Shown here: piece by piece, positions 1-64,000 of the stretch
How the letters are laid out: every line of letters starts with the position of its first letter
Position numbering within the stretch: the first letter of the stretch is position 1
Source: Nitrospinales bacterium
GTDB lineage: Bacteria; Nitrospinota; Nitrospinia; Nitrospinales; JAJDAT01
Direction: 5' to 3'
DNA: 64,000 bases
Assembly (NCBI GenBank): GCA_046757665.1
Contig: JBHHYO010000004.1
Location: 14,395-78,394 of the forward strand
Translations under genes and position numbers: made by a program
The notes under the pieces: model-generated
Databases searched by the model: none
Told to the model about the DNA's origin: nothing
Seen by the model: the letters and a program-made list of their open reading frames with translations, nothing else

Positions 1-252
1 ACCTGGGGCGGCATCGCCTGCGGCATTTTCGGACAGGAGTCCCTGGGCGGGCTCGGCGGAGTCAGCTTGACCGCCCAGCTGGTGGGTTCCGCCGCGGCAA
101 TCCTCATCGCGCTCGTTTTCGGCTTTGCGGTCTACAAGGTTTTGAACGCCTCTTTCGGCATCCGCCTGTCCAAGGACGAAGAAATGCGGGGCTCCGACCT
201 GACCATCCATAAAATCGACTCCTATCCGGAGGAGGGAATCACACGTTTTTAG
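1..252 (+). CDS. amt: Ammonium transporter (Amt family), C-terminal fragment; the 5' end lies outside the window
   Basis: Frame 1 is open from nt 1 (TWGGIACGIFGQESLGGLGG...). It encodes a last hydrophobic helix and then the tail RLSKDEEMRGSDLTIHKIDSYPEE, which is typical of Amt C-termini. Stop TAG at 250-252. Confidence 0.7.
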   Translation, partial: TWGGIACGIFGQESLGGLGGVSLTAQLVGSAAAILIALVFGFAVYKVLNASFGIRLSKDEEMRGSDLTIHKIDSYPEEGITRF

Positions 253-271
253 AACAAAACAAGGTTCGCGT

Positions 272-2515
272 ATGAAGAAAAAGCTTCAGACATTCACCCT
301 GATCGTTGCATTCCTGATAACCGCTTGCCCGGCGCGGGCGGATATTACACGGATCGACGAATACAAGAAAGCCATCGAGCTGGACGCCAACGATTACGTC
401 GCGCACTTCAGCTTGGGGAAAGCCTATCAAACCATGGGCCTTTACGAAAAAGCCATCGCCGAATTCAAAGAGGTCCTGCGCGTGGAACCCCTGTATTCTC
501 CCGCCTATTTCGCCATGGGGACCAGCTACGGAGAACTGGGCCGCTACCAGGAAGCGGTGGACACCTATCGCAACGCGATAACACTGGACCCCCTCTTCCC
601 CGAAGCCCAATACGGGCTGGGATGGGCCTACATGAAACTGGAGCAATGCGAAACGGCGGTCAAGCCCCTGGAAAAATCCATCCAACTGAACCCCGACCTG
701 CCCCAGGCGCACCAGGTCCTGGGACAATGTTACGCAACGTTGAAAAAACATGCCGACGCCATCCGGGAATTTTCCCGGGCGGCGGAGTTGAATCCCCTGT
801 TCCCGGAAGCAACCCTCGGCAAAGCCAAAAGCCTTGCCGCGTTGGGCCAGCATGACAAAGCCATCGAGGCTTATCGAAAAACGCTGGACATGAGCCCCCG
901 TTCGGAAGATGCCCTTACCGGCCTGAGCTGGTCTTACCTGCAAACCGGGCGCAACCAGGAAGCCCTCGAACCCTTGAAACAGGCTCTCGACATCAACTCC
1001 AAAAACACAACGGCCCTGAACTACCTGGGCACGGCCTATTCCAGACTGGGCCGCCACGAAGACGCCCTCGAACCACTGCGGCAATGGATCGAACTCAGCC
1101 CCATAGACCCCGAGCCCTACCTCAAACAGGGCAGGGAATATGAAGCGTTGCAACGCTACGAGGACGCCATTGAAAGCTATGACAACATCATCTTCCTCGA
1201 ACCTAAAAACATCCCCGGCCTTTTCCATATGGGACGGTCTTATGAGCAACTGAAAAAATACGACAAGGCGATCGAACAATACCGGAAGGTTCTCGAAATA
1301 AATCCGGACCATTTCGACGCTCATTTCCGCATGGCGGAAGCCCGTCGGGAAATGGGAAATTACGAGGAAGCCATCACGGCTTATAAAAACGCCATTCGCA
1401 TCGACCCCGGCAACGTCTCCGCCTATTCCGGCCTGAGTTGGACCTACAGCAAAATGAAACGCTTCCCGGAAGCCCTGGAAAGCTATACGCAGGCTTTGGA
1501 AATCGACCCCGATTCTGCCCTGGCCCATTACAACCTGGGAGTCACCTACGGCGAACTGAACCGGTACCGGGACGCGGTTGCGCCCTTGAAGGAAGCGATT
1601 CGATTAAACCCGGATTTCTCCAAGGCCTATTACCAGCTTGGGGTGAGTTACATTCGGCTGGGTGAATTTGATCAAGCTTTGGCGCCGCTTCAACGCGCGG
1701 CCAGCATCGAGCCCGAAAACGCCCTGCCCCAATTCGGCCTGGGCCGGGTTTACAGCGAAAAGAAAGACTACCGGAAAGCCATCGAGTCGCTGGAAAATTC
1801 CGTTCAATTAGATTCCGCCCTTACCGCCGCCCAAATCCTGCTGGGCATCAATTATCTGAGAGCGAAAAATTACGCCGCGGCGGTCGGGTCCCTGGAAACT
1901 GCCGTCCGTCTGCAACCCGGCGATGCCATCGCCCACAACAACCTGGGAACGGCTTATTGGAAACTGAGCCGTCCCCATGACGCCATCGCCGAATTTAAAA
2001 AAGCCGTCGAGATTGATCCGAACTATGCCGAGGCTTTCAACAACCTGGGACGGATGCACGCCCTCCTGGACAAAAACGCGGAGGCCATCGACTTCTTCCG
2101 CAAGGCGATTGAAATCGATCCGAACTACGCCGAGGCCCATTACCATCTGGGGCTGGCGTATGAAATCCTCGGCCGCTACGAGGAATCCATCCGCGAATAC
2201 CGGGAAACCGCCCGTATCGACCCCGGCAACGCCGACGTCTTGATCAGCCTGGGCTGGGCGTATGGGGAAACCAGGCGGTATCGGGAAGCTATCGAGCCGC
2301 TCAAGCGCGCTATCCGCATCGACCCCAACAACGCCGACGCCTACTTCAGCCTGGGCTGGACCTATGGCGAGCTAAAGCAATACCAGAAGGCGATTCCTCC
2401 CTTGAAGGAAGCCTTGCGGATCAACCAAAACCACACCGGCGCCCACTCCCGCCTGGAAATGGCCTACAGCCAATTGCAAAAACAGGGCGAAATCACTATC
2501 CAGCCCGCCAGGTAA
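272..2515 (+). CDS. TPR-repeat lipoprotein (747 aa, about 20 tandem 34-aa TPR units)
   Basis: ATG at 272 is preceded by AAGG. The N-terminus MKKKLQTFTLIVAFLITAC carries a lipobox (I-T-A-C). The rest is continuous TPR units with recurring A-Y-x-x-L-G and A-I-x-I-D-P-N-x-A-x-A signatures. Confidence 0.85.
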   Translation: MKKKLQTFTLIVAFLITACPARADITRIDEYKKAIELDANDYVAHFSLGKAYQTMGLYEKAIAEFKEVLRVEPLYSPAYFAMGTSYGELGRYQEAVDTYRNAITLDPLFPEAQYGLGWAYMKLEQCETAVKPLEKSIQLNPDLPQAHQVLGQCYATLKKHADAIREFSRAAELNPLFPEATLGKAKSLAALGQHDKAIEAYRKTLDMSPRSEDALTGLSWSYLQTGRNQEALEPLKQALDINSKNTTALNYLGTAYSRLGRHEDALEPLRQWIELSPIDPEPYLKQGREYEALQRYEDAIESYDNIIFLEPKNIPGLFHMGRSYEQLKKYDKAIEQYRKVLEINPDHFDAHFRMAEARREMGNYEEAITAYKNAIRIDPGNVSAYSGLSWTYSKMKRFPEALESYTQALEIDPDSALAHYNLGVTYGELNRYRDAVAPLKEAIRLNPDFSKAYYQLGVSYIRLGEFDQALAPLQRAASIEPENALPQFGLGRVYSEKKDYRKAIESLENSVQLDSALTAAQILLGINYLRAKNYAAAVGSLETAVRLQPGDAIAHNNLGTAYWKLSRPHDAIAEFKKAVEIDPNYAEAFNNLGRMHALLDKNAEAIDFFRKAIEIDPNYAEAHYHLGLAYEILGRYEESIREYRETARIDPGNADVLISLGWAYGETRRYREAIEPLKRAIRIDPNNADAYFSLGWTYGELKQYQKAIPPLKEALRINQNHTGAHSRLEMAYSQLQKQGEITIQPAR

Positions 2516-2613
2516 GCGGGCTGCGCCGGATAAACTTTTCCTGACCTTGCCGCCAACGGGGTTCGGTCGCCGCGCGGGGCCGCTGTCAGGCGAACTCCGC
2601 CACGGCACACCAA

Positions 2614-3789
2614 ATGAAAATACTCGAAGACTTCATAAAGAAAGAATCCGCGAGCGGCATCCTGCTGATATTTGCGACTGCTTTGGCATTAGTATTAAGC
2701 AACACACCCCTGTCGGCGACCTACGAAGCCTTTTTACATATCCCCGTAGAAATCCGAATTGGCGCACTGCATCTCGACAAGTCGCTTTACCATTGGATCA
2801 ATGACGGCTTGATGTCTATTTTCTTTTTGCTGATCGGCCTGGAAGTAAAAAGAGAAATACTGGAAGGTCATTTATCATCTTTAAGCCAAATCATATTACC
2901 CGGAGTCGCCGCTGTCGGCGGGATGGCCGTTCCGGCGGCAATCTATTTAATATTTAACCAAAGCAATCCTGTCGCTGTCGGCGGGTGGGCAATACCCACC
3001 GCCACGGACATCGCTTTTGCATTGGGCATTCTCTCCCTGCTGGGTAACCGGGTTCCCGTTTCACTTAAAATATTTTTAATGGCATTAGCCATTATTGACG
3101 ATTTGGGGGCCATCGTCATCATTGCTATTTTTTATACAACCGAGTTGTCCACCTTATCCATTGCTGTTGCAGCCATCGCTTTGACTGCCTTAATCACCCT
3201 CAATATATTTGGCGTTGCAAAAAAAGCCGCGTACTTCATTGTCGGCACGGTATTATGGGTGAGCATTCTTAAATCCGGGGTCCATGCCACATTGGCCGGT
3301 GTCGCGCTGGCATTTTCAATTCCGCTGAACGCAAAAGATGAAGACAACCGGGCCATTTCACCGGTAAAAGAGATCGAACACGATATTCATTTTTGGGTGG
3401 CGTTTTTCATCCTGCCCCTGTTTGCTTTCGTCAATGCGGGCGTAAACGTGACGCAAATATCTTTTAGCCAAATGGCCGGTTCCGTACCGTTGGGCATCAT
3501 GCTTGGGTTATTTGCCGGCAAGCAACTCGGTGTTTTCGGTTTCAGTTGGCTGGTCATAAAACTTAAATGGGCAGAGCTGCCAAAAGACAGCAACTGGACA
3601 CAGCTTTACGGCATCTCCGTATTAACGGGCATCGGGTTCACCATGAGTCTATTTATTATTTCGTTAGCATTTGTAGATGACGCCATTTTTCAATACACCG
3701 ACAAACTGGCCGTACTGGTAGGGTCATTTGTCTCAGGCATTGTCGGGTACCTGGTGCTGAAAATAGGCAAAAGCGCACAGCAGAACTAA
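2614..3789 (+). CDS. nhaA: Na+/H+ antiporter NhaA
   Basis: 391 aa polytopic protein. Motifs WINDGLMSIFFLLIGLEVKRE and LAIIDDLGAIVIIAIFYT (the Asp-Asp pair) are characteristic of NhaA. Confidence 0.9.
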   Translation: MKILEDFIKKESASGILLIFATALALVLSNTPLSATYEAFLHIPVEIRIGALHLDKSLYHWINDGLMSIFFLLIGLEVKREILEGHLSSLSQIILPGVAAVGGMAVPAAIYLIFNQSNPVAVGGWAIPTATDIAFALGILSLLGNRVPVSLKIFLMALAIIDDLGAIVIIAIFYTTELSTLSIAVAAIALTALITLNIFGVAKKAAYFIVGTVLWVSILKSGVHATLAGVALAFSIPLNAKDEDNRAISPVKEIEHDIHFWVAFFILPLFAFVNAGVNVTQISFSQMAGSVPLGIMLGLFAGKQLGVFGFSWLVIKLKWAELPKDSNWTQLYGISVLTGIGFTMSLFIISLAFVDDAIFQYTDKLAVLVGSFVSGIVGYLVLKIGKSAQQN

Positions 3790-3876
3790 CCCCACCGAAG
3801 CATCCTGTCCGCCGCCGGATTCGGCAAGCGTTGCCGGGAGCGCCGGTTACATGATCCTCTCCCACCGGATATCGGG

Positions 3877-5859
3877 CTATTCGCTGAACTTGACCAATCC
3901 TCCCCAGACGTACATTTTGCGGCGGTCTTTCTTAATTTCCAACCAGGGCTTGCCGTTATGCAGGGACTTTAATTTCCGCAGGAGAAGCAGGCGTTCGCCC
4001 TTGCGGGCGGTGGCTGTTTGCGGGAATTTCACGCCGGGGCCTTTCTTCAACGTCACACCGTCGATCAGGGCGACGACGAATTTTTGTTCCTTCTCCGGTT
4101 CCGTAGCGGGTGCCGCGGGGGCGGGTTCGCTGACCTGCGGCGCGGAAGGCAAGTCCAGCTCGGTTTCCGAAGAAGCTTCCGGCAGGGAAATTTTGGGAAC
4201 GTCCGGAACGGCGGGCGGACGAATATCCACCGTCTCCGCGAACGCCGTTTTTGCCGATGGCGCTTGCGGCGGCGCCGGCGGGCTCGGCGGTTTGGGCCGC
4301 TCCGGAGCCTTGTCCGCTATCGACGACGGCTTCGGCTCCGGAGCCACCGACGCAACTTGCGGCGCCGCATCCGAAAACTTGACGAAAATGGGATTGGATA
4401 TCAGATAACTTTCCGTACTCACCTCGGCCTTCAGACGGTAATACACCTTGCCCTCGCGCTTGATGTTCATGTCCCGCCAAACCAGTTCATACGGCATGGT
4501 AACGATTTCTTTCTTGACCACTTCCCCGTCGCGGATGACGGACAACTCCACCCAGTCCGGAATGCCGTTGGTCAAGCGAAGGTTCACCTTCAGTTCCGGA
4601 AAGTTTTTCGTAACCAATTCATCGCCCATGACCGCCTCCCGGCCCGCCGCCTTCGCCTTGTCGGAAATGGTGAAATTGTCCAGCGAGAGGCGGAACTCGT
4701 CAGGTTGTTTCACCGCATACATCCTGCCCCGGCGCATGGCGTCGAGAACCGCTTTTCGGCTTTTTTCCTTCACCAGCAGAATGGTTCGAACGCCGCCCAG
4801 GGCGCGGCCGTTTTCGCCCTCGCACTGAAAATCATTTCCCCCGTACCCCCAAACCGGATGTGCCCGCTCTCCGCGCACGTATTGCAGGAGAACCTGGTCC
4901 CACTCCCTGCCCGGATCCGTCACGTGAATCTTGCCGTCGTAAACAGCTTCAAAACCGGTATAGTTCTTCGACAACAAAAGATCGCGCGGATGAGGGGGCG
5001 TGTCCAGGCCTACGGAATCCTTTTTGCCCACGCCGGCGGTCGACTCCAAATGGTTCCAGAAAACCATAGCGTCATGCGCAACCGCATAGTCGATCGTTTC
5101 CTGATACGGAGCAATTCCCTTGTCGCCGCCATACTGGTCAAAGGGGGAACTTTTGAACGGGTGATTGTTAACCGCCAGCAACAGAAAAACCACCGTGAAG
5201 AAAAAAGAAGTCTTCCGCCAAACCCTTTTGTAAAAAAGTCCGGCGCTGATCAAAAAAAGAACGGCCAGCACCAGAAACGACGGGCCGTAGCGGTCAATAT
5301 ATTTCGTGGAAAAATTACTGTTCAGAACCGGCAGTCGCTCATATTCCGAGGCGGAATTCAACCCGACGATCAGCAGATGCTTGTCCCAGTTGTGAGCCGT
5401 CAGGTTTTTATCGACCAGGTTCCCCGTCCAGTAATAAAACGGCGCACTTTCAACCGCCGGCACCAGCAGGGTTTCCGGAAACGTTTTATCGTTGGTGTTG
5501 ATTTCCGCAAGGTAAGCCGAAGCGCCGGAAGTGAGGATGGAATATTGTTCCTTTTTCTTTTTGACGATCCTTTCAAAAGGAAAAATTCCATACTCCAGGG
5601 ACATCCTGTCCCGGTCGCTGTAGATCACTACGTCGATGCCGCGGTGTTGCGCGATATTGGCCAACTCCTGCACCGAGGAACAGCCCGAACTGAACCGGGT
5701 TTTGACATCCGCCACCGCGTCGAGCTGAATATATTTTCCCAGAGCCGCGGCGGGAGCGGCGGCTTCCATAACAAGAAAGCCGATCAGGCCGGCCAGGCAA
5801 AGCCCCCAGCCTTGCAAAACACGCCGTTGCCATAATGAACAGTTAAAACACAACGTCAA
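3877..5859 (-). CDS. Membrane protein with a PHP-like (degenerate) N-terminal region, a Pro/Ala-rich linker and a C-terminal bacterial SH3-like domain
   Basis: TTG start at 5859 with GAGGAG 8 nt upstream. The signal/anchor is WGLCLAGLIGFLVMEAAAPAAA, and there are two internal TM helices (FLVLAVLFLISAGLF, FFFTVVFLLLAV). The low-complexity P/A/S/E linker maps to about 4084-4371. The C-terminus KFVVALIDGVTLKKGPGVKFP...KGERLLLL...GKPWLEIK...YVWGGLV fits the SH3b pattern. Confidence 0.6.
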   Translation of the reverse strand: MTLCFNCSLWQRRVLQGWGLCLAGLIGFLVMEAAAPAAALGKYIQLDAVADVKTRFSSGCSSVQELANIAQHRGIDVVIYSDRDRMSLEYGIFPFERIVKKKKEQYSILTSGASAYLAEINTNDKTFPETLLVPAVESAPFYYWTGNLVDKNLTAHNWDKHLLIVGLNSASEYERLPVLNSNFSTKYIDRYGPSFLVLAVLFLISAGLFYKRVWRKTSFFFTVVFLLLAVNNHPFKSSPFDQYGGDKGIAPYQETIDYAVAHDAMVFWNHLESTAGVGKKDSVGLDTPPHPRDLLLSKNYTGFEAVYDGKIHVTDPGREWDQVLLQYVRGERAHPVWGYGGNDFQCEGENGRALGGVRTILLVKEKSRKAVLDAMRRGRMYAVKQPDEFRLSLDNFTISDKAKAAGREAVMGDELVTKNFPELKVNLRLTNGIPDWVELSVIRDGEVVKKEIVTMPYELVWRDMNIKREGKVYYRLKAEVSTESYLISNPIFVKFSDAAPQVASVAPEPKPSSIADKAPERPKPPSPPAPPQAPSAKTAFAETVDIRPPAVPDVPKISLPEASSETELDLPSAPQVSEPAPAAPATEPEKEQKFVVALIDGVTLKKGPGVKFPQTATARKGERLLLLRKLKSLHNGKPWLEIKKDRRKMYVWGGLVKFSE

Positions 5860-6008
5860 TCCACCATCTCCTCATTTCAGATTATTGAACCGAAGATTTT
5901 CTCTCATCATCAATCAGATTCTTTTTTTCCGCCTGTTCCGCTCCCCGGCTTTACTTGGCCGACCAGCCATATTACTATAGTCTGCATGTAATCAAGGAGA
6001 TATTTATT

Positions 6009-6887
6009 ATGATAAAAGTTCGTGCCAGCCAGATTTTCACGCGCACCGTGGACAAGGCGGTGGCCGCCAAAAAAGACTTGGATGTCGGAGTCTCGTTTGT
6101 GGACGCCGTCGAAAAGTACAGCGACTGTCCTTCCAAAAAAAACAAGGGCGACCTCGGATGGGTGACCGACTTGAACCTGAAGTCCCTTTTGGGAGAAGGG
6201 TTGATGCCGGACCATAAGGGGGAAGTCATCGGCCCCATTCACTCACAATACGGTTATCACATTCTGATGATCACCGACATCCAGATGGAAAAGCCGTCCG
6301 GCACGGAAGGTCCCTTTACCTTGGACACGCCCATGGTTCGATTGCGGGAAACCTTCCCCGAGGCCGACTCCCCGCTGTTCGCAAACTTTAGAATCGGCCT
6401 GCCCGTTGCCGGCTATGAACCGGAGGCGACTATCGAATCCGTTTGCCGGGAACACGGCAAGTCCGGAGACCAGGCCGTTGAAGTTTTGAATTTTTTAAAC
6501 TCCGAGTACCAAAAGAAAACCAGCTTCATCAGTCCGGAGGATTTACAGCGCAAAATCCAGTCCGGAGAGGCGCCGGTTATTCTCGACATCCGCGAGCAAT
6601 GGGAGCGGGACATCGTCTGCCTGCAAGGCGCAAAACCCGTCAGCCGGGACAACTGCGCCGCCATCCTGAACGATCTCGACAAAACGGCGGAAATCGTTCT
6701 CGTGGACTGGAAGGGAGAACGGGTGGCCAGTTTCAGGCAATGGTTGCAAGGCCAGGGGTTTGGCCACGTCCGTAGCCTGCGCGGCGGCATTGACGCCTGG
6801 GCGGCGGAAATCGAACCCCGCTTGAACCGGTATGAAATCGACGAGGACGACGGCTACCGCTATGAAGATATCACCGAGGAAAAGTAA
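6009..6887 (+). CDS. Parvulin-type peptidyl-prolyl isomerase fused to a DUF1858-like segment and a rhodanese-homology domain
   Basis: ATG at 6009 is preceded by AAGGAG; the track ORF starts earlier, at 5955. The PpiC motifs are SDCPSKKNKGDLGWV and SQYGYHILMITD. The C-terminal rhodanese pattern is VILDIRE...IVLVDWKGERV...VRSLRGGIDAW. Confidence 0.8.
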   Translation: MIKVRASQIFTRTVDKAVAAKKDLDVGVSFVDAVEKYSDCPSKKNKGDLGWVTDLNLKSLLGEGLMPDHKGEVIGPIHSQYGYHILMITDIQMEKPSGTEGPFTLDTPMVRLRETFPEADSPLFANFRIGLPVAGYEPEATIESVCREHGKSGDQAVEVLNFLNSEYQKKTSFISPEDLQRKIQSGEAPVILDIREQWERDIVCLQGAKPVSRDNCAAILNDLDKTAEIVLVDWKGERVASFRQWLQGQGFGHVRSLRGGIDAWAAEIEPRLNRYEIDEDDGYRYEDITEEK

Positions 6888-6944
6888 CGACTCCGTGCGC
6901 CGCAAACCACAACCCGTCCGCCCATCCCCGGAACCGTTTTCCCG

Positions 6945-7925
6945 ATGACCGCCCTCCTCGCCATTGAAAACCTGGGCGCGTCTTTTGACACCGATGGCGG
7001 CGTGGTGCGCGCCGTGCGCGGCGTGGACCTGACCATCCAACCCTCGGAAACCCTGGCGCTGGTCGGCGAATCGGGTTGCGGCAAGTCCGTCAGCGCCCTC
7101 AGCATCATGCGGCTGATTCCCAGCCCCCCCGGCCGGTTCGACTCGGGCCGGATTCTGCTCAAGGGCCGCAACCTGCTTTCCGCCACCGAGGAGGAGATGC
7201 GTAAAATCCGCGGCAACGACATCGGCATGATTTTCCAGGAGCCGATGACATCCCTCAACCCCATTTTCACCATCGGCGATCAAATCGCGGAAGTCATCAT
7301 CCTGCATCAGAACAAAAGCGAGAGCGAAGCGCGCGCCATGACCCTGGACATGTTACGCAAGGTGGCCATCCCCTCGCCGGAGCAACGAATCGACCAATAC
7401 CCGCACGAACTGTCCGGAGGCATGAAGCAACGGGTCATGATCGCCATGGCCATCGCTTGCCGCCCGGCCCTGCTCATTGCCGACGAACCGACCACGGCGC
7501 TGGACGTTACCATTCAGGCGCAAATTCTCGATTTGCTGGCGTCCCTGCAATCGGAAATTCAAATGTCGATCCTGTTGATCACGCACAATTTAGGCATCGT
7601 CGCGGAATACGCGGACCGGGTGGCGGTCATGTATGCCGGGAAAATCGTCGAGGAAACCTCAACCGGCCAACTGTTCGAATCTCCCGCCCATCCTTACACG
7701 CAGGGCCTGCTGAAATCCATTCCCCGAAACGAACCGGGCAGTCCGCTGGATCCGATTCCAGGCGCGGTTCCCCATCCCGCTCATTTGCCCTCCGGATGCG
7801 CCTTTCATCCGCGCTGTTCCCAGGCGATGCCGCATTGTAAAGAAAAAATCCCCCCTCTCGTAAAGATCCCCGGATCGCAAACCCATCACCAAACCGCCTG
7901 CTGGCTTTACGAAAATGGACAATGA
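6945..7925 (+). CDS. oppD: ABC transporter ATP-binding protein, oligopeptide/dipeptide (OppD/DppD) type
   Basis: Walker A GESGCGKS, signature LSGGMKQR, Walker [13 protein letters not shown]. The C-terminal Opp-type extension carries Cys residues ([17 protein letters not shown]...ACW). Confidence 0.85.
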
Positions 7926-8919
7926 CTCCATGAAACCCTTACTGAAAGTCCAATCCCTGAAAAAGTTTTTCCCCATTTACGGCGGCCTGCTGTCCAAGCC
8001 CGTAAACCAGGTCAAGGCAGTCAACGGTGTCTCATTTGAAATCGCCCGGGGCGAAACGCTGGGTCTCGTGGGAGAATCCGGTTGCGGCAAAACCACCGTC
8101 GGGCGCATGACCATCAACCTCCTGGAACCCACTTCCGGAAAAGTGTATTTTGACGGAATCGACCTGCCGACCCTCAGCGAAAAAAAGTTGTTTCCCTTGA
8201 GGCGGCGGATGCAGATCATCTTTCAAGACCCTTACAGCTCGCTCAATCCCCGGTTTACGGTGGAACGCATCATCGGCGAAGCCATGTTGATTCACAAGAA
8301 AGCGACGCGCCATGACGTCAAAAAAAAAATCGGCGCCATCATGGAACGTGTCGGCCTGTCCCCGGTATATATGAAACGTTATCCGCACGAGTTTTCCGGC
8401 GGACAAAGACAGCGCATCGGCATTGCCCGGGCTTTGGCTCTCGATCCCGAATACATCGTCTGTGACGAGCCGGTATCGGCGCTGGACGTTTCCATCCAGG
8501 CGCAGATCATCAACCTGTTACAAAAACTCCAGGGAGAATTTAACCTGTCCCTGTTGTTCATTTCCCATGACCTGAACGTCGTCAAGCATCTGTCGCACCG
8601 AACCGCGGTCATGTATCTGGGGCGGCTGGTGGAGATCGCCCCTACGGCTGTTTTGAACCGCGAGGCCGCCCACCCGTACACCCAGGCCCTGCTGGCATCC
8701 AATCCCTTGACGGACCCAAAAAAACGAAGGCCGCGCATTGTGTTAAAAGGAGACGTCCCATCGCCGCTGAACCCGCCCAGCGGCTGTCATTTTCATCCCC
8801 GTTGTCCTCAGGTAATGGATCACTGCCGCACCACCGCCCCGCGACCCATAAAACTGAGCGATAACCACATCGTGGAATGCCATTTGTATGAACCGGCCCC
8901 GAGCGAAAGTCCAAAATAA
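7915..8919 (+). CDS. oppF: ABC transporter ATP-binding protein, oligopeptide/dipeptide (OppF/DppF) type
   Basis: Overlaps oppD by 11 nt. Walker A GESGCGKT, signature FSGGQRQR, Walker [14 protein letters not shown]-terminal motif [17 protein letters not shown]...ECH. Confidence 0.85.
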
Positions 8920-9034
8920 ATCGTCAGGCTTTTCCTGAAAAAACGTGTACCCTGATCACTGGGCTCTCAAGAAAACCCGGGCCGGGATGCCTCGATGAAC
9001 GGGCTGAATTCAATGAAACAAGGACACTTGAACA

Positions 9035-10324
9035 ATGAACTATAGGGAAAGCTTGAATTATCTTTCCAGCCTGTTGCCAAGTGGGATCAAATTGGGTCTT
9101 GAAAACACCGCCCGGCTTTTACGCTATTTTGGCGATCCCCAATTGAAAATTCCCGCCATTCACATTGCGGGCACCAACGGCAAGGGGTCCACCGCGGCTT
9201 TTGCGGAAAGCATCCTGCGCGCCGCCGGTTACCGGGTAGGACTTTACACCTCCCCCCACCTTCTGGATTTTCGCGAGCGGGTTCAGGTCAACCGCGTTCC
9301 CATCGCCCCCGATGAATTCGCCGAACTTGCCGGAAGAATCAAGCAAGCCGCCGAATCCGGCAATATCCCGATAACCTATTTCGAATTCAGCACGGTCCTC
9401 GCCTTCCTCTATTTTCACGAAAAAAAACTCGATTGGAACGTCATCGAGGTGGGCCTCGGCGGCAGGCTGGACGCCACCAACCTGTGCCACGCGGAAATTT
9501 CCATCCTGACATCCATCTCCCGGGACCACGCGGATCAGCTGGGCTCAAACCTCGAAACCATCGCCTTTGAAAAGGCCTCCATTATCAAGGATCGCGGCAC
9601 GGTTTTTGCTGATATTCCCAATGAGGCTGTGTCGAAGGTGATTGCGCGGGTGGCTCGGGACCGCCGCGCCACATTACAATGCTTGCGAAAGGATTTCGAG
9701 GCGGAAAGGACAACATTCAACTCTCAAAGCCAGTCGATCGATTTCCGCGGCCGGCAGCGCCATTGGAAAAACCTGACCCTGCCGTTAATCGGCCGGCATC
9801 AGGTTGCCAACGCCGCCCTGGCCATCGCCGCCTGTCTCGAACTGAACTCGAAACAACACTCCGTTTCTGAAACGGCGGTGCGGCAGGGACTGCAAACCAC
9901 CCGCTGGGACGGACGATTGGAAACCGTGGCAAAGAACCCCGACATTGTCCTCGATTGCGCCCACAACCCAGACGGCGTCAAAAAACTGACAGAAAGCCTG
10001 CGGGAATACTTCAAGTTTGACCAATGCCTTCTGGTCCTGGGAACCATGCGCGATAAGCCGGTCGAGGATATGCTGGGTATCCTGGCCCGATTCGCTCACA
10101 AAATCATCCTGGTAAAACCCCGGCAACAACGAAGCGAGGACCCCAATCGCCTGTATGCCATACTGCGTAAATACCATAAATTTGTTGAAATTATTAATGA
10201 AATACCATATGCTTTGAACTCAGCCAGGAGAATGGTTCGCCCCACGGATATCATTTGTGTTACCGGCTCCCTTTTCACCGTGGCGGAGGCCAAACAGTTC
10301 TTTGCCAATGAGCGGAATAACTAA
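9035..10324 (+). CDS. folC: Bifunctional folylpolyglutamate synthase / dihydrofolate synthase
   Basis: 429 aa. The P-loop HIAGTNGKGSTAAF and the Mur-ligase-like layout (SISRDHADQLG, LDCAHNPDG) support the call. Confidence 0.88.
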   Translation: MNYRESLNYLSSLLPSGIKLGLENTARLLRYFGDPQLKIPAIHIAGTNGKGSTAAFAESILRAAGYRVGLYTSPHLLDFRERVQVNRVPIAPDEFAELAGRIKQAAESGNIPITYFEFSTVLAFLYFHEKKLDWNVIEVGLGGRLDATNLCHAEISILTSISRDHADQLGSNLETIAFEKASIIKDRGTVFADIPNEAVSKVIARVARDRRATLQCLRKDFEAERTTFNSQSQSIDFRGRQRHWKNLTLPLIGRHQVANAALAIAACLELNSKQHSVSETAVRQGLQTTRWDGRLETVAKNPDIVLDCAHNPDGVKKLTESLREYFKFDQCLLVLGTMRDKPVEDMLGILARFAHKIILVKPRQQRSEDPNRLYAILRKYHKFVEIINEIPYALNSARRMVRPTDIICVTGSLFTVAEAKQFFANERNN

Positions 10325-12521
10325 ACCCATCCTGGTTCTCTGGCTTGCCGTTGTCCTTGCCGCTGGAGAAGCCCTCGCCAACCCTGCGGCAATGCCCTCC
10401 TCCGCCGGGCAAAAAGCGGCTGTCGCAAAAAAAATCTCCGGCAAATCCCAATCTTCCCAGGAAGAATCCGTTAGAATTTCCGCCGACCACCTCGAACGGG
10501 ATTCCGCGAAGGACACGATCAAGGCGCGGGGCAAGGTCACCGTTCGTTATCAAAACAGGGCCGTCCGCGCCGACCGCATAAAAATCAATCTGAAAACCGG
10601 CAAGGGAGAAGCCACGGGCCACGTGCTTATCACTGGAGAAGGGACGCGGCTCAAAGCGCACGGCGCCGTCTTCAACCTGAAAAGCGAAAAAGCGAAATTC
10701 TTTAACGTCCGCGGCGAAATCGCTCATTCCTATTACATCAAGAGCAAAAGCGCCCGTAAACTCTCCGACCGGCATTACAAACTCGACAAATCCTCACTGA
10801 CCACCTGCAAGGGCCATCTGCCGGACTGGGTTTTTGAAGTGGACTCCATGGATGTGCAGGTAGGCGACCGCGCCCTGTTCCGCGGCGCCACCTTCAAGGT
10901 GCGGGACGTGCCCTTGCTCCATCTCCCCATCGGCTACGTCCCTCTCGACAACGAACGCAAAAGCGGCTTCCTGTTTCCCGAATTCGGCAGTAGCAATGTG
11001 AACGGCGTTTTTATCAACAACAGCTACTTTTGGGCGATCAACCGCCAGTCCGATGCCACCTTTTCGATCGACTACATGGAAAAACGCGGCGTCCGGCCGG
11101 AAATCGAATATCGCTACACTCCCAGCGCCACCACCCGCGGAGAGTTCCGGGCGAATATACTCGACGACAAAATCACCAACGATGTCATCTGGAAGGTGGA
11201 TGCCGTTCACCAGCAGGCCCTGCCGCGTGGCTTTCATGTCAATGCCAAGCTCGATCTCATCAGCGCGAACAACTTCAACAAAACCTTCACCAATAACGTG
11301 GCAAGGCGGACCCGCAGAAGCACCAACTCGTTTTTTAACCTCACCAAATCCTGGAGCAACAGCACCCTGGACGTCCTCGCCCGAGCCCGTAACAGCATCG
11401 AGGACAACCGCAACGATACCCTGAACCTTTTCCCGCAGATCACCCACAAGGTTCAACGCTTCGCCATCGGCAACTCTCCATTTTTCTTTAACCAGGAGGC
11501 CTCGTACACCCTGTTCCAGACCGACCTGGACCCCAGCGTCTCCGTTGACCGAACGGAAACCTTTCAGCGCATCGACTTTCATCCGCAGATTTCCATGCCC
11601 CTGCGGCCCACGTCATGGATCACCTTCACACCCATCGTGGGGTTCCGGGAAACCTATTACAGCAAGGGGTTGGGAGCCGAAAAGCAAACGCTGGACGGCT
11701 TTTCCAGGCAATTGGCGGACATCAATACGGTCATTGAGGGGCCCAAGTTCAGAAAAATTTATTTCACCGGCAATCCAAAATACCCCAAACTCAACCACGT
11801 CGTCGAACCGCGCCTGACGTACCAATACATTCCCGACATCAGCGAAAACACGCGAAAAAAAATAAAAGTGTTCGACAGCGTCGACACCATCGGCGCCGCC
11901 AATCGCATAACCTACACGCTCAACCAGAGAATTCACCGCAAAACGGCCCTCAAAAACGGCAAATTCAAGACCGATCAGGTCATGAGGCTGGAACTCAAGC
12001 AAACGTACGACATCCGCGAAGCGACCCGCACCCAACCTCCCGGAACCAAGTCCCGGCCTTTTTCCGACCTGCGGTTCGACCTCGATAGCCGGCTTCTCGA
12101 CGCCCTGATGATGAACTTCGATACCAAGTTCGACGTTTATGACGGCGTCTTCAACACCGCCAACCTGGAAGTCGGCATCAAAGCCACGGAAATGCTGTCG
12201 ATCTTTTTTGAGCGCCGGTTCACCCGCAACGCCTCGACCTTCCTTCAGGGAACCATCAACCTGGATCTGAAAAAAGGCTGGCGCATTCAGTACAGCGCCC
12301 GCTTCGACGAAAAACGCACCCGATTCCAGGAAAACGACTTCAGTGTCTCGTATAATGACCCGTGCAAATGCTGGGGGGTGGGATTCGACTTCATCAAGCG
12401 CAACAACATCAACGGCGGCATCAACCAGGACGACACGCGATTCATGCTCAACATCAACCTGAAAGGGATCGGCTCCATCGGCACCAACAAAAAAGACAAG
12501 TTATTGCACAGGAGATTTTAA
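10308..12521 (+). CDS. lptD: LPS-assembly outer-membrane protein LptD
   Basis: ATG at 10308 gives the signal peptide MSGITKPILVLWLAVVLAAGEALA; the track ORF starts at 10257. An OstA-like N-terminal region (ISADHLERD...VTVRYQNRAVRADRIKINL) is followed by a beta-barrel-like C-terminal part of about 550 aa. Overlaps folC by 17 nt. Confidence 0.85.
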   Translation: MSGITKPILVLWLAVVLAAGEALANPAAMPSSAGQKAAVAKKISGKSQSSQEESVRISADHLERDSAKDTIKARGKVTVRYQNRAVRADRIKINLKTGKGEATGHVLITGEGTRLKAHGAVFNLKSEKAKFFNVRGEIAHSYYIKSKSARKLSDRHYKLDKSSLTTCKGHLPDWVFEVDSMDVQVGDRALFRGATFKVRDVPLLHLPIGYVPLDNERKSGFLFPEFGSSNVNGVFINNSYFWAINRQSDATFSIDYMEKRGVRPEIEYRYTPSATTRGEFRANILDDKITNDVIWKVDAVHQQALPRGFHVNAKLDLISANNFNKTFTNNVARRTRRSTNSFFNLTKSWSNSTLDVLARARNSIEDNRNDTLNLFPQITHKVQRFAIGNSPFFFNQEASYTLFQTDLDPSVSVDRTETFQRIDFHPQISMPLRPTSWITFTPIVGFRETYYSKGLGAEKQTLDGFSRQLADINTVIEGPKFRKIYFTGNPKYPKLNHVVEPRLTYQYIPDISENTRKKIKVFDSVDTIGAANRITYTLNQRIHRKTALKNGKFKTDQVMRLELKQTYDIREATRTQPPGTKSRPFSDLRFDLDSRLLDALMMNFDTKFDVYDGVFNTANLEVGIKATEMLSIFFERRFTRNASTFLQGTINLDLKKGWRIQYSARFDEKRTRFQENDFSVSYNDPCKCWGVGFDFIKRNNINGGINQDDTRFMLNINLKGIGSIGTNKKDKLLHRRF

Positions 12522-12526
12522 CCGCC

Positions 12527-13177
12527 ATGCAAAATGAACCCGCCGATTTCCACGCCGGAGAACTGGCGCGCATCGCCCTGTCGATCGGCGCCATCAAACT
12601 GAATCCCGAAAACCCGTTCACCTGGGCGTCCGGATATCGAATGCCCGTTTACAACGACAACCGCCTTCTTCTCGGCAACGCCGAGCACCGCCTTCTGGTC
12701 GCCCGGGGCCTGCGGGCCGTTTTAACCCGCGAAAACATTCCCGTGGACGTCGTTGCCGGTACCGCCACCGCCGGCATCCCGCCCGCCACCAGCCTTGCCA
12801 ACCTGTTGCGAGCACCCCTCATTTACGTTCGCCCGAAACCCAAACAGCACGGGATGCAAAACCAGATCGAAGGTATCCTGAAAAGCAATCAAAATACGGT
12901 CGTCGTCGAAGACCTCATATCCACAGGTGGAAGCGCCCTGGAAGCGGTGGCCGCCGTCCGCCGAGCGGGCGCCAGGGTCGAGCACTGCCTCTGCATTTTC
13001 AATTACGGTTTCGCCGAGGCCGCCGAGGCCTTTGAAAAAGCCCACTGCCGCCTCCATTCCCTCTTGACCTTTCCGGAACTTCTCCAGTACGCCGAAAACA
13101 AAAAAATCATGTCCTCCGGACAAATCGCCCTTCTGCGCGACTGGTATCAAAACCCGTTCGACTGGGGAAAACGGTAA
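12527..13177 (+). CDS. pyrE: Orotate phosphoribosyltransferase
   Basis: The ATG at 12527, 5 nt after the lptD stop, gives a typical N-terminus (GAIKLNPENPFTWASGYRMPVYNDNR). The PRPP-binding motif is VVVEDLISTGGS. The upstream part of the track ORF (from 12362) is R/H/Q-rich and overlaps lptD. Confidence 0.88.
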   Translation: MQNEPADFHAGELARIALSIGAIKLNPENPFTWASGYRMPVYNDNRLLLGNAEHRLLVARGLRAVLTRENIPVDVVAGTATAGIPPATSLANLLRAPLIYVRPKPKQHGMQNQIEGILKSNQNTVVVEDLISTGGSALEAVAAVRRAGARVEHCLCIFNYGFAEAAEAFEKAHCRLHSLLTFPELLQYAENKKIMSSGQIALLRDWYQNPFDWGKR

Positions 13178-13235
13178 TGCAAATGGCGGGATGGTATTAG
13201 AAAAAATTCGATGAGAGGGCTATTCCTCGGGGGGA

Positions 13236-13252
13236 CTGTCCAGGGAGGACAG
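13236..13252. terminator. Hairpin between convergent pyrE and a small minus-strand ORF (possible bidirectional terminator)
   Basis: CTGTCC-aggga-GGACAG forms a perfect 6-bp stem. There is no adjacent U-run on either strand, so this is weak. Confidence 0.2.
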
Positions 13253-13261
13253 AGGAAAAGT

Positions 13262-13411
13262 TCAAATCCCCGATAGAGTTTTGATGCCGAAAAATTTCAG
13301 GAAGGACACGGCGGCCCAGATGCCTATGCTGGCGAAAAACCCCAGCGCCACGGCGGCAAGAACGAAGATCATTATCAATTTAAACATTTCCTCAATACCA
13401 CGAAATTTCAT
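13262..13411 (-). CDS. Small hydrophobic protein (49 aa), hypothetical
   Basis: The internal ATG at 13411 of the 121-aa track ORF gives MKFRGIEEMFKLIMIFVLAAVALGFFASIGIWAAVSFLKFFGIKTLSGI, which has two hydrophobic stretches. GGAAGAG lies upstream. It has its own near-consensus promoter (next feature). Confidence 0.4.
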   Translation of the reverse strand: MKFRGIEEMFKLIMIFVLAAVALGFFASIGIWAAVSFLKFFGIKTLSGI

Positions 13412-13483
13412 CGACTCTTCCTTCTTGTTGACTGCGTTGGGAATCGGCGGCTCTCGCCCATCGCCTACCCGTGTTAACCGATA

Positions 13484-13512
13484 ACCATAATTGACATCGG
13501 CGGCATTGTCAA
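13484..13512 (-). promoter_or_regulatory. Sigma70-like promoter, TTGACA-N17-TATGGT, reading toward the 49-aa ORF
   Basis: On the minus strand the sequence is ATTGACAatgccgccgatgtcaatTATGGT. The -35 is the reverse complement of 13507-13512 and the -10 is the reverse complement of 13484-13489. The same region forms the inverted repeat ATTGACA-N10-TGTCAAT (13490-13513). Confidence 0.4.
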
Positions 13513-13553
13513 TCGCCGGTTGCGGAATTTTTCCGCCGGAGGCAACACCGCGA

Positions 13554-14483
13554 TCACCGCCTGACAACCACAAGGGCCACGCCGGCAACGGCGGTGAACG
13601 CGCCGAGGTAACCCAGCGAACCGACAACCTCCGGCTCGATCCAGCCCGGCTTGAATTCCCCTATCAAGTGCATCACCAAAAGAGTGATCAATGGATTGAG
13701 AGTAATGATAACACTGACATGGGTCAGGGGGATCAACCTTATGGCCTCCAGCAGAGCCCCGTAAGCCAGCAGGGTGTTCAGTCCGAGAAAGACGAGTAAC
13801 AGCCAGCTTTTTGAGTTCGCCGCGGCAAACTCCGCCCACGCCACTCCAAAAACCAGCATCATCCCCGCCACGCCATAAACCAGCAGGTTCAGCGACTGCG
13901 CCTCATACCGAACACTGAGATATTTCAGAGCCGTAGCGTACACCGCCCAAACGACCGCCGCGAAAATAATATGTCCATTTGCGATGGAATACAGACCCGG
14001 AGCCACCGTCTGCTGTTTCTGGTCCAGATAAAAAATCACAAAACCGCCAACGGCAACAAACATCCCGGCGGCCTGCCGCCCTCGCAACTTTTCATGAAAC
14101 AGGTACACGCCCGCCAACACCACCAGAACCGGCGCCAGTTGAATCAGGATAGCGGTGTTGGAGGGGCCGCTGAACTGCACTCCCCGCAAAAAATAAAAAT
14201 AATTGGCGGCCAGGCAAACCCCTGCCAGCAAACCCGGCCCGGGCGGATGCCGCAGAATCGCCAGAGGTTCGGATTTACGCAGGCCCAAAACCGCCAGCAA
14301 AACCGTGAAGGCAAAGACAAACCGAAACCACACGATGGTGCCGGCGGAAAACTCCGTCAAGGCCGCCTTCGAGACGATCGGCAAAACGCCCCACAACAAG
14401 CAGGTGCAGAGGGCAAACAAAACCCCGCGCAGGTAAGCGGCGGATTCCACCGCTTCCGGATTAGCTGACGACTCGGCTGTCAT
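13554..14483 (-). CDS. EamA/DMT-family transporter
   Basis: 309 aa with about 10 predicted TM helices in two EamA-like halves. ATG at 14483. Confidence 0.8.
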   Translation of the reverse strand: MTAESSANPEAVESAAYLRGVLFALCTCLLWGVLPIVSKAALTEFSAGTIVWFRFVFAFTVLLAVLGLRKSEPLAILRHPPGPGLLAGVCLAANYFYFLRGVQFSGPSNTAILIQLAPVLVVLAGVYLFHEKLRGRQAAGMFVAVGGFVIFYLDQKQQTVAPGLYSIANGHIIFAAVVWAVYATALKYLSVRYEAQSLNLLVYGVAGMMLVFGVAWAEFAAANSKSWLLLVFLGLNTLLAYGALLEAIRLIPLTHVSVIITLNPLITLLVMHLIGEFKPGWIEPEVVGSLGYLGAFTAVAGVALVVVRR

Positions 14484-14533
14484 TTTCGAGAAACGAGTAA
14501 AACAAGCACGGCGAGAAAACTTAATTCAACACG

Positions 14534-15163
14534 TTATTTCAGCCGCGAAAAATTTTTCAGAAGCATCAACCCGGTCTTTTGGCTTTTTTCGGGATGGAAC
14601 TGCAACGCATGGACGTTGTTCCATTGAATCCCCGATACGAACTCCACGCCATAATTCGTTATCGTCGCCACGGGTTCCGGACTGTCCGGCAACACATAAT
14701 AGGAGTGCACAAAATAAAACCAGGAGGCGTCCGGAACGCCGTCGAACAGCGGCAGGTTTTTTTTAACTACGACCCGATTCCAGCCCATATGCGGGATTTT
14801 CAATTCCGCGCCGCCTTGCAAGCCGCGCATTCCCGGCGCAAAGCGAACCACTTTTCCCGGAACGATATTCAAACCGGAAATGGGGCCGAATTCCTCGCTT
14901 TCCGAAAACAGGACTTGCAGGCCCAGGCAGATTCCCAAAAAGGGTTTTCCGCTTTGGATGGTTTTTTGAATGGCGTCCAGCAAGTCCAGTTGCCGCAGGT
15001 TCGCCATGCCGTTCTTGAAGGCCCCGACCCCGGGGAGGACCACGGAGCGCGCCCCGGCAATCTCCCGCGGGTCGGCGGTCACGCGGGCATCGGCGCCGAC
15101 CGTCTGCAAGGCTTTTTGCACCGACCGCAGGTTGCCCATGCCGTAATCGATGATGGCAATCAA
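14534..15163 (-). CDS. hisH: Imidazole glycerol phosphate synthase, glutamine amidotransferase subunit HisH
   Basis: The TTG start follows directly after the hisB stop. Motifs: MIAIIDYGMGNLRSV, LPGVGAF, the catalytic Cys in FLGICLGLQ, PHMGWN, and FHPEKS. Confidence 0.92.
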   Translation of the reverse strand: MIAIIDYGMGNLRSVQKALQTVGADARVTADPREIAGARSVVLPGVGAFKNGMANLRQLDLLDAIQKTIQSGKPFLGICLGLQVLFSESEEFGPISGLNIVPGKVVRFAPGMRGLQGGAELKIPHMGWNRVVVKKNLPLFDGVPDASWFYFVHSYYVLPDSPEPVATITNYGVEFVSGIQWNNVHALQFHPEKSQKTGLMLLKNFSRLK

Positions 15164-15751
15164 TTACAATCGGCCCTTGGTGGAAGGAATTTCGCCGCTT
15201 CGCGGGTCCAGGGAACAAGCCTCATCCAGAGCCCGCGCAAAGGACTTGAACATCGCCTCCACCACATGGTGGAGGTTGCTCCAATAGGCGGCGGTGATGT
15301 GCAGGGTGACACCGGCGTTGGCGGCGAAAGCTTGAAAAAATTCGGGAACCAGTTCAACATCGAACTCGCCGATTTTGGCCTTGGGAAGATCGGCGTTGAA
15401 AACGAAAAAGGCCCGCCCGCTGAGGTCCACTACGGAGGTAGCCAGCGCTTCGTTGAGGGGAACACTGACATCGGCAAAACGGCGGATGCCTTTTTTATCG
15501 CCCAGCGCCTGCGAAAACGCCTGTCCAAGCGAAATCCCCACATCCTCCACGGTGTGGTGAAAATCGATTTCCGTATCGCCCCGGGCCTGGATGTCAAGAT
15601 CGAAAAACCCGTGGCGGGACAACTGCGCCAGCATGTGGTCTAAAAAGGGAATGGGGGTCTGGATGTTGTGCTCGCCCGATCCGTCCAGGTTCAGGCTAAC
15701 GGCGATCTCGGTTTCGCGGGTCGCCCGCTTGATCTGCGAAACTCTACCCAT
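15164..15751 (-). CDS. hisB: Imidazoleglycerol-phosphate dehydratase HisB
   Basis: 195 aa. Histidine-rich metal motifs: FLDHML, DFHHTVEDVGISLG, NLHHVVEAMFKSFARAL. Confidence 0.92.
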   Translation of the reverse strand: MGRVSQIKRATRETEIAVSLNLDGSGEHNIQTPIPFLDHMLAQLSRHGFFDLDIQARGDTEIDFHHTVEDVGISLGQAFSQALGDKKGIRRFADVSVPLNEALATSVVDLSGRAFFVFNADLPKAKIGEFDVELVPEFFQAFAANAGVTLHITAAYWSNLHHVVEAMFKSFARALDEACSLDPRSGEIPSTKGRL

Positions 15752-17747
15752 GGACAGGTTGCTTGGATTTCAGTTGGCCTTTTGCCCGAGCGTCTCGCGG
15801 GCTTTCTCCGTCGTGGTGGGAATGACTCTTTTTCCCGTTTCCGGAAACCGCCGCCGGAGTTTTCGACGACTGTTTATAATAAAATGCGGAGATGGTTTCA
15901 AACAGGCCTTCCGGGTCCAGCTTAAGATTTTTGCGGATGATCTTCGGCGCTCCATGCTCGACGACGACATTGCCCACGCCAATGCGCTTTACCCGCAGAT
16001 TGGAAAGAGCGTCGTTTTGTTCGAGCGCTTCGAGGACCGCCGACCCGAACCCGCCGTCCAGGGAATGTTCCTCCACCGTAACCAAGTGCCCCGTCGAACG
16101 AGCGTATTTTAAAATCATCTCGCTGTCCACGGGCTTGGCAAACCGGGCATTGATAAGGGCAACGCTGAGACCCTCTTTCTCCAACATGGCTACCGCTTTT
16201 TCGCAAGGTTCCACCATATGGCCGTAAGCGAAAATGGCGAGGTCCGTACCATCCTGGATCAGCTCGGCCTTGCCGATTTCGAGCATCTTCATTTCCGGAT
16301 CGACCGGCACGCCAAGCGTCGTGCCACGCGGATACCGCAGAGCCGAGGGGCCGGGATGATAAATCGAAGTTTTGAGCATATGACGCAATTCATTTTCATC
16401 TTTCGGCGCCATCACGACCATGTTGGGCAACGTCCGCAAATAGGCGATATCGTACATGCCTTGATGGGTGGAACCGTCCTCGCCGACAATACCCGCACGG
16501 TCCATGGCGAAGGTGACGGGAATATTCATCAGGCAAATGTCGTGAACCACCTGGTCATAGGCCCGTTGCAGGAAAGTGGAATAAATCGCCGCGACCGGGC
16601 GCAGTCCTTCCAGCGCCATCGCCCCGGCAAATCCCACGCAATGTTGCTCGGCCATGCCCACATCGAAGGTTCGGTCGGGAAACACCTTTTCAAACTTGTC
16701 GATCCCCGTACCGTCGGGCATCGCCGCCGTCAGGCCAATAATTGTTTCGTCTTCATGCGCCAGTTCGATCAACGCTTCCGCAAACACCGCCGTATAGGCC
16801 GGGTTGGATTTCTTTTTATGAAACTGTCCGGTGGAAATATCAAAAGGCTTGGCGCCGTGCCAGAGATGAGCCTTTTCCTCGGCCACCTTGTATCCCTTTC
16901 CCTTTTGTGTAATCACATGGATCAGGGTGGGGCCTTTCAGGTCCTTGATAGTCTCGAAGGAATCAATCAGCAGGTCAACGTCATGACCGTCAATGGGGCC
17001 GATATACCGCAGGCCCAAATCCTCGAACAAACGGCCGGGAATAAAAATACCCTTTATCGCTTCATCGACCTTGTGGGCATACCGGGAGATCTCTTTGCCG
17101 ATCCCCGGAACGGCAAGCAAAAGTTCATCCACTTCCTCCTTGATTTTGGTCATCACCTGACCGGTCATAATCTGGCTCAGATGCGCGGACATGCCGCCGA
17201 CATTGGGGGCAATGGACATTTCATTGTCGTTCAAAACGACGATCACGTCGTTTTTAAGATGCCCGGTATGGTTCAAGCCTTCCAGGGCCATGCCGGACGT
17301 CAGGGAGCCGTCGCCGATGATCGCCACGACCTTGTTGTTTTCCTTTTTTTGATCGCGGGCCGTGGCAAAGGCCAACGCCGCCGATATGGAGGTGCCCCCA
17401 TGGCCGCAGTTCCATTGATCGTAAGGACTTTCCTCCCTGCGGGTAAACCCGCACAATCCCTGGTACTGGCGTAGCGTGCTAAAGCGGTCTCTTCTGCCCG
17501 TCAGCAGTTTGTGAACATAGGACTGGTGGCCCACGTCCCAAACAAACTTGTCCACCGGGTTGTCAAACACGTAATGCAGAGCCAGGGTCAACTCCACCAC
17601 ACCCATGTTGGAGGCCAGATGCCCGCCATTTACCGAAATGACTTCCAAAAGCTTTTGCCGAATTTCCTCGGCGACCTGGGGCAATTTCTTCGTTTCGATC
17701 TTTTTTAAATCTTCCGGACTGTTGATTTGATCCAAGAGTTTGCTCAT
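15744..17747 (-). CDS. dxs: 1-deoxy-D-xylulose-5-phosphate synthase, with a C-terminal K/S/H-rich tail of about 45 aa
   Basis: Motifs GGHLASNMGVVELTLALHYVF and IGDGSLTSGMALEGLN (the TPP-binding motif), plus a transketolase-like layout. The 3' end overlaps the hisB start by 8 nt. Confidence 0.93.
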   Translation of the reverse strand: MSKLLDQINSPEDLKKIETKKLPQVAEEIRQKLLEVISVNGGHLASNMGVVELTLALHYVFDNPVDKFVWDVGHQSYVHKLLTGRRDRFSTLRQYQGLCGFTRREESPYDQWNCGHGGTSISAALAFATARDQKKENNKVVAIIGDGSLTSGMALEGLNHTGHLKNDVIVVLNDNEMSIAPNVGGMSAHLSQIMTGQVMTKIKEEVDELLLAVPGIGKEISRYAHKVDEAIKGIFIPGRLFEDLGLRYIGPIDGHDVDLLIDSFETIKDLKGPTLIHVITQKGKGYKVAEEKAHLWHGAKPFDISTGQFHKKKSNPAYTAVFAEALIELAHEDETIIGLTAAMPDGTGIDKFEKVFPDRTFDVGMAEQHCVGFAGAMALEGLRPVAAIYSTFLQRAYDQVVHDICLMNIPVTFAMDRAGIVGEDGSTHQGMYDIAYLRTLPNMVVMAPKDENELRHMLKTSIYHPGPSALRYPRGTTLGVPVDPEMKMLEIGKAELIQDGTDLAIFAYGHMVEPCEKAVAMLEKEGLSVALINARFAKPVDSEMILKYARSTGHLVTVEEHSLDGGFGSAVLEALEQNDALSNLRVKRIGVGNVVVEHGAPKIIRKNLKLDPEGLFETISAFYYKQSSKTPAAVSGNGKKSHSHHDGESPRDARAKGQLKSKQPVHG

Positions 17748-17760
17748 GAGCCGTTCCAGG

Positions 17761-18651
17761 TCAGAAGGTTCGTTCTACAAAGAAGCGGGCGATCCCTCGA
17801 AGGGGGTCCGCTCGCTCATCGAAATCCTGTAAACTGGCGATCGCTTCCTCAACCAATTCATCGGCTTTTTGCCTGGACTCTTCCAGACCGAACAACGCGG
17901 GATAAGTCGCCTTGTTCTTATCAACATCACTGCCGATGTCTTTCCCTAACGATTTCTCGTCGCCGGTGATATCAAGAATATCATCAACAATTTGAAAAGC
18001 CAATCCAATATGCGCCCCATACCGGGAAAGTGCATCGAGCTGAGCCGGGTCGGCCTGACTCAAAATTGCTCCGCAACGGATACAGGCACGGATGAGAAAT
18101 CCAGTTTTATAAATATGGATATATTCCAAGGTCGCCGCATCTATGGCGCTTTCCTGGGATTCAATATCAACCACCTGCCCGCCGATCATTCCGGTCGTTC
18201 CCAACGCACCCGCCATTTCATGGGAAGCTTTCAGAATACAGGCTGGTGGAATACCGTCCATCAGCATGGCGTTGGTCATTACGATGAACGCCTGGGTCAA
18301 CAAACCGTCTCCGGCCAATATCGCAATCGCCTCGCCGAATGCCTTGTGGTTGGTCGGTTTGCCGCGCCGAAAATTGTCATCATCCAGAGCCGGGAGGTCA
18401 TCGTGAATCAGCGTGTAGGTATGAACAAACTCCGCGGCAACCGCAAATGGAAGGACAACATGCCGATTTCCACCTACCGCCTCGGCGGCCGCCAAGACCA
18501 GAATGGGGCGTAGCCGCTTGCCGCCGGCACGCACGCTGTAGAGCATCGACTGGTGAATACTTTCAGGAAAGGTCCCCTTTTCTGGTAAATACCGGCCTAA
18601 AACCTCATCGATTAACTTTTTGCCTTCAGATAAATATTGCTTGGCGGACAA
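17761..18651 (-). CDS. ispA: Polyprenyl (farnesyl) diphosphate synthase
   Basis: First Asp-rich motif HDDLPALDDDNFRRG and second Asp-rich motif FQIVDDILD. TTG start at 18651; the exact start is uncertain. Confidence 0.88.
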   Translation of the reverse strand: MSAKQYLSEGKKLIDEVLGRYLPEKGTFPESIHQSMLYSVRAGGKRLRPILVLAAAEAVGGNRHVVLPFAVAAEFVHTYTLIHDDLPALDDDNFRRGKPTNHKAFGEAIAILAGDGLLTQAFIVMTNAMLMDGIPPACILKASHEMAGALGTTGMIGGQVVDIESQESAIDAATLEYIHIYKTGFLIRACIRCGAILSQADPAQLDALSRYGAHIGLAFQIVDDILDITGDEKSLGKDIGSDVDKNKATYPALFGLEESRQKADELVEEAIASLQDFDERADPLRGIARFFVERTF

Positions 18652-18914
18652 GATCTCTGGACATCACTCCCTTTAGGTAATCGAATTCCATCAGCCGTAA
18701 ACTAATACGATGCTAACACAAATCATGCTACAGTCAACCCTATTCCCGAATTTGAACCAATTGTTTTTTCTGCCCTTTTTGTTTCCCCACAGCCCGGCCC
18801 AATTGGTAAAAATATTGATCCCGACGCTTTTATAGTCCATAATGCCCCCCTCTAGCATAACCGGTAATACCGCCAGCCAAATAGTCTGCCCCTGCAACTT
18901 TTCAGGATGGAACC

Positions 18915-20249
18915 ATGCCGAAACTAATCGACAGCTGGGTCGCAAGCACCGCTCTCATCAGCTTCCTGATCGCTTACATCCTGGTGGTTCTCGAAGAGAA
19001 GCTTCATCTGAGAAAATCGAAACCCGTCGTTCTGATCGGGTGTTTCATGTGGATGCTGATCGGCATTTACGAAGCGGAGCATGGGGTAAGTGGCGCGCAC
19101 GAGTTCTTGAAGCACCTTATTGCGGAAATCGGGGAGCTGTTTTTCTTTCTCCTGGTGGCGATGACCTACATCAACACGATGGACGAACGCAACGTCTTCA
19201 AAGTCTTGCGTTCCTGGTTGCTCGCCAGGGAAATGGGATTTCGCAAGTTGTATTGGACGACCGGAGGGATCACCTTTATATTGTCTCCCCTGGCGGACAA
19301 CCTGACCAGCGCCTTGCTGATGTCCACCGTGGCCTTGGCCGTCAGCAATGGCAACACCAAGTTTATCGTCCCCGCCTTCGTCAATATCGTGGTCGCGGCA
19401 AACGCCGGCGGCGCCTGGAGCCCGTTTGGCGACATCACCACCCTGATGGTCTGGACCTCGGGCAAAGTCCATACCCTGGACTTTGCCTACCTGATTCTCC
19501 CTTCCATCGTCAATTGGGTAACGCCGGCCTTAATCATGTATTTCTTCATCCCCAACGAACACCCCAAACAATCGCAAGAAAGCATCAAATTGAAACCCGG
19601 CGCCAAGGTGATCATTGGCCTGGGCATCCTGACCATCGCCACCGCGGTTTCCTTTCACCAGTTCCTTCATCTGCCGCCGTACCTCGGCATGATGTTCGGC
19701 CTGGGACTTTTGATGTTCAAGGGATACTACTTGAAAAGATGGGGCGGCGAGCCGGAATTTTTGCAATCCATCGGCATCAGGAAAGACCGCAGAAGATACC
19801 GGCGGTTCGACCTTTTCAAAAGAGTGGAAGGCGTCGAGTTCGACACCCTGCTGTTCTTCTTCGGAGTGCTCACCGCCGTCGGCGCGCTTCAATACATCGG
19901 ATACCTCGCCTACGTCAGCAATGCCTTCTACGGAACGCTGGGGCCGACGGCGTCCAACATCCTGGTCGGCGTCCTCTCCGCCATCGTCGACAACATTCCC
20001 GTCATGTACGCCGTGTTGAAAATGGACCCCGCGATGGGTTTGGACCAATGGTTATTGATCACTCTCACCTGCGGCGTGGGGGGCAGTTTGCTGTCGATTG
20101 GTTCCGCGGCGGGCGTTGCCGTTATGGGCGTTGACCGGAACAGTTATACGTTCATGTCCCATATGAAATGGGCTCCCGCCATCGCCGCCGGTTATATCCT
20201 CAGCATCCTGGCATGGTGGGCGGTTTTGAAGGTTGCGGGCTTGCACTGA
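18915..20249 (+). CDS. nhaD: Na+/H+ antiporter NhaD (ArsB/NhaD permease superfamily)
   Basis: 444 aa polytopic protein. Motifs SPLADNLTSALL and AANAGGAWSPFGDITTLMVW are typical of NhaD. Confidence 0.82.
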   Translation: MPKLIDSWVASTALISFLIAYILVVLEEKLHLRKSKPVVLIGCFMWMLIGIYEAEHGVSGAHEFLKHLIAEIGELFFFLLVAMTYINTMDERNVFKVLRSWLLAREMGFRKLYWTTGGITFILSPLADNLTSALLMSTVALAVSNGNTKFIVPAFVNIVVAANAGGAWSPFGDITTLMVWTSGKVHTLDFAYLILPSIVNWVTPALIMYFFIPNEHPKQSQESIKLKPGAKVIIGLGILTIATAVSFHQFLHLPPYLGMMFGLGLLMFKGYYLKRWGGEPEFLQSIGIRKDRRRYRRFDLFKRVEGVEFDTLLFFFGVLTAVGALQYIGYLAYVSNAFYGTLGPTASNILVGVLSAIVDNIPVMYAVLKMDPAMGLDQWLLITLTCGVGGSLLSIGSAAGVAVMGVDRNSYTFMSHMKWAPAIAAGYILSILAWWAVLKVAGLH

Positions 20250-20277
20250 CCCGGCCTGCTTTCGCCACATCGGCGGG

Positions 20278-21081
20278 TCAGGCGCGAGCAAGGGTGAACA
20301 CGAAAACGCGGCGCGCCCCGGATTTTTTCAAAACCCTTGCCGCCTCATTGACCGTCGCCCCCGTGGTGAAAACATCATCGACCAGAAGAATATTCCGGCC
20401 CTTCAATTCTTCCGGCCGCGTTACCCGGAACGCTCCGCGCACGTTTTGCAACCGGTCGCCCTTGCTCATCCCCGCCTGCGGCTCGGTTTTTTTAATCCTC
20501 ACCAACCGGCCGGCATCCAGCGGCAAGTCGGCCGCTTTCGCAACCTCCCGGGCAATCAAATACGATTGGTCGAAACCCCGTTCCTTCATTTTGGCGACAT
20601 GCAGGGGCGCCGGCACCACCAGAAAATCCCGGCAGTTCCCCTTTTCTTCCGCGAAATATGCCTGAAGCAACGGCTCGATCTCCTCAACAATTCCAGGTTG
20701 CCTGCCATATTTGAAAAGCAGGATCAACTGCTTCAAAACCGTTTCATAGAGACCCAGCGAACGCGCCCGGTCGAAATAAGGCGCGTCCTTGCGGCAAACC
20801 GCACACTTGAATTCTTGATGAGGGAAATCGTACCCTATTTCCGCGGGCCGGCCGCAGTGATCGCAGAAGGGGCGGGTAATCCACACCAAATCCTCGCGGC
20901 ACAGACCGCATAAAAACGGGCCGCCGTCCTCGCGCTCGCCTTCGCAATAAACACATTTTTGCGGAAACAAAACATCCAGCAACTTATCCAGAATGTCGCG
21001 CAGAAATGTCTCCCGCCGGCTGTTTGTCCGCATGGCTCCCATTAGCTCAACCGTTTTCCCGGACAAGCGCCCGGAGAACAC
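20278..21081 (-). CDS. comF: ComF-family protein (phosphoribosyltransferase-like)
   Basis: N-terminal Cys pairs (CVYCEGE...CGLC; CDHCGRP...CAVC) and the C-terminal PRT motif ILLVDDVFTTGATV. The track start is a GTG; an ATG at 21042 or 21033 is also possible. Confidence 0.8.
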   Translation of the reverse strand: MFSGRLSGKTVELMGAMRTNSRRETFLRDILDKLLDVLFPQKCVYCEGEREDGGPFLCGLCREDLVWITRPFCDHCGRPAEIGYDFPHQEFKCAVCRKDAPYFDRARSLGLYETVLKQLILLFKYGRQPGIVEEIEPLLQAYFAEEKGNCRDFLVVPAPLHVAKMKERGFDQSYLIAREVAKAADLPLDAGRLVRIKKTEPQAGMSKGDRLQNVRGAFRVTRPEELKGRNILLVDDVFTTGATVNEAARVLKKSGARRVFVFTLARA

Positions 21082-21191
21082 CGGTAGCTTTTCAATATAT
21101 TTTTCGCCTCAAATTATGATAAAGTTTGCGTTCCCCAGACGGGAACGAAATCGAACAACCCTTGCAAATCCAGGTCAACCCGTTTTTCAAC

Positions 21192-22379
21192 ATGAAAACC
21201 AACGAAGACATTATCCGGCTGACCCAAACCCACGTCGCCGCCACTTACGGACGATACCCCATTGCCCTGGTGCGCGGCAAGGGGAGCAAGGTATGGGACG
21301 CATCGGGCAAGGCCTACATCGATTTTGTTTCCGGGCTGGCCACGGACAACCTGGGCCATTGCCATCCCGCCGTCGTCAAGGCCATCCGCGCCCAGGCCGG
21401 ACGGTTACTGCACGTCTCCAACTTATACCATATCGAACCGCAATCGGAACTGGCGGCGGAACTGACTGGGCACTGCTTTGCGGACAAAGTCTTCTTCTGC
21501 AACAGCGGAACGGAAGCCAACGAGGCGGCGATCAAGCTGGTGCGCCGATTCTTTCACGATAAAGGGTTCCGCGGCCCCCATGAAATCATTACCATGAAAA
21601 ACTCTTTTCATGGCCGAACCCTGGGCTCTCTTTCCGCCACCGCGCAGAAAAAGTTTCACGACGGATTCGGGCCGCTGTTGTCGGGATTCAAATACGTTCC
21701 CTTCAATGACATCCACGCCGTGGAAAAAGCCGTTACGCCCAAAACCCGCGCCATCCTGGTCGAACCCATTCAGGGAGAAGGCGGCGTTTATCCGGCGGAC
21801 AAATCGTATCTCAAGGCCCTGAAAAAAATCTGCCGCGCCAACAACCTGTTGCTGATTTTCGATGAAGTGCAAACCGCTTTTGGCCGCACGGGCGCGCTGT
21901 TCGCCTACGAACTCTTCGGCGTCAAGCCGGACATCATCACGCTGGCCAAGGCGCTGGGCGGTGGCGCGGCCATCGGCGCCATGGCCGCTTCCAACCGGGT
22001 GATGAAATCCTTCGTTCCCGGAACCCACGCCGCCACCTTCGGCGGCAATCCCCTGGCGTGCGCCGCCGCCCTGGCCTCACTGCGGGTCATTGCCCGGGAA
22101 GGGTTCCTGCAAAAAAGCCGAAAGACGGGAGACTATTTTCTGTCCCGCCTGCAAAGCCTGCGCGCTCCCGTCATCAGGCAGGTCAGGGGCGTGGGGCTGA
22201 TGCTGGCCGTGGAGTTGAAAAAACCCGGCGCCCCCATCGTGGCGGATTGTATGCGCCAGGGGTTTTTGATAAACTGCATTCAGCAAAATATACTCAGATT
22301 CATACCTCCCCTGGTCATCACTAAAAAGGAAATCGATGGCTTGATCGAAGTGTTGTCCCGTAGCCTTGAAAAACTCTGA
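21192..22379 (+). CDS. argD: Acetylornithine aminotransferase (class-III PLP enzyme)
   Basis: ATG at 21192 gives MKTNEDIIRL...YGRYPIALVRGKGSKVWDASGKAYIDF. Other motifs: FFCNSGTEANEAA, DEVQTAFGRTG, LAKALGGG. Confidence 0.9.
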   Translation: MKTNEDIIRLTQTHVAATYGRYPIALVRGKGSKVWDASGKAYIDFVSGLATDNLGHCHPAVVKAIRAQAGRLLHVSNLYHIEPQSELAAELTGHCFADKVFFCNSGTEANEAAIKLVRRFFHDKGFRGPHEIITMKNSFHGRTLGSLSATAQKKFHDGFGPLLSGFKYVPFNDIHAVEKAVTPKTRAILVEPIQGEGGVYPADKSYLKALKKICRANNLLLIFDEVQTAFGRTGALFAYELFGVKPDIITLAKALGGGAAIGAMAASNRVMKSFVPGTHAATFGGNPLACAAALASLRVIAREGFLQKSRKTGDYFLSRLQSLRAPVIRQVRGVGLMLAVELKKPGAPIVADCMRQGFLINCIQQNILRFIPPLVITKKEIDGLIEVLSRSLEKL

Positions 22380-22430
22380 GGCCGCCCGGCGCCGCGGTTG
22401 TCCATCCGTTCCCTTCCTCGCCAGGGAAGG

Positions 22431-24486
<2,056 letters not shown>

Positions 24487-24499
24487 GGGACGGGCCGGA

Positions 24500-24862
24500 C
24501 TACGCCCTGCCCTCCTCGATAATCCCCTTTATCTTGAACTCATTGATGATGTAGCCGGAGCGTTTCGGAATCCCCGATTGAAACGCCGATTTGAGAAGCA
24601 GAGCCTTTTCCTTGTCCAGCGCGGCATACAACCGGTTGAAAATACCCTCGGCAAAATACAGCGTCAGGTTCAGCGCCGCCTGCCGATACACATACGGATA
24701 ACCGCCGCGTATCGGGTTGCCGCGAATGGGCTGGTATTGCACATGCGCCGACGGCAGAAACGAAGCGATTTCCCGCCAGCCGTTGCCCCGTTCCTTCAAG
24801 TCCCGCGCGACAGACGACAACAATACATGCTCATCCGGAAGCTCGTAGGTATAACTCGGCAT
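24500..24862 (-). CDS. Hypothetical protein (120 aa)
   Basis: The internal ATG at 24862 has GAGGGA upstream and lies 29 nt downstream of the methyltransferase stop. I recognise no motif. The upstream part of the 185-aa track ORF overlaps the methyltransferase and is R/G-rich. Confidence 0.45.
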   Translation of the reverse strand: MPSYTYELPDEHVLLSSVARDLKERGNGWREIASFLPSAHVQYQPIRGNPIRGGYPYVYRQAALNLTLYFAEGIFNRLYAALDKEKALLLKSAFQSGIPKRSGYIINEFKIKGIIEEGRA

Positions 24863-24891
24863 CGATTCCCTCGAAAGGTTGGCATTTACAA

Positions 24892-25731
24892 TTATGAAAC
24901 GTCGGATGCCCCGTTGAATGCCGGCCGCGCGCGCATGGCAAGAAACAAAGGGATTTCCTTGCGCGCCCGGTTTTCCGCCCGCGACCTTTTTCCGGGCTGG
25001 CTGGTCTTGCCGGAGGTCCACTCTTCCAGGACATCCACCCACAACCCGGCGGAACACAGCCCGCTGAAATAACTTTGCAATGGCCGGTGGTGCGTTGTGG
25101 TGAATTTATCCGAAACCGCCATCGGCGGAGTGAGGATGGGAATATCAATTTCCGAGGCGTAATGGTCAACCCGGCGGAAGCGGATTTTTTTCTCCTCGTC
25201 CCAGCCCCAATGGGTCTGCCTCGGAATGCGGAAGCAGGGATGCGTCATGACCATCACAAACCGTCCACCGGGTTTCAGCCATCGCGCCACGTTGGCAAGC
25301 ACCGGCGCAAGATTTTTCATATTCTGCACGGCCAGGAGACAGGCCACGGCGTCGAAGGTTTTCCCTTTCAAAACCCCGCCGCCGCCCGCGTCGCCGACAT
25401 GAAACGGAATTTTTTTCCGGGACCGCGAGGCCGCCAATCGAACCATCTCCCGGGAAACGTCCAAACCCTCGACCCGGACGATTCCCCGGTCGAACAGATA
25501 ACGCGAAAACACGCCCTGCCCGCAGGCCAGGTCCAACACCCGGTGCGTTTTCTTCACGTCCAGCAAACGAAGCGCGCCGGGCAATATGATCTCTTTCTGG
25601 TAATCGCTACCCCGGTCTCCCACCAGCGAGTCGTACCAGGCCGCGGACTGGTCCCACAGGGACAACGGCGCCGCCTGTTTGCGCCCAACGGTTTTTTTTC
25701 GACGCGGAGTTGTTTTCGATGTTGTTTTCAA
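24892..25731 (-). CDS. Class I SAM-dependent methyltransferase
   Basis: SAM motif I VLDLACGQG, followed by LKPGGRFVMV. The track start is a TTG without a clear SD, so the start is uncertain. Confidence 0.75.
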   Translation of the reverse strand: MKTTSKTTPRRKKTVGRKQAAPLSLWDQSAAWYDSLVGDRGSDYQKEIILPGALRLLDVKKTHRVLDLACGQGVFSRYLFDRGIVRVEGLDVSREMVRLAASRSRKKIPFHVGDAGGGGVLKGKTFDAVACLLAVQNMKNLAPVLANVARWLKPGGRFVMVMTHPCFRIPRQTHWGWDEEKKIRFRRVDHYASEIDIPILTPPMAVSDKFTTTHHRPLQSYFSGLCSAGLWVDVLEEWTSGKTSQPGKRSRAENRARKEIPLFLAMRARPAFNGASDVS

Positions 25732-25838
25732 AAGCCGTCAAACCGGGAGGGAAGGTTGTCTCCACGGCAAAATCATTTATAATCTATTCGGCGTTTTTCC
25801 CAAGCCGCCCCATCAATCTTATCACACGAGGCCAAGCG

Positions 25839-26315
25839 ATGAAATGTTCCCCCAGCCCCGCCGGTTTTGCCAAGGGGCTTCTGCTCTTGATTCCATTGCT
25901 GGGACTGTTTGCCTGCGCGTCCCAGAGCGGCCCCGCCAAATCGCATAAAATCCTGCAAAAAACCATCCGCGAGTACAACGACGCTTTTAAAGCCAAACGC
26001 CCGGCGGCGGCCGAGCCCTTCGTCCAGCGGGACATCCGGGAACTGTTCAAGGAAAAATACAGCGAGATCAAAAAACGGGTGACGTTCGATGAAATGGAAC
26101 CTATGAAGATCGAATATTTCAAGGACGGAGTTGCCGTCAAGCAATCCGACCCCGGCCCGGAGGAAGACTTCAACGAAGCCGTATTGACCGTTCGGTACAG
26201 CGTCGTCATCTCGCCAAGCAACCGCGTCAAAACCATAACCGTGCGGCAAAAGTGGACCAGGGAAAACGACGGCCGGTGGGTCGTCGTTCCCAACCTGGAA
26301 CCCTTTTCCAGATAG
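25839..26315 (+). CDS. Lipoprotein, hypothetical (about 158 aa)
   Basis: ATG at 25839 gives MKCSPSPAGFAKGLLLLIPLLGLFAC, with lipobox L-F-A-C. The mature part has an alpha+beta composition; the NTF2-like guess is unverified. Confidence 0.6.
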   Translation: MKCSPSPAGFAKGLLLLIPLLGLFACASQSGPAKSHKILQKTIREYNDAFKAKRPAAAEPFVQRDIRELFKEKYSEIKKRVTFDEMEPMKIEYFKDGVAVKQSDPGPEEDFNEAVLTVRYSVVISPSNRVKTITVRQKWTRENDGRWVVVPNLEPFSR

Positions 26316-26328
26316 CGGCACAGCCTGC

Positions 26329-27018
26329 TCACACGACCACTTCAACCGGTCGATTCAGGGACACCGTGGAGGCCGTCACCCGGCAGTTGTAGCCGTAAAG
26401 CTCGACCCCGGCGGACCGGGCGTCGCGCAGGCAATCGCCGAATTTCGGATCGATGGCGTCGTTGCCGGTAATGATTTTTGTGTCGGAACGCTGGGAGACG
26501 AAAAGAACCACGGCGCGGGTTCCCTGCTTTCGCAGTGCCGTCAATTCCAGGACATGCCGACGGCCGCGCTCGGTCGGCGCGTCGGGGAATTTGCCCACGC
26601 CATCCTCTACCAGGCTCACCGATTTCACTTCAACGTAGGCTATACCTTTCGGGTAGCGCAACAGAAAGTCGAACCGGCTGTTTCCTTCCTTAACTTCTCT
26701 TTGGTAACTTTCGTAACCTGACAGGCAGGCAATGTTGTTTTCTTCCAAGCCCCCCTCAACGAGACGGTTGGCAAACACCGGGAACACGCTCACCCAGATG
26801 GAGCCGTGGCGCACGAGGACCAGGGTATAGTCGGTTTTTCGTTTGGGGTTCGGCTGATAAACCAACCGCACCCGGCGGCCGGGTATCAGCAATCCCGGCA
26901 GTCTGCCGGGGTCGGGCACGTGAGCGAAAACGGTTTCCCCGGCTACCCGCGCCCGGGCGAGGTAACGGTTGGGACGCTCCAGAAATTCGCCATCCACCAG
27001 GCGGCCGCCGAGTCTCAC
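26329..27018 (-). CDS. sfsA: SfsA-family DNA/RNA nuclease-like protein (sugar fermentation stimulation protein)
   Basis: GTG start, 229 aa. The N-terminus GEFLERPNRYLARARV and the overall size match SfsA. Confidence 0.75.
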   Translation of the reverse strand: MRLGGRLVDGEFLERPNRYLARARVAGETVFAHVPDPGRLPGLLIPGRRVRLVYQPNPKRKTDYTLVLVRHGSIWVSVFPVFANRLVEGGLEENNIACLSGYESYQREVKEGNSRFDFLLRYPKGIAYVEVKSVSLVEDGVGKFPDAPTERGRRHVLELTALRKQGTRAVVLFVSQRSDTKIITGNDAIDPKFGDCLRDARSAGVELYGYNCRVTASTVSLNRPVEVVV

Positions 27019-27110
27019 CGGCGCGGCGCCGGGCGGGTAAAGAGATGCTTCGACAAGCTCAGCATGACATCCAGGAGAAATCTCATTAGGCCGATTTTTT
27101 CAGCAACCCG

Positions 27111-28628
27111 TTAATGATGTTCCCCGCCCGTTTCGCTGTCGGCTTTCACGGTCTTCTCCACGGTCAACACATGCTCCGCGGCGGGCGAGACCCGGTCGAT
27201 GAACAGTTTCGGAAACAACCCGATAAAAACGATCAGAAAACACGCGGGCAGAAGCATCCGCATTTCATCGCGGTCAATGTCCTTCAGCCCCTGCGGAAGT
27301 TTATCGTTTTTCTCCTGCGTGACGCCCTGGAAGAAGTAAAGCATGTAAATGGAAGCGAAAACGATCGCCAGCCCTCCCATCAACACGTAAATGACGGCAT
27401 AATCGGCGACGGTCTTCGAGGTCCACACCCCCATCAGGATCAGAAACTCGCCGACAAACCCGTTCAGCCCCGGCAGGCCCAGCGCCGCCAGGGTGACGAG
27501 CATGAAGATGCCGTAAAGCAGTGGCATGACATCCCTCAACCCGCGAAAATCTTCCAGGTTGCGGGTTCCCATTTTCTCCTCAAGAATGCCGACGATGAGA
27601 AACAGGGCGGCGGCGATGATTCCATGATTGACCATCTGCAAAACGCTACCCTCGATTCCCTGTCCGTTTAAGGCGAAAATCCCCAGAGCGATAAAACCCA
27701 GATGGCTGATGCTGGAGTAGGCGACGAGGGATTTGATATCCTTCTGTGCGATGGCGATCCAGGCTCCGTAAACGATGCCGATGGCCGCCGCGCCGGCTAT
27801 GATCGGCCCAAGCGCCGCCACCGCATCCGGAAAAAGCGGCAGGCAAAACCGGATGAAACCGTAAGCCCCCGTCTTCGACATGACGCCCGTCAACAGCACC
27901 AGCGTTGGAATGGGGCAAGCCATGTAAGTGTGGGGCAACCAACTGTGCAGGGGGAAAATCGGCACCTTGACGGCAAAGGCCATGAAAAACAAAAAAAACA
28001 TCCAAAGTTGCGTATTGACCGGTATTTGCGTGTGCGCCAGCTCGCGAATATCAAACGACAACTCATGCGTAATATTGTAATGAGCCACGCTCACCGCAAC
28101 GATCGCCACCAGCATCAACAAACTGCCGACCAGCGTGTACAAAACAAATTTCGTGGTGGCGTAAATCTTTTGCCCCTCGCCCCACAAGCCAATCAGAAAA
28201 TACGTCGGGATGAGCATCACTTCCCAGAACACATAAAACAGAACCGTATCCAGGGCGAGAAAAACGCCCAGGGTACCGGTTTCGAGAACCAGCATCAGGG
28301 CGATGAAGTTCCTGATATTCTTCGTCCGGCCAAAAGAATATACGATCGCAACCAGGGAAAGCAGTGTGGTCAAAACAACCAGCAGTACACTGATGCCGTC
28401 AACCCCCAGGGTGTAATGAATGTTCAACAGGGAAACCCAGGAGTAGCTTTCGACAAACTGCATTCCCGGGTCGGCGGCGTCAAACGCAACCAGCAGGCCC
28501 AGGGACAGAACCAGGCTCAACAACGCCGCCCCAATGGCGAATCCGCGGACTCCCGCTTCATTGTCCGGGGCCAGCCTCAAAACGCAGACCGCGGCTACCA
28601 ATGGAATGAAAACGATCAGGCTCAGCAT
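27111..28628 (-). CDS. nuoM: NADH-quinone oxidoreductase subunit M
   Basis: The ATG at 28628 has GAGGAA 7 nt upstream; the track ORF starts at 28673. It is a polytopic antiporter-like subunit in the expected position after nuoL. Confidence 0.92.
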   Translation of the reverse strand: MLSLIVFIPLVAAVCVLRLAPDNEAGVRGFAIGAALLSLVLSLGLLVAFDAADPGMQFVESYSWVSLLNIHYTLGVDGISVLLVVLTTLLSLVAIVYSFGRTKNIRNFIALMLVLETGTLGVFLALDTVLFYVFWEVMLIPTYFLIGLWGEGQKIYATTKFVLYTLVGSLLMLVAIVAVSVAHYNITHELSFDIRELAHTQIPVNTQLWMFFLFFMAFAVKVPIFPLHSWLPHTYMACPIPTLVLLTGVMSKTGAYGFIRFCLPLFPDAVAALGPIIAGAAAIGIVYGAWIAIAQKDIKSLVAYSSISHLGFIALGIFALNGQGIEGSVLQMVNHGIIAAALFLIVGILEEKMGTRNLEDFRGLRDVMPLLYGIFMLVTLAALGLPGLNGFVGEFLILMGVWTSKTVADYAVIYVLMGGLAIVFASIYMLYFFQGVTQEKNDKLPQGLKDIDRDEMRMLLPACFLIVFIGLFPKLFIDRVSPAAEHVLTVEKTVKADSETGGEHH

Positions 28629-28656
28629 TAAAGTTTCCTCATGCGGCTCGCCGCCG

Positions 28657-30528
28657 TCACATGAACACCACAAACAACAAAATGAACACCACGCCCACGA
28701 TCATGTTGAGGGCATAGGTTCTCACTTTTCCGGACTGCCAAAGGCTCAGCCCGTGGCTGGCCTCGCGAACCCGCGCGCCGACGCCATCCACTACGTAATC
28801 AATTCCGTCCTTCTCCATTTTCTGCCAGATAAAAGCGGCCGTAGCGCGTGTTGGCCGGACGATCAAGGCGTCGTACAATTCATCGACATAATATTTGCGG
28901 TAGAGCAGATCGTAAATGGGCGCGAAAAGTTCCATGGCAAACGCCAGCCGGTCTTTCCCCGTAATGTACAAAGCGCCCGCCGTTACAATGCCGCCGATCC
29001 CCGCAATGATGCCGATACTTTCCAAAAAATGATCTTCCGGAATGGGGGCAGTCTCTCCGCCGAAAACCGGGGCGAGAAACGCATCCACAAGCGGCGCCGC
29101 AAAACCCGCGAACAAAGCGAAAAACGCCAGCACCACCAGTACGCCGGCCATCACCCAGGGAGCCTCGTGCGGATGAGCGCCCGGAGTTCGCAAGTCGCCG
29201 AGAAACGTCCGGAAGAACAGCCGGAACGAATAAAACCCCGTCATTCCCACCGTAAAAACGGCAATCGCCCAAAAAACGATGTTGCTGTTTCCCGAATACC
29301 ACGAGTGAGCCACGATCGCTTCCTTACTGAAAAATCCGCTGGTCAACGGGAAGCCGGACAACGCCAGCGCGCCGATCAAAAACGTATAAAAGGTCAAGGG
29401 CATGGCAAGACGCAGGCCGCCCATATTGCGGATGTCCTGCTCGTCATTGAGGGCATGGATGACGCTCCCGGCTCCCAAAAACAGCAGGGCCTTGAAAAAG
29501 GCGTGCGTCATCAGATGAAACATGCCGAGACCATACACTCCAATGCCCACCGCCATGAACATGTAACCCAACTGGCTCATGGTGGAATAGGCGATGATTC
29601 GCTTGATGTCGTTTTGCACCATGGCCATGGAGCCGGCAAACACCGCCGTCAGGATTCCCAGCGTAGCCACAAGAATCATCGTGTAAGGCGCCAGGTCATA
29701 CAAGACGTGGCAACGCGCCACCAGGTACACTCCGGCGGTGACCATGGTCGCCGCGTGGATCAGCGCACTGACCGGCGTCGGCCCTTCCATGGCGTCCGGT
29801 AGCCAGGTATGCAGGGGAATCTGCGCCGATTTGGCGAGCGCCCCCACCAGCAGTAACAAGGTGATCAGCAATAGGGTATCGTCGTTGGCCAGAAACTTGC
29901 CCGGCGCCGCGGCGAACACCTCCACGTAATTCAGCGTTCCAAACGCCTCGAAAATCACGAACGCGGCGATCACCATGCCGACGTCGCCGATCACGTTCAT
30001 GACAAAGGCCTTGCGCGCCGCGAGAACCGCGCTGGTGCGCTCCGACCAAAACCCGATCAACAGATACGACGCCAGCCCCACCAGCGCCCAGCCGACGATC
30101 AGGAAAAAGAAATCCGCCGCCATCACCAGCAAAGCCATGGCAAAGATAAACAGGTTCATGTAGGCGAAAAACGTGGGCAGGCGAGGATCCTTTTCCATGT
30201 AACCGATGGAATAGACGTGGATCAAAAAGCCGACGCCGGTGACCACCATGAGCATGAAAACGGAGAGAGGGTCGATCAGGATCGCCACGTCCAGCTTGAA
30301 ATTTCCGGAAACGATCCACGGATAGAGGCTGTGCACGTGCCCCACCCTTTGGCCGGGGTCCAGAAGCAGGAGGTCGCCAAGGGCGGCCAGGGTCACCAGG
30401 AAGGACAAGCCCACCGTGGCGCACCCCGCCGGGCCGACCAGGCGGCGCGGGATTCGCTCCCCATACCAGCTCAGGCCGACAAACCCCAGCATGGGAGACA
30501 GCAGTATAAGCCAGGCGTAACCGAACAA
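28657..30528 (-). CDS. nuoL: NADH-quinone oxidoreductase subunit L
   Basis: 623 aa antiporter-like subunit. TTG start with AAGGA upstream. Placed by operon order. Confidence 0.92.
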   Translation of the reverse strand: MFGYAWLILLSPMLGFVGLSWYGERIPRRLVGPAGCATVGLSFLVTLAALGDLLLLDPGQRVGHVHSLYPWIVSGNFKLDVAILIDPLSVFMLMVVTGVGFLIHVYSIGYMEKDPRLPTFFAYMNLFIFAMALLVMAADFFFLIVGWALVGLASYLLIGFWSERTSAVLAARKAFVMNVIGDVGMVIAAFVIFEAFGTLNYVEVFAAAPGKFLANDDTLLLITLLLLVGALAKSAQIPLHTWLPDAMEGPTPVSALIHAATMVTAGVYLVARCHVLYDLAPYTMILVATLGILTAVFAGSMAMVQNDIKRIIAYSTMSQLGYMFMAVGIGVYGLGMFHLMTHAFFKALLFLGAGSVIHALNDEQDIRNMGGLRLAMPLTFYTFLIGALALSGFPLTSGFFSKEAIVAHSWYSGNSNIVFWAIAVFTVGMTGFYSFRLFFRTFLGDLRTPGAHPHEAPWVMAGVLVVLAFFALFAGFAAPLVDAFLAPVFGGETAPIPEDHFLESIGIIAGIGGIVTAGALYITGKDRLAFAMELFAPIYDLLYRKYYVDELYDALIVRPTRATAAFIWQKMEKDGIDYVVDGVGARVREASHGLSLWQSGKVRTYALNMIVGVVFILLFVVFM

Positions 30529-30532
30529 GCGT

Positions 30533-30832
30533 TTATCCTTTCAAGGTGTCGATATGATCCACGTTGAGATCGTGCCGCGTCCGAAAGATGGTCAGGAGAA
30601 TCGCCAGCCCCACCACCACTTCCGCCGCCGCGACCGCCATGACGATCAAGGCGAAAATTTGCCCGTCAAGGGATTTCAGAAAACTCGAATAGCCGACCAG
30701 AAGAAAGTTCACCGCGTTCAACATCAATTCCAGCGACATGAACATCACCAGCGGGTTCTTGCGGATGATAAAACCGACGGCGCCGATGCAGAAAATCGCC
30801 GCGCTGATTATCAAAACAAATTCATTGCCCAT
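30533..30832 (-). CDS. nuoK: NADH-quinone oxidoreductase subunit K
   Basis: 99 aa with 3 TM helices. Placed by operon position. Confidence 0.9.
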   Translation of the reverse strand: MGNEFVLIISAAIFCIGAVGFIIRKNPLVMFMSLELMLNAVNFLLVGYSSFLKSLDGQIFALIVMAVAAAEVVVGLAILLTIFRTRHDLNVDHIDTLKG

Positions 30833-30872
30833 GACAAAATATCAGTGATTAAAAAAATGATTAAAACCTCAC

Positions 30873-31412
30873 CTATTCCCGCCGCCGTATTGGACGAAAA
30901 TGGAATTTGGCCAGGCAAACGATACCTATCGTGGCGACCAGCAACAAGACGGAGGCCAGTTCAAAGGGAATCAGGTGGCGCGAAAACAGCTCCAGCCCCA
31001 CGGCCTTGGCGTTGCCGATAACGGCGACGTTGATGGCGTCGAACATGCCTTCGACGGGCTGGGTTTTCCCCACCGTGGCGGCCATCAGCAGTTCGCCGAA
31101 CAACAGGAAGATAAACGCAAACGCCGTTGACCGTTGCAACGACGGCTCGCGGACTTCCTCCTTGCCGCCCAACAGCGCAATGATGAAAATAAAAAGAATC
31201 ATGACCGCCCCGGCGTAAACGATCATCTGCACCGCCGCGATGAATTCCGCGTGGTACAGCAGGTACAGCACGGCCAGGCAGATCATGTTGCCGATCAGGT
31301 ACAGGGCGCTGTAAATCGGCGAGGCGCACAACACCACGCCAAAGCCGGCCAGCACCGCCGTCAGCCCTACAACGAACGTCAGGGTCTGGTAGGTAATTTC
31401 CTCAATGACCAC
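30873..31412 (-). CDS. nuoJ: NADH-quinone oxidoreductase subunit J
   Basis: 179 aa hydrophobic protein with a GTG start. Placed by operon position. Confidence 0.88.
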   Translation of the reverse strand: MVIEEITYQTLTFVVGLTAVLAGFGVVLCASPIYSALYLIGNMICLAVLYLLYHAEFIAAVQMIVYAGAVMILFIFIIALLGGKEEVREPSLQRSTAFAFIFLLFGELLMAATVGKTQPVEGMFDAINVAVIGNAKAVGLELFSRHLIPFELASVLLLVATIGIVCLAKFHFRPIRRRE

Positions 31413-31436
31413 GTTTTTCCCAAAAGTTGTTGTGCG

Positions 31437-31931
31437 TTACGATTTGACCCGCCTGGTATTGCCCAGATAATTCACGCGAAACCGGTTCGGCTCGGGATAG
31501 ACCAGCAGGTCCTCCTTTTGCAGAACAAACGTGTTGCGGTCATAGTCCGCCAACTCGTAATGTTCACGCAGGACCACGGCATCCACCGGGCAGGCCTCCT
31601 CGCAATAACCGCAGTAAATGCACCGCAGTAAATTGATTTCGTAAACCGCGGCATAGCGTTCACCCGGCGAAACGCGGTGCTCGTCGGTGTTTTCCGCGGC
31701 CACGACATGGATGCAACCCACCGGACAGTTGATGGAACACAAACTGCACCCGACACATCGTTCCAGCCCGTTTTCGTCGCGGTTCAGGAAATGCCGCCCG
31801 CGATAGCCCTTCGGCATCTGACGCTTGACTTCCGGGTATTGAATCGTTCCCGGCTTGGAAACCATGTTCCGGAAAGTCACCCCCAGGCCAATCAACAAGT
31901 TTTTGATTCCTTGAATCGCCCCGCCAATCAT
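31437..31931 (-). CDS. nuoI: NADH-quinone oxidoreductase subunit I (2x[4Fe-4S])
   Basis: Two ferredoxin-type motifs: CVGCSLCSINCP and CIYCGYCEEACP. Confidence 0.93.
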   Translation of the reverse strand: MIGGAIQGIKNLLIGLGVTFRNMVSKPGTIQYPEVKRQMPKGYRGRHFLNRDENGLERCVGCSLCSINCPVGCIHVVAAENTDEHRVSPGERYAAVYEINLLRCIYCGYCEEACPVDAVVLREHYELADYDRNTFVLQKEDLLVYPEPNRFRVNYLGNTRRVKS

Positions 31932-31950
31932 ATCGTCACCTTTTGCAACG

Positions 31951-32964
31951 TCACAGGATTTTGGCGAATCCGGTGATCAAAAGATTGAATACCGCCAACG
32001 GCAGAAGCACCTTCCAGCCAAACGTCATCAGCCGATCATAACGGATGCGCGGAAAAGTGGACCTCAGCCAGATAAACACGCACAACAACAAGAACACCTT
32101 GCCGACAAACGCCACTATGGGAAACAGCGGCAGGCCGTAGGCGTTCCAGCCGCCCAGAAACATCAAGGTCACCAGGGCGCTCATCGTGATCATGCTGATG
32201 TATTCGCCCATGAAAAACATGGCGAACTTCATGCCCGAATATTCCGTATGAAACCCCGCGACCAGTTCCTGCTCCGCCTCCGGCAGGTCGAAGGGCGCCC
32301 GATTGGTCTCCGCCACGCCGGCGGTGAAAAACAGGATGAACGCCAGCGGCTGGGTCAAAATGTAGGGAACGGACGCCTGGCTTGCCACGATCTCTCTCAG
32401 GTTCAGCGAGCCGGCCATGATGATAACACTTAACGCAGAGAGCCCCAGCGCCAATTCATAACTGATCATCTGCGCGGAAGACCGCAGTCCGCCCATCAGC
32501 GAATACTTGTTGTTCGAGGCCAGGCCGCCGAGCACGATTCCATAAATCCCCATCCCGGAAATCGCAAAGACAAACAAAATCCCGACATTGACGTTGGCCA
32601 CCCACAGCCCGATGGTCTGCCCGAAAACTTGCACCGGCTCTCCGAAAGGGATCACGGCAAAGGCGACGATGGACGTAAACACAACGATTGCCGGCGCCAG
32701 GTGGAACAGAAATTTATCCGCCGACGTCGTGACAATCGACTCCTTGAACAGCAATTTGATGGAATCGGCAAACGGCTGTATCAAGCCGAACGGCCCGACG
32801 CGGTTGGGCCCCAGGCGCACCTGAAACCGCCCCATCAACCGCCGTTCCAGCCACACCAGGAAAGGCACGGTCTGCAACAGCAGGACGGCGATGATGACCG
32901 CTTTCACGATGCCGATAATCAGGCCCGTGTACGGCGTTAAAAATTCGATCGCGGTGTCTATCAA
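31951..32964 (-). CDS. nuoH: NADH-quinone oxidoreductase subunit H
   Basis: 337 aa polytopic protein. TTG start with GGGAG upstream. Motifs RGPNRVGP-like (RLGPNRVGPFGLIQPFAD) and AETNRAPFDLPEAE. Confidence 0.92.
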   Translation of the reverse strand: MIDTAIEFLTPYTGLIIGIVKAVIIAVLLLQTVPFLVWLERRLMGRFQVRLGPNRVGPFGLIQPFADSIKLLFKESIVTTSADKFLFHLAPAIVVFTSIVAFAVIPFGEPVQVFGQTIGLWVANVNVGILFVFAISGMGIYGIVLGGLASNNKYSLMGGLRSSAQMISYELALGLSALSVIIMAGSLNLREIVASQASVPYILTQPLAFILFFTAGVAETNRAPFDLPEAEQELVAGFHTEYSGMKFAMFFMGEYISMITMSALVTLMFLGGWNAYGLPLFPIVAFVGKVFLLLCVFIWLRSTFPRIRYDRLMTFGWKVLLPLAVFNLLITGFAKIL

Positions 32965-32976
32965 AAAATTCTCCCG

Positions 32977-35451
32977 TTAATCTTTCTCAATTCGCACCCA
33001 GGCGGCCGAGCCGTCGGCATTGGCCAGCGACCAGACGCCTTGCCGGTCGGATACTTTCGGGATCACCACCCCTCCCGGATTACAAGCGTTGGAAACTTCC
33101 ACTTCGGCATTGATTTCCGCGTCACCGGACAAGATACGCACCCGGTCGCCGGTTTTGAGCCCCCGTTTCGCCGCGTCGGCCTCGTGGAGAAGCGCCGTCG
33201 AGGGTTGAAAATGATGCGCCAGCGGCGAGTCGTCCTCGAGAATCTTGTCGTTGGCGAACAACCGGTGGGCCACCCGTAGCCGCAAGGCTCCGTCCACCGG
33301 CGGCGCAACGCTATCGGCGCAAGCCCCGTTGGAGGCGGCACTTGCCACCGTTCTGTTTTTGCCGATTTTTTGAATGGTGCGCCTCTTGATGTCCTCGTAT
33401 CCCGGCACGTTCGCCGCCATTTCCGCCGTAACCGCGAAGGAGTCCGGGTACTCCGCCTCGTCGCCCAACTCCCTGGCAATTCGGGAAATGATTTTCCAGT
33501 CCGGTGGGTTGGCGGTCTTGAGGCCGCGTCTTCGATACTGAACGCGCCCGCCGATGTTGGTGGTCGTGCCTTCGTCATACATGGGACCGTTGGAGGGCAA
33601 CAGCACATGCGCCAGCCGGCTGGTCTCCGTATGCAACATGTCGTGGACCACGAGGAAATCCAGCTTCTTTAAAGCTTCTTCCACCTTCGCGCCGCCGGGG
33701 AAGTCGACAACCGGGTTGGCCCGGTGAACGATCAACGCCTTGATCTCGCCGTTGCGGGCTTTTTCGATCATTTGCAGGGCGGAGCAACCCGGTTGCAGTG
33801 GCGCCGCGTCTCCCCACAGTTCCTTGATTTTTTCCGTTTCCGTCAAGGCCAGGCCGCCGGGATAAAAATCGGGCAGAACACCCATATCCATGGCGCCGAG
33901 CGCGTTGGTTCCCGGCGCCGCCGGAATCGCCCCGCATTCCGCCGTCGGTATTTGGCCGATCACGGAGAGCAGACGCTTGACGGCGGAGACACCGTTTCCC
34001 GCCAGGGCCGCCGGATTATAAATAACGCAAACTTTCAGGCCGACGCAGATCTGCTCGGCAAATTGTTTCAATTGTTCGGATTGAATGCCGGTGGTTTTTT
34101 CAAGGTCCGCAACTTCCGGCCCCGCCTCCAGGCCCAACTGCCTCGCCAGCGTATCGGCCAGGGCGGCGATTGCCGGCGAGCCGGCGCCAACATGGTACCG
34201 CGGGGAAAGAGCGGCGTAATCGTCCATCAACGTTTTTTGATCGTTCAATACGATCAGCTTGACGCCCTTGCGCGTGACCGCCTTTTTAATCCGCAGGTCC
34301 AGAATCGGCAGTTCCTCGGTGGGGTCGACGCCAATCAACACCAGCAGGTTTGATGTTTCCACTTGCTCGAAATCGTAATGATTGACGGGCAGGCCGGGCG
34401 TATCCGGATAAGCCTTGTGGTCGATATTGTTGGAGCCGAGCCGAAGCCGCATCATCTTCTGATACAGGTACAGTTCTTCATTCGTCGGGAATGCCGACCC
34501 GATGTAGCCCATACTGCCGGGCCCGTGCTGTTCGGCGATTTCCTTGAGTTTCTGCGCCGTCCGGACAATCGCATCGTCAAGGGAGAGAGGTTCGCTTCCC
34601 TGGCCGGCGGCGGGTTGAAGGACGCGGTTTTGGCTTTCAACGAAATCATGCCCAAACCGTCCCTTGTCGCAAATCCAGTCGTCATCGACGAAATCGTTGG
34701 GCCGCGACTCGATGCGCATCAGGCTGTTGAGCCGAGCCCCAAAGGTGATGTTGCAATTGCAACCGCAATGGGCGCACAAGGTTTTGGCGTTGTCCAAATC
34801 CCAGGTGCGCGCCCGAAAGCGAAACCGGGTGTTGGTCAGCGCGCCCACCGGGCAGATATCGATCACGTTTCCCGAAAACCGGGTCGCGTACGGTTCATTA
34901 TTGAACGTACCGATCTCATTATGGAATCCGCGGTTGAGCATGACCAGCGCCTGGTCTTTCTCGATAATCTCGCTGTAGCGCGTACAGCGCTGGCAGGCAA
35001 TACAGCGTTCCCGGTCCAGGGTAATGACCGGGCTCAAGGGCTTGGCCTTGTCGTTATGGGCTCTTTGAAACACCATGCGCGTGTCGCCCGGCCCGTACTT
35101 GAAGGTGTTGTTTTGCAGGGGACACTCGCCGCCCTTGTCGCACACGGGGCAATCGAGCGGATGGTTGAGGAGGGTGAACTCCAAAACGCCTTGCCGGCCC
35201 TTCGTGACTTGCGGGGTGTCGGTTTTGACCACCATGTCCGGCGCAACGGTTTGCGTGCAGGCCGTGGCCAGCTTCGGCATTTTTTCCACTTCCACCAGGC
35301 ACATGCGGCAACAACCGAACGGCCCGAGTTTTTTGTGGTAGCAAAAAACCGGGATTTCAATGTCCACCGTCTTGGCCGCGTCGACAAGCACCGTATTTTT
35401 GGGAACGGTCACCGTTTGGCCGTCTATGGTCAGCGTAACTTTATCGTTCAT
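32977..35451 (-). CDS. nuoG: NADH-quinone oxidoreductase subunit G (824 aa)
   Basis: N-terminal 2Fe-2S and 4Fe-4S motifs (CYHKKLGPFGCCRMC, HPLDCPVCDKGGEC, CIACQRCTRY), followed by a molybdopterin-oxidoreductase-like domain. Confidence 0.92.
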   Translation of the reverse strand: MNDKVTLTIDGQTVTVPKNTVLVDAAKTVDIEIPVFCYHKKLGPFGCCRMCLVEVEKMPKLATACTQTVAPDMVVKTDTPQVTKGRQGVLEFTLLNHPLDCPVCDKGGECPLQNNTFKYGPGDTRMVFQRAHNDKAKPLSPVITLDRERCIACQRCTRYSEIIEKDQALVMLNRGFHNEIGTFNNEPYATRFSGNVIDICPVGALTNTRFRFRARTWDLDNAKTLCAHCGCNCNITFGARLNSLMRIESRPNDFVDDDWICDKGRFGHDFVESQNRVLQPAAGQGSEPLSLDDAIVRTAQKLKEIAEQHGPGSMGYIGSAFPTNEELYLYQKMMRLRLGSNNIDHKAYPDTPGLPVNHYDFEQVETSNLLVLIGVDPTEELPILDLRIKKAVTRKGVKLIVLNDQKTLMDDYAALSPRYHVGAGSPAIAALADTLARQLGLEAGPEVADLEKTTGIQSEQLKQFAEQICVGLKVCVIYNPAALAGNGVSAVKRLLSVIGQIPTAECGAIPAAPGTNALGAMDMGVLPDFYPGGLALTETEKIKELWGDAAPLQPGCSALQMIEKARNGEIKALIVHRANPVVDFPGGAKVEEALKKLDFLVVHDMLHTETSRLAHVLLPSNGPMYDEGTTTNIGGRVQYRRRGLKTANPPDWKIISRIARELGDEAEYPDSFAVTAEMAANVPGYEDIKRRTIQKIGKNRTVASAASNGACADSVAPPVDGALRLRVAHRLFANDKILEDDSPLAHHFQPSTALLHEADAAKRGLKTGDRVRILSGDAEINAEVEVSNACNPGGVVIPKVSDRQGVWSLANADGSAAWVRIEKD

Positions 35452-35456
35452 GTGTT

Positions 35457-36718
<1,262 letters not shown>

Positions 36719-36722
<4 letters not shown>

Positions 36723-37192
36723 TCAAGAGACGAAAGAATCTCGTCGATGGAATGTTTCGTCAGGTTCAAATGGTACGTATCGTTGACCCGCATTACCGGC
36801 GCCGCGCAACATTCCGCCAGGCATTCTTCCTGCAACAGGGTCACTTTATTGTCCGGCGTGGTTTCCCCGACCTGGATGTTGAGCTTGCTGGCGGTGTACT
36901 CCAGCAGGGAATCGCAACCGGTCAAATAACAACTGACATTGGTGCAGAAACGGATAACATGCCTGCCGACCGGCCTGGTGTGGTACATCGTATAAAACGA
37001 ACAAACGGACTGCACATAAGCCGGGGAGACATCCAGCCGGCGCGCAATCTCCGCCATGGCTCCCGGCGTGACATATCCTTCCTGCCTCTGCGCCAGGTGA
37101 AGCAGAGGCAGGAGGGCGGATTTTTTTTCGGGATATTTTTTCAGCGCCGCTTCAATTTCCCGTTCCGCGCTTTCCGAAAAAACGAAGCTCAC
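36719..37192 (-). CDS. nuoE: NADH-quinone oxidoreductase subunit E
   Basis: Thioredoxin-like 2Fe-2S motifs CTNVSCYLTGC and ECLAECCAAP. The GTG start overlaps the nuoD stop (GTGA). Confidence 0.92.
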
Positions 37193-38388
37193 CGGTCCAC
37201 CTCTCCCATCACAATATCCACACTACCGATAATCGCCACAACGTCGGCGATAAAAGCGCCTTCCATAATTTTGCACATGCCAGGGATGGCCATGAAAGAA
37301 GGCGCGCGCATTTTCATTCGATACGGCTGGTTCGACCCATCGCTGACGATATAAAATCCCACCTCGCCCCGGGCGCCTTCGATGGGGACGTACGTTTCCC
37401 CCTTCGGCACATGGATGCCTTCCGACACCAGTTTAAAATGATGGATCAGAGCCTCCATGCTGGTATGCAGGGTATCGCGCGGCGGCAGGGAAATTTTATT
37501 GTCCTCTACCTTGTAGGGGCCATCCGGCAGGTTTTTCAAAGCCTGGCGGACGATTTCCCGGCTTTGCCGCATTTCCTCAACCCGCACCAGGTACCGGTCA
37601 TAGACATCGCCGTTATGCTTAACGGGAACGTCAAAACGGAAATCCTCGTATCGGGAATAGGGGCGTTTTTTGCGAAAATCCCAGTCCACTCCCGAACCTC
37701 GCAGACAAGGCCCGCTCATGCTGTAGGCGATGGCTTGCTCCCGGGGAATGACTCCCACCCCCTGAGTCCGGTCCATCCAGATCGGATTTTTGGTCAACAA
37801 CGCTTCGTATTCATCAATCTTTTCCGGGAAAATATCGACAAACTCCTGAACGGCTTTCAGCCATTCGGGTGTGGCATCCCTCATCACTCCGCCAATCCGG
37901 ATGTAACTGGTCATCATGCGGACTCCGGAAGCCATCTCGTTTAAATCGAGAATCATCTCCCTTTCCCGCCAGGCATAGAGGAATACCGTCATGGCGCCGA
38001 TGTCCAGCGCATGGGTTCCGAGCCAGAGCAGATGACTGCCGATGCGGTTCAGCTCGGACATAATGACCCGCAGATAGGCCGCGCGCGGCGTTACTTCCAG
38101 CCCCAACAACTTTTCCGTGGTCAGGCAAAACGCCAGATTGTTGGTGGGCGGGTTCAGATAATCCAACCGGTCGGTCATGGGGATGCAATGGACGTAGCGC
38201 TTGGTCTCGCCGCTTTTTTCGATTCCGGTGTGCAGGTAGCCGATGTCCGGCTCGGCGGAACGGATGATTTCCCCATCCATCTCCAGGATCACCCGGAACA
38301 CCCCGTGCGTGCTGGGGTGTTGCGGCCCCATGTTCAGGGTCATCGTATCCTTGGTGCGTTCCAGAAGCCCTTTTTCGACGACGCTCAT
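37189..38388 (-). CDS. nuoD: NADH-quinone oxidoreductase subunit D
   Basis: 399 aa. Motifs LNMGPQHPSTHGVFR and the C-terminal DIVMGEVDR. Confidence 0.93.
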   Translation of the reverse strand: MSVVEKGLLERTKDTMTLNMGPQHPSTHGVFRVILEMDGEIIRSAEPDIGYLHTGIEKSGETKRYVHCIPMTDRLDYLNPPTNNLAFCLTTEKLLGLEVTPRAAYLRVIMSELNRIGSHLLWLGTHALDIGAMTVFLYAWREREMILDLNEMASGVRMMTSYIRIGGVMRDATPEWLKAVQEFVDIFPEKIDEYEALLTKNPIWMDRTQGVGVIPREQAIAYSMSGPCLRGSGVDWDFRKKRPYSRYEDFRFDVPVKHNGDVYDRYLVRVEEMRQSREIVRQALKNLPDGPYKVEDNKISLPPRDTLHTSMEALIHHFKLVSEGIHVPKGETYVPIEGARGEVGFYIVSDGSNQPYRMKMRAPSFMAIPGMCKIMEGAFIADVVAIIGSVDIVMGEVDR

Positions 38389-38397
38389 CGTGTGTTC

Positions 38398-38942
38398 CTA
38401 GTCCTGGCCGGGTTTGTACCGGGTGAGTGTTTTTTCCTTTATCAGCTCGCGATTGGTATCGATGTTGTGGGTAAAGGCGACGTCTTCCCAGTTCAAATCG
38501 TAATCCTTTCGCAAGGGATGGCCTTCCCATTCCTCCGGCATCAACAAACGCCTGAGATCGGCAAGCCCCTCGATGTGGAAACCGAACATGTCGAACAGTT
38601 CCCGTTCGGGGAATACGGCGGAGGGCCAAAGGTCGGAAATGGTGGGCACCGTAGGTTTCTCCTCCGGCAAAGCGACGCGCACGCGGATCGAATGGTTTTT
38701 CGCGATCGAATGAAATTCGTAAACCGATTCAAACCGGAGGTCCCTCTCCTGCTCCAGGTAATCGACGCCCGTGATATGACTCAGATAATCAAAATTCAAT
38801 TCCGGGTCGTCCCTGAGAACTTTTACGGTGTCATGGAGGGTATCCGGGCCGACATGGATCACCGCATCTCCCAGCGTAACCTCGGCTTGAAGGATGCTTT
38901 CGCCGCAACAGGATTTCACCCTTTGCAGGATTTCCTCGCTGG

Positions 38943-38946
<4 letters not shown>
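38398..38946 (-). CDS. nuoC: NADH-quinone oxidoreductase subunit C
   Basis: 182 aa. ATGA overlap with the nuoB stop. Motif ERELFDMFG. Confidence 0.9.
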
Positions 38947-39517
<571 letters not shown>

Positions 39518-39527
<10 letters not shown>

Positions 39528-39871
39528 TCCAAACCTCCTCGTCCCCAAACATAGACGTAAGCGATCCCTAAAATGGCGATAAATACCAACATCTCAATAA
39601 ACCCGAACAACTGCAATTCATCCAGGGCAACCGCCCAGGGATACATGAACACCACTTCGATATCGAAAATGATAAAAAGCATGGCGATGGTCGCAAACCG
39701 AACGGGAAACCTTCCCTTGGCCTCTTCCTTGGGAACCATGCCGCATTCGTAGGGAAGGACCTTGGATTCGTTCGGTCTTCGCGGACCCAGGATCGTGGAA
39801 AGCACCAGCAAGCCCGCCACGACGATCAAGGCCACGACTCCAAACACGGCCACGAAAAAATATTCGGTCAT
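39518..39871 (-). CDS. nuoA: NADH-quinone oxidoreductase subunit A
   Basis: 117 aa with 3 TM helices. Motif PYECG. It is the first gene of the operon. Confidence 0.9.
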
Positions 39872-39962
39872 ACCGATGACTCCCTAACATTTTTAAAGCC
39901 GTTGCTAACAATCATCATATCAATGTCCCGTCTGAAGGCCAAAAGATAAAGCCAAAACAGGG

Positions 39963-39990
39963 ATTATAAAGCCCTGCCACCGCCTGTCAA
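39963..39990 (-). promoter_or_regulatory. Consensus sigma70 promoter for nuoA-M (TTGACA-N16-TATAAT)
   Basis: On the minus strand the sequence is TTGACAggcggtggcagggcttTATAAT. The -35 is the reverse complement of 39985-39990 and the -10 is the reverse complement of 39963-39968. It lies about 90 nt upstream of the nuoA ATG. Confidence 0.6.
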
Positions 39991-40137
39991 TCATAGAATT
40001 CAATCTTTTGCGGCGGACGGAAACGCCTTGCCGAGAGAACAAAACTATTCATTATAAATCAATAGGTTATATAAGCTCGGTGGCGACACCGCCTTTGCCA
40101 CGCAAAAACACCGAGCAAGGCACCGCGCAAACTCAGC

Positions 40138-40170
40138 AAAAAACATCTCGGGGGAAAGGCAAAACCCCCC
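40138..40170 (-). terminator. Candidate intrinsic terminator after the 442-aa gene
   Basis: On the minus strand the sequence is GGGGGGttttgcctttCCCCCgagatgTTTTTT, about 30 nt past the stop at 40203. The loop is large and the U-run is offset, so confidence is moderate to low. Confidence 0.35.
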
Positions 40171-40202
40171 TTGGACTTCATTCTGAAGCACCCACCAAAA
40201 AT

Positions 40203-41531
40203 TTATTCCCGGTGTTCCACGTGGAGGCGGTAGATAAGGCCGGTGGGGTTGTCGCCCGGCGAAACGGCGGCGGGTTTGGCGAAGTTGTTTACCTCAAAGT
40301 GAATGATGTTTTCTCCCTCTTTAAGATACTTTCTGATGTCGATGATAAACGGGTCCGGATATTCGGCGCCGCCAAACTGTTGCACAAGCCCAACATCGTT
40401 GACCGAGATGCGACAGGCGTCATCGCTACGAATAAAAAGATCCGCCCGCGGAATCGAATCCGCCTTGCCAGCCGGGATATGAAATTTTGTGCGAAACCGG
40501 TTTTGACTGCCGGTTTTCGCTTCCTCAAGCGTGACGGACTCCCGGACCCAAATCCACTGGCTTCCCTTGATCGACCGCCATCCGCCGTTCATCGAGCAGA
40601 GGGAAGCCGACCCCCAAGTATCGGTTTCACCGTCATAGCACTCCGTCTGCGTACCGCTGACCAAAACCAGAGTTTTGGTTTTGGAACTCACCGGCGCCGT
40701 AATGTCCAGCCGCGCACTTTCACTTTCCTCCCACATCGCGGCGTTCAATTGTTGCCAGTACTCATAGATGCCGTTTCTTTTGTTAATCACCACCATGCTG
40801 GGCCGGGGCATATTACGCCCCAGGTACGGACCGATATCGGCGATAATCAATCCATACGAACGGGGTCCGTCCGCATCGATGGCGATGAAAGAATGGGAAG
40901 GAATGACGCTGTAGACATGAATTTGCAGTTTGCCTTTTTTATGCGCCTGGGTATCGTTGTCCAGTTCATCCTGCAATTTCTGCAACAAGAGCAATGAAGT
41001 TCTGATCTCATTTTTGAAGGTCGGCTTGCCCCTGCCCTGGCGGGTGATGAGATCCACCACATGGGAATTGGGGTCCATCAGCAATAATCTGACATTGATA
41101 CCTTTCAGGATTTGTTCCCTGATAAGCTCGCGACTGCTGGTGGCGATGGAAAGCAAGGACGTGCCGCCGATGAATATCTCGCGTTTCACATCCTTAAAAA
41201 GAGACTCGAAGGAATACGCCCGGCCCAGTTCGGACCGATTCTTATAAATACCCTTGATGCCCAGGCGCACCGCGTCGGGATTGACGATTTCCTCAAGCGC
41301 CGCCTTGTATTCGTTGAACGAAAGTTCCCGAAGAAAAATTTCGTAAGCCAGGGAAACCACTCCGATCAGGGACATCAGGAGAGAAAATTCCCTAACCGGA
41401 AGCAACCAATGGCTGTCTGAACCGACTATCTTTTCGGCTCCGACATAAGCTACGGCGCCCAGGACAAATATGATCAATCCCAGGAATAAAATCCGTTCAC
41501 GAACCCAGGTTTTTATATTCGGCTGATTCAA
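40203..41531 (-). CDS. Orphan membrane-anchored protein (442 aa): 2 TM helices, a DUF5919-like alpha/beta module and a C-terminal beta-rich (jelly-roll-like) domain
   Basis: TTG start. TM helices are ILFLGLIIFVLGAVAYVGA and FSLLMSLIGVVSLAYEIFL. The central pattern is GIKGIYKNRSE...REIFIGGTSLLSI...GINVRLLLMDPNS. The C-terminal pattern is WIWVRESV...RFRTKFHIP...ADLFIRSDDACRISVNDVGL...IIHFEVNN. Confidence 0.7.
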   Translation of the reverse strand: MNQPNIKTWVRERILFLGLIIFVLGAVAYVGAEKIVGSDSHWLLPVREFSLLMSLIGVVSLAYEIFLRELSFNEYKAALEEIVNPDAVRLGIKGIYKNRSELGRAYSFESLFKDVKREIFIGGTSLLSIATSSRELIREQILKGINVRLLLMDPNSHVVDLITRQGRGKPTFKNEIRTSLLLLQKLQDELDNDTQAHKKGKLQIHVYSVIPSHSFIAIDADGPRSYGLIIADIGPYLGRNMPRPSMVVINKRNGIYEYWQQLNAAMWEESESARLDITAPVSSKTKTLVLVSGTQTECYDGETDTWGSASLCSMNGGWRSIKGSQWIWVRESVTLEEAKTGSQNRFRTKFHIPAGKADSIPRADLFIRSDDACRISVNDVGLVQQFGGAEYPDPFIIDIRKYLKEGENIIHFEVNNFAKPAAVSPGDNPTGLIYRLHVEHRE

Positions 41532-41611
41532 AGATATTCACCATTGTTGATCGGAAAACGGCGGGAACGACCCGTCAGGTGGCGGGATTGATCGCAAATG
41601 CCAGCGGGTCG

Positions 41612-41640
41612 ATTCTACTAGAAAATCGCTTGTTTTACAA
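41612..41640 (-). promoter_or_regulatory. Candidate sigma70 promoter for the 442-aa gene (TTGTAA-N17-TAGAAT)
   Basis: On the minus strand the sequence is cTTGTAAaacaagcgattttctagTAGAAT. The -35 overlaps the small palindrome CTTGTaaaACAAG. It lies in the 146-nt gap after the 768-aa gene. Confidence 0.3.
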
Positions 41641-41677
41641 GGGTATGGCGCAAAACCGCGGAAGAACGGCTCACCAT

Positions 41678-43984
41678 TCAACTCAGCCCCAGTTTTCGGC
41701 GAGTCCACCATTCCATGGACAGGAAACCGATGAACATAAAATAAACCCACCAATTATCCCACAAGGAGAGGATTTTACTGTCCGACTTCGTGCGGACTTC
41801 CGGATTGGAGAATCGCTGGTCGGCCAAATTTGTCTGCTCATCCAAAACCCGGAAAGCGCCGCCCGTCGCTTCCGCCATGGTTTTTAAGAGCAAACTATTG
41901 ATGAGGGGCTTTTCAAACTCCGCCGTTTCGCTAAAGACGCTGAACAACGCTTCTTTTTTGAGATCTTCGGCTGCCCGTTTCAACCGGGCGGAATAAAAAC
42001 CCTCTCCCGAAGGAGTAAATTCAAAATTCGCTTCACCCAACGCATTCGTCTGTAACGTATGCTTGGAGAGAGTTTTCCCATTGGAAATGGAATGAAGAAT
42101 CAAGTCGATCTTTTCGTTGGGAAGGGGATTATAATCCTCCCTCAGCATTTTAACTTTGATCAGTACCTTTTCGTTTTCCCTGTACCGTTCCTTGTCGGTT
42201 TCGATTTTAATCTGCTGAGTTTCCGGCTCGTTCGTCATCCAGGCCACCACATTGTTCCAGAAGTTTTGATAGTACCTTCCGCTACCCCCCTGCCCAACCC
42301 GCAGAAAATTCCATGCCCAGGAGGAGTCCGTCGCCAGAATTAGGGAGCGCCCGTCGCCGTTCTTGCGGACCGCCAGGACGGGATAGGCGTCGCCGTGATC
42401 TCCCGTCTTCGTATAACGAATCAAGACCTGAGCATCCTTCGCTGGCTCCAGGCCGATATTCAATCCCCTGAGTTCCGGCATGGAACTCCAGGCCTCATGA
42501 TTCAGTTCCTCGCTTTTTTCCAGACGCAGGATGGGATGGTGGGCAAACTGCTTGCCGATCCGCGGTTTGAAGGCATCGTTTAAAAACTGGCTCGTTTTAC
42601 TTCGGATCCTGACCGGAAGAATATTATCGACCCCCGTCTGGTAATACCCTCCGCCCTGGAAAGAGAGATCGCCTCCAATCATGATGAAAGCGCCGCCATG
42701 ACGCACGTATTTTTCAATATTCTCCAAATACTGCTTTTGAATAAAAGGCTTGTATCGAAAATTTTGAAAGATCACCAGGTCGAATGAACCCAGATAGTCG
42801 CTCAGCAGTAAATTGGATGGAAACGAGATAAGGCTCAGCTCCGAAACCGAGGCCTGCACATCGTCCGAAAAGCTTCTGAGAATAAAAAACGACAACAAGT
42901 CGACTTTGGGGTTATTGATGAGAACTTCCCGAAGAAACCGCGCATCCCAGGAAGGACGCCCATTCAAAAGCAGAACCCGGATGCGGTCGCGGATCACCTT
43001 GACCTGAAATTCCTTGCGATTATTGCTTTCAATGGATTCGCCGACGAACAGCGGCACGGAAAGAGTGTAAACTTTTTTGCCTGTCGTATTGGGAACAAAT
43101 TGCAGATCGGTTTTGTAGCGGCTCTGCCCCTCTTTGATCTCGATAACTTTCGACACCAGAACCTTGTCGCCCTCTTTGAGAACCAGCGGAATATTTTTAT
43201 TGCCCATGGAAGAGGCGATGAGGCTCACGGAGAGATTCACTTCCTGACGAACAAACCCAAAATCGGCTCCCTCCAGTTTTTCGATTCCCAGGTCCTTGAA
43301 ATTTTCATTACTGCCCGCCTGGAAAGTATGGATCGGCGCTTCAAAAAAGGACAGCGTATCCGCCATCTCCTCAGAGACCTCCGCCAAATCCTCCCCCAGG
43401 TCGGCGCCATCGGAAAACAGCATCACCCCCTGAAGCGCTTTTCCTTCATAATGCTTTTTTACTTCCCGCAACACCTGATTCAAATCCGTGTTTAATCCCT
43501 GAACCCGGTATCGACTCTCGATATCCGATCCGGGCACCGCAGTGATCCGATCAGACGCAAAATAAAAATCCACCTGAAAATCTTTTTTCAGGTTCTCAAA
43601 ATAATCCCGGTTTTTCTTCAGTACCCGGCGAACAATGTCGAACCGCGGCTTTTCCTCCGGAAAGGTTTTGATTGCCAGGCTTTTGCTGTCATCCAGCAAC
43701 ACGGCAATGGAATTTTTTTGAATTCGGCTTTTGTTGAATTCGAGCTCGGGTTTGAACAAAATCAGAAGAAGCAGAAGAAAACTGATAACCCGCAGACCAT
43801 AAAGGAAAGCTTTGTTCAAGGGAGACCGGATCCGCCTCAGGCTGGTCCAAAAAAACCATAAAGCCACCGGAACCACAAAAATCGCAAAAACCAAAATCCA
43901 TTCGACTTCACTTGTTCCCCACCGAACTTCCCAATTGTCGAATTCGTCGAATGGCAGACCGAGTAGATCAGCTAGAAAGTTCAC
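41678..43984 (-). CDS. BatA/VWA-like membrane protein (768 aa): N-terminal double TM, VWA-like region, GATase1-like region, C-terminal TM anchor
   Basis: The GTG start overlaps the DUF4159 stop (GTGA). N-terminal TMs: WILVFAIFVVPVALWFFW and AFLYGLRVISFLLLLLILF. MIDAS-like motif: AVLLDDSKS. Family-typical motifs: RVLLLNGRPSWDARFLREVL and GGAFIMIGGDLSFQGGGY. C-terminal anchor: WWVYFMFIGFLSMEWWTRRKLGL. Confidence 0.75.
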   Translation of the reverse strand: MNFLADLLGLPFDEFDNWEVRWGTSEVEWILVFAIFVVPVALWFFWTSLRRIRSPLNKAFLYGLRVISFLLLLLILFKPELEFNKSRIQKNSIAVLLDDSKSLAIKTFPEEKPRFDIVRRVLKKNRDYFENLKKDFQVDFYFASDRITAVPGSDIESRYRVQGLNTDLNQVLREVKKHYEGKALQGVMLFSDGADLGEDLAEVSEEMADTLSFFEAPIHTFQAGSNENFKDLGIEKLEGADFGFVRQEVNLSVSLIASSMGNKNIPLVLKEGDKVLVSKVIEIKEGQSRYKTDLQFVPNTTGKKVYTLSVPLFVGESIESNNRKEFQVKVIRDRIRVLLLNGRPSWDARFLREVLINNPKVDLLSFFILRSFSDDVQASVSELSLISFPSNLLLSDYLGSFDLVIFQNFRYKPFIQKQYLENIEKYVRHGGAFIMIGGDLSFQGGGYYQTGVDNILPVRIRSKTSQFLNDAFKPRIGKQFAHHPILRLEKSEELNHEAWSSMPELRGLNIGLEPAKDAQVLIRYTKTGDHGDAYPVLAVRKNGDGRSLILATDSSWAWNFLRVGQGGSGRYYQNFWNNVVAWMTNEPETQQIKIETDKERYRENEKVLIKVKMLREDYNPLPNEKIDLILHSISNGKTLSKHTLQTNALGEANFEFTPSGEGFYSARLKRAAEDLKKEALFSVFSETAEFEKPLINSLLLKTMAEATGGAFRVLDEQTNLADQRFSNPEVRTKSDSKILSLWDNWWVYFMFIGFLSMEWWTRRKLGLS

Positions 43985-44739
43985 GGTGAATGATATCTCC
44001 GCAACCGGTCCAATATAATGGGCAAATGCACCATATCCTTTTTATAATCCAGGGTGAGGGCATACAGCACAATGTTCACCCCCAACCGAATGCTTGACCT
44101 CCTTTGGATAAGTCCTCCGCCGATCATATCGTAATTCCAATGCCCCAGTTTGTTCCGTGCCCAAGCCCCCTCCAGGTCGTTGGTGGAGTAAAGAAGAACC
44201 GTTCGCCCCTTGAGAGTGATTCCCTCGAGAAACGGACGGGTAACCACGCGGCCGGCAACCCGGTTGACCAAATAAAAAGACCGGAAGATCGAATGATTCC
44301 TGGAAATCCTTTCCAGAGGGGTGTTGGGAAACAGTTGGGAAATCATGTGACGGACCGAATCATCAAACGCGGAATCGACTTTTCCGGAACTGTCGTCGAT
44401 CAGCAAAAACCCTCCATAGCTCAAATAATTCCTCAATATTTTCAGTTCTTCCGGAGAAAAGGGCTCGAAGGCGCTGTCGCCCGACATCAAAATAAACGGC
44501 AATTGAAACAAATGGGGGTCTTTGAGGCTTATATCCACGGCCTCCCGTTTAACTTCCACCGAGGTCCTTCTGGCCGTCTGGGCCAGCAGGCTTTCTACCG
44601 CCTCCGGCCGCGGCTTGTAATTTCCTCCCTGATATTTGAGCTGTGCGATCCGCAACTTGGAAAAATCCCCGATCCCCCAGGCTGAAGAACCGATCAGGCC
44701 GCAACACACACAAATCAAAAACAAAAATTTTTTTCGCAT
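43981..44739 (-). CDS. DUF4159-family protein (exported)
   Basis: Signal-like N-terminus MRKKFLFLICVCCGLIGSSAWG. Family-like motifs: LKYQGGNYKPRPEAVESLL, LPFILMSGDSAFEPFSPEELKILRNYLSYGGFLLIDD. Confidence 0.7.
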   Translation of the reverse strand: MRKKFLFLICVCCGLIGSSAWGIGDFSKLRIAQLKYQGGNYKPRPEAVESLLAQTARRTSVEVKREAVDISLKDPHLFQLPFILMSGDSAFEPFSPEELKILRNYLSYGGFLLIDDSSGKVDSAFDDSVRHMISQLFPNTPLERISRNHSIFRSFYLVNRVAGRVVTRPFLEGITLKGRTVLLYSTNDLEGAWARNKLGHWNYDMIGGGLIQRRSSIRLGVNIVLYALTLDYKKDMVHLPIILDRLRRYHSP

Positions 44740-44944
44740 CCGATGAAAACCGCCCTGAATTCCGTTATACCACTTGATTTTTATCTTAATCTAATCAAGA
44801 TTCCATCCTTTTTCAATCCATATAAACCATTAAAACTTTCAAATATTTTTGTGTCATGACATGTGAGTAGTATAAACTTAAAAGCTCCACAAGGATGTGA
44901 TTTTTGTCTAAACGGAATTTCAGCGATAATAAAAAAATAGAGAA

Positions 44945-46039
44945 ATGAATAGAATCGTCCTGTTAAATCCGGGGCCGGTCAATGTTTCCGAACGGGTGGC
45001 GGCGGCGTTGCGGAGAGGGGACCTCTGCCACCGGGAAGTGGAGTTCAAGCATCTTCAGAACTCCATCCGCCAAAAACTGCTGACGGCCTTTGCCGTCGAG
45101 AAGAATTTCGCGGCGGTTTTGATTTCCGGTTCCGGTACCGCGGCCCTGGAAATGGCCGTCGCTTCCTGCCTGAGTCCCGGGCGGTCCATGTTAATCATCG
45201 CAAATGGCGTTTACGGCGAACGTATCAACCAAATCGCCGAATGCCACCACCTCGACAAACACGTTCTGCACTATCCCTGGGGCCGGCCTCCCGACCTGGA
45301 GGAAATCGAAAAAGCCCTGCGGCAACATCCGGAAATCGAAGTGGCGGCCGTGGTGCACCATGAAACGACCACCGGCCTGCTGAACCCCGTCGGAGAAATC
45401 GGACGACTGGTCCGCCGGTATGACAAAAAATTCCTGGTCGATTGCATCAGTAGCCTGGCGGGAGAAACATTCGACCTCAACCAGACCAACATGGACTTTT
45501 GTGTCGGCACGGCCAACAAGTGCATTCAGGGACTCCCCGGGGTTTCGTTCGTTTTGTTCCGCGCTACCGAATGGGACAGGCTGGCCGGCATCCCGCCCCG
45601 TTCGCACTACCTGAACCTGACGGCCCATCATCAGGCCCAGTTGCGGGAGGAGACCCTGTTCACGCCGGCGATTCAGGTCTTTTACGCTTTCGAGGAAGCC
45701 CTGTCGGAACTGCTGGAGGAAACCGTTGATGCGCGGGTTCACCGATACCGCACCGCCGCGGAACAACTGCGGAAAGGATTCAAGGAAATGGGATTGAAAT
45801 TTCTCGTCCCGGAAAAACTTCATTCCAACACCCTCACCGCGCTGGAGCTTCCCGACTCAGTCTCTTATGCCAATCTCCACGACAAACTCAAGAAAGAAGG
45901 ATACGTTATCTATGCCGGCCAGGGCAGTCTCGACCAGACCATCTTCCGGGTGGCCAATATGGGAGATATCCGCCCCGCCGAGTTCGAGCGATTCCTGCTT
46001 GTCCTCGGAAAATGCTTTGCCGGCGTGTGCCTGAAATAA
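44945..46039 (+). CDS. Class-V aminotransferase, 2-aminoethylphosphonate:pyruvate transaminase (PhnW)-like
   Basis: N-terminus LLNPGPVNVSERV, then SGSGTAALEMA, then the PLP-Lys context GTANKCIQGLPGVSFVLFR, which resembles PhnW / Ser-pyruvate aminotransferases. Substrate is not established. Confidence 0.75.
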   Translation: MNRIVLLNPGPVNVSERVAAALRRGDLCHREVEFKHLQNSIRQKLLTAFAVEKNFAAVLISGSGTAALEMAVASCLSPGRSMLIIANGVYGERINQIAECHHLDKHVLHYPWGRPPDLEEIEKALRQHPEIEVAAVVHHETTTGLLNPVGEIGRLVRRYDKKFLVDCISSLAGETFDLNQTNMDFCVGTANKCIQGLPGVSFVLFRATEWDRLAGIPPRSHYLNLTAHHQAQLREETLFTPAIQVFYAFEEALSELLEETVDARVHRYRTAAEQLRKGFKEMGLKFLVPEKLHSNTLTALELPDSVSYANLHDKLKKEGYVIYAGQGSLDQTIFRVANMGDIRPAEFERFLLVLGKCFAGVCLK

Positions 46040-46064
46040 AACATTCTTTAAAAAATCCGAGACG

Positions 46065-46727
46065 ATGCAACTCTATCAACTAATGAAAGACTACGCCGCC
46101 GCCCACGGTAGCAAACCCGATCCGGACTCGGCCACACCGGAGTTGGGATACAACCTTTCCCTTTTTCATGCCTGTCTGGTAGAAGCCGGGCTGGATCAGG
46201 AAGAGTCCGCCGGCACACAAAAATTGACCGCACCTCCACAGGACATACGCCCTTCCCTTCTGGCCCGGTTCATGGTCGGATTTTTACCCAGCCATTCCAT
46301 AACGGGAAAAAATGAAATCAACAACATTCTGTTTGAACTCTATTCTTTTTTGAAGTGGCTTGATAAAAAAGACATCCAACATGGCTTGGCGAATATCAAC
46401 TTCCAACAATGGATCAAAAAACTTTCGACCGATCAAACCCGGTGCCGGCAACTGAACCGCTTGCTGGATCAGGAAGCCGGACGTATTCTCGACGAACCCC
46501 CACCCATCACCCACACCGTTAGCGACACGTTTTCCGTGGCGAAAATCGAAAAGGAATTCGTTTATTTAAAAGGCGGAAGTTTTTCCGACCCGGTTCGACT
46601 CCGTCTCGCAAACGACATCCTCAAGCTAATCAAACTGAACGACCACCTGGAAATGGTGTTGGGCGACACTTCCAACAAATGGGTTCTTCTGGAGTGCGGC
46701 GAGGTGTTCCCCGGCTTTCAGCGATAA
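46065..46727 (+). CDS. Hypothetical protein (220 aa)
   Basis: ATG lies 25 nt after the transaminase stop. The composition is protein-like and I recognise no motif. The 3' end overlaps the convergent giant gene by 10 nt. Confidence 0.55.
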   Translation: MQLYQLMKDYAAAHGSKPDPDSATPELGYNLSLFHACLVEAGLDQEESAGTQKLTAPPQDIRPSLLARFMVGFLPSHSITGKNEINNILFELYSFLKWLDKKDIQHGLANINFQQWIKKLSTDQTRCRQLNRLLDQEAGRILDEPPPITHTVSDTFSVAKIEKEFVYLKGGSFSDPVRLRLANDILKLIKLNDHLEMVLGDTSNKWVLLECGEVFPGFQR

Positions 46728-49700
46728 TCGCCGGTGAGGTTGAATCCCGCCCAATAAGAAGGATGAGGATAGAGTTTTTTAACCAGTAACTGCGCTTTCC
46801 GCAAACTTTCCGCTTTCTCTTCACGAGCATAAATGCGGTAAAAATGCTTGACCAATATGGCGGTGGAAATGTCGCTCACCCGCCACAAGGAAGAAAGAAT
46901 AGCGTGCGTACCGGCATAAATAAACGCCCGGTTGAGGCCCACCAGTTCATCGCCGCCGACAATCTTTCCCAAACCCGTCTGACAGGCGCTTAACGTCACC
47001 AGGTCGGCATTGACATTGACGGCAAACACCTCGTTCACTTCAAAATTGCCGTCATCGGATTCATCGCGCGTCAGCTTCAACGCAGAGAACAGAGGGTTGA
47101 CCGCATCGAACTCTCCGTGCGAAGCGATATGGATGATCTGGTAATCGTTGATATGCTCCTTGATCCAGCTTTCCCTGGCCTTGTCGCCGGTCAAAAGGTC
47201 GATTTGCGGGAAATCCCATTTTATCGACCTCGCTTCCAGTTCCGCCAACGGCAAATCGTAATTCAAACTCCCCAAATCCGGGTTGCCGACCGCCAGCACC
47301 TTGACGATCTTGCTCTTGTCGAATTTCCTCGCAAAAGTATATTGCAGTACCGAGGCGCTGGGAGAATAAAACAAGGGGTGCTGTTCGACCAGGTATCCCC
47401 CGTCTCCTTTAAGGGAAGCAAAAGAGACGTAATGTAAAATCCCGTTGGGAATCAAGCCGAGGATGCGCGTGCCGCGGATGTGTTCCTCGATGGGCTTTAT
47501 GACCCAGGCATAAAGCCGGGCAGACGTGTCGTCCATCGGCGCCGATTGTTGCATACGTTTTCGATAATCCTTGACCACCCGAGCGAGGTCCTGTTCGCTG
47601 ACCTGGGTACGGGCAACCGCAAGGCCGTCTTTTTTAACTACCCACGCCACCAACTCATCTTTCGTCACAAGGTATTCCACCAGGGCGACGTTTATCTCCA
47701 ACAATCCTTGAAGTTGTTTCAGGCCGATCGATTCCACCGCAATGAAACTTGAAATTTGCGGGCTTTGTTCCTTGGCGTCGATTAGAAAATCCCGGTAACG
47801 GTCACGCTCGGCAACCAGTTGGGCGGAAAGTTGCCGGGTTTTGTCCCCGTCCCCGGACCGGCCAAGAGCCTCTTCCAATTTCCTGATTTTATTTTTTTGA
47901 CGGATCAGGCGGTCATAAAGTTTTTGGCTGACTTCGTTTTTCAAATTGATCTTGTTGTTGCCCAGCAGGTCGATGAAGCTCCGCGATTTGGCGCGTTCCG
48001 CAAAGGAAAAAGACTCCTCGTTTTTTCCCTGGTCGAGGAGCAACAGGATCAGTTCCTTGTAGACATCCTGCTTGTCCGTAAGAAACCCGTTCTGAAACTC
48101 CTCGATTTTGATGGCGGCCCGCATTTTTTCCACGGTATCCACGGCCTTTTTGTAAGCGGCGACGGCTTCGTCCGGCCGACCGGTCTGCGCCAGGCACATC
48201 CCCTGGCCCCGCAAGGCGCGCCAGCGCACCTCGGGAATACCCAGAGCCGCCGCCAGCGTCTCCGTTTTCCGGAAAACAGCAATCGCCGCCGCGCACTGTT
48301 TTCTCTTCAAAGCCAGGTTTCCCAACTCCAGCATGGACTTGACCTCATTGGTCCGGTTGCCGATTGCCCGGCTCAGACCGACCGCCTGCTTGATGTGGTT
48401 TTCCGCCTGATCCAAGCGCCCCATGCGCAGATAACTTATGCCGAGATTGCGATGCGTGTAGCCCTGCCCCCATTTGGATTTGAGACGAATATCCCGTTCC
48501 AGGGCTTTATTGAAAAATTCGATGGCCTTGCCGTACTGCTTGTCCTTGCGATAAATCAATCCGATGTTGTTGAACGCGGTGGCAATATCCAAAAGCGAGT
48601 TGATTTCCCTGGCCAGGTCAAGACTCTTGTGCAACGACCGCAGGGCGCGTTCCGAATCATTCAGCGTCCAGTAAATCAGGCCAAGCGTGTTGTGAATAAA
48701 TGTTTGCTGTCGTTTGTCGCCGATCGCCTCGGCGATCTCCAGGGAGCGTTTTTGCATCCGGAAGGCATTTTGGTAATTCCCCTGGTACCAATAGCTGTTT
48801 CCCTGGTACAGTAGCGATTTTGACAGTCCCAGTTGCAAGTCATGAACCTCGGCCAGGCTCTGCGCCTGCCGATAAAGCGCCAGTGCCCGGTCGAAATCCC
48901 CTTGCTTTTCCGTCACCAATCCCAGCTCCAGTAACGTCTCTGCAATCTGGTCCGTTTGATCCAGTTCCTGAAAAAGCTTGTTGGCCTCGGCAAAATATTT
49001 TCTCGCCTCATCGTAATTGGCGAGCCTTAAATAGTAAATCCGGCCGATCCTTCGCAGTTCGCGTCCCTTGTTTAAATCCTCGCCGATTTCCTCGTTGATT
49101 TTCAGCGAGGCATTAAACGCCTGCAACGCTTTGCCGTAATCCAGTGCATTTTCCTCGACGATACCCAGGGTGCTGTAGCTTTCCGCCAGCCGGTCCAACA
49201 ACTCATATTCCTGATAAATGGACAGGGCTTTTTGCAAAAGCTCCACGGCGCGGGGATACTGTTCCGCCCGCGAATGCAGGATTCCGAGAAAATAAACGGC
49301 CTGCGCCAATTGTTCCGGGTCGTCCGCCTGCTCCGCCAGCCGCACCAGCTCCAACTGATACTTGATCGCGGCCGGGTAATCCTTAAGGTTATAAGCCCCC
49401 AGAGCCAGCGTTTTGTAGATTTCCTGCTGAAATTTTTTCTCCGGGAGAAAACCGATCAGCGACAGGGCTTTTTCAAACGAATTGATGGAACTCTCCCAGC
49501 GTTTTTCGGAAAACGCCTGAAGCCCGTTTGTGACGTTGGCATCGAAATGAGCTTGCGCGAAGATTTGTTTTTCATGTTCCGTCATGCCGGGGAAACCGTA
49601 AAACCGGTACCGCGCCCAGCCGTAGGAGCCGGGATGCCGCCGGGCCAGTTCGACCTGGGCGCGACGAAGAGACTCCGCCGGGTTGCCCTTGCGAAAATCG

Positions 49701-52700
49701 CGGTAGAACAGATCGAGAAACTCCTCCCGGTTGGGAGGATTCCACATCCCCAGCAAAACGCCCGGATACCCCGTAAACGTCAAGCCTTGCAAAAGCAATG
49801 CGGTCGGCGACAACTCGCCGCCACCTTCCAACTTCAATGTGTTGAGGGCAATGAAATTCCCGCCCAGGGTGGTGCGGAAAAGCTCCCTCAAGCTCAACCG
49901 TTCAAAATGGTCTTCGTTGCGCGTCATGCTGATATAGGAATCCTCTGGAACCGCGCTCCTCAGCACAACCGGACTCTCGATATCCAGCACTCCATAATTT
50001 TGCCAATGGGTCCGGAAACGGTCCGACGCCCCCTCGCCGCCGGCAAGGTTTTGCGCCGCGGCAAAGGAGGGGCCGATGCCGGCAAAGGCTTTCTCCGGAA
50101 ACTCCACGGCCAGCAAACGGGAGTTATACAGATTTTTCCTGGCCTGGGAAAAATAATACTGTGAAAACGAAGAGAGAAACGCGATGGGAAGCGCTTCCAC
50201 CAACGGTCTTTGTTTGAAGCTCATTGCCGCCCACGGCAAAAACTCCAGGGGCCCGCCGGCAACAAGATAGAGAAATTTTGCCCGACCCAGCAACTTCTCG
50301 ACCGGCACCACGAACGTATTGGAGAGGTCGGCGATTTCCCGCGGCCCGATTTTGACGGCACCCGACGCCACCCGGGAAAGAAGTTTCAAAATTCCGGGAT
50401 CGCAGACGAATTTTCCGCCTCGGACTGACGAGCGGTCGATTGCCCAAATCAGAATCCGGTCATTGATCTTTTGATATTTCAAGACCAGGTCGCCCGGCCG
50501 CAACAAGGCCTGCATGGCCTGGGCATCCGGAACTTCCGGATAAAACAAGGAAGCCAGTTCCCGGTCATCCTCCCGCACAAGAGACACGAACTCCGCGTAC
50601 TCATCCAAAAGCGCCTGCAACCCATCCTCATCCAATTTCGGCTGGCCCTCCGACATTCCGTCAACCGCCTCTTTGATTTGGGCGGCAAGACTTTCAAGCT
50701 CCGCATAATAATCCTGTCGGGTCTCGTCCTGGAATTGCCGGGTTTTCAACGGCGGAGCCTGGCGCAGAGCGATCAAACTCCATTGCAGGCCCTTCTCGGA
50801 AAAATACATGGCCTCACGGTATTTCCGCCGGTCGAACATCTCACGGGTCAGTACCTGATAAAGCTCCGTCAACATGGCCCGGGAACTGGCATCGGCGGGC
50901 AACAGTCCATAAGGCAGGCGGGACAACTGCTTTTCCGCTTGCAAAAGCAAAGCCAACCGCTCGTCTCCATCCTTCTCCAGGGATTGCAGAAACTCAAACT
51001 GCCACCGGTACGGAAGGGGCTCGCGATTGCCGCTGGAAACTTTTTTATTGTTTTTGGACTTGCCGGGTTTCCGAGCCAAGGAGTTGGCCACCAAAAGGTT
51101 TTGCCGCAACGCCGCTTCCAGTTTGTCCTTTTCAGGACCCGGAGCCAGGTTCCCGGCCGCCGACAACGCCTGCTCAAAAAAACGCGCCGACTTTTTGCCG
51201 AACTTGTCGAATCCCTTGAAATAGAGATCCGATTCTTTTCGCAATTCCTTATAGGCGGCGAGAAAAGCTTCCACCGGCGGCCGGCCGGTTGTTTGTTTTC
51301 CACCAACCGCGGCTTGCCCGCCTTGCGAAAGCCGCGCCAGGTATTGATAAAAAATCCCCAGATAATTTCGCAGATAAACACCGTATTCCGGGTTGGGGAA
51401 GTTTCGGAACTTTTCCATTCGGGTCACTGCGTCCTCAAGCAGTTTAACGGTATTCTGGATTTCATCGCGCAACGGGCCAATGGGACGGGACTGGAGTTTG
51501 GCAAGGAGAACCCGGCCCATATTGGCGGCGTTCACCACGATCCCGCGCCGATTCCGCAATTGCCGGCTCGCGTCATAGGACAACCGGAAATAGCGCAGGC
51601 TGAAGTCGTAGTCGCCTTTTCGATAAGAAAAATTTCCGATCTGATTTTGTATCAGGGCCTTTTCCAGGAGAGCGGCGACATCTTTTTCGGGATCGAGATT
51701 ATCGGCGACTAAGTCGAGTTTCTTTTGGAAATAATCGACCGCCTTCCCATATTCCTTGAAATCGCCATAAATTTTTCCGATGTAGTGAAACGCCATTTTT
51801 TTCTCGCCCACCTCATCGAATCCGGAGGCGGCGGTGGAGGCGTTTTCACCCAACGGGGTTTCGACCTGAACATTAATCAGTCCATCCCCGGACTTTTTGT
51901 CCTTGCCGATCACGCCGAATTTCTCAAGGTTTTCCACCGCCCGGAAGTAATTGGCAAGCGCGTGGCTCATCGCCCTGGCATCCTCTCCGCCCTCCTGCCG
52001 GCTCAACCAGAACAGATTGTTGGCAATGTTCCGCATGGCCCGGGTCATGGACTTGTAATTGCCGGTTTTGCGGTGCAGGTCCATCGCCGCCGTAAAATGT
52101 TCCACGGCCCCGGCGTACTTTCTCTGATCCTGATAGGCCAGGGCGATGCGGTCGTTGAGCTCGGCCATCCGTTTCAATTCCTTGTTTGCCGAAACGATTT
52201 CCAACGCCTTTTGCAGTTGGCGCACAGCGGCGACAGAGTTTCCGGCCTTAAAAGCGCTTTCGCCGAACCGCTGATAAAAAACGGCGGCCCGTCTGGGATC
52301 GGCAAAGGCCAACTGCACTGCCGCCCTTTGTTTGTAATAGTGATAGGCGGTGGAAAAGTTTTTCAGCAGGTAATTGCCGTTACCCAGATTCAACAAAAGA
52401 TTGGCCTCGTTTTCCGGGTTCCGGTCCTCGTCGTTGAGCGCCAGGGCCGTTTGGTATTCCTGAAGAGCCCGTTCCAGATAATCCTCTTTTTTTTGCAGAG
52501 TTTCTTTTTGCTCAAACACCCAGCCGAGAGTCTGATGGAAATAAACATCCTGGGAATTGACCGACAACGCCTGGCCGATCTCTTTTTCCGCCTCATCCAG
52601 GCCGGGCGGATTCAGGTACGTGTAGGCCAGGCCCAGGGCGTAATGATCCGCCGCCGAGCCGCCGTTTTTTCCCAAACGGCTTTTATAAAATCGAATGGCA

Positions 52701-54808
52701 TCGTCGATCTTCCCCAGCGCCGCGCCGGCCTGCACGTAGCCCCGGTGCGCCTCTATGGTTTCGGGGCTGAAAGCGATCAGTTTGAGGAAACTTTTCAACG
52801 CCAGCTTGGTCTCCCCCACCTTGAGTTCCCATTTGCCTTTTTCAATGGATTTGCGAATATACCCGGCGCGGGCTTTTTGCCGGCTCGCTTTTAACTCCTC
52901 CGATTCCCCGGCGGCGGCAATCTCCTGGTAGTAGGACAGAGACTTTTCAAAGTTTTCTTCCTCGGAGTAAATGTTGGCGAGCGCAAACTGGGCCTTGAAT
53001 TTTTCGGAAACCACATCCGGAAAACGCTTGATGGTTTGTTGATAGGCTTCCTTGGCCAGGAGGTTTTCGCTGGCCCGGTAATATAATTCTCCGATGCGGT
53101 TTTGCAGAGCCGCGGCCAACGCAGGCGCTTTCTCGTATTTCACGGAAAGAGCTCGCAGTTCGGACACCTTGTCCTCCAGGACAGGTTGTTTTTCAAACAA
53201 GGCGAATATTTCCCGGATAGCCTTTTGCCGCCAAACCTCAACGTCGTAGTAATCCCGAACAACCCGCACAAAAGCCAGAACCAGATTGTCGTGGTCCCCG
53301 ACCGTGGTATAAATTTTACTTTGGGACCAGGCCGCCTCCGCGGCGATATTCCGCTGTCGGGGATATTCGGCGATAACCTTTTTGTAAAAATTCAAAGCCC
53401 GGTTCAACTCCTCCAGTTCAAAACTCACGTTGCCCATTTCCAGATAGGCGCGGGCGGCAACGCCGGGTTCTTCATGGCCTGTCAGAGTTTCAAGAGGTTT
53501 CAGGATTTTCCGGATTTCCCGCCGGTAAACCGATTTCCCCGATTTTTTTGATTTCGCCGCCTGCAACAGCAACAGATCAATCTCCGCGAGACCCCGGTAA
53601 AGCGGATCGCCGGGCGCTTCCTTCAACAAAGCGTTGAAAATCTTTTCCGCGAAATTAGAGTGCCCCATCCGCAGATGCCCTTGCGCCAGCCGGTAATGAG
53701 CGCGGGCGATCCCCTCCTCGCCGCTGAAATTTTCGACCAGATTGGTATACGCCAACAAACAACGGTAGGAAACGGTTTGAAGGCCGGGGCACAAAGCCTC
53801 GGTCTTTTTCAGGGCGGCGGCATAATCGCCGGGCAGGGGAAACAATCCTTGGGCGGGAAGCTCCCAGATGTCGCTATTGGTTTTTCGGTCGGAAGTGAAA
53901 ATAAGTTTCCCGCGAGCGCTCGCAGGGAAAAGATCGTACGTGGAGCTGTCGGTCAATTGCCGCAATTTCCCCGCTCCATTCACCCATTCCAAACTCCAGA
54001 TATTGGCGCGGTCCTCGATCGTCAGCCGCCCATCCCCATTGGTGTCATCCCGGTAACGGACAAAATAAATCCGTTTTCCGTCCACGGACCAGGCGGGAGA
54101 GACATCGATATCATCACCCCGCGTGACTTGCGCGAGGCCACTGCCTTGCAAATCCTGAACCCACAACGAACCGCTGGGGTCGTCTTTTTTGGAGACAAAA
54201 GCCAGATAGCGGCCGTCCGGCGAAACCGCCCCGTTGAAACCCTCCATGGGCGATACCGGAGTTTTGGACTTGCCCTTAACGCCGATTTTGTAAATCTTCT
54301 TGAAATTGCCATTTGCGGCGAGTGAGGAGAAAAAAACGAATTTCCCGTCTGCCGACCATGCCGGATCGCTTTCGGAGGACCCGGCGCCGGTCAGGCGGAC
54401 GGTTTCCGGCTCCCCGTCGGTTGCCTGGCCATCCAGCCGGAGCAGGTACAAGTCGCCCTTGGCGTCGGAGCGATGCGAAATAAACGCCACCCACTTGCCG
54501 TCCGGACTCAAGGTGGGGGTGGTGTCGGCGGCGCTGTGAAACGTCAATCGCCGGTCGGGCGCACCGGGTCCCGGCCCCAGGCGTTTCCACCACAAGTCAA
54601 GGTTGCCCGACCGGTCGGAAACGTAAACCATGAACGAACCGTCTCCGGCAACCGCCGGAGCAAAATCCTCGCCGGGGTTGGTGGTGAGTTGAACCGGACG
54701 GTTGAACCCATCCTCCGCCCAGATATCGCCCGCCAAAGGGCCGGATAGAGCCAGCGGCGCCAGGACGATCACCATCAATAACCACATGCGTTTGCCTGCA
54801 ACCTTCAT
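46718..54808 (-). CDS. Giant multidomain protein (about 2,696 aa from ATG 54808): signal peptide, PD40/TolB-like beta-propeller, TPR array, degenerate CHAT-like domain, TPR array, CHAT peptidase domain
   Basis: A single uninterrupted ORF. The track start is TTG 54853; ATG 54808 gives MKVAGKRMWLLMVIVLAPLALSGPLAGDIWA. PD40 repeats include SPDGKWVAFISHRSD, SADGKFVFFSS, SPDGRYLAFVS and SVDGKRIYFV. There are dozens of TPR-like helices. The C-terminal CHAT dyad is IIHIASHGEF / LVTLSACQTG. Confidence 0.85.
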   Translation of the reverse strand: MKVAGKRMWLLMVIVLAPLALSGPLAGDIWAEDGFNRPVQLTTNPGEDFAPAVAGDGSFMVYVSDRSGNLDLWWKRLGPGPGAPDRRLTFHSAADTTPTLSPDGKWVAFISHRSDAKGDLYLLRLDGQATDGEPETVRLTGAGSSESDPAWSADGKFVFFSSLAANGNFKKIYKIGVKGKSKTPVSPMEGFNGAVSPDGRYLAFVSKKDDPSGSLWVQDLQGSGLAQVTRGDDIDVSPAWSVDGKRIYFVRYRDDTNGDGRLTIEDRANIWSLEWVNGAGKLRQLTDSSTYDLFPASARGKLIFTSDRKTNSDIWELPAQGLFPLPGDYAAALKKTEALCPGLQTVSYRCLLAYTNLVENFSGEEGIARAHYRLAQGHLRMGHSNFAEKIFNALLKEAPGDPLYRGLAEIDLLLLQAAKSKKSGKSVYRREIRKILKPLETLTGHEEPGVAARAYLEMGNVSFELEELNRALNFYKKVIAEYPRQRNIAAEAAWSQSKIYTTVGDHDNLVLAFVRVVRDYYDVEVWRQKAIREIFALFEKQPVLEDKVSELRALSVKYEKAPALAAALQNRIGELYYRASENLLAKEAYQQTIKRFPDVVSEKFKAQFALANIYSEEENFEKSLSYYQEIAAAGESEELKASRQKARAGYIRKSIEKGKWELKVGETKLALKSFLKLIAFSPETIEAHRGYVQAGAALGKIDDAIRFYKSRLGKNGGSAADHYALGLAYTYLNPPGLDEAEKEIGQALSVNSQDVYFHQTLGWVFEQKETLQKKEDYLERALQEYQTALALNDEDRNPENEANLLLNLGNGNYLLKNFSTAYHYYKQRAAVQLAFADPRRAAVFYQRFGESAFKAGNSVAAVRQLQKALEIVSANKELKRMAELNDRIALAYQDQRKYAGAVEHFTAAMDLHRKTGNYKSMTRAMRNIANNLFWLSRQEGGEDARAMSHALANYFRAVENLEKFGVIGKDKKSGDGLINVQVETPLGENASTAASGFDEVGEKKMAFHYIGKIYGDFKEYGKAVDYFQKKLDLVADNLDPEKDVAALLEKALIQNQIGNFSYRKGDYDFSLRYFRLSYDASRQLRNRRGIVVNAANMGRVLLAKLQSRPIGPLRDEIQNTVKLLEDAVTRMEKFRNFPNPEYGVYLRNYLGIFYQYLARLSQGGQAAVGGKQTTGRPPVEAFLAAYKELRKESDLYFKGFDKFGKKSARFFEQALSAAGNLAPGPEKDKLEAALRQNLLVANSLARKPGKSKNNKKVSSGNREPLPYRWQFEFLQSLEKDGDERLALLLQAEKQLSRLPYGLLPADASSRAMLTELYQVLTREMFDRRKYREAMYFSEKGLQWSLIALRQAPPLKTRQFQDETRQDYYAELESLAAQIKEAVDGMSEGQPKLDEDGLQALLDEYAEFVSLVREDDRELASLFYPEVPDAQAMQALLRPGDLVLKYQKINDRILIWAIDRSSVRGGKFVCDPGILKLLSRVASGAVKIGPREIADLSNTFVVPVEKLLGRAKFLYLVAGGPLEFLPWAAMSFKQRPLVEALPIAFLSSFSQYYFSQARKNLYNSRLLAVEFPEKAFAGIGPSFAAAQNLAGGEGASDRFRTHWQNYGVLDIESPVVLRSAVPEDSYISMTRNEDHFERLSLRELFRTTLGGNFIALNTLKLEGGGELSPTALLLQGLTFTGYPGVLLGMWNPPNREEFLDLFYRDFRKGNPAESLRRAQVELARRHPGSYGWARYRFYGFPGMTEHEKQIFAQAHFDANVTNGLQAFSEKRWESSINSFEKALSLIGFLPEKKFQQEIYKTLALGAYNLKDYPAAIKYQLELVRLAEQADDPEQLAQAVYFLGILHSRAEQYPRAVELLQKALSIYQEYELLDRLAESYSTLGIVEENALDYGKALQAFNASLKINEEIGEDLNKGRELRRIGRIYYLRLANYDEARKYFAEANKLFQELDQTDQIAETLLELGLVTEKQGDFDRALALYRQAQSLAEVHDLQLGLSKSLLYQGNSYWYQGNYQNAFRMQKRSLEIAEAIGDKRQQTFIHNTLGLIYWTLNDSERALRSLHKSLDLAREINSLLDIATAFNNIGLIYRKDKQYGKAIEFFNKALERDIRLKSKWGQGYTHRNLGISYLRMGRLDQAENHIKQAVGLSRAIGNRTNEVKSMLELGNLALKRKQCAAAIAVFRKTETLAAALGIPEVRWRALRGQGMCLAQTGRPDEAVAAYKKAVDTVEKMRAAIKIEEFQNGFLTDKQDVYKELILLLLDQGKNEESFSFAERAKSRSFIDLLGNNKINLKNEVSQKLYDRLIRQKNKIRKLEEALGRSGDGDKTRQLSAQLVAERDRYRDFLIDAKEQSPQISSFIAVESIGLKQLQGLLEINVALVEYLVTKDELVAWVVKKDGLAVARTQVSEQDLARVVKDYRKRMQQSAPMDDTSARLYAWVIKPIEEHIRGTRILGLIPNGILHYVSFASLKGDGGYLVEQHPLFYSPSASVLQYTFARKFDKSKIVKVLAVGNPDLGSLNYDLPLAELEARSIKWDFPQIDLLTGDKARESWIKEHINDYQIIHIASHGEFDAVNPLFSALKLTRDESDDGNFEVNEVFAVNVNADLVTLSACQTGLGKIVGGDELVGLNRAFIYAGTHAILSSLWRVSDISTAILVKHFYRIYAREEKAESLRKAQLLVKKLYPHPSYWAGFNLTGDYR
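46721..47690 (-). other. C-terminal CHAT (caspase-like) peptidase domain with an intact dyad
   Basis: The His codon is at 47117-47119 (IASHGEF) and the Cys codon at 46982-46984 (LSACQTG). The C-terminal motif is AFIYAGTHAILSSLWRVSD. Confidence 0.75.
49583..50500 (-). other. Internal CHAT-like domain lacking the catalytic His/Cys (track residues about 1452-1757)
   Basis: It aligns by eye to the C-terminal CHAT domain. QNYGVLDIESPVVL aligns with NDYQIIHIASHGEF, giving His->Pro at 49970-49972. GNFIALNTLKLEGG aligns with ADLVTLSACQTGLG, giving Cys->Leu at 49835-49837. The spacing is 45 residues in both copies. Confidence 0.65.
53855..54700 (-). other. PD40 (TolB-like) beta-propeller region of the giant protein (track residues about 52-333)
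   Basis: At least six repeats of the form (S/D)P-x-x-S-x-DG-k-x-i-x-F-x-S, each followed by (D/N)-(L/I)-(W/Y). Confidence 0.7.
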
Positions 54809-54913
54809 GGGCAGTCGAGTCCAACAAGAGGAAAACGGTTTTATGCTATTCAATATTATACCTTAATCTCCAGGGCGAAAAGCGCCGCCCGGAAATCCTG
54901 CTTCAACATTTCC

Positions 54914-54942
54914 TTGAAAAAAAAATGGAAATGTTCTACAAA
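54914..54942 (+). promoter_or_regulatory. Candidate sigma70 promoter for nuoN (TTGAAA-N17-TACAAA)
   Basis: The -35 is at 54914-54919 and the -10 at 54937-54942, about 70 nt upstream of the nuoN ATG, in the divergent intergenic region. Confidence 0.3.
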
Positions 54943-55012
54943 GCTTCAACAAAGGCGGAGAATCCAGCAACCACGCTAAAACCCCATTTCAGACCGCCGG
55001 TATTTTGAACTC

Positions 55013-56539
55013 ATGAAAGCTTTCATCCATTTTGAGGACATGAACTGGATTGCGCTGGTGCCGGAGATCATTATTCTTCTCACGGCGTTGTCCATTTTAT
55101 TGTTGGGGTTGAGGAAAACGTTCGACTCCAACGGGTTTCTGTCCAAAGCGGCGTTGATCGGAATTGGCACGGCGCTACCGGCGTCGATTTACTTGTGGAG
55201 CATCGCGCCTCATGCAGGCATGGACGCCGACCCGGGAATTTTCAGCCAGGCATTGATCAATGATCGTTTTTCGCAAAGTTTCAATGTCATTTTCCTGTTC
55301 ATGGCTCTGTTTCCCATATCCAGCGCCATCCGTTATCCCAAACCCGACCATGAAAACAAACCGGAATATTTCGCACTGGTTTTAATGGCGGTGGCGGGAA
55401 TGATGTTTCTCGCCAAGGCGGGAAACATGATCACCGCTTTCGTCGCCCTGGAATTGTTTTCTTTCGCGCTTTACATTTTGTGCGGATTTTCCGCCAAGCA
55501 CGGCACGGGACTGGAAGGACCAAGCGACGACGTCCCACTGGCCTGGGAATGCAGGATTTCCCAGGAATCCACCGTAAAATATTTGCTGACCGGCGCTTTT
55601 GCTTCCGCAATACTGGTTTACGGGATGGCCCTGATTTATGCGGGAACCGGGACTACTGAGATCCGTCTTCTCGGCCAGTTGTTGCGGGAAAACTCATACA
55701 GTAGCAACATTCTGGTGTATATCGGCATGGCGCTGTTGTTTTCCGGTCTCGCTTTCAAAGTGTCGCTGGTTCCCTTCCATGCCTGGACGCCGGACGTCTA
55801 TCACGGCGCGCCCACATCGATCACGGGTTTCATGTCGGTTGCCACCAAGGCCGCGGCGTTCGCCTTCATGGTCCGGGTGTTTTTCATCTCCTTGCCGGAA
55901 ATTCATGAAGTCTGGACGCCCTTTCTTTTCGGCATCTCGGTCATCACCATGCTCGCAGGCAATACCGCGGCGATCTTTCAAGACAATATGAAGCGTATGT
56001 TGGCTTATTCCGGAGTGGCGCACGCCGGGTATTTTTTAATCGGCATCGTAACCAACACGCAGGAGGGCGTGGCCGGTATCCTGTTTTACCTGGGCGTTTA
56101 CCTGTTCATGAACGTCGGCGCATTCGCCGTCGTCTACATCATGGAAGGGGAAGGTGAGGAAGCAAACTCTATTTACCGCTTTAAGGGGCTGGCCAAACGC
56201 AAACCCTTGCTCGCCGCCACCATGAGCTTGTTCATGGTATCCCTGGCCGGATTCCCCCCCACCGCCGGCTTTTTCGGAAAATTTTACCTTTTTGTTTCCG
56301 CCATTAAACAGGGATACGTCCTCATCACCATATTGGCGGTCATCGCCAGCATGATCGCCGTTTACTTTTATCTGCGCGTTATCGTGATGATGTATTTCCA
56401 GGACGAAGCGGGGTCAGAAACCATCAGCATCAACGGCGGCATGGGGGCGCTGGTCGCCGTAAGCTCTCTCGCAATCATTCTCATCGGGTTTTTCCCTTCC
56501 ATGCTCATGCAAATGGCGCTCGATTCCATTCCCTTTTAG
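55013..56539 (+). CDS. nuoN: NADH-quinone oxidoreductase subunit N, detached from nuoA-M
   Basis: 508 aa polytopic protein. Motifs LVPFHAWTPDVYHGAPTSITGFMSVATKAAAFAFMVRVF and KRMLAYSGVAHAGY are typical of NuoN/ND2. An alternative start at 55040 (MNWIALVPEI) is possible. Confidence 0.88.
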   Translation: MKAFIHFEDMNWIALVPEIIILLTALSILLLGLRKTFDSNGFLSKAALIGIGTALPASIYLWSIAPHAGMDADPGIFSQALINDRFSQSFNVIFLFMALFPISSAIRYPKPDHENKPEYFALVLMAVAGMMFLAKAGNMITAFVALELFSFALYILCGFSAKHGTGLEGPSDDVPLAWECRISQESTVKYLLTGAFASAILVYGMALIYAGTGTTEIRLLGQLLRENSYSSNILVYIGMALLFSGLAFKVSLVPFHAWTPDVYHGAPTSITGFMSVATKAAAFAFMVRVFFISLPEIHEVWTPFLFGISVITMLAGNTAAIFQDNMKRMLAYSGVAHAGYFLIGIVTNTQEGVAGILFYLGVYLFMNVGAFAVVYIMEGEGEEANSIYRFKGLAKRKPLLAATMSLFMVSLAGFPPTAGFFGKFYLFVSAIKQGYVLITILAVIASMIAVYFYLRVIVMMYFQDEAGSETISINGGMGALVAVSSLAIILIGFFPSMLMQMALDSIPF

Positions 56540-56545
56540 CAAACG

Positions 56546-57223
56546 TTGCCCCCCCTGGATGGAAACGAGGTACAAGCCTTAAAAAAATCCCGCGTTCCGC
56601 GGAGGTCTGCCGTGAAAATCATTTCGGCTGAATTCATCATCAGCGCCGTGTCCGCCAGGCAGTACCCGCCCGGCGCCCTTCCGGAGTTTGCTTTTGTCGG
56701 CCGGTCCAATGTGGGCAAATCCTCCCTGATCAATTCCCTGGTGCGCCGCAAAAAGCTGGTTAAAACCAGCGCCACCCCGGGCAAAACGCAGATGATCAAT
56801 TTCTTTCGCATCAACGATCTGATGATATTCGCCGACCTTCCCGGCTACGGCTACGCCAAGGTTCCGGCGGCTGTCAAAAGGAAATGGAAAAAGCTGGTCG
56901 AACATTACCTGTTGAACCGCGAAACTCTGATAGCCGTTATTTTCATCATCGACATCAGGCGCGGGTTCACCGATTTGGACCTCGATTTAAAAGACTGGCT
57001 CGAGGCAAGCGGAATCGACTATATCCCGGCGGTGACAAAATCGGACAAACTTTCACAGAGAGAACGGAGCAAGCAGTTGAAAAAGATTGCCGAGGCTCTG
57101 CCGCCGGAGGTTTCCGCGGAGATTACACCGTATTCAAGCAAAACCCATAGGGGGAGAAAGGAACTCTGGCGGCAGATTAAGGACCGCATCCAACACGCCG
57201 CCACCGCGCGCAAACCGGGCTAA
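56546..57223 (+). CDS. engB: Ribosome-biogenesis GTPase EngB/YsxC
   Basis: G1 GRSNVGKSSLIN, G3 DLPGYGYA, G4 TKSDK. The start may instead be the GTG at 56612. Confidence 0.88.
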   Translation: MPPLDGNEVQALKKSRVPRRSAVKIISAEFIISAVSARQYPPGALPEFAFVGRSNVGKSSLINSLVRRKKLVKTSATPGKTQMINFFRINDLMIFADLPGYGYAKVPAAVKRKWKKLVEHYLLNRETLIAVIFIIDIRRGFTDLDLDLKDWLEASGIDYIPAVTKSDKLSQRERSKQLKKIAEALPPEVSAEITPYSSKTHRGRKELWRQIKDRIQHAATARKPG

Positions 57224-57305
57224 ACAAGACGGCGGAAATTCTTCCGCGAAAGACCGTCCGAAACCCGAAGAAAGTTTCAGGAGGGACAACGGTGGATACG
57301 ATACG

Positions 57306-57632
57306 CTATCCCCAGAGTTCGGCAGGGACTTCCAACCGCTCCACTTTTTTGCCTTGCACAATATGCTGTTCAAGGATTTCTTCGACGTCTTCCGGCTTGA
57401 CTTTGTTGTACCAGACACCGTCGGGATAAACGATCACCACGGGCCCCATGGAGCATGGTCCCAAACAGGACGTGGAAGAAAGGATGGCTTTTTCAAACAA
57501 CATCTTCGATTCGATGCCCATGGAGAACTTTTCCAACAGGGCCTGCGCACCGCTCTCCCCGCAGGAGCCCCTGGGATGTCCCGGAGGACGCTGATTGACA
57601 CAAACGAGAATATGATAAGATGGTTTCGGCAT
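57306..57632 (-). CDS. Thioredoxin-like [2Fe-2S] ferredoxin
   Basis: 108 aa. Cys ligand pattern: HILVCVNQR...GSCG...TSCLGPCSMGP. Confidence 0.8.
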   Translation of the reverse strand: MPKPSYHILVCVNQRPPGHPRGSCGESGAQALLEKFSMGIESKMLFEKAILSSTSCLGPCSMGPVVIVYPDGVWYNKVKPEDVEEILEQHIVQGKKVERLEVPAELWG

Positions 57633-57675
57633 GATTTCTCCTTCGATAAATTTAATAGCGCTTGAACCCTTTTAG

Positions 57676-58848
57676 ATGAAGGCGAAAACAAATAGGTTCA
57701 TTATTTTCCTGTTTTTTAACGTCAATAAAGAACAAAAATTGAGAAGAGATTCTACCACAAAAAAACCGTTAAAATTTCCCGGCCTTCCGGAAACTTACTG
57801 GTGGGAACAGCTGGAATCGATTTTTCAACAGGCCGTCACAGACTTAAAAATCACCCCTCTGCCGGGCGATGCGTCAACACGCAGGTATTTTCGTTTGACG
57901 TTCCGGGAAAAATCCCGGGAAAAGAAAAAGCTCGCCGTCATCCTCATGTGGCTGGAAAAGCCGGAGCGCGAAAAAGAACCCGATTTTGCGCGGCTGGCAA
58001 AATTCCTGCGCGGTCTGGGCGTGCCGGCGCCGGAGGTGTTTCATCATGACGCCGAAAGAGGGTTCCTGTTTCTGGAAGATTTCGGCGATACTCTCTTTCT
58101 CGACCTGGTCGGCCCGGATCGAAGCCCGGACGACAGGAAAGCCTGGTACCGCCGGGCAGTGACCCTTCTCGCCGAGATGCAAGTCCGCGCCACCCGGCAA
58201 ATCGGCCCCGATTGCCCCGCATTCCATTTGCGGTTCGACGTCGACAAATTGATGTGGGAATTCGATTTCATGCTGACTCATTACGTAGAAGGCCTGCAAA
58301 AACGCTCCCTGTCGCCGCGGGACCTGGCGGAAATTCGCGGAGCTTTTCGGCCTGTTTGCGAGACCCTTGCCGCGCAAAGCCTCTGTTTCACCCACCGGGA
58401 TTTCCATAGTCGAAACCTGATGGTGCAAAACGACCAGCTTAAAATTCTCGATTTCCAGGATGCGCGGATGGGCCCCTGCCAGTACGACCTGGTTTCTCTA
58501 CTGAAAGATTCTTATGTCCACGTGGACGACGATCTGGTTCGGGAAATGACGGAATTGTTCATTCAACTTAAGGAAAACGCCGAGGGCCAAAAAATGAACC
58601 GCCAAAACTTTTTCCATATCTTCGACCTGATGGCCGTGCAAAGAAATTTAAAAGCCGTCGGCACGTTCGCGTTCCAAAAGATGCACCATGGAACCGGGCG
58701 TTACCTCTCCTATATTCCCGATACGCTCGGTTACGTGCGGCAGACCCTGAGCCGCCATCCGGAACTTGCGCTCTTTCGAGATACTCTGGCAAAATATATA
58801 CCCGAGGTGCACCCCCTGTTTCCTGACAAAATATCCAACGACTCATGA
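57676..58848 (+). CDS. amgK: Aminoglycoside-phosphotransferase-fold kinase, AmgK (MurNAc/GlcNAc anomeric kinase)-like
   Basis: Motifs PLPGDASTRRYFRL, catalytic loop HRDFHSRNLMV, and ILDFQDARMGPCQYDLVSLLKD. The first ~20 codons are AT-rich, so the true start may be TTG 57739. Confidence 0.75.
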   Translation: MKAKTNRFIIFLFFNVNKEQKLRRDSTTKKPLKFPGLPETYWWEQLESIFQQAVTDLKITPLPGDASTRRYFRLTFREKSREKKKLAVILMWLEKPEREKEPDFARLAKFLRGLGVPAPEVFHHDAERGFLFLEDFGDTLFLDLVGPDRSPDDRKAWYRRAVTLLAEMQVRATRQIGPDCPAFHLRFDVDKLMWEFDFMLTHYVEGLQKRSLSPRDLAEIRGAFRPVCETLAAQSLCFTHRDFHSRNLMVQNDQLKILDFQDARMGPCQYDLVSLLKDSYVHVDDDLVREMTELFIQLKENAEGQKMNRQNFFHIFDLMAVQRNLKAVGTFAFQKMHHGTGRYLSYIPDTLGYVRQTLSRHPELALFRDTLAKYIPEVHPLFPDKISNDS

Positions 58849-59945
58849 AACTGCTGAAACGCTACGTTTTAAAAAAATTTATTCAGGTCTATTTGCTGAC
58901 GGCGGGCGCCATGATCGGCGTTTTTTTGATCGTGGACTTTTTCGAGCAAGTGGATGAGTTTCTGGTCAGAAATTCGCCGTGGACGGACCTGGCCGCTTTC
59001 TATTTGTACAAAATCCCCTTCATCATTTTTTTCATCGCTCCGCAGGCGGTGCTTCTGGCTACGGTGATTACCATGGTTTCGTTTGCCCGGAACAACGAGT
59101 TCACGGCCATGAAAGCCTGCGGCATCGGCGTTACCGGGATCACCATGCCGATCATCGCGGCATCGGTAGCCATCGCCATCATCGTCATCGGCATCAACGA
59201 ATACATCGCTCCGAAAACCAATAAGGAGATGAATTATATTTTCTTCGTAAAGGTCCGGGGAAAACAACCCGCGGGCGCAATCCAGAGAGACAAAATCTGG
59301 TACCGGTCGCCCAACAACTGGATTTGGAACATCAATTATTACGATCCGGGCCGGTCCCTGATGAAAAAAGTCAGTATTTTTGTTCCGGATAAAGGCCCTT
59401 TCGTCAAACAGCGCATCGACGCCGCCGCGGCGCTGTGGAACGGCAAGGAATGGGAATTTCTGGATGGATTTGTCCGCCGGTTCGACCACAACAGCGTGGT
59501 CGAAACAAGCTATTTCAACAAACGAACCTTCCCGATCCCGGAAACCCCCGCGGACTTCAACAAAACCCGTAAACAGCCGGAAGAGATGTCGCTGACGGAG
59601 ATGTATCAGAATATCCTCGAGCTGGCCTCGCAGGGCAAAGACACCGCCCGCCAATGGGTCGATCTGCACCACAAGATTTCCTATCCCTTTGTCAGCGTGG
59701 TGATGGCGTTGATAGGAATTCCTCTCTCCATACGGACCAGCCGGACGGGCGGCCTGCTGTTCTGCGTCGGCATCAGCCTGGCGCTGGGTTTTGCGTTTTC
59801 CTTCCTTTACGCAATGGGCATTTCCCTGGGCCACGGGGGCACGTTCAGCCCCCTGCTGGCCAGTTGGGGGACCAACTGCATTTTCGCGTTTGCGGGATTT
59901 TATTTGCTTTTAACTTTGGACAGCGACCGGATGCTCCCCATTTAG
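58845..59945 (+). CDS. LPS export ABC permease, LptF/LptG (YjgP/YjgQ) family
   Basis: ATGA overlap with the kinase gene. N-terminus MKLLKRYVLKKFIQVYLLTAGAMIGVFLIVDF. It has 6 TM helices with a periplasmic beta-jellyroll insert. Confidence 0.85.
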   Translation: MKLLKRYVLKKFIQVYLLTAGAMIGVFLIVDFFEQVDEFLVRNSPWTDLAAFYLYKIPFIIFFIAPQAVLLATVITMVSFARNNEFTAMKACGIGVTGITMPIIAASVAIAIIVIGINEYIAPKTNKEMNYIFFVKVRGKQPAGAIQRDKIWYRSPNNWIWNINYYDPGRSLMKKVSIFVPDKGPFVKQRIDAAAALWNGKEWEFLDGFVRRFDHNSVVETSYFNKRTFPIPETPADFNKTRKQPEEMSLTEMYQNILELASQGKDTARQWVDLHHKISYPFVSVVMALIGIPLSIRTSRTGGLLFCVGISLALGFAFSFLYAMGISLGHGGTFSPLLASWGTNCIFAFAGFYLLLTLDSDRMLPI

Positions 59946-59949
59946 CCTG

Positions 59950-60912
59950 ATGAAAAAAATAGCTTCCATAGACATCGGCGCCAACACCGCGCGCATGACC
60001 ATCCTGGCGCTGGAACCGACCCTCCGGGAAGTCGCGTCGGGCCGGGCCATTACCCGGTTGGGCGAGGGCATCGACTCGAACAAACGCCTGCTCAACCACC
60101 GAATCGAAAAAACCCTGGACGCCTTGCGCGGCTTCCTCGACACCTGCCGGCAACACGGCGAAATGCCCATCTACGCCGTGGCGACAAGCGCGGTGCGGGA
60201 AGCGGCCAATCGCGAAGAATTCCTCCAACGGGTCAAGGAAAAAACAAACCTGGATATCCAGGTGATCCCCTGGGAAGAAGAGGCCCGGTTAACGCTCGAG
60301 GGCGTACTATGGAAAATATCCGGCGAAGGGAAAACCGTACTGACGTTCGACATCGGCGGCGGTAGCACGGAATATATTCTCTCAAGAGGAAAACACATCC
60401 TGAAGGCCGCCGGCACCTCCCTGGGCGTTGTGCGCCTGACGGAAAAGTTCATCTCGCGCCATCCGGTCGATCCGACAGAGTACCAAGCCCTGGAAAACCA
60501 TCTGCGGGCTGAACTGGCAGGCGTGCGGAGCCGCCTGCCGGACGAAGCGGTCGATCTGATGATCGGAACGGCGGGCACCGTAACCACCCTGGCGGCGCTG
60601 GACAAAAACATTTATCCTTACGACCCGTTAAAAGTACATGGCGCGACTCTGCAAAAAGAAAACATCCACAAGATTCTCGATGATTTAAAAAACCGGTCGC
60701 TGGAAGAGCGACTGCAACTCAAGCCCCTGGAACGCGGCCGGGAAGACCTCATTATCGCCGGCACGGCCCTCGTCCTGCAAACCATGGACACCTTCGCCTG
60801 CAAGGAACTCACCGTCAGCGAATACGGCCTGCGCGAAGGAATTATTTTGAAACATTTGGCGGCACAAAAAAACACGGAAACCGGTTTAAGCCATTTTTTC
60901 ATTGAGAAATGA
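59950..60912 (+). CDS. Ppx/GppA-family phosphatase (short, 320 aa form)
   Basis: ASKHA phosphate motifs SIDIGANTARM and FDIGGGSTE. There is no C-terminal HD-like extension. Confidence 0.82.
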   Translation: MKKIASIDIGANTARMTILALEPTLREVASGRAITRLGEGIDSNKRLLNHRIEKTLDALRGFLDTCRQHGEMPIYAVATSAVREAANREEFLQRVKEKTNLDIQVIPWEEEARLTLEGVLWKISGEGKTVLTFDIGGGSTEYILSRGKHILKAAGTSLGVVRLTEKFISRHPVDPTEYQALENHLRAELAGVRSRLPDEAVDLMIGTAGTVTTLAALDKNIYPYDPLKVHGATLQKENIHKILDDLKNRSLEERLQLKPLERGREDLIIAGTALVLQTMDTFACKELTVSEYGLREGIILKHLAAQKNTETGLSHFFIEK

Positions 60913-60971
60913 ATTGAGTTTGATATAAGTTACTAACCTCAATCGAGGAAGTATTTTCCAATTCGGAAACC

Positions 60972-62771
60972 ATGAGCCAGAAAAAACTGACACAAAAGAA
61001 ATTCGTGCCTCTCAAGAAACCCAGGGCCAGCGCCGGGCTTCCCATGAAAGGACGGGATATCATCGTTCAAAGTCTGGAGCGGGAAGGCGTCGAGATCATT
61101 TTCGGTTATCCGGGCGGCGCCTCGATGGAAATTCATCAAGCGCTGACGCTCACTCGAAAGATCCGCATGGTACTGCCCCGGCACGAGCAAGGCGGCGCCT
61201 TCGCCGCCGGGGGCTATGCCCGCGCTTCGGGAAAAGTGGGGGTCTGCCTGGCCACCTCCGGCCCCGGCGCCACCAATTTGCTGACGGGAATCATGGACGC
61301 CAAAATGGATTCCATTCCCATTATCGCCATCACCGGCCAGGTGCCGACACCCGTTCTGGGAAGCGACGCTTTCCAGGAGTCGGACGTTGTCGGTTCGACC
61401 TTCCCGATGGTCAAGCACAGTTACCTGGTCCAGGATGTCAATGACATCCCGCAAGTCATCCACGAGGCATTTCATATCGCCAGGACGGGGCGGCCCGGTC
61501 CGATCGTCATCGACATTCCCAAAAACATTCAGCAACAGGAGACCGTCCCGAACTTCGACGTCAAGTTCGACGTGCCGGGCTACAAACCCAACCTGAAACC
61601 ATCGCCGTTTCAAATCAAGAAAGCCGCGCACGCGATCATGGAGTCCAAGCGACCCATCATTTACGCGGGGGGCGGGATTGTTTCCGCCGAGGCTTCCGAG
61701 GAACTGCGAAAATTCGTAAAAAAAACCGGCATCCCGGTCACCAACACCGTCATGGGGCTGGGGACCTATCCCATGAACGACCCGCTTTCCCTGCAAATGC
61801 TCGGGATGCACGGCGCGGTTTACGCCAACATCGCCATCAACCATGCCGACCTGGTTATTGCTCTGGGGGTTCGGTTTGACGACCGGGTGACGGGGAAATT
61901 ATCGGAATTTTGCCCCAATGCCCAATTTATCCATGTGGACATCGACGCCAGCGAAATCCATAAGAACATCGCCGTCGATATTCCCATTCAGGGCGACGTC
62001 AAGCTGGCCCTGCACAAATTAAACGAGCTGGTCAAGCCGAAGAAAGACCTGCAACCCTGGATCAAGCAAATCGAGGGCTGGAAGAAGGAATTTCCCCTGC
62101 AATACGAGCCCCACAAGGACCATATCGTTCCCCAGCAGGTTATCTGCGGCATCGGAGAATTGATGCACGAAGATGCCATTATCTCTGTTGGGGTGGGCCA
62201 GCATCAAATGTGGGCGGCGCAGTTTTTGCGGTTCAATAAACCGCGCCACTGGCTCAGTTCATCCGGATTGGGAGCCATGGGTTTTGGCTTGCCGGCCGCC
62301 ATGGGCGCGCAAATCGCTTTCCCAAAACGGCAGGTAATCAATATCGAGGGAGACGGCAGTTTCCTGATGAACATCCAGGAACTGCAAACCCTGAAAATCG
62401 AAAATATCCCCGTAAAAAATATCGTCCTCAACAACGCCCACCTCGGCATGGTAGCCCAATGGGAAGACCGGTTCTACAAATCCATCCGCGGCCATACCTA
62501 CATCGGCGACGCCAATTTCGCCGAAATCGCCCATGCCTTCGGCATCAAGTCAGAAAGCATCAGCAAACCCGAAGAGGTGAAACCCGCCCTGAAACGGATG
62601 CTGAAACACAAGGGCTCTTTTGTCCTGGACGTTAAGTATCCCTATGATGACCGAAGCCGGGGACACGTAATGCCCATGATCCCGGCCAACCATACCTATC
62701 TGGACACCCTGCTGGATGAAAAACACTCCCTGCGCCAATACTGGAAGAAGAAGGGAATCATTCCAGGTTAG
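60972..62771 (+). CDS. ilvB: Acetolactate synthase (acetohydroxyacid synthase) large subunit
   Basis: 599 aa. Motifs GYPGGASMEIHQAL, ATSGPGATNLLTG, and the TPP motif GDGSFLMNIQEL...NN. Confidence 0.92.
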   Translation: MSQKKLTQKKFVPLKKPRASAGLPMKGRDIIVQSLEREGVEIIFGYPGGASMEIHQALTLTRKIRMVLPRHEQGGAFAAGGYARASGKVGVCLATSGPGATNLLTGIMDAKMDSIPIIAITGQVPTPVLGSDAFQESDVVGSTFPMVKHSYLVQDVNDIPQVIHEAFHIARTGRPGPIVIDIPKNIQQQETVPNFDVKFDVPGYKPNLKPSPFQIKKAAHAIMESKRPIIYAGGGIVSAEASEELRKFVKKTGIPVTNTVMGLGTYPMNDPLSLQMLGMHGAVYANIAINHADLVIALGVRFDDRVTGKLSEFCPNAQFIHVDIDASEIHKNIAVDIPIQGDVKLALHKLNELVKPKKDLQPWIKQIEGWKKEFPLQYEPHKDHIVPQQVICGIGELMHEDAIISVGVGQHQMWAAQFLRFNKPRHWLSSSGLGAMGFGLPAAMGAQIAFPKRQVINIEGDGSFLMNIQELQTLKIENIPVKNIVLNNAHLGMVAQWEDRFYKSIRGHTYIGDANFAEIAHAFGIKSESISKPEEVKPALKRMLKHKGSFVLDVKYPYDDRSRGHVMPMIPANHTYLDTLLDEKHSLRQYWKKKGIIPG

Positions 62772-62858
62772 CCGGCAAATGCCCGTGCGGCGTGCTGGCG
62801 CCTTCGCAGAAAAATAAAACGTCCCCAAACAAGTACGCGAAAAACAAAAAGTTCAACC

Positions 62859-63806
62859 CTAATGAATCCGAATTTGGGGTTTAGAATCACTTTGTTTTTT
62901 GGAAGTAAACTCCCAATAAGCCCTGCGAATATTTCTGTCCAATCGGTCTTGCCTGGCCCAATTCCCATATTTGCCTTGAAGAATGGGACGCACGGCATCC
63001 TGGGTTTCCTTCAAGGTTTTTCCCATTTGCAACTGTTTTATGACCTGGCTCTTAAGAGCCCGCAAGTATTGCCGCATTAAAATCACCGTGGGTTTTTCGG
63101 TAACATCTCCATGACCGGGAATCACTATTTCCACATTCAATTTCTCAATCTCAAAGAGGACTTGAATCCAGTCTTCAATAAAAGCGTATTCCATGGAGGG
63201 GATTTCCTTGTTGACGACGATATCCCCCGTAATGATCGCCCGAAAAGTGGGCAGGTACACAACCGTATCGCCGATAGTGCAACCGCGCCCGAAATGTTTT
63301 AAATCCAGGAAGTATCCCCCTAAAACCAGTTGCATGTTTTTTTCATACACCAGGTTGGGAAAAGTAAGGGTTATCTTGTCCGCCCCGGGAACACCGGCGA
63401 TTTTGTATCGGTTCAGTTGGCCCTGTCCGTTTTTTCCCAGGAGAAATTTCCCGACATTTTTATGAGCGAGGATGGGACTGCTTTTCTTGAACACCTGATT
63501 GCCGAAAATATGGTCTCCCTTAAAGGACGTGTTGATGGTAAACCGGATCGGCAGTTTCGTCCGCTTGCGTATTTCCGCCAGTACGTTTTCCGCCGCCGCC
63601 GGGGAATTCCGGGTATCGATGACAATGACACCCTTGGAAGTAATGATAAAGGTGCTGTTCGCTCCCTGTCCGCTCCCGCCGGTCACCGTATAAATATTCG
63701 GGAAAACCTGGACCGTCCTGGACTCCCCGGCAAAAGCCGTCGCCAGGCTCAGCGCGAAAGAAAGAAAGATCACAAATCCCGGGACACTGCGTTTTGTTGA
63801 AACCAT
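62859..63806 (-). CDS. Exported MBL-fold protein with a non-canonical metal-binding motif
   Basis: The ATG at 63806 has GAGGA 6 nt upstream; the track start is TTG 63821. Signal peptide: MVSTKRSVPGFVIFLSFALSLATAFA. MBL-fold landmarks are present (VIVIDT, ITGDIV, VIPGHGD), but HxHxDH reads SFKGDH and GHT reads GCT. Confidence 0.7.
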   Translation of the reverse strand: MVSTKRSVPGFVIFLSFALSLATAFAGESRTVQVFPNIYTVTGGSGQGANSTFIITSKGVIVIDTRNSPAAAENVLAEIRKRTKLPIRFTINTSFKGDHIFGNQVFKKSSPILAHKNVGKFLLGKNGQGQLNRYKIAGVPGADKITLTFPNLVYEKNMQLVLGGYFLDLKHFGRGCTIGDTVVYLPTFRAIITGDIVVNKEIPSMEYAFIEDWIQVLFEIEKLNVEIVIPGHGDVTEKPTVILMRQYLRALKSQVIKQLQMGKTLKETQDAVRPILQGKYGNWARQDRLDRNIRRAYWEFTSKKQSDSKPQIRIH

Positions 63807-64000
63807 TTTTTCCTCTGGCAATTGAGCTTGAACATATTGGAATAAGAGGAGAATGCTATCACTTTACATAAACCCTGGCAAGTTCCTTCGCAAAGCCGCC
63901 TCTAAAGGGTTAACCGGAGTTTTGACCGGCGAAGGGGAATTAATTTCCCTATCGCATGGCTTCGGGTTTATAATGAGCGGGTCATGGAAAACGAAGCCCA

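Follow-up and report, generated by a model that had tools for sequence, protein, structure and literature searches.

TrmB is built of an anchor domain, a helix, an alpha/beta subdomain, a hinge and a beta subdomain, with its sugar held in a cleft (PMC4158304). The C-terminal domain of SAV_2148 has been named "Phospholipase D nuclease" (PMC3710099). The Pfam domain of SAV2148-type proteins is DUF5919 (PF19319), a name mentioned in no paper that our literature search found. Canonical DUF5919 members may carry a helix-turn-helix (HTH) head. In TrmBL2, the TrmB fold is used architecturally and not for sugar sensing, while ClsA-type cardiolipin synthases carry two transmembrane (TM) helices followed by a phospholipase D (PLD)-type domain. 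We take PycTM (Pycsar), the 2TM-SAVED protein Cap14 (CBASS) and Cam1 (type III CRISPR) to be TM-anchored sensor-effectors, in which a small N-terminal TM module precedes a cytoplasmic, non-catalytic sensor-type domain of the cNMP-binding, SAVED or CARF kind.

We analyzed a gene for a 442-aa protein in a stretch of 64,000 nucleotides from a Nitrospinales bacterium, called the window below. Our analysis shows a protein made of a two-helix membrane hairpin, a PLD-fold DUF5919 domain lacking the HKD motif, a short hinge and a carbohydrate-binding-like jelly roll. The features of the gene and its surroundings are as follows, from downstream to upstream.

39963..39990, minus strand: promoter TTGACA-16-TATAAT, matching the consensus at 12 of 12 positions; it belongs to the nuo operon
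40138..40170, minus strand: weak hairpin GGGGGG...CCCCCC followed by a T-run, a possible terminator read from the sequence
40203..41531, minus strand: coding sequence, 442 aa, TTG start and TAA stop (ORF list, start comparison, dN/dS, homologues)
40206..40679, minus strand: beta-sandwich, residues 285-442, galactose-binding-like/GH2_N/Bac_rhamnosid_N/CBM67-like (NCBIfam, Foldseek, profile)
40680..40721, minus strand: low-confidence hinge, residues 271-284 (pLDDT below 50 at 278-282; columns poorly conserved)
40722..41282, minus strand: DUF5919, an HKD-less PLD-fold alpha/beta domain, residues ~84-270 (Pfam PF19319, domain model, Foldseek)
41331..41387, minus strand: TM helix 2, residues 49-67 (hydropathy, AF2 model)
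41436..41492, minus strand: TM helix 1, residues 14-32 (Kyte-Doolittle peak of 2.62 in a 19-residue window; helical in the AF2 model)
41612..41640, minus strand: sigma-70-like promoter element TTGTAA-17-TAGAAT, inside the 146-bp spacer 5' of the gene (consensus scan)
41678..43984, minus strand: 768-aa membrane protein with a GATase1-like domain (Pfam PF07090; PDB 3rht/2gk3, both uncharacterised)
43981..44739, minus strand: 252-aa DUF4159 protein (Pfam PF13709, E 2e-43; PDB 4i66, uncharacterised, E 7e-41)

The 442-aa ORF is a genuine gene under purifying selection. Its TTG start lies immediately 3' of an in-frame TGA, and the position is kept across orthologues, which use TTG in locus L017, GTG in L004 and ATG in the remainder; the encoded N-terminus is conserved as well. 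This comparison confirms the start codon proposed by an earlier sequence-only reading of the window. The public gene calls P0001 and P0002 (390 and 424 aa) are shortened forms of the same ORF, and our results correct these annotations, whose N-terminally truncated starts conceal the membrane anchor. Against the L017 orthologue, dN/dS is ~0.10, similar to that of neighboring genes, with 0.09 for the TM module, 0.10 for the PLD-like domain and 0.075 for the sandwich. The lowered G+C noted by the earlier reading proved to be a marginal dip: 0.517, where the window averages 0.546, with nuoA at a comparable 0.506 and the L017 orthologue at 0.565.

Upstream of the gene, a TTGT(G/A)A-N17-(TG)TA..AT element aligns in 14/14 orthologous loci, in agreement with the earlier claim that the gene has a candidate promoter of its own. 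The claim of its own terminator was not borne out. The hairpin and its T-run are present, but it folds no better than shuffled sequence (z-score 0.74), is partly conserved in L017 and is not conserved in L004, so that the terminator reading was dropped. An Rfam scan of the entire window returned zero families.

Far from being an orphan, as had been thought, the protein has homologues in at least 275 clusters, aligned over the full length at 56-90% identity, and every homologue with a taxon name belongs to Nitrospinota. Among 1.84 billion representatives, its full architecture falls in one cluster at 50% identity. Identities of the 442-aa protein and of NuoD fall in parallel (90/95 and 73/88%, then 58-64/75-81%). 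A tblastn search with the protein found no relatives in plasmids or phages, and the protein P0144 had no match in plasmids. A profile built from distant relatives alone recovered 3 proteins, and a metagenome scan with P0173 as lone query returned the same contig only. Recent horizontal transfer was rejected on G+C/GC3, synteny and the identities parallel to NuoD. These results show that Nitrospinota have inherited the gene vertically, as a core gene specific to their lineage.

The gene order DUF4159, GATase1-like, 442-aa gene was found in 12/12 independent loci with upstream DNA as well as in the window; the L004 locus is cut inside the GATase1-like gene. This fixed synteny places the homologues in a stable core context across Nitrospinota, contradicting both the island context and the lack of any functional link to neighbors proposed before. 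Gene order kept inside one phylum is nonetheless weak evidence that the genes are functionally linked. Within the upstream pair the two genes, DUF4159 and GATase1-like, overlap by 4 bp, while the spacer between the latter and the 442-aa gene ranges from 85 to 557 bp across loci; judged from the sequence, this spacer and the separate promoter would weigh against assuming co-expression with the pair. Literature on DUF4159 was limited to the Pfam database paper.

Both soluble domains are probably cytoplasmic. Residues 14-32 and 49-67 are the only two hydrophobic segments of the 442-aa protein, and the family mean of K+R is 4.7 in the N-terminus against 1.6 in the loop, which predicts an N-in/C-in topology. 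The two N-terminal TM helices originally suggested are confirmed, and the cytoplasmic location of both ends stands as a prediction. The cytoplasmic placement of DUF5919 and the sandwich follows from the positive-inside rule and from the occurrence of DUF5919 elsewhere behind HEPN and TIR heads. It sits uneasily with the relatives of the sandwich, which are mostly extracytoplasmic. TM helix 2 ends with an invariant Y63-E64...R68 and is prolonged by a long juxtamembrane helix that reaches about residue 83. Within the hairpin, G25, G57, S60, Y63, E64 and R68 are invariant across 97 aligned sequences, and the Y-E...R motif recurs in distant stand-alone relatives.

The central region had been likened to DUF5919, and profile searches bear this out. 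The 442-aa protein scores 23.5 bits against PF19319 (E 5.5e-5), exactly the gathering cut-off; matches were obtained in 85 of the 97 orthologues at E<=0.1 (best 2.1e-7) and in 29/37 stand-alone relatives (best 7.9e-9). As canonical member for comparison we took an S. rimosus HEPN_SAV2148-DUF5919 protein, which scores 294 bits. In the alignment all conserved motifs are common to the two proteins: G..L, G-x-x-V-R-x-L..(D/N)-P-x-S and (Y/F)-D-x-x-P....D....G, and further P-x-(F/M)-x-L and W-x-x-S. SAV2148-type proteins differ in their cytoplasmic HEPN head, where the 442-aa protein has a TM-hairpin head and an extra C-terminal sandwich.

The DUF5919 domain was modeled with a pLDDT of 86.5 and a pTM of 0.85. 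The top Foldseek matches of residues 70-282 are TrmB and TrmBL2 (3qph, 5bqt, 5bpi and 2f5t; E 1.6e-6 to 3e-5), and TrmBL2 is also the sole solved family reached by the sequence profile (E 0.025). Lower-ranked matches include PLD (Streptomyces), F13, Nuc, Zucchini and PssA; those to the PLD fold (7js7, 1v0v, 1byr, 4h4a, 9fhk, 8yr6) have probabilities of 0.99-1.0, with a TM-score of 0.59, normalized to the target, for 1byr. Pseudo-PLD FAM83 DUF1669 is matched too. The domain thus shares its fold with the catalytic members of the PLD superfamily (Nuc, Streptomyces PLD, ClsA, PssA).

As the sequence-only reading had stated, the HKD motif is missing: a search for HxKxxxxD found none in the window protein, none in the 37 stand-alone relatives, and an incidental, non-conserved match in 2 of the 97 family members. 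Canonical DUF5919 likewise has no HKD, and neither the 442-aa protein nor FAM83 DUF1669 has a working one. In the 442-aa protein the equivalent strand reads H213-S-F-I-A-I-D219, with Phe215 at the Lys position in 95/95 Nitrospinota rows. The position of H213 is occupied by W, F or T in stand-alone relatives and by F or R in canonical DUF5919. There is one PLD-like lobe per chain. Invariant residues in the Nitrospinota clade are H205, Y207, S212-H213-S214, D219, D232 and R243, with H205 and H213 invariant or nearly so, and this conserved set could mark either a binding site or a catalytic site that has diverged. Our analysis gives DUF5919 a fold, PLD-like and non-catalytic, nearest to the TrmB effector domain.

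The C-terminal beta-sandwich, modeled with a pLDDT of ~90, was confirmed by its fold as the galactose-binding-like jelly roll first proposed. Foldseek matches are 6q2f (E 7e-7), 3w5n, 5cyy and many GH2 enzymes, with probabilities of 0.98-1.0; the C-terminal domain of DipZ is also among them. By sequence, NCBIfam NF041573 (rhamnosidase) gives a match that is only local (E 1.2e-6), and the family profile reaches the fungal tandem lectins 6kbj (E 0.001). GH2_N was matched in 21/97 orthologues at E<=0.1. The pattern G-S-x-W-I/V-W ... R-x-D-D occurs in the sandwich, which shares the fold of GH2_N, Bac_rhamnosid_N, CBM67 and 6kbj. Unlike these families, it falls below the cut-offs (12.8 bits against 28 for Pfam GH2_N; 12.6 against 50 for NF045579), is predicted to be cytoplasmic and is not joined to a glycosidase.

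The likeness to TrmB extends to the order of parts: an N-terminal anchor, a long helix, an alpha/beta subdomain, a short hinge and an all-beta subdomain. The anchor of TrmB is a winged-helix DNA-binding domain, whereas here it is the 2TM hairpin, and HTH domains gave no Pfam or NCBIfam match. The all-beta part is a 7-stranded barrel in TrmB and a 155-residue jelly roll here, a different fold that makes the sugar-contacting residues of TrmB not comparable. Identity is 12-14% and the Foldseek TM-scores are modest (0.44-0.50). The full-length AF2 model has a pTM of 0.52, so that it gives no reliable picture of how the domains are placed relative to one another.

Our preferred explanation, which we advance tentatively, is that the 442-aa protein, inherited vertically, is a sensor or adaptor that is tethered to the membrane and has no enzymatic activity. 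The case for sensing comes from the fold and from the logic of the domain architecture. Rather than acting as an enzyme, the protein would bind a ligand, most plausibly a sugar-type or phosphate-bearing small molecule. DUF5919 would probably dimerize, as PLD-fold domains and TrmB do, and could form with the sandwich a two-lobed binding module resembling the TrmB effector domain. The signal would then pass through the unusually conserved TM hairpin to the membrane or to neighboring envelope proteins, with the DUF4159/GATase1-like pair as the obvious candidate targets.

The alternative that survives best, though we consider it unlikely, is a structural role: the protein would be a cytoplasmic-side subunit of an envelope complex with the DUF4159 and 768-aa proteins, its domains serving as protein-protein scaffolds with no ligand sensing. 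The three genes do stay linked through rearrangement, the block being intact in L010 and L011 despite the move of nuo to the opposite side. Likewise, the constraint on the TM hairpin equals that on the soluble domains, and both the architectural use of this fold by TrmBL2 and the match to the FAM83 scaffold would suit such a subunit. The separate promoter and the variable spacer argue against it, however; nothing couples the gene to the other two in a way comparable to their 4-bp overlap, and both proposed partners are themselves uncharacterised.

The wider occurrence of DUF5919 bears on two further readings. We found it as HEPN_SAV2148+DUF5919 (E 3.6e-88), TIR+DUF5919-like, 2TM+DUF5919, 2TM+DUF5919+NUDIX and tandem DUF5919; a Streptantibioticus match is another 2TM form. 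The TIR head preceding the DUF5919-like domain is of the CAP12/Pycsar type. Among the relatives recovered the heads were HEPN, TIR and 2TM, with no HTH domain of the kind that the earlier reading's link to XRE-family regulators would predict. With all three placed before it, DUF5919 looks like a sensor or adaptor module that can be swapped between proteins. Five stand-alone 2TM-DUF5919 relatives have a visible neighborhood: the one in L015 adjoins a CARF6-like gene within a stretch of Metallophos/ORC-Cdc6-like genes, that in L019 sits within an Eco29kI/Vsr/C5-methylase restriction-modification cluster, and the contexts of L016, L020 and L021 are uninformative or metabolic. PADLOC, applied to the neighbors of the stand-alone relatives, returned a single match, the CARF6-like gene in L015. 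It returned 0 families for the 442-aa gene at E<=10 and none for the DUF4159 and GATase1-like proteins at E<=0.01.

A bolder reading, improbable in our view, would make DUF5919 an unrecognised ligand sensor of prokaryotic conflict systems with interchangeable heads and tails, of which Nitrospinota would have domesticated one 2TM-DUF5919 effector. The sensor would be an HKD-less, PLD-fold domain like that of the TrmB effector domain, combined with HEPN, TIR or 2TM effector heads and NUDIX or jelly-roll tails. In Nitrospinota, fusion to the carbohydrate-binding-like jelly roll would have produced a core membrane signaling protein that gates or regulates the neighboring DUF4159/GATase1-like envelope module, or respiration, in answer to a cytoplasmic metabolite.

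That the lineage has fixed the window gene as a one-gene effector of conflict or abortive infection is, in our view, very unlikely. On the model of Pycsar, CBASS and type III CRISPR systems with their TM effectors, DUF5919 would sense an infection signal and the 2TM hairpin would oligomerize, leading to depolarization of the membrane. The order of TM module and sensor-type domain is indeed theirs, with a PLD-like domain in the sensor position, and the HEPN and TIR heads, the contexts of L015 and L019, the promoter of its own and the mobile cargo taken up by the spacer between the gene and nuo (ParD in L001, a DNA methyltransferase in L012) would all fit. But in contrast to those effectors the 442-aa gene is a core syntenic gene with no cyclase or other signal-generating enzyme adjoining it. 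Its position and orientation relative to the DUF4159/GATase1-like pair are fixed in all loci, its identities and dN/dS follow those of nuoD and the neighbors, and neither PADLOC nor the plasmid and phage searches gave a match; the other three of only five stand-alone contexts are uninformative or metabolic. The earlier framing as a stand-alone defense effector fails on these grounds, and its analogy to sensor-like conflict effectors keeps some substance at the level of the DUF5919 family (HEPN/TIR heads, 2/5 contexts).

A role in respiratory complex I, as an accessory, assembly or regulatory factor, seems hardly more than a slim prospect. The nuo operon does adjoin the three-gene block in 12/12 loci with a visible flank as well as in the window, directly downstream in 10 loci and divergently upstream in L010 and L011. 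This reversal of orientation in two genomes speaks against the reading, as does the nuo promoter downstream of the gene, a consensus sequence that L017 and L004 share letter for letter with the window. The junction moreover tolerates the ParD and methyltransferase insertions, L012 having no nuo within 2.1 kb, and co-transcription with nuo was dropped on the promoter and the insertions together. We know of no complex I factor with the domains of the 442-aa protein.

Barely credible is an active membrane PLD-superfamily enzyme (phospholipid-modifying, cardiolipin-synthase-like, or a nuclease) whose sandwich binds the substrate, a reading that the PLD-fold matches, the ClsA-like order of 2TM and PLD-type domain, the conserved H205 and H213 and the published name of the SAV_2148 domain might favor, but that was rejected on the HKD motif test and is opposed by Phe at the Lys position, replacement of H213 outside the clade, the single lobe and non-enzymatic TrmB/TrmBL2 as nearest structures.

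Returning to the membrane-tethered sensor or adaptor, the swapping of HEPN, TIR and 2TM heads on DUF5919 is a testable lead to a new class of sensor/adaptor domain. Nitrospinota are the main nitrite oxidizers of the ocean, and the 442-aa protein, encoded beside the complex I genes, belongs to the core membrane proteins that are specific to their lineage. Together with the two adjoining envelope genes, also uncharacterised, its role would inform the under-studied envelope and physiology of this phylum.

The open reading frame at 40203..41531 (minus strand, 442 amino acids, TTG start) stood as first described. An in-frame TGA lies three codons before the TTG; the orthologue in locus L017 from another genome (90% identical) uses TTG at the same codon, that in L004 (73%) uses GTG, and more distant orthologues have ATG at this position or a few codons upstream. 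Because the position and the encoded N-terminus (…NIKxWVRDRIxFL…) are kept throughout the orthologues, we upheld this start codon. The public gene calls for this protein (P0001, 390 aa) and its closest relative (P0002, 424 aa) begin late, at an internal Met, and lose one or both transmembrane (TM) helices; these truncated annotations conceal the membrane anchor of both proteins. Only residues 14-32 and 49-67 reach TM-grade hydrophobicity, in agreement with the two N-terminal helices of the sequence-only reading. Over 95 family members, Lys+Arg average 4.7 in the N-terminal tail vs 1.6 in the 15-residue loop, which, by the positive-inside rule, probably places both termini in the cytoplasm, as had been proposed.

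AlphaFold2, with a 97-sequence alignment, gave a model of the whole protein (pLDDT 85) with the following parts.

Parts of the AlphaFold2 model of the 442-aa protein
Up to about residue 83: helical hairpin, in which TM2 runs on as a long helix
Residues 92-269: alpha/beta domain
Between the alpha/beta domain and the sandwich: hinge, low confidence
Residues 285-441: beta-sandwich

The central module had been likened to DUF5919 (Pfam PF19319), and indeed the window protein falls exactly at the Pfam cut-off and 85 of 97 orthologues match. The galactose-binding-like jelly roll suggested for the C-terminal domain was recovered in structural matches to rhamnosidase N-terminal/CBM67-type and GH2 sugar-binding jelly rolls and to the DipZ C-terminal CBM; sequence matches are weak (NF041573, E 1e-6; fungal tandem lectins, E 0.001; GH2_N in 21/97 orthologues).

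The protein is not an orphan. Searched against 5.8 billion clustered proteins, it matched 275 clusters, those listed being full length, and all named matches are Nitrospinota, Nitrospinales, Nitrospinaceae, Nitrospina or Ca. Nitronauta. When HMMER was run exhaustively over 1.84 billion representatives clustered at 50% identity, the complete architecture came out as one cluster plus fragments. On these grounds the 2TM-DUF5919-jelly-roll family is, as judged from sequence, confined to the phylum Nitrospinota yet well populated. Identity to the window protein ranges from 56% to 75% in the 95-sequence orthologue alignment, plus P0002 at 90%, and orthologue-bearing contigs include ones of 2.3-3.9 Mb. 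Compared with the L017 orthologue, dN/dS is 0.10 for the gene (TM hairpin 0.09, PLD-like domain 0.10, sandwich 0.075), equal to that of the two upstream genes on the same strand, DUF4159 (43981..44739; 0.10) and a 768-aa GATase1-like gene (41678..43984; 0.11), and near that of nuoA-D (0.065-0.094). The lowered G+C of the first description did not hold: at 0.517 (window 0.546) the gene is not below nuoA (0.506), and the L017 orthologue reaches 0.565. The 46-50% trough of the composition profile mostly corresponds to the two upstream genes, the lowest of the region (0.49-0.50), and both features recur in L017.

The order DUF4159, GATase1-like (~768 aa), gene, on one strand, is fixed in the window and in the 12 independent loci that extend far enough upstream (L004 ends inside the GATase1-like gene), at odds with the proposed island context. 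The upstream pair (41678-44739) shares a 4-bp overlap, and the spacer of 85-557 bp between pair and gene always holds a promoter-like TTGT(G/A)A-N17-(TG)TA..AT element, as expected from the claim of a promoter of its own. Core synteny and a separate promoter are thereby established. The proposed terminator hairpin did not outperform shuffled sequences (z 0.74). Around the pair, the retrieved loci showed neither MoxR nor DUF58 genes. Two related genomes (L002, 1-3761; L017, 1-4773) encode a giant protein of ~2,680 aa (PD40/Tricorn/TPR/CHAT) two to three genes upstream of DUF4159.

On the other side, nuoA-D directly follow the gene in 10 loci, and the nuo promoter downstream of the gene, a 12/12 consensus match, does not differ between the window, L017 and L004. 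The nuo operon of L010 and L011 is instead found upstream of DUF4159, divergent, with the three-gene block intact and convergent ORFs after the gene in place of nuo. The gene-nuo junction also takes cargo in other genomes. In L001 (11382-11892) the orthologue and nuoA are separated by a gene for a ParD antitoxin together with a 51-aa ORF; the window's spacer is empty. L012 has no nuo within 2.1 kb downstream of the orthologue; it carries there (5695-7512) a 432-aa ORF, truncated at the end of the contig and akin to adenine-specific DNA methyltransferases (PDB 7lni/8cxz, E 1e-10), and an ORF ending …VVEIDGDSH, DUF559/Vsr-like endonuclease by eye. L012 together with L001 marks the junction as an insertion-tolerant spot. 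Within the nuo operon itself, L017 has a HicB-like antitoxin ORF between nuoJ and nuoK (20713-20952), genes that are adjacent without it in the window (30533-31412).

The nuo promoter, the L010/L011 arrangement and the junction cargo combined argue against co-transcription with nuo, and a role as a complex I factor, despite the proximity of nuoA-D, is highly improbable. Taken with the synteny and the spacer promoter, these points give moderate, not strong, support to a functional tie with the upstream pair. That the protein serves structurally, as one subunit of a complex with the DUF4159 and GATase1-like proteins, is rather unlikely. Both partners are themselves uncharacterised, their solved relatives being structural-genomics entries only (4i66, 3rht, 2gk3).

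The suggestion of a stand-alone defence effector is unsupported for this gene, although the DUF5919 family does have conflict-system members. Residues 14-272 are matched by stand-alone proteins of 255-300 aa that share both TM helices and a set of motifs (YE..IR closing TM2, DPD..RLGI, G-C-x-F-R-F-L, R-x-Y-D-x-V-P…D, C-P-G), and several of these proteins exceed the DUF5919 cut-off. Neighbourhoods were visible for five. In L015 (3462-8834), a tight same-strand run of Metallophos, a 717-aa ORC/Cdc6-like ATPase and a 344-aa CARF6-like protein (PADLOC CARF6 models, E 1e-27) ends with the relative P0173, with RHS-repeat genes nearby, and is a candidate uncharacterised conflict system. In L019 (93-4452), the relative P0329 has an Eco29kI-type restriction endonuclease gene on one side and Vsr, DUF6788 and C5-methylase genes on the other; the other three (L016, L020, L021) are uninformative or metabolic. 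DUF5919 also occurs as 2TM-DUF5919-NUDIX (P0269), in tandem (P0241), behind HEPN_SAV2148 (Streptomyces rimosus pSRIMHP, L022 5221-6486), a type described as an inactive HEPN fused to a "Phospholipase D nuclease" (Anantharaman et al., 2013; PMC3710099), and, as a DUF5919-like region, behind a CAP12/Pycsar-type TIR beside a CofD-family gene (Acaryochloris plasmid pREC4, L023 5353-6426). A defence effector fixed in the lineage is very unlikely here. The domain type of residues 285-440 recurs in large secreted multidomain proteins and, directly after 2-4 N-terminal TM helices, in small proteins of 255-345 aa (P0140, P0145, P0150, P0157, P0184, P0186, P0190, P0192, P0211; one weak DUF2231 match) that appear uncharacterised.

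Residues 70-282, modelled on their own (pLDDT 86.5, pTM 0.85) and compared with the PDB, matched best the regulators TrmB (3qph, 2f5t) and TrmBL2 (E 1.6e-6 to 3e-5), and next Streptomyces PLD, vaccinia F13, Nuc, Zucchini and PssA; the full-length model also matched the pseudo-PLD FAM83 DUF1669, and the module's sequence profile reached TrmBL2 (E 0.025). As first noted, the HKD motif (HxKxxxxD) is absent: the equivalent strand reads H213-S-F215-I-A-I-D219, with Phe in 95/95 sequences, and distant relatives have W, F or T at H213. A canonical DUF5919 (294 bits) lacks it too. The central domain is therefore predicted to be a non-catalytic PLD fold, and an active PLD enzyme, whatever the likeness of fold, is the least probable reading that we weighed. 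Architecture, fold, absence of catalytic residues and constraint on all parts, TM hairpin included, are established.

The sequence-only reading was largely accurate. Entries for both domain families exist already, and the SAV_2148 C-terminal domain has been recognised as PLD-type since 2013. Within a limited literature check, the Nitrospinota-specific fusion as a core gene, the range of alternative DUF5919 heads and tails and, on the predicted structure, the closeness of DUF5919 to the TrmB effector domain appear undescribed.

In TrmB the sugar sits in a cleft, held mainly by the beta lobe (PMC4158304), and our protein has the same order of parts: anchoring module, helix, alpha/beta subdomain, hinge and beta subdomain. 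Because of this likeness, and because DUF5919 stands behind differing heads across genomes, as a plugged-in sensor domain might, we tentatively favour a membrane-tethered sensor or adaptor. Its likely output would be the invariant TM hairpin (G25, G57, S60, Y63, E64, R68), which may act on the membrane or on neighbouring envelope proteins.

Follow-up and report, generated by a model that had tools for sequence, protein, structure and literature searches.

A widespread family of giant, predicted exported propeller–TPR–CHAT proteins with one degenerate and one conserved CHAT dyad

Conflict systems are the best-known setting of CHAT proteases, and to our knowledge the CHAT and caspase-like proteases of bacteria are understood almost only as cytoplasmic conflict effectors, with DdvA as the single periplasmic exception; we know of no other characterised extracytoplasmic TPR–CHAT protein. 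DdvA is an anti-sigma factor of Myxococcus xanthus, and the structure of its periplasmic TPR–CHAT domain has been solved (PMC11506125; PDB 8ROT). In the Escherichia coli envelope, YdbL governs assembly of the YdbH–YnbE lipid bridge and is itself under the control of periplasmic proteolysis (PMC13464000, PMC11126948), its levels being set by the periplasmic protease DegP (PMC13464000). Here, we analyze a giant TPR–CHAT gene in a 64,000-nucleotide stretch of Nitrospinales DNA (hereafter, the window). A sequence-only reading of the window had regarded the known TPR–CHAT proteins as cytoplasmic, a premise that is outdated given the periplasmic TPR–CHAT domain of DdvA (PMC11506125). On balance, we lean towards a reading in which the gene encodes an extracytoplasmic scaffold-protease that is vertically inherited and probably serves envelope homeostasis.

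The ORF read-out of the 64-kb window places an open reading frame at 46718..54853 on the reverse strand; if a TTG is taken as its first codon, it comprises 2,711 codons. The ATG at 54808 is the likely, biologically plausible start, as an 87%-identical orthologue (P0002) begins at the equivalent Met; the predicted product is 2,696 aa long and opens MKVAGKR. A public record of 2,689 aa that is 100% identical (P0001, ‘MAG: CHAT domain-containing protein [Nitrospinales bacterium]’) stems from an NCBI gene call that begins at the next Met, so the charged n-region is dropped. The domain order is a signal peptide, a six-bladed PD40 propeller, ∼430 aa of TPR, and two TPR–CHAT modules, with the following features, all on the reverse strand:

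46718..54808 (−): whole gene, 2,696 codons plus a stop at 46718-46720; the mechanical ORF reaches the TTG at 54853
54716..54808 (−): predicted Sec signal peptide, aa 1-31, MKVAGKRMWLLMVIVLAPLALSGPLAGDIWA, then ED; read from the sequence and conserved in the family
53804..54703 (−): six-bladed PD40 beta-propeller, aa ∼36-335 (Pfam PD40, AF2 model, Foldseek)
52481..53773 (−): first TPR-like helical array, aa 346-776, outside the duplicated module (Pfam TPR_19/TPR_6/TPR_14; boundaries from hhalign)
50612..52480 (−): module A TPR array and helical linker, aa 777-1399 (Pfam SNAP and TPR matches)
49574..50611 (−): module A pseudo-CHAT, aa 1400-1745, with P1613 (49970-49972) and L1658 (49835-49837) at the dyad positions (Pfam CHAT; hhalign against CHAT2)
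47792..49573 (−): module B TPR_12-type array and long coiled-coil-like helices, aa 1746-2339 (Pfam TPR_12 and others)
46721..47791 (−): module B active-type CHAT with an N-terminal beta subdomain, aa 2340-2696 (Pfam CHAT)
47117..47119 (−): codon of the putative catalytic His2564, motif ASHG, invariant in 118/118 relatives; codon checked
46982..46984 (−): codon of the putative catalytic Cys2609, motif LSACQTG, invariant in 118/118 relatives; codon checked

The 8.1 kb ORF and the domains that the sequence-only reading had assigned to it are thus borne out by the read-out and by Pfam, whose profiles, run as that reading had advised, matched PD40 six times and CHAT in two regions. Its concern that the ORF might be an assembly chimera is met by full-length, colinear orthologues from independent assemblies, more than 100 in number and 2,550-2,900 aa long, which exclude an artificial join. 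Long antisense ORFs within the gene (e.g., 50471..51712, forward strand) are mechanical by-products of the long ORF, and a promoter and terminator scan of the region was uninformative, with counts at or below shuffle expectation. The protein is among the largest of the marine nitrite oxidisers (Nitrospinota), in which its gene is syntenically fixed.

Relatives occur in at least 581 species-level genomes from Nitrospinota, Desulfobacterota, Magnetococcales, KSB1, and other groups, and are annotated everywhere only as ‘CHAT domain-containing protein’. The family is therefore widespread and conserved rather than a peculiarity of the window locus. We searched the literature for CHAT in connection with the periplasm, AsmA, PD40, signal peptides, or Nitrospina and came upon no account of the family; the label ‘undescribed’ given earlier stands to that extent, but the architecture is not rare.

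The C-terminal CHAT domain (CHAT2) is matched by Pfam at aa 2428-2694 with 192.5 bits (cut-off 24) and contains the motifs HIASH(2564)G and LSAC(2609)QTG. The His/Cys dyad that had been seen as intact in this domain is kept in all 118 aligned relatives, which extend down to 26% overall identity; S2607, L2613, P2572, L2573, and S2575 are likewise invariant, and G2565 and G2612 are retained in 113/118 and 117/118 sequences, respectively. Such conservation is what a maintained active site would be expected to show. A phmmer search of PDB sequences with the CHAT2 region gave no match; only with a family profile did Csx29 (8d9f_A, E 3.4e-5) and DdvA (8rot_B, E 0.006) come within reach. The upstream domain (CHAT1; PF12770 at aa ∼1495-1737, 44.2 bits, E 2.2e-11, cut-off 24) aligns with the CHAT2 region by hhalign with E 6.4e-46. 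Its dyad-equivalent positions are occupied across the family by P/R/K and V/L/I, and in the residue counts shown for the 118 relatives the His-equivalent column has no His and the Cys-equivalent column no Cys; a His falls within three columns of the dyad column in 24/118 and a Cys in 1/118. As judged from these sequences, CHAT1 is a true paralogue of CHAT2 and a catalytically dead pseudoprotease: the ‘CHAT-like’ domain of the sequence-only reading is a CHAT relative of the second domain that has lost its dyad.

The loss of one active site raises the alternative that the whole protein has a structural role only, as a periplasmic scaffold and TolB/TPR-like adaptor in which CHAT2 would serve only for binding, as CHAT1 may. 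TolB and TPR lipoproteins such as NlpI are indeed adaptors without catalysis, and one CHAT copy is already non-catalytic. We nevertheless consider this unlikely, as the dyad and motif residues of CHAT2 are invariant or nearly so and the CHAT2 region is the most conserved portion of the protein in the 118 sequences.

TPR families gave many Pfam matches across aa ∼370-1250 and ∼1760-2230. The entire TPR–CHAT module is duplicated, residues 777-1739 aligning with residues 1770-2694 (hhalign probability 100%, E 5e-72). To view the packing of a dead/live CHAT pseudo-dimer, aa 1497-2696 were modelled with AF2 from an alignment of 12 sequences. The model has a pLDDT of ∼90 in the TPR region but is weak in the CHAT2 core (pLDDT below 50; pTM 0.57), and lends no support to cooperation between the two CHATs. 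LGN-type TPRs head its Foldseek matches, most of which are generic TPR proteins.

The propeller accounts for 12% of the protein. Pfam detects PD40 six times within aa 39-∼330 (142.5 bits), and the AF2 model has a pLDDT of 88.9 and a pTM of 0.85. The closest PDB structure to the model of aa 1-345 is TolB (2hqs_A; E 5e-16, TM 0.60, rmsd 3.8 Å), followed by S9 peptidase propellers, in agreement with the PD40/TolB-like propeller read earlier from the sequence. The likeness to TolB is that of a six-bladed PD40 propeller: the NCBIfam TolB model TIGR02800 gives 106.8 bits against a cut-off of 343.15, below equivalog level, the gap between signal peptide and propeller leaves no room for the N-terminal TolA-binding alpha/beta domain, and no tol or pal genes lie near the giant gene in the window.

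The near-equal fit of the propeller model to S9 peptidase propellers, together with precomputed Tricorn_N, Tricorn_2nd, and DPPIV_N matches in orthologues, could by analogy with tricorn and S9 enzymes indicate a nutritional or degradative exopeptidase machine, in which unfolded peptides would pass through the propeller as a gate to the protease and the protein would merely break down peptides of the periplasm or the exterior. We found no S9 or S41 catalytic domain; the similarity (DPPIV_N, Tricorn_N) is of the propeller type only. Approximately 2,000 residues of TPR and dead CHAT separate the propeller from the live CHAT, which makes direct gating geometrically implausible; the enzymes known among CHAT proteins, separase, and Craspase are endoproteases that cut at specific sites, and the operon context described below speaks for envelope assembly rather than peptide uptake. 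The exopeptidase reading is accordingly improbable.

Outside Nitrospinota, the gene has recurrent neighbors. A gene for a DUF1318 (YdbL-type) lipoprotein lies directly upstream on the same strand in 32/40 full-length non-Nitrospinota loci, often overlapping the start of the giant gene, and is preceded at 28 loci by an AsmA-like gene of 1,100-1,450 aa (PF05170/DUF748/YhdP N-terminus). Downstream sequence suffices at 44 loci, of which 14 carry an SH3_3 gene behind the giant gene and 15 a BepA/LoiP-type M48 gene; the partner genes are missing at 8/40 non-Nitrospinota loci. The DUF1318 partner is a long-form lipoprotein of ∼195 aa, and the DUF1318 profile matches the solved E. coli YdbL (PDB 28oj). 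Gene adjacency does not identify the substrate of the giant protein.

The neighborhood in the window is of a housekeeping kind (a nuoN-like gene, an EngB-type GTPase, an APH kinase, LptF/G, an aminotransferase, DUF4159, and GATase1_like). Synteny in Nitrospinota is identical at 46-57% protein identity, with the giant gene alone inside a nuo-flanked block: nuoN-like (←), giant gene (→), a 220-aa ORF (←), aminotransferase, DUF4159, GATase1_like, DUF5919-like, and nuoA-F. With HMMs built here, the DUF1318, AsmA-like, SH3, and M48 partners were not found in the 64-kb window or in 35 Nitrospinota loci; a long-form DUF1318 gene resides elsewhere in the Nitrospinota genome, beside a fabF-like gene. 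The lipid-bridge link thus has no synteny support in Nitrospinota, and since the partner genes are not adjacent there, the envelope link may not hold for the window organism. Candidate partners of a different type were rejected. A 411-aa gene (cluster 19) that immediately precedes the giant gene at Nitrospina-genus loci is genus-confined and has neither a signal peptide nor a Pfam match, and the convergent 220-aa ORF and the DUF4159/GATase1_like/DUF5919-like trio are restricted to Nitrospinota and have no PADLOC matches. The proposal that the protein might act with adjacent unknown genes is accordingly not supported, as these are conserved within Nitrospinota only and nothing ties them to the protein.

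These neighborhoods also bear on a third alternative, a periplasmic conflict or defence sensor-protease in which, by analogy with DdvA and Craspase, the TPRs or propeller would detect an incoming phage or competitor protein and CHAT would cleave a host effector. The association of CHAT proteases with conflict systems favors such a role, as do Csx29 and DdvA being the closest solved sequences. DdvA further illustrates that a periplasmic TPR–CHAT can serve phage defence (PMC11506125), and in PADLOC-DB v2 the giant protein matches a generic TPR model and, weakly, BovA (E 2.5e-5), and no other model. PADLOC-DB v2 nonetheless finds no system at the locus and no match for four neighbors, and the 39 bits obtained with the Csx29 model lie below its cut-off of 300. 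The 64 kb contain no CRISPR-like repeats and no short-spaced direct repeats, and no cas, sigma-factor, NTPase, or effector genes lie near the giant gene; the repeat scan, PADLOC, and the neighboring genes thus concur with the sequence-only reading, which had noted the lack of cas genes, a CRISPR array, and an NTPase gene. The protein has no transmembrane or cytoplasmic signalling part, its divergence tracks taxonomy within a synteny block fixed in all Nitrospinota loci examined, unlike mobile defence islands, and its partner genes in other phyla are of envelope-biogenesis types. We therefore assign a defence role a low probability.

The scaffold-protease reading that we favor requires export. 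Positive residues at K2, K6, and R7, the hydrophobic stretch WLLMVIVLAPLAL, and the IWA|ED boundary are arranged, by inspection, like the n-, h-, and c-regions of a Sec signal peptide, as had been proposed earlier. Using our own strict hydrophobicity and charge rule plus conservation, predicted signal-peptide-like N-termini were found in 95/118 relatives versus 9/40 other window ORFs; the family members that fail the rule are mostly 5′-truncated gene calls, and in 11 distant members a lipobox (L-A-G-C type) replaces the signal peptide. In nearly all relatives, a hydrophobic N-terminus and an A-x-A-like site directly precede the first conserved propeller residue. The cysteine content is 0.22%, versus 1.03% for the other window ORFs, and all carrier phyla seen are diderm. 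The conserved signal peptides and lipoboxes, the low cysteine content, and the lipoprotein gene directly upstream outside Nitrospinota support the prediction that the protein is very probably exported. That it is instead a cytoplasmic TPR–CHAT protein with a signal-peptide lookalike, or an annotation or assembly artefact, is highly improbable: the NCBI call from the second Met removes the charged n-region and the signal-peptide call relies on a heuristic plus conservation, but the hydrophobic N-terminus with its cleavage-like site or lipobox recurs across the family, cysteines are scarce, the propeller has a TolB-type fold, the partners include a co-transcribed lipoprotein and periplasmic proteins, and the colinear orthologues exclude a chimera.

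In the scaffold-protease reading, Sec would export the giant protein and the signal peptide would be removed, some distant relatives being lipid-anchored instead, and the mature protein would work in the periplasm of a diderm cell. The TolB/S9-type propeller and ∼1,900 residues of TPR solenoid would offer docking surfaces for partners or substrates. The C-terminal CHAT, through His2564/Cys2609, would be the sole catalytic centre, making caspase-like, site-specific cuts in bound envelope proteins, and the upstream paralogous CHAT may have been kept as a binding or regulatory pseudoprotease module, as in separase. The identical synteny in Nitrospinota, the lack of a PADLOC system, and the lack of CRISPR repeats suggest a housekeeping component rather than a mobile defence gene. 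Its likeliest field would be outer-membrane or envelope homeostasis, to which the co-transcribed YdbL-type lipoprotein, the AsmA-like bridge genes, and frequently a BepA/LoiP-type M48 gene point in most non-Nitrospinota carriers. Throughout, export, proteolytic activity, substrates, and the lipid-bridge link of the giant protein are what we infer. The envelope-located proteolytic or scaffolding system envisaged by the sequence-only reading therefore stands in its direction, with very probable predicted export and no CRISPR or STAND tie, and loses its all-cytoplasmic premise and its link to adjacent genes.

A narrower and decidedly tentative version of the scaffold-protease reading is that the family comprises periplasmic caspase-like protease-scaffolds that control the assembly or turnover of AsmA-like bridges, e.g., through cuts in the YdbL-type lipoprotein or in the bridge protein, and that in Nitrospinota they might act in trans on unlinked partners. 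If this is true, outer-membrane lipid homeostasis in non-model diderm phyla would have a phylogenetically widespread component that had gone unrecognised. The proteolytic control of YdbL just reported in E. coli (PMC13464000) is a role that a dedicated protease could fill. The operon in which the giant gene repeatedly joins those of an AsmA-like protein and a YdbL-type lipoprotein offers a concrete lead on regulators of AsmA-like bridges, and a predicted exported, housekeeping-looking family with one dead and one live CHAT would extend this class of enzymes to envelope biology.

Among described systems, Csx29 (the Craspase protease of type III-E CRISPR) is the closest solved relative of the live CHAT and has the same TPR and CHAT order and His/Cys dyad. 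It differs in being cytoplasmic, ∼700 aa long, and bound to Cas7-11/gRAMP; the giant protein reaches 39.1 bits with the Csx29 NCBIfam model (cut-off 300), and Cas7-11/gRAMP genes, Csx30/31 genes, and a CRISPR array are not present beside its gene. In DdvA, too, a TPR solenoid leads into a CHAT with a His-Cys dyad; DdvA resides in the periplasm, the location predicted for the giant protein, and is reached by Foldseek as well (8rot_A, E 1.2e-9, with the model of aa 1497-2696). DdvA, however, begins with a zinc anti-sigma domain in the cytoplasm, has a transmembrane helix, pairs with an ECF sigma factor, and regulates a CBASS/CRISPR island. The zinc anti-sigma domain and transmembrane helix are absent from the giant protein, in which a 31-aa signal peptide is followed by the propeller from ∼aa 36, and none of the neighboring genes in the window or at loci L001-L006 encodes a cognate ECF sigma factor. 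DdvA moreover has a single TPR–CHAT in ∼1,000 aa and no propeller, whereas the giant protein has a PD40 propeller and two TPR–CHATs, one of them dead.

Eukaryotic separase (C50) shares the succession of a long N-terminal helical-repeat region, a pseudoprotease, and an active caspase-like domain, and the medium-confidence model of aa 1497-2696 aligns with human separase (7nj1_A) over ∼1,200 columns (Foldseek E 1e-10, TM 0.25-0.29). The pseudo and active domains of separase are adjacent, whereas the two CHATs here lie ∼600 residues apart as a result of whole-module duplication; separase is also cytoplasmic or nuclear and securin-regulated, and Peptidase_C50 (PF03568) has no Pfam match in the window protein and a precomputed match in two distant relatives only. 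TolB is a periplasmic protein that likewise has a six-bladed PD40 propeller, but it has an N-terminal alpha/beta (TolA-binding) domain, and the giant gene lies outside a tol-pal operon. The resemblance to YdbH–YnbE–YdbL consists in most non-Nitrospinota giant genes lying in an AsmA-like/YdbL-family operon, a link of gene order only that is absent in the window; a YnbE-like gene was not seen beside the giant genes, E. coli has no counterpart of the giant protein, and its YdbL is soluble and 108 aa long, versus the ∼195-aa lipoprotein partner here. Finally, although BepA and NlpI–Prc use metallo and serine catalysis rather than that of a clan CD cysteine protease and are of very different size, their TPR surfaces bring envelope proteins to a periplasmic protease, an arrangement to which that proposed here may be likened by analogy, not homology.

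Between 46718 and 54853, the minus strand carries an unbroken reading frame of 2,711 codons, counted from a TTG. Translation likely begins at the ATG at 54808, giving a protein of 2,696 aa, because this start yields a charged n-region of canonical type (MKVAGKR) and because P0002, a database orthologue from an independent ENA assembly (87% identical), starts at the equivalent position; P0001, an exact public copy of the window protein, is called seven residues shorter. More than 100 relatives are colinear with the protein at lengths of 2,550–2,900 aa, and a frameshift or chimeric join is therefore ruled out for practical purposes. The giant ORF of ~8.1 kb proposed in the sequence-only reading is thus real, with no sign of a join.

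Pfam searches of the window protein bear out the PD40 and CHAT assignments of that reading, with six PD40 repeats at residues 39 to ~330 (142.5 bits when the segment is searched alone), numerous TPR families over residues ~370–1250 and ~1760–2230, and two CHAT matches, CHAT1 at ~1495–1737 (44.2 bits, E 2.2e-11) and CHAT2 at 2428–2694 (192.5 bits). An AlphaFold2 model of residues 1–345 is a propeller (pLDDT 88.9, pTM 0.85) whose best match among solved structures is TolB (2hqs_A, E 5e-16, TM 0.60), followed by S9 peptidase propellers; precomputed Tricorn_N and Tricorn_2nd matches are present in orthologues. The six PD40 repeats and the TolB match, rather than a count of blades on the model, suggest that the propeller is six-bladed. 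Profile–profile comparison using sub-alignments of 118 relatives reveals that the CHAT1 region (residues 1400–1745) is homologous to the CHAT2 region (residues 2340–2696; probability 100%, E 6.4e-46), and that the duplication includes the entire preceding TPR array (residues 777–1739 against 1770–2694, E 5e-72). The domain order is therefore signal peptide, propeller, an extra TPR array outside the duplicated units (residues 346–776, between the propeller and module A), and the two TPR-CHAT modules A and B. No family in NCBIfam or Pfam covers this full-length architecture.

The second CHAT domain had been read as retaining its His/Cys dyad, and His2564 (ASHG) and Cys2609 (LSACQTG) of module B are indeed invariant in all 118 sequences, among which overall identity falls to 26%; the CHAT2 region is the best-conserved stretch of the protein. 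The first domain, described previously as CHAT-like, is a genuine paralogue of CHAT2 that has lost the dyad, the equivalent residues being Pro1613 and Leu1658. Across the alignment of relatives, these columns hold Pro/Arg/Lys and Val/Leu/Ile and never a His/Cys pair, from which CHAT1 is, as judged by its sequence, a pseudoprotease. The AlphaFold2 model of residues 1497–2696 is unreliable within the CHAT2 core.

The N-terminus has the layout of a signal peptide, as the sequence-only reading had proposed, with Lys2, Lys6, and Arg7, a hydrophobic core of 13 residues, and, five residues ahead of the first conserved propeller residue, an I-W-A|E-D site. By a strict rule (a 10-residue Kyte-Doolittle mean of at least 2.0 with net positive charge before it), signal-peptide-like N-termini occur in 95 of 118 relatives as against 9 of 40 other ORFs in the window, and the relatives that fail are mostly 5′-truncated gene calls or borderline cases. 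A lipobox (e.g., LLLAGC, GLAACP) replaces the type I site in 11 distant members. Cysteine makes up 0.22% of the window protein, which is also the family median, compared with 1.03% in the other window ORFs. The fold of the first domain and the operon partners found in other phyla (see below) point to the periplasm as well, and these four indirect lines (the N-terminus, its recurrence, the low cysteine content, and the fold and partners) make export of the protein likely.

The surroundings of the gene in the window are as follows.

55013..56539, + strand, nuoN-like antiporter-subunit gene (PF00361), divergent from the giant gene
flank of the giant gene on the nuoN-like side, EngB-type GTPase gene
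57676..59945, + strand, APH-family phosphotransferase/kinase gene followed by an LptF/LptG LPS-export permease gene, with a 4-nt overlap
46065..46727, + strand, 220-aa ORF, convergent with the giant gene and sharing 10 nt with its 3′ end
40203..44739, − strand, DUF4159, GATase1_like, and DUF5919-like genes, a trio present in 17–19 Nitrospinota loci
27111..39900, − strand, nuoA-M, with the nuoN-like gene ~15 kb away on the + strand (a split NADH dehydrogenase set)

The APH and LptF/LptG pair, both counted as envelope genes, is located 3 kb upstream of the giant gene, a position kept in Nitrospinota (neighbour-gene cluster 2). The product of the 220-aa ORF has no signal peptide, Pfam match, or PADLOC match, and in 14 Nitrospinota loci a homologue (cluster 12) is found at this position. 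Beyond it lie genes for a class-V aminotransferase, DUF4159, a 768-aa GATase1_like membrane protein, and a DUF5919-like protein, and then nuoA-M. The trio consists of a 252-aa DUF4159 protein with a signal peptide, the 768-aa GATase1_like/MG2-like protein with transmembrane helices at its N-terminal end, and a 442-aa DUF5919-like membrane protein; we take it to resemble envelope operons of the Bat/aerotolerance type. The block that separates the nuo parts, from the giant gene to the DUF5919-like gene, has the same order in relatives' loci L001 and L002 and in other Nitrospinota. Gene order is the same in NPINA01 and Ca. Nitrohelix vancouverensis, at protein identities of 46–56%, and in most of the 35 Nitrospinota loci. 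Such a fixed order is expected of a core gene inherited vertically and names no partner; the adjacent genes, which had been put forward as possible partners, are uninformative here, and the informative ones sit in the loci of other phyla.

Within the Nitrospina-genus subgroup only, a gene for a ~411-aa protein with neither a Pfam match nor a signal peptide lies 100–190 bp upstream on the same strand (L010, 8588..9898; L012, 8665..9900; L019, 8596..9831; and seven more loci of this genus). The window also encodes a second large, exported-looking TPR protein, positionally unrelated to the giant gene (272..2515, + strand; 747 aa), with at least 13 canonical TPR_1 repeats, a hydrophobic N-terminal segment, and a possible lipobox (LITAC).

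Outside Nitrospinota, 40 full-length loci have at least 800 bp of upstream sequence, and in 32 of them a gene for a ~195-aa lipoprotein lies immediately upstream on the same strand, often running a few bases into the start of the giant gene. The lipoprotein carries a DUF1318 domain (PF07027, 35 bits), and its family profile matches the solved chaperone-like YdbL of E. coli (PDB 28oj_A, E 0.0026). In 28 loci, the gene before it encodes a 1,100–1,450-aa protein that has one membrane anchor, at its N-terminus. These proteins form two subgroups: one matches AsmA, DUF748, and YhdP N-terminal models, and the second shows homology to it (hhalign 99.9%, E 4.5e-37). Downstream, among 44 loci with at least 1.8 kb of sequence, 14 have an SH3_3 protein gene and 15 a gene for a ~310-aa M48 metalloprotease nearest to BepA and LoiP. 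The AsmA-like and DUF1318 partner genes are missing at eight of the 40 loci. In one Magnetococcales MAG (L003, 1..4361), genes for an M48 peptidase, an AsmA-like protein split in two (481 and 612 aa), and DUF1318 are clustered separately, 5.6 kb upstream of the giant gene, from which an MCP gene and a hybrid histidine kinase gene divide them; immediately downstream of the giant gene come genes with a Fic domain and with Sel1 repeats.

The E. coli operon ydbH-ynbE-ydbL specifies an intermembrane bridge of AsmA-like type that has been implicated in moving phospholipids; YdbL tunes the assembly of this bridge, and unbound YdbL is removed by the periplasmic protease DegP (PMC11126948, PMC13464000). 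The recurrent placement of the giant gene in an AsmA-like/YdbL-like operon is thus the best available pointer to its function, and it independently supports a periplasmic location. Nitrospinota possess a long-form DUF1318 gene that is unlinked to the giant gene and comes directly after a fabF-like ketoacyl synthase gene (L087, 5335..7199; L088, 5409..7276), a lipid-metabolism neighbour in place of the AsmA-like one. A link to the bridge may hold for the window organism also, there without support from synteny.

The architecture is common, not singular to this DNA. A pattern search of one genome per GTDB species gave at least 600 candidate stretches, of which at least 581 were confirmed as relatives. 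The best 80 of these loci belong to Nitrospinota, Desulfobacterota (including the cultured Desulfonema magnum 4be13 and strain NaphS2), Magnetococcales, Nitrospirota, Sumerlaeota, Planctomycetota, and unclassified MAGs; KSB1 members were found by protein search. A query with the pseudo-CHAT region against 50%-identity representatives gave 139 matches at E ≤ 1e-10, many falling at residues ~1,300–1,850 of proteins 2,500–2,900 aa long. Database names of all relatives are generic, and the family is probably a widespread, uncharacterised, caspase-like periplasmic protease.

We propose that the giant protein is an exported housekeeping scaffold-protease, in which the propeller and ~1,900 TPR residues would bind envelope proteins, the sole live CHAT centre would cut at specific sites, and the dead CHAT would have a binding or regulatory part. 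Its field of action would be outer-membrane and envelope homeostasis, possibly including control of AsmA-like bridge assembly. A defence sensor, for which DdvA (a Myxococcus xanthus anti-sigma factor with a periplasmic TPR-CHAT region) and the type III-E CRISPR complex Craspase provide precedent, is disfavoured by the fixed housekeeping synteny, the lack of a signalling or effector partner, and PADLOC matches that were generic only. Peptide degradation of the tricorn or S9 kind draws on the similarity of the propeller to S9 peptidases but fits poorly, as 2,000 residues separate propeller and active site. The invariant active-site motifs of CHAT2 contradict a purely structural scaffold; conservation of signal peptides and lipoboxes, together with the colinear orthologues, contradicts a cytoplasmic protein or an assembly artefact.

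With its profile match and dyad, the giant protein is a member of the CHAT/clan CD fold family, in which its nearest solved sequence relatives are remote (family profile against Csx29, E 3e-5; against DdvA, E 0.006). The sequence-only reading points the right way overall, but its premise that known TPR-CHAT proteins are all cytoplasmic holds for Csx29 and not for DdvA, so that a periplasmic TPR-CHAT protein already has precedent. The giant protein falls outside the Csx29/Craspase family, scoring far under the model cut-off and having no cas context, and outside the DdvA-type anti-sigma factors, as it lacks an anti-sigma domain, a transmembrane helix, and a sigma partner. It is likewise neither TolB nor separase: it differs from TolB proper in lacking the TolB N-terminal domain and tol-pal context and in its sub-threshold score, and from separase in having no C50 match and in that its pseudo and active domains lie apart. 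By analogy, its working mode may resemble that of the TPR-assisted periplasmic proteases BepA and NlpI-Prc, and the family has a concrete, testable tie to outer-membrane lipid-bridge operons.

Follow-up and report, generated by a model that had tools for sequence, protein, structure and literature searches.

A second, catalytically dead CHAT domain upstream of the active protease in a giant TPR-CHAT protein family

What is the role of a segment that resembles a CHAT protease, yet has proline and leucine where the catalytic histidine and cysteine would stand, in the middle of a very large protein that ends in an intact CHAT domain? The question arises from one gene on the minus strand of the window, the whole stretch of 64,000 nucleotides that was analysed. 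Read from a TTG, its open reading frame spans 46718..54853 and 2,711 aa; the gene caller starts at the ATG at 54808 (M16), and exactly this 2,696-aa product is recorded on a Logan contig. Residue numbers follow the TTG numbering throughout, as did those of an earlier sequence-only reading, which had placed the segment correctly on 49583..50500. The features of the gene are as follows.

46718..54808, minus strand: whole gene, 2,696 aa from ATG M16 (ORF list, translation, Pfam)
54728..54808, minus strand: probable N-terminal signal peptide or membrane anchor, MKVAGKRMWLLMVIVLAPLALSGPLAG, read from sequence
53819..54694, minus strand: TolB-like PD40 beta-propeller, residues ~54-345 (Pfam PD40)
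50606..53818, minus strand: N-terminal helical/TPR-like region, residues 346-1416 (scattered Pfam matches)
49583..50605, minus strand: internal catalytically dead CHAT, residues 1417-1757 (Pfam, BLASTP, AF2, Foldseek)
49970..49972, minus strand: codon CCG of Pro1628, at the position of the catalytic His
49835..49837, minus strand: codon TTG of Leu1673, at the position of the catalytic Cys
47804..49582, minus strand: spacer, residues 1758-2350, a regular TPR array followed by two long helices into the active CHAT
46721..47803, minus strand: C-terminal active CHAT, residues 2351-2711 (Pfam CHAT; His2579 and Cys2624 present)
47117-47119, minus strand: codon CAC of His2579 in the active CHAT, checked directly
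46982-46984, minus strand: codon TGT of Cys2624 in the active CHAT, checked directly

From the N-terminus, the order is thus a probable signal peptide, a PD40 beta-propeller, a helical/TPR region, the dead CHAT, a TPR array and the active CHAT. Basic-then-hydrophobic N-termini similar to the region after M16 are found in nearly all family members, and from these N-terminal sequences only we infer that the 2,696-aa protein and its family are exported. The propeller is recognised by Pfam in 5 stretches (E=2.3e-36); an NCBIfam TolB match falls below threshold, and Tricorn_N is among the precomputed matches. Residues 346-1416 carry scattered Pfam matches to TPR_6, TPR_14, TPR_19 and SNAP, and are 47-53% identical among Nitrospinota orthologues. 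Pfam CHAT scores 226.1 bits on the whole protein, with its best stretch at 2443-2709, and the C-terminal CHAT also gives a weak phmmer match to Csx29 near the catalytic region of the latter. That a helical-repeat array precedes each CHAT, as first read by eye, agrees with the Pfam TPR matches and with an AF2 model described below.

The inner segment is a CHAT paralogue. BLASTP aligns it with the C-terminal CHAT over 361 columns at 21% identity (E=1e-18), far above chance, and Pfam CHAT (PF12770, profile length 289, gathering cutoff 24 bits) recognises the segment alone with 42.5 bits (E=7.1e-11), covering profile positions 6-286. The sequence-only reading was right about this homology but placed the start of the domain about 35 residues too late: similarity begins at residue 1417, so that the domain comprises residues 1417-1757 (window 49583..50605). 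The added N-terminal stretch holds 'DRELASLF..', the counterpart of the motif 'PELASL' in ordinary CHAT proteins. A phmmer search of the inner segment against PDB sequences returned no match even at E<=10, and the link to a known fold therefore comes only through profile and structure comparison.

This comparison recovers a CHAT/caspase-like fold. The AF2 model of the dead CHAT has a pLDDT of 91.9 and a pTM of 0.90; its alignment contained active CHAT domains, which favours a CHAT fold, and homology is shown independently by Pfam and BLASTP. In Foldseek the best match of the model is the Craspase TPR-CHAT chain 8d9f_A (E=2e-12, TMq 0.66, 345 columns), and DdvA (8rot) is matched as well. Of the 17 matches at E<=0.001, 15 are Craspase TPR-CHAT/Csx29 chains; the other two are DdvA and a ciliary central-pair protein. 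Their TMq is 0.50-0.67 over about 340-390 columns.

Pro1628 and Leu1673 fall in the columns of His2579 and Cys2624 in three independent alignments (BLASTP, MAFFT and hmmalign). There is no relative gap between the two columns, and hence the separation is 45 residues in each copy. The inner domain thus lacks the catalytic dyad, that is the His and Cys of the H-G and A-C motifs. Judged by these residues, it is a CHAT homologue rather than a CHAT protease and cannot perform Cys-His proteolysis; the C-terminal CHAT is the sole protease of the chain.

Could the substitutions reflect decay in a single strain? Six Nitrospinota orthologues carry P, K or R at the His site and L, V or I at the Cys site, and in the C-terminal copy the orthologues all have His and Cys. 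The wider family, which spans Nitrospinota, Planctomycetota and KSB1 and retains the PD40 N-terminus, was found through an exhaustive search of representatives and a genome scan (a word-indexed search gave 3 matches only). Two full CHAT matches occur in 41 of its proteins. In all of these the outer copy carries His and Cys, whereas the inner copy lacks the Cys throughout and has a His in only two. The inner His column holds P in 11 members, W in 10, T in 5, K, R and E in 3 each, G and H in 2 each, and S and Q in 1 each; the inner Cys column holds V, L, I, A, G or F. The loss of the dyad is therefore ancient and conserved rather than a local decay, in line with the earlier reading. Of 39 representatives of the family with 2,400 aa or more, 13 lack a full internal match: in five the match is partial or split, in two it is very weak, and in six there is none at all. 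Searching by hhalign for the inner domain in members missed by hmmsearch yielded no more than the initial ~62 positions, with a probability of 74%. Given these 13, the active module apparently manages without a recognisable copy.

The dead CHAT is the fastest-evolving part of the protein. Among orthologues it is 37-48% identical, against 71-78% for the active CHAT, and 69 of its 341 residues are invariant, against 193 of 361. Its conserved residues belong to the core motifs common to all CHAT domains and not to the catalytic loops. With dN/dS values of 0.127 (L002 vs L003) and 0.107 (L004 vs L006), the dead CHAT is kept by purifying selection.

An ancient duplication of a [TPR-CHAT] module had been proposed as the origin of the inner copy, and here the scores do not lend support: the inner domain reaches 73.6 bits with its own C-terminal partner and 102 bits with P0072, a stand-alone TPR-CHAT protein. 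Across the family, inner domains are in general no closer to their own partner than to stand-alone CHATs. Intragenic duplication as the specific origin is thus unproven, and the bit scores fit a fusion of two TPR-CHAT genes equally well. Dead domains are nearer to each other than to any active CHAT in 44 of 55 cases, which would fit a single early origin.

Between its two CHAT domains this protein has a spacer of 593 residues, which matches Pfam TPR_12 in 11 stretches (E=1.8e-67). In 28 full-length family members its length is 591-620 aa (sd 6.5), compared with an sd of 63 aa for the N-terminal part and of 90 for the TPR part of stand-alone TPR-CHAT proteins; the dead CHAT itself measures 309-371 aa (sd 12). 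An AF2 model of residues 1512-2711 (1,200 aa, without the first 95 residues of the dead CHAT; pLDDT 85, pTM 0.65) predicts an unbroken array of helical hairpins, with low-confidence hinges only close to the active CHAT. The first TPR helix begins 6 residues past the last strand of the dead CHAT, and this junction is modelled with high confidence. Separase and DdvA are among the structural matches of the 1,200-aa model, separase near the top.

Taken together, the inner CHAT is a complete dead caspase-like domain, and we consider it likely that it has a non-catalytic scaffold or binding role. Its dyad was lost before the diversification of a probably exported family whose members have about 2,500-2,900 residues each. 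The dead CHAT may form a rigid cap or docking platform on the N-terminal end of the TPR solenoid, joined without a linker, and would so set a fixed geometry between the propeller/TPR half and the catalytic module; it could also bind substrate or partner peptides. Both this role and any influence on the active CHAT are what we infer from the features above.

A different function would be that of a FLIP-like partner, in which the dead CHAT packs on the active CHAT of the same or a second chain and tunes its active site. The co-conservation of dead and active domains in 41/41 two-CHAT members speaks for such an arrangement, as does their distance along the chain, which is constant within about 30 residues across phyla and suggests a geometric requirement. 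SAVED-CHAT filaments show rigidifying, activating CHAT-CHAT contacts (bioRxiv 10.1101/2023.06.23.546230), and the 1,200-aa model has a pTM that would fit a defined overall shape. However, the two CHATs are kept apart by a rigid solenoid of about 600 residues. In solved proteins a single CHAT unit already contains its own partner (CHAT1 beside CHAT2 in Csx29; PMC10028731), and the dead-domain model aligns to such an entire unit, over about 345 columns. Separase and Craspase TPR-CHAT are moreover monomeric and DdvA has no CHAT-CHAT contact (PMC11506125), and the inner copy is vestigial or absent in some family members. We therefore regard a FLIP-like partner as rather unlikely. A related and similarly doubtful idea, to which we give slightly less credence, is that the dead CHAT is an allosteric partner, the constant TPR solenoid fixing its distance, so that a substrate or ligand caught in the dead active-site cleft or by the propeller would gate the C-terminal protease.

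It is improbable that the inner domain is no more than a relic in slow decay, without a function of its own and retained only because the flanking repeats would suffer from its deletion. No other region of the protein is less conserved, the former catalytic sites vary freely and the domain is unrecognisable in some family members, all of which would be expected of a relic; nevertheless, dN/dS of about 0.11-0.13 is far from 1, a confident fold (pLDDT 92) persists over several phyla, and the length is constrained as given above. That the domain is still an enzyme, with other residues substituting for the canonical dyad, is somewhat less probable still. Five Nitrospinota orthologues do share a few invariant Ser, Glu, Asp and Lys residues, such as S1682 past the Cys loop, but none of the 41 members has a Cys at or near the nucleophile position, the orthologues share no invariant His, and both catalytic columns are filled by chemically unrelated residues.

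Comparison with known systems tempers the novelty of a dead domain in one chain with a live protease. In separase, structures from 2016-2017 revealed a caspase-like protease preceded by a non-catalytic caspase-like domain. Separase resembles our protein as a very large helical-repeat protein with a caspase-like protease at its end; it is, however, eukaryotic, its pseudo domain abuts the active one, and it has neither a second CHAT detectable by sequence nor a propeller. Csx29 likewise places a pseudo-caspase CHAT1 beside an active CHAT2 within one chain and resembles separases (PMC10028731). Like our protein, it has a CHAT protease behind a TPR array, and it is the top structural match of the dead-CHAT model, but its pseudo-caspase is the adjoining half of one CHAT unit, whereas here an entire second unit lies ~600 residues upstream. 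Csx29 is also cytoplasmic, about 700 aa long and bound to Cas7-11; the present protein has about 2,700 aa, a signal-peptide-like N-terminus and a PD40 propeller. The suggestion of a new arrangement was therefore overstated: a dyad-less pseudo domain does share its chain with an active one, but separase and Csx29 already unite the two, and the architecture is typical of a multi-phylum family. The two CHATs here are not contiguous as in a separase/Csx29-type unit, since the TPR array lies in between. DdvA, a periplasmic anti-sigma factor of Myxococcus xanthus, has His862 and Cys907 45 residues apart in a ~290-aa CHAT built on one 14-stranded sheet, and dimerises mainly via its TPR and scaffold domains, without CHAT-CHAT contact (PMC11506125). 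It is thus an extracytoplasmic TPR-CHAT protein with the same dyad spacing, but its only CHAT has an intact dyad, and it carries a membrane anchor and a cytoplasmic anti-sigma domain. The caspase-8/cFLIP pair and the pseudo-orthocaspases also retain a dyad-less caspase-fold paralogue by selection, although on separate polypeptides rather than one chain. cFLIP works by heterodimerising through the caspase dimer interface. For bacterial pseudo-orthocaspases, Tyr and Ser in place of His and Cys are described (PMC6426788).

No conserved operon partner was found across phyla. The neighbours are housekeeping genes that differ between phyla, with no CRISPR neighbour, and synteny with DUF4159 and a GATase1-like membrane protein is confined to Nitrospinota. 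NCBIfam and PADLOC assign no specific family: the NCBIfam Csx29 model (NF041237) scores 39.1 bits against a cutoff of 300, confined to the C-terminal CHAT, and PADLOC returns a generic TPR model and a weak BovA match on the C-terminal CHAT, with none on the dead domain. Without a specific PADLOC model, and with a housekeeping neighbourhood, we rejected a known anti-phage defence protein as an identity. A search of the literature for CHAT domains that are inactive or occur in tandem, and for this PD40-CHAT family, found no description, and a second complete dead CHAT unit at a near-constant 591-620 residues upstream of a live one appears to be undescribed.

Nothing is overturned by these findings; separase and Csx29 had already shown a pseudo-caspase together with an active caspase in a single chain. 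The findings nonetheless draw attention to a widespread, unstudied family of giant and probably exported proteases of the TPR-CHAT type, present in Nitrospinota, Planctomycetota, KSB1 and others. If the dead CHAT were indeed allosteric, it would represent a bacterial version of protease/pseudoprotease regulation that works within one exported molecule, in this family of giant proteins. In any case, the family offers a clean natural case of a pseudoenzyme domain retained within the polypeptide of its active paralogue, at a strikingly fixed spacer length, and Cys2624, residues 1417-1757 and the 593-aa spacer provide a construct map for CHAT regulation outside CRISPR.

The giant gene of the window carries two CHAT units, an inner one and a C-terminal one, and stands alone among its neighbours, since the adjoining genes on either side both lie on the opposite strand. 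The features concerned are:

41678..44739, minus strand: DUF4159 gene and a 768-aa GATase1-like protein
46065..46727, plus strand: 220-aa ORF
46718..54853, minus strand: giant ORF, 2,711 codons counted from the TTG
54806..54853, minus strand: TTG start of this longest ORF, 15 codons upstream of the gene-caller ATG

The ATG at 54808 gives a product of 2,696 aa, of which an exact record exists on a metagenome-assembled contig, and it is the likelier start, as a signal-peptide-like sequence begins there. The residue numbers of the sequence-only reading, retained here, count from the TTG and therefore run 15 above those of database entries. In the protein, Pfam recognises five N-terminal PD40 propeller repeats, alongside numerous TPR families and CHAT in two stretches. 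The 220-aa ORF is convergent with the giant gene, shares 10 bases with its 3' end and has no Pfam match on record. About 2 kb downstream, on the strand of the giant gene, lie the DUF4159 gene and the GATase1-like protein, which ends in '...WWTRRKLGLS'. At three orthologous loci in Nitrospinota (L004-L006), big ORFs ending in a similar C-terminal tail are found in the corresponding position, from which they are absent in Planctomycetota and other phyla; this neighbourhood is probably mere lineage synteny.

Scanned alone against Pfam CHAT, the inner segment scores 42.5 bits (E=7.1e-11; gathering cutoff 24) with almost full coverage of the profile (positions 6-286 of 289), and BLASTP aligns it with the C-terminal segment at E=1e-18 (21% identity, 361 columns). 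BLASTP, MAFFT (A2) and hmmalign all place Pro1628 against His2579 and Leu1673 against Cys2624, four residues whose codons we verified in the window sequence; as no relative gap falls between the dyad columns, the two positions lie 45 residues apart in each copy. An internal CHAT paralogue with both catalytic residues replaced at identical spacing is what the sequence-only reading had described, and this observation is correct and statistically solid. The start lies slightly earlier than proposed, with homology beginning at residue 1417, so that the domain spans residues 1417-1757 (window 49583..50605). While phmmer found no match to the inner segment among PDB sequences, structure comparison recovered the CHAT fold for the predicted domain. 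An AF2 model of residues 1417-1760, built from a 52-row alignment (A4), has a mean pLDDT of 91.9 and a pTM of 0.90, and Foldseek against the PDB returned 17 matches at E<=0.001: 15 Craspase TPR-CHAT/Csx29 chains, the anti-sigma factor DdvA and one ciliary central-pair protein. The top match, 8d9f_A (E=2e-12, TMq 0.66), extends over 345 columns, so that the model corresponds to a whole CHAT unit.

A scan of species-representative genomes yielded collinear orthologues in six Nitrospinota MAGs. Across these and a partial Nitrospinales protein (P0001), the inner CHAT has P, K or R at the former His position and L, V or I at the former Cys position, and the C-terminal motifs 'HIASHGEF' and 'LSACQTGLG' are invariant. 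Strain-specific decay is thus ruled out, the inner dyad being replaced in all orthologues examined. When 1.84 billion cluster representatives were searched exhaustively with HMMER, dozens of them, 2,500-2,900 aa long, proved to carry a pair of CHAT stretches in the same relative positions. In the 41 with two full-length CHAT matches, the outer copy always has both His and Cys; the inner copy never has the Cys and has the His in only two. By source name, these proteins belong to Candidatus Nitronauta (Nitrospinota), to Planctomycetota and to KSB1, and each is annotated as 'CHAT domain-containing protein' and nothing more. The pseudoprotease reading thus finds support, and it applies to an entire family spread over several phyla. 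Members from other phyla retain the PD40/Tricorn_N N-terminus, and almost all members start with a signal-peptide-like sequence. The absence of the inner Cys, the shared N-terminus and the spread over several phyla place the loss of the dyad before the diversification of the giant two-CHAT family. One dead-domain subfamily (including P0062, P0066, P0081, P0096, P0105, P0116, P0131, P0147, P0068 and P0069) conserves a Trp in place of the former His, usually within 'ERW', and most of its members have 'PP' directly before the former Cys position, which hints at a separate constraint on the former active-site cleft of this subfamily instead of free drift.

No other part of the giant protein evolves as fast as the inner domain: orthologues share 37-48% identity with the window protein in the dead CHAT and 71-78% in the active one, and five orthologues have 69/341 and 193/361 invariant residues, respectively. 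Dead-domain dN/dS is 0.127 for the orthologous loci L002/L003 (dS 0.05) and 0.107 for L004/L006 (dS about 1.06, near saturation); the active-domain values are 0.127 and 0.053. Conservation in the dead domain falls on core motifs common to all CHAT (e.g. 'GPLEFLPWAA', 'F.G.PG.LL', 'NPAESLR.AQ' and 'W..YR.YG') and not on the catalytic loops. Of the 39 family representatives that reach 2,400 aa or more, 13 lack a full internal match (five partial or split, two very weak, six with nothing). Selection thus preserves the fold in most lineages, though less strictly than the active module. HMM search detected no inner CHAT in P0180, P0151, P0172, P0152, P0123 and P0140 (2,530-2,629 aa), and hhalign on such members recovered only the first ~62 profile positions, weakly (probability 74%). 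Vestigial partial matches stand at the expected place in P0158, P0181, P0187 and P0089, and P0059 keeps a split match. Where its 98.5%-identical orthologue L002 has a Glu codon, L003 (Nitrospinota MAG JACRGP010000171.1) has an in-frame TAG at 5037-5039, directly followed by an ATG; the gene thereby falls into two parts of 1,402 and 1,419 codons, the break lying ~120 residues upstream of the dead CHAT. A sequencing error may lie behind this; alternatively, the gene may recently have become a pseudogene or be naturally divided into a propeller/TPR protein and a CHAT-TPR-CHAT protein.

How the inner copy arose can be read in two ways. Dead domains are nearer to one another than to any active CHAT in 44 of 55 cases, consistent with a single ancient origin. 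Against a stand-alone TPR-CHAT protein, the dead domain of the window scores 102 bits, and against its own C-terminal partner 73.6 bits, a general pattern for dead domains. The intragenic duplication of a TPR-CHAT module, as proposed from the sequence, is possible; it is just as possible that two diverged TPR-CHAT genes were fused.

Food for comparison comes from known CHAT proteins. The sequence-only reading reasoned from caspase dimerisation to a pairing of the caspase-8/FLIP type, and considered this a new arrangement. The latter is overstated, as single chains that combine a dead with a live caspase-like domain are already known for the CHAT family. Separase and Craspase TPR-CHAT are monomeric (PMC11506125), and in the periplasmic TPR-CHAT protein DdvA, whose His862 and Cys907 are also 45 residues apart, the CHAT unit of about 290 aa forms one 14-stranded sheet (PMC11506125). 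A complete CHAT unit needs no second CHAT, which, together with the known dead/live chains, weakens the dimerisation argument. In its favour, CHAT-CHAT contacts in SAVED-CHAT filaments rigidify and activate the protease (bioRxiv 10.1101/2023.06.23.546230).

In 28 full-length members, the spacer from the end of the dead CHAT to the start of the live one measures 591-620 aa (median 605, sd 6.5). Such constancy also speaks for a pairing, in that the placement of the units relative to each other would matter. Upstream of the dead CHAT, length varies far more (domain start at residue 1292-1573, sd 63), and 63 stand-alone TPR-CHAT proteins are likewise much more variable in their TPR part (sd 90). 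An AF2 model of residues 1512-2711, without the first 95 dead-domain residues (pLDDT 85.4, pTM 0.65), shows a regular, unbroken helical-hairpin array setting in six residues past the last dead-CHAT strand. Given the high confidence at this junction and low-confidence hinges confined to the vicinity of the live CHAT (model residues 787-794 and 855-860), the dead CHAT seems to cap the protease-carrying solenoid rigidly at its N-terminal end. Large ciliary central-pair proteins (Chlamydomonas 7sqc_R0/R1, about 2,070-2,080 aa, and mouse sperm 9ijj_A/B) match both AF2 models as strongly as some Craspase chains in the PDB, and a TPR plus CHAT-like module may accordingly be present in eukaryotic axonemal proteins.

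Most likely, the dead CHAT would serve as a non-catalytic scaffold or docking module. Our literature search returned no description of CHAT domains in tandem, of a full CHAT unit that is dead or of a PD40-TPR-CHAT family, and NCBIfam and PADLOC hold no model for the latter. What sets these putatively exported giant proteins apart is that, besides the active CHAT unit, they contain another complete one that is catalytically dead and kept at a fixed distance from it.
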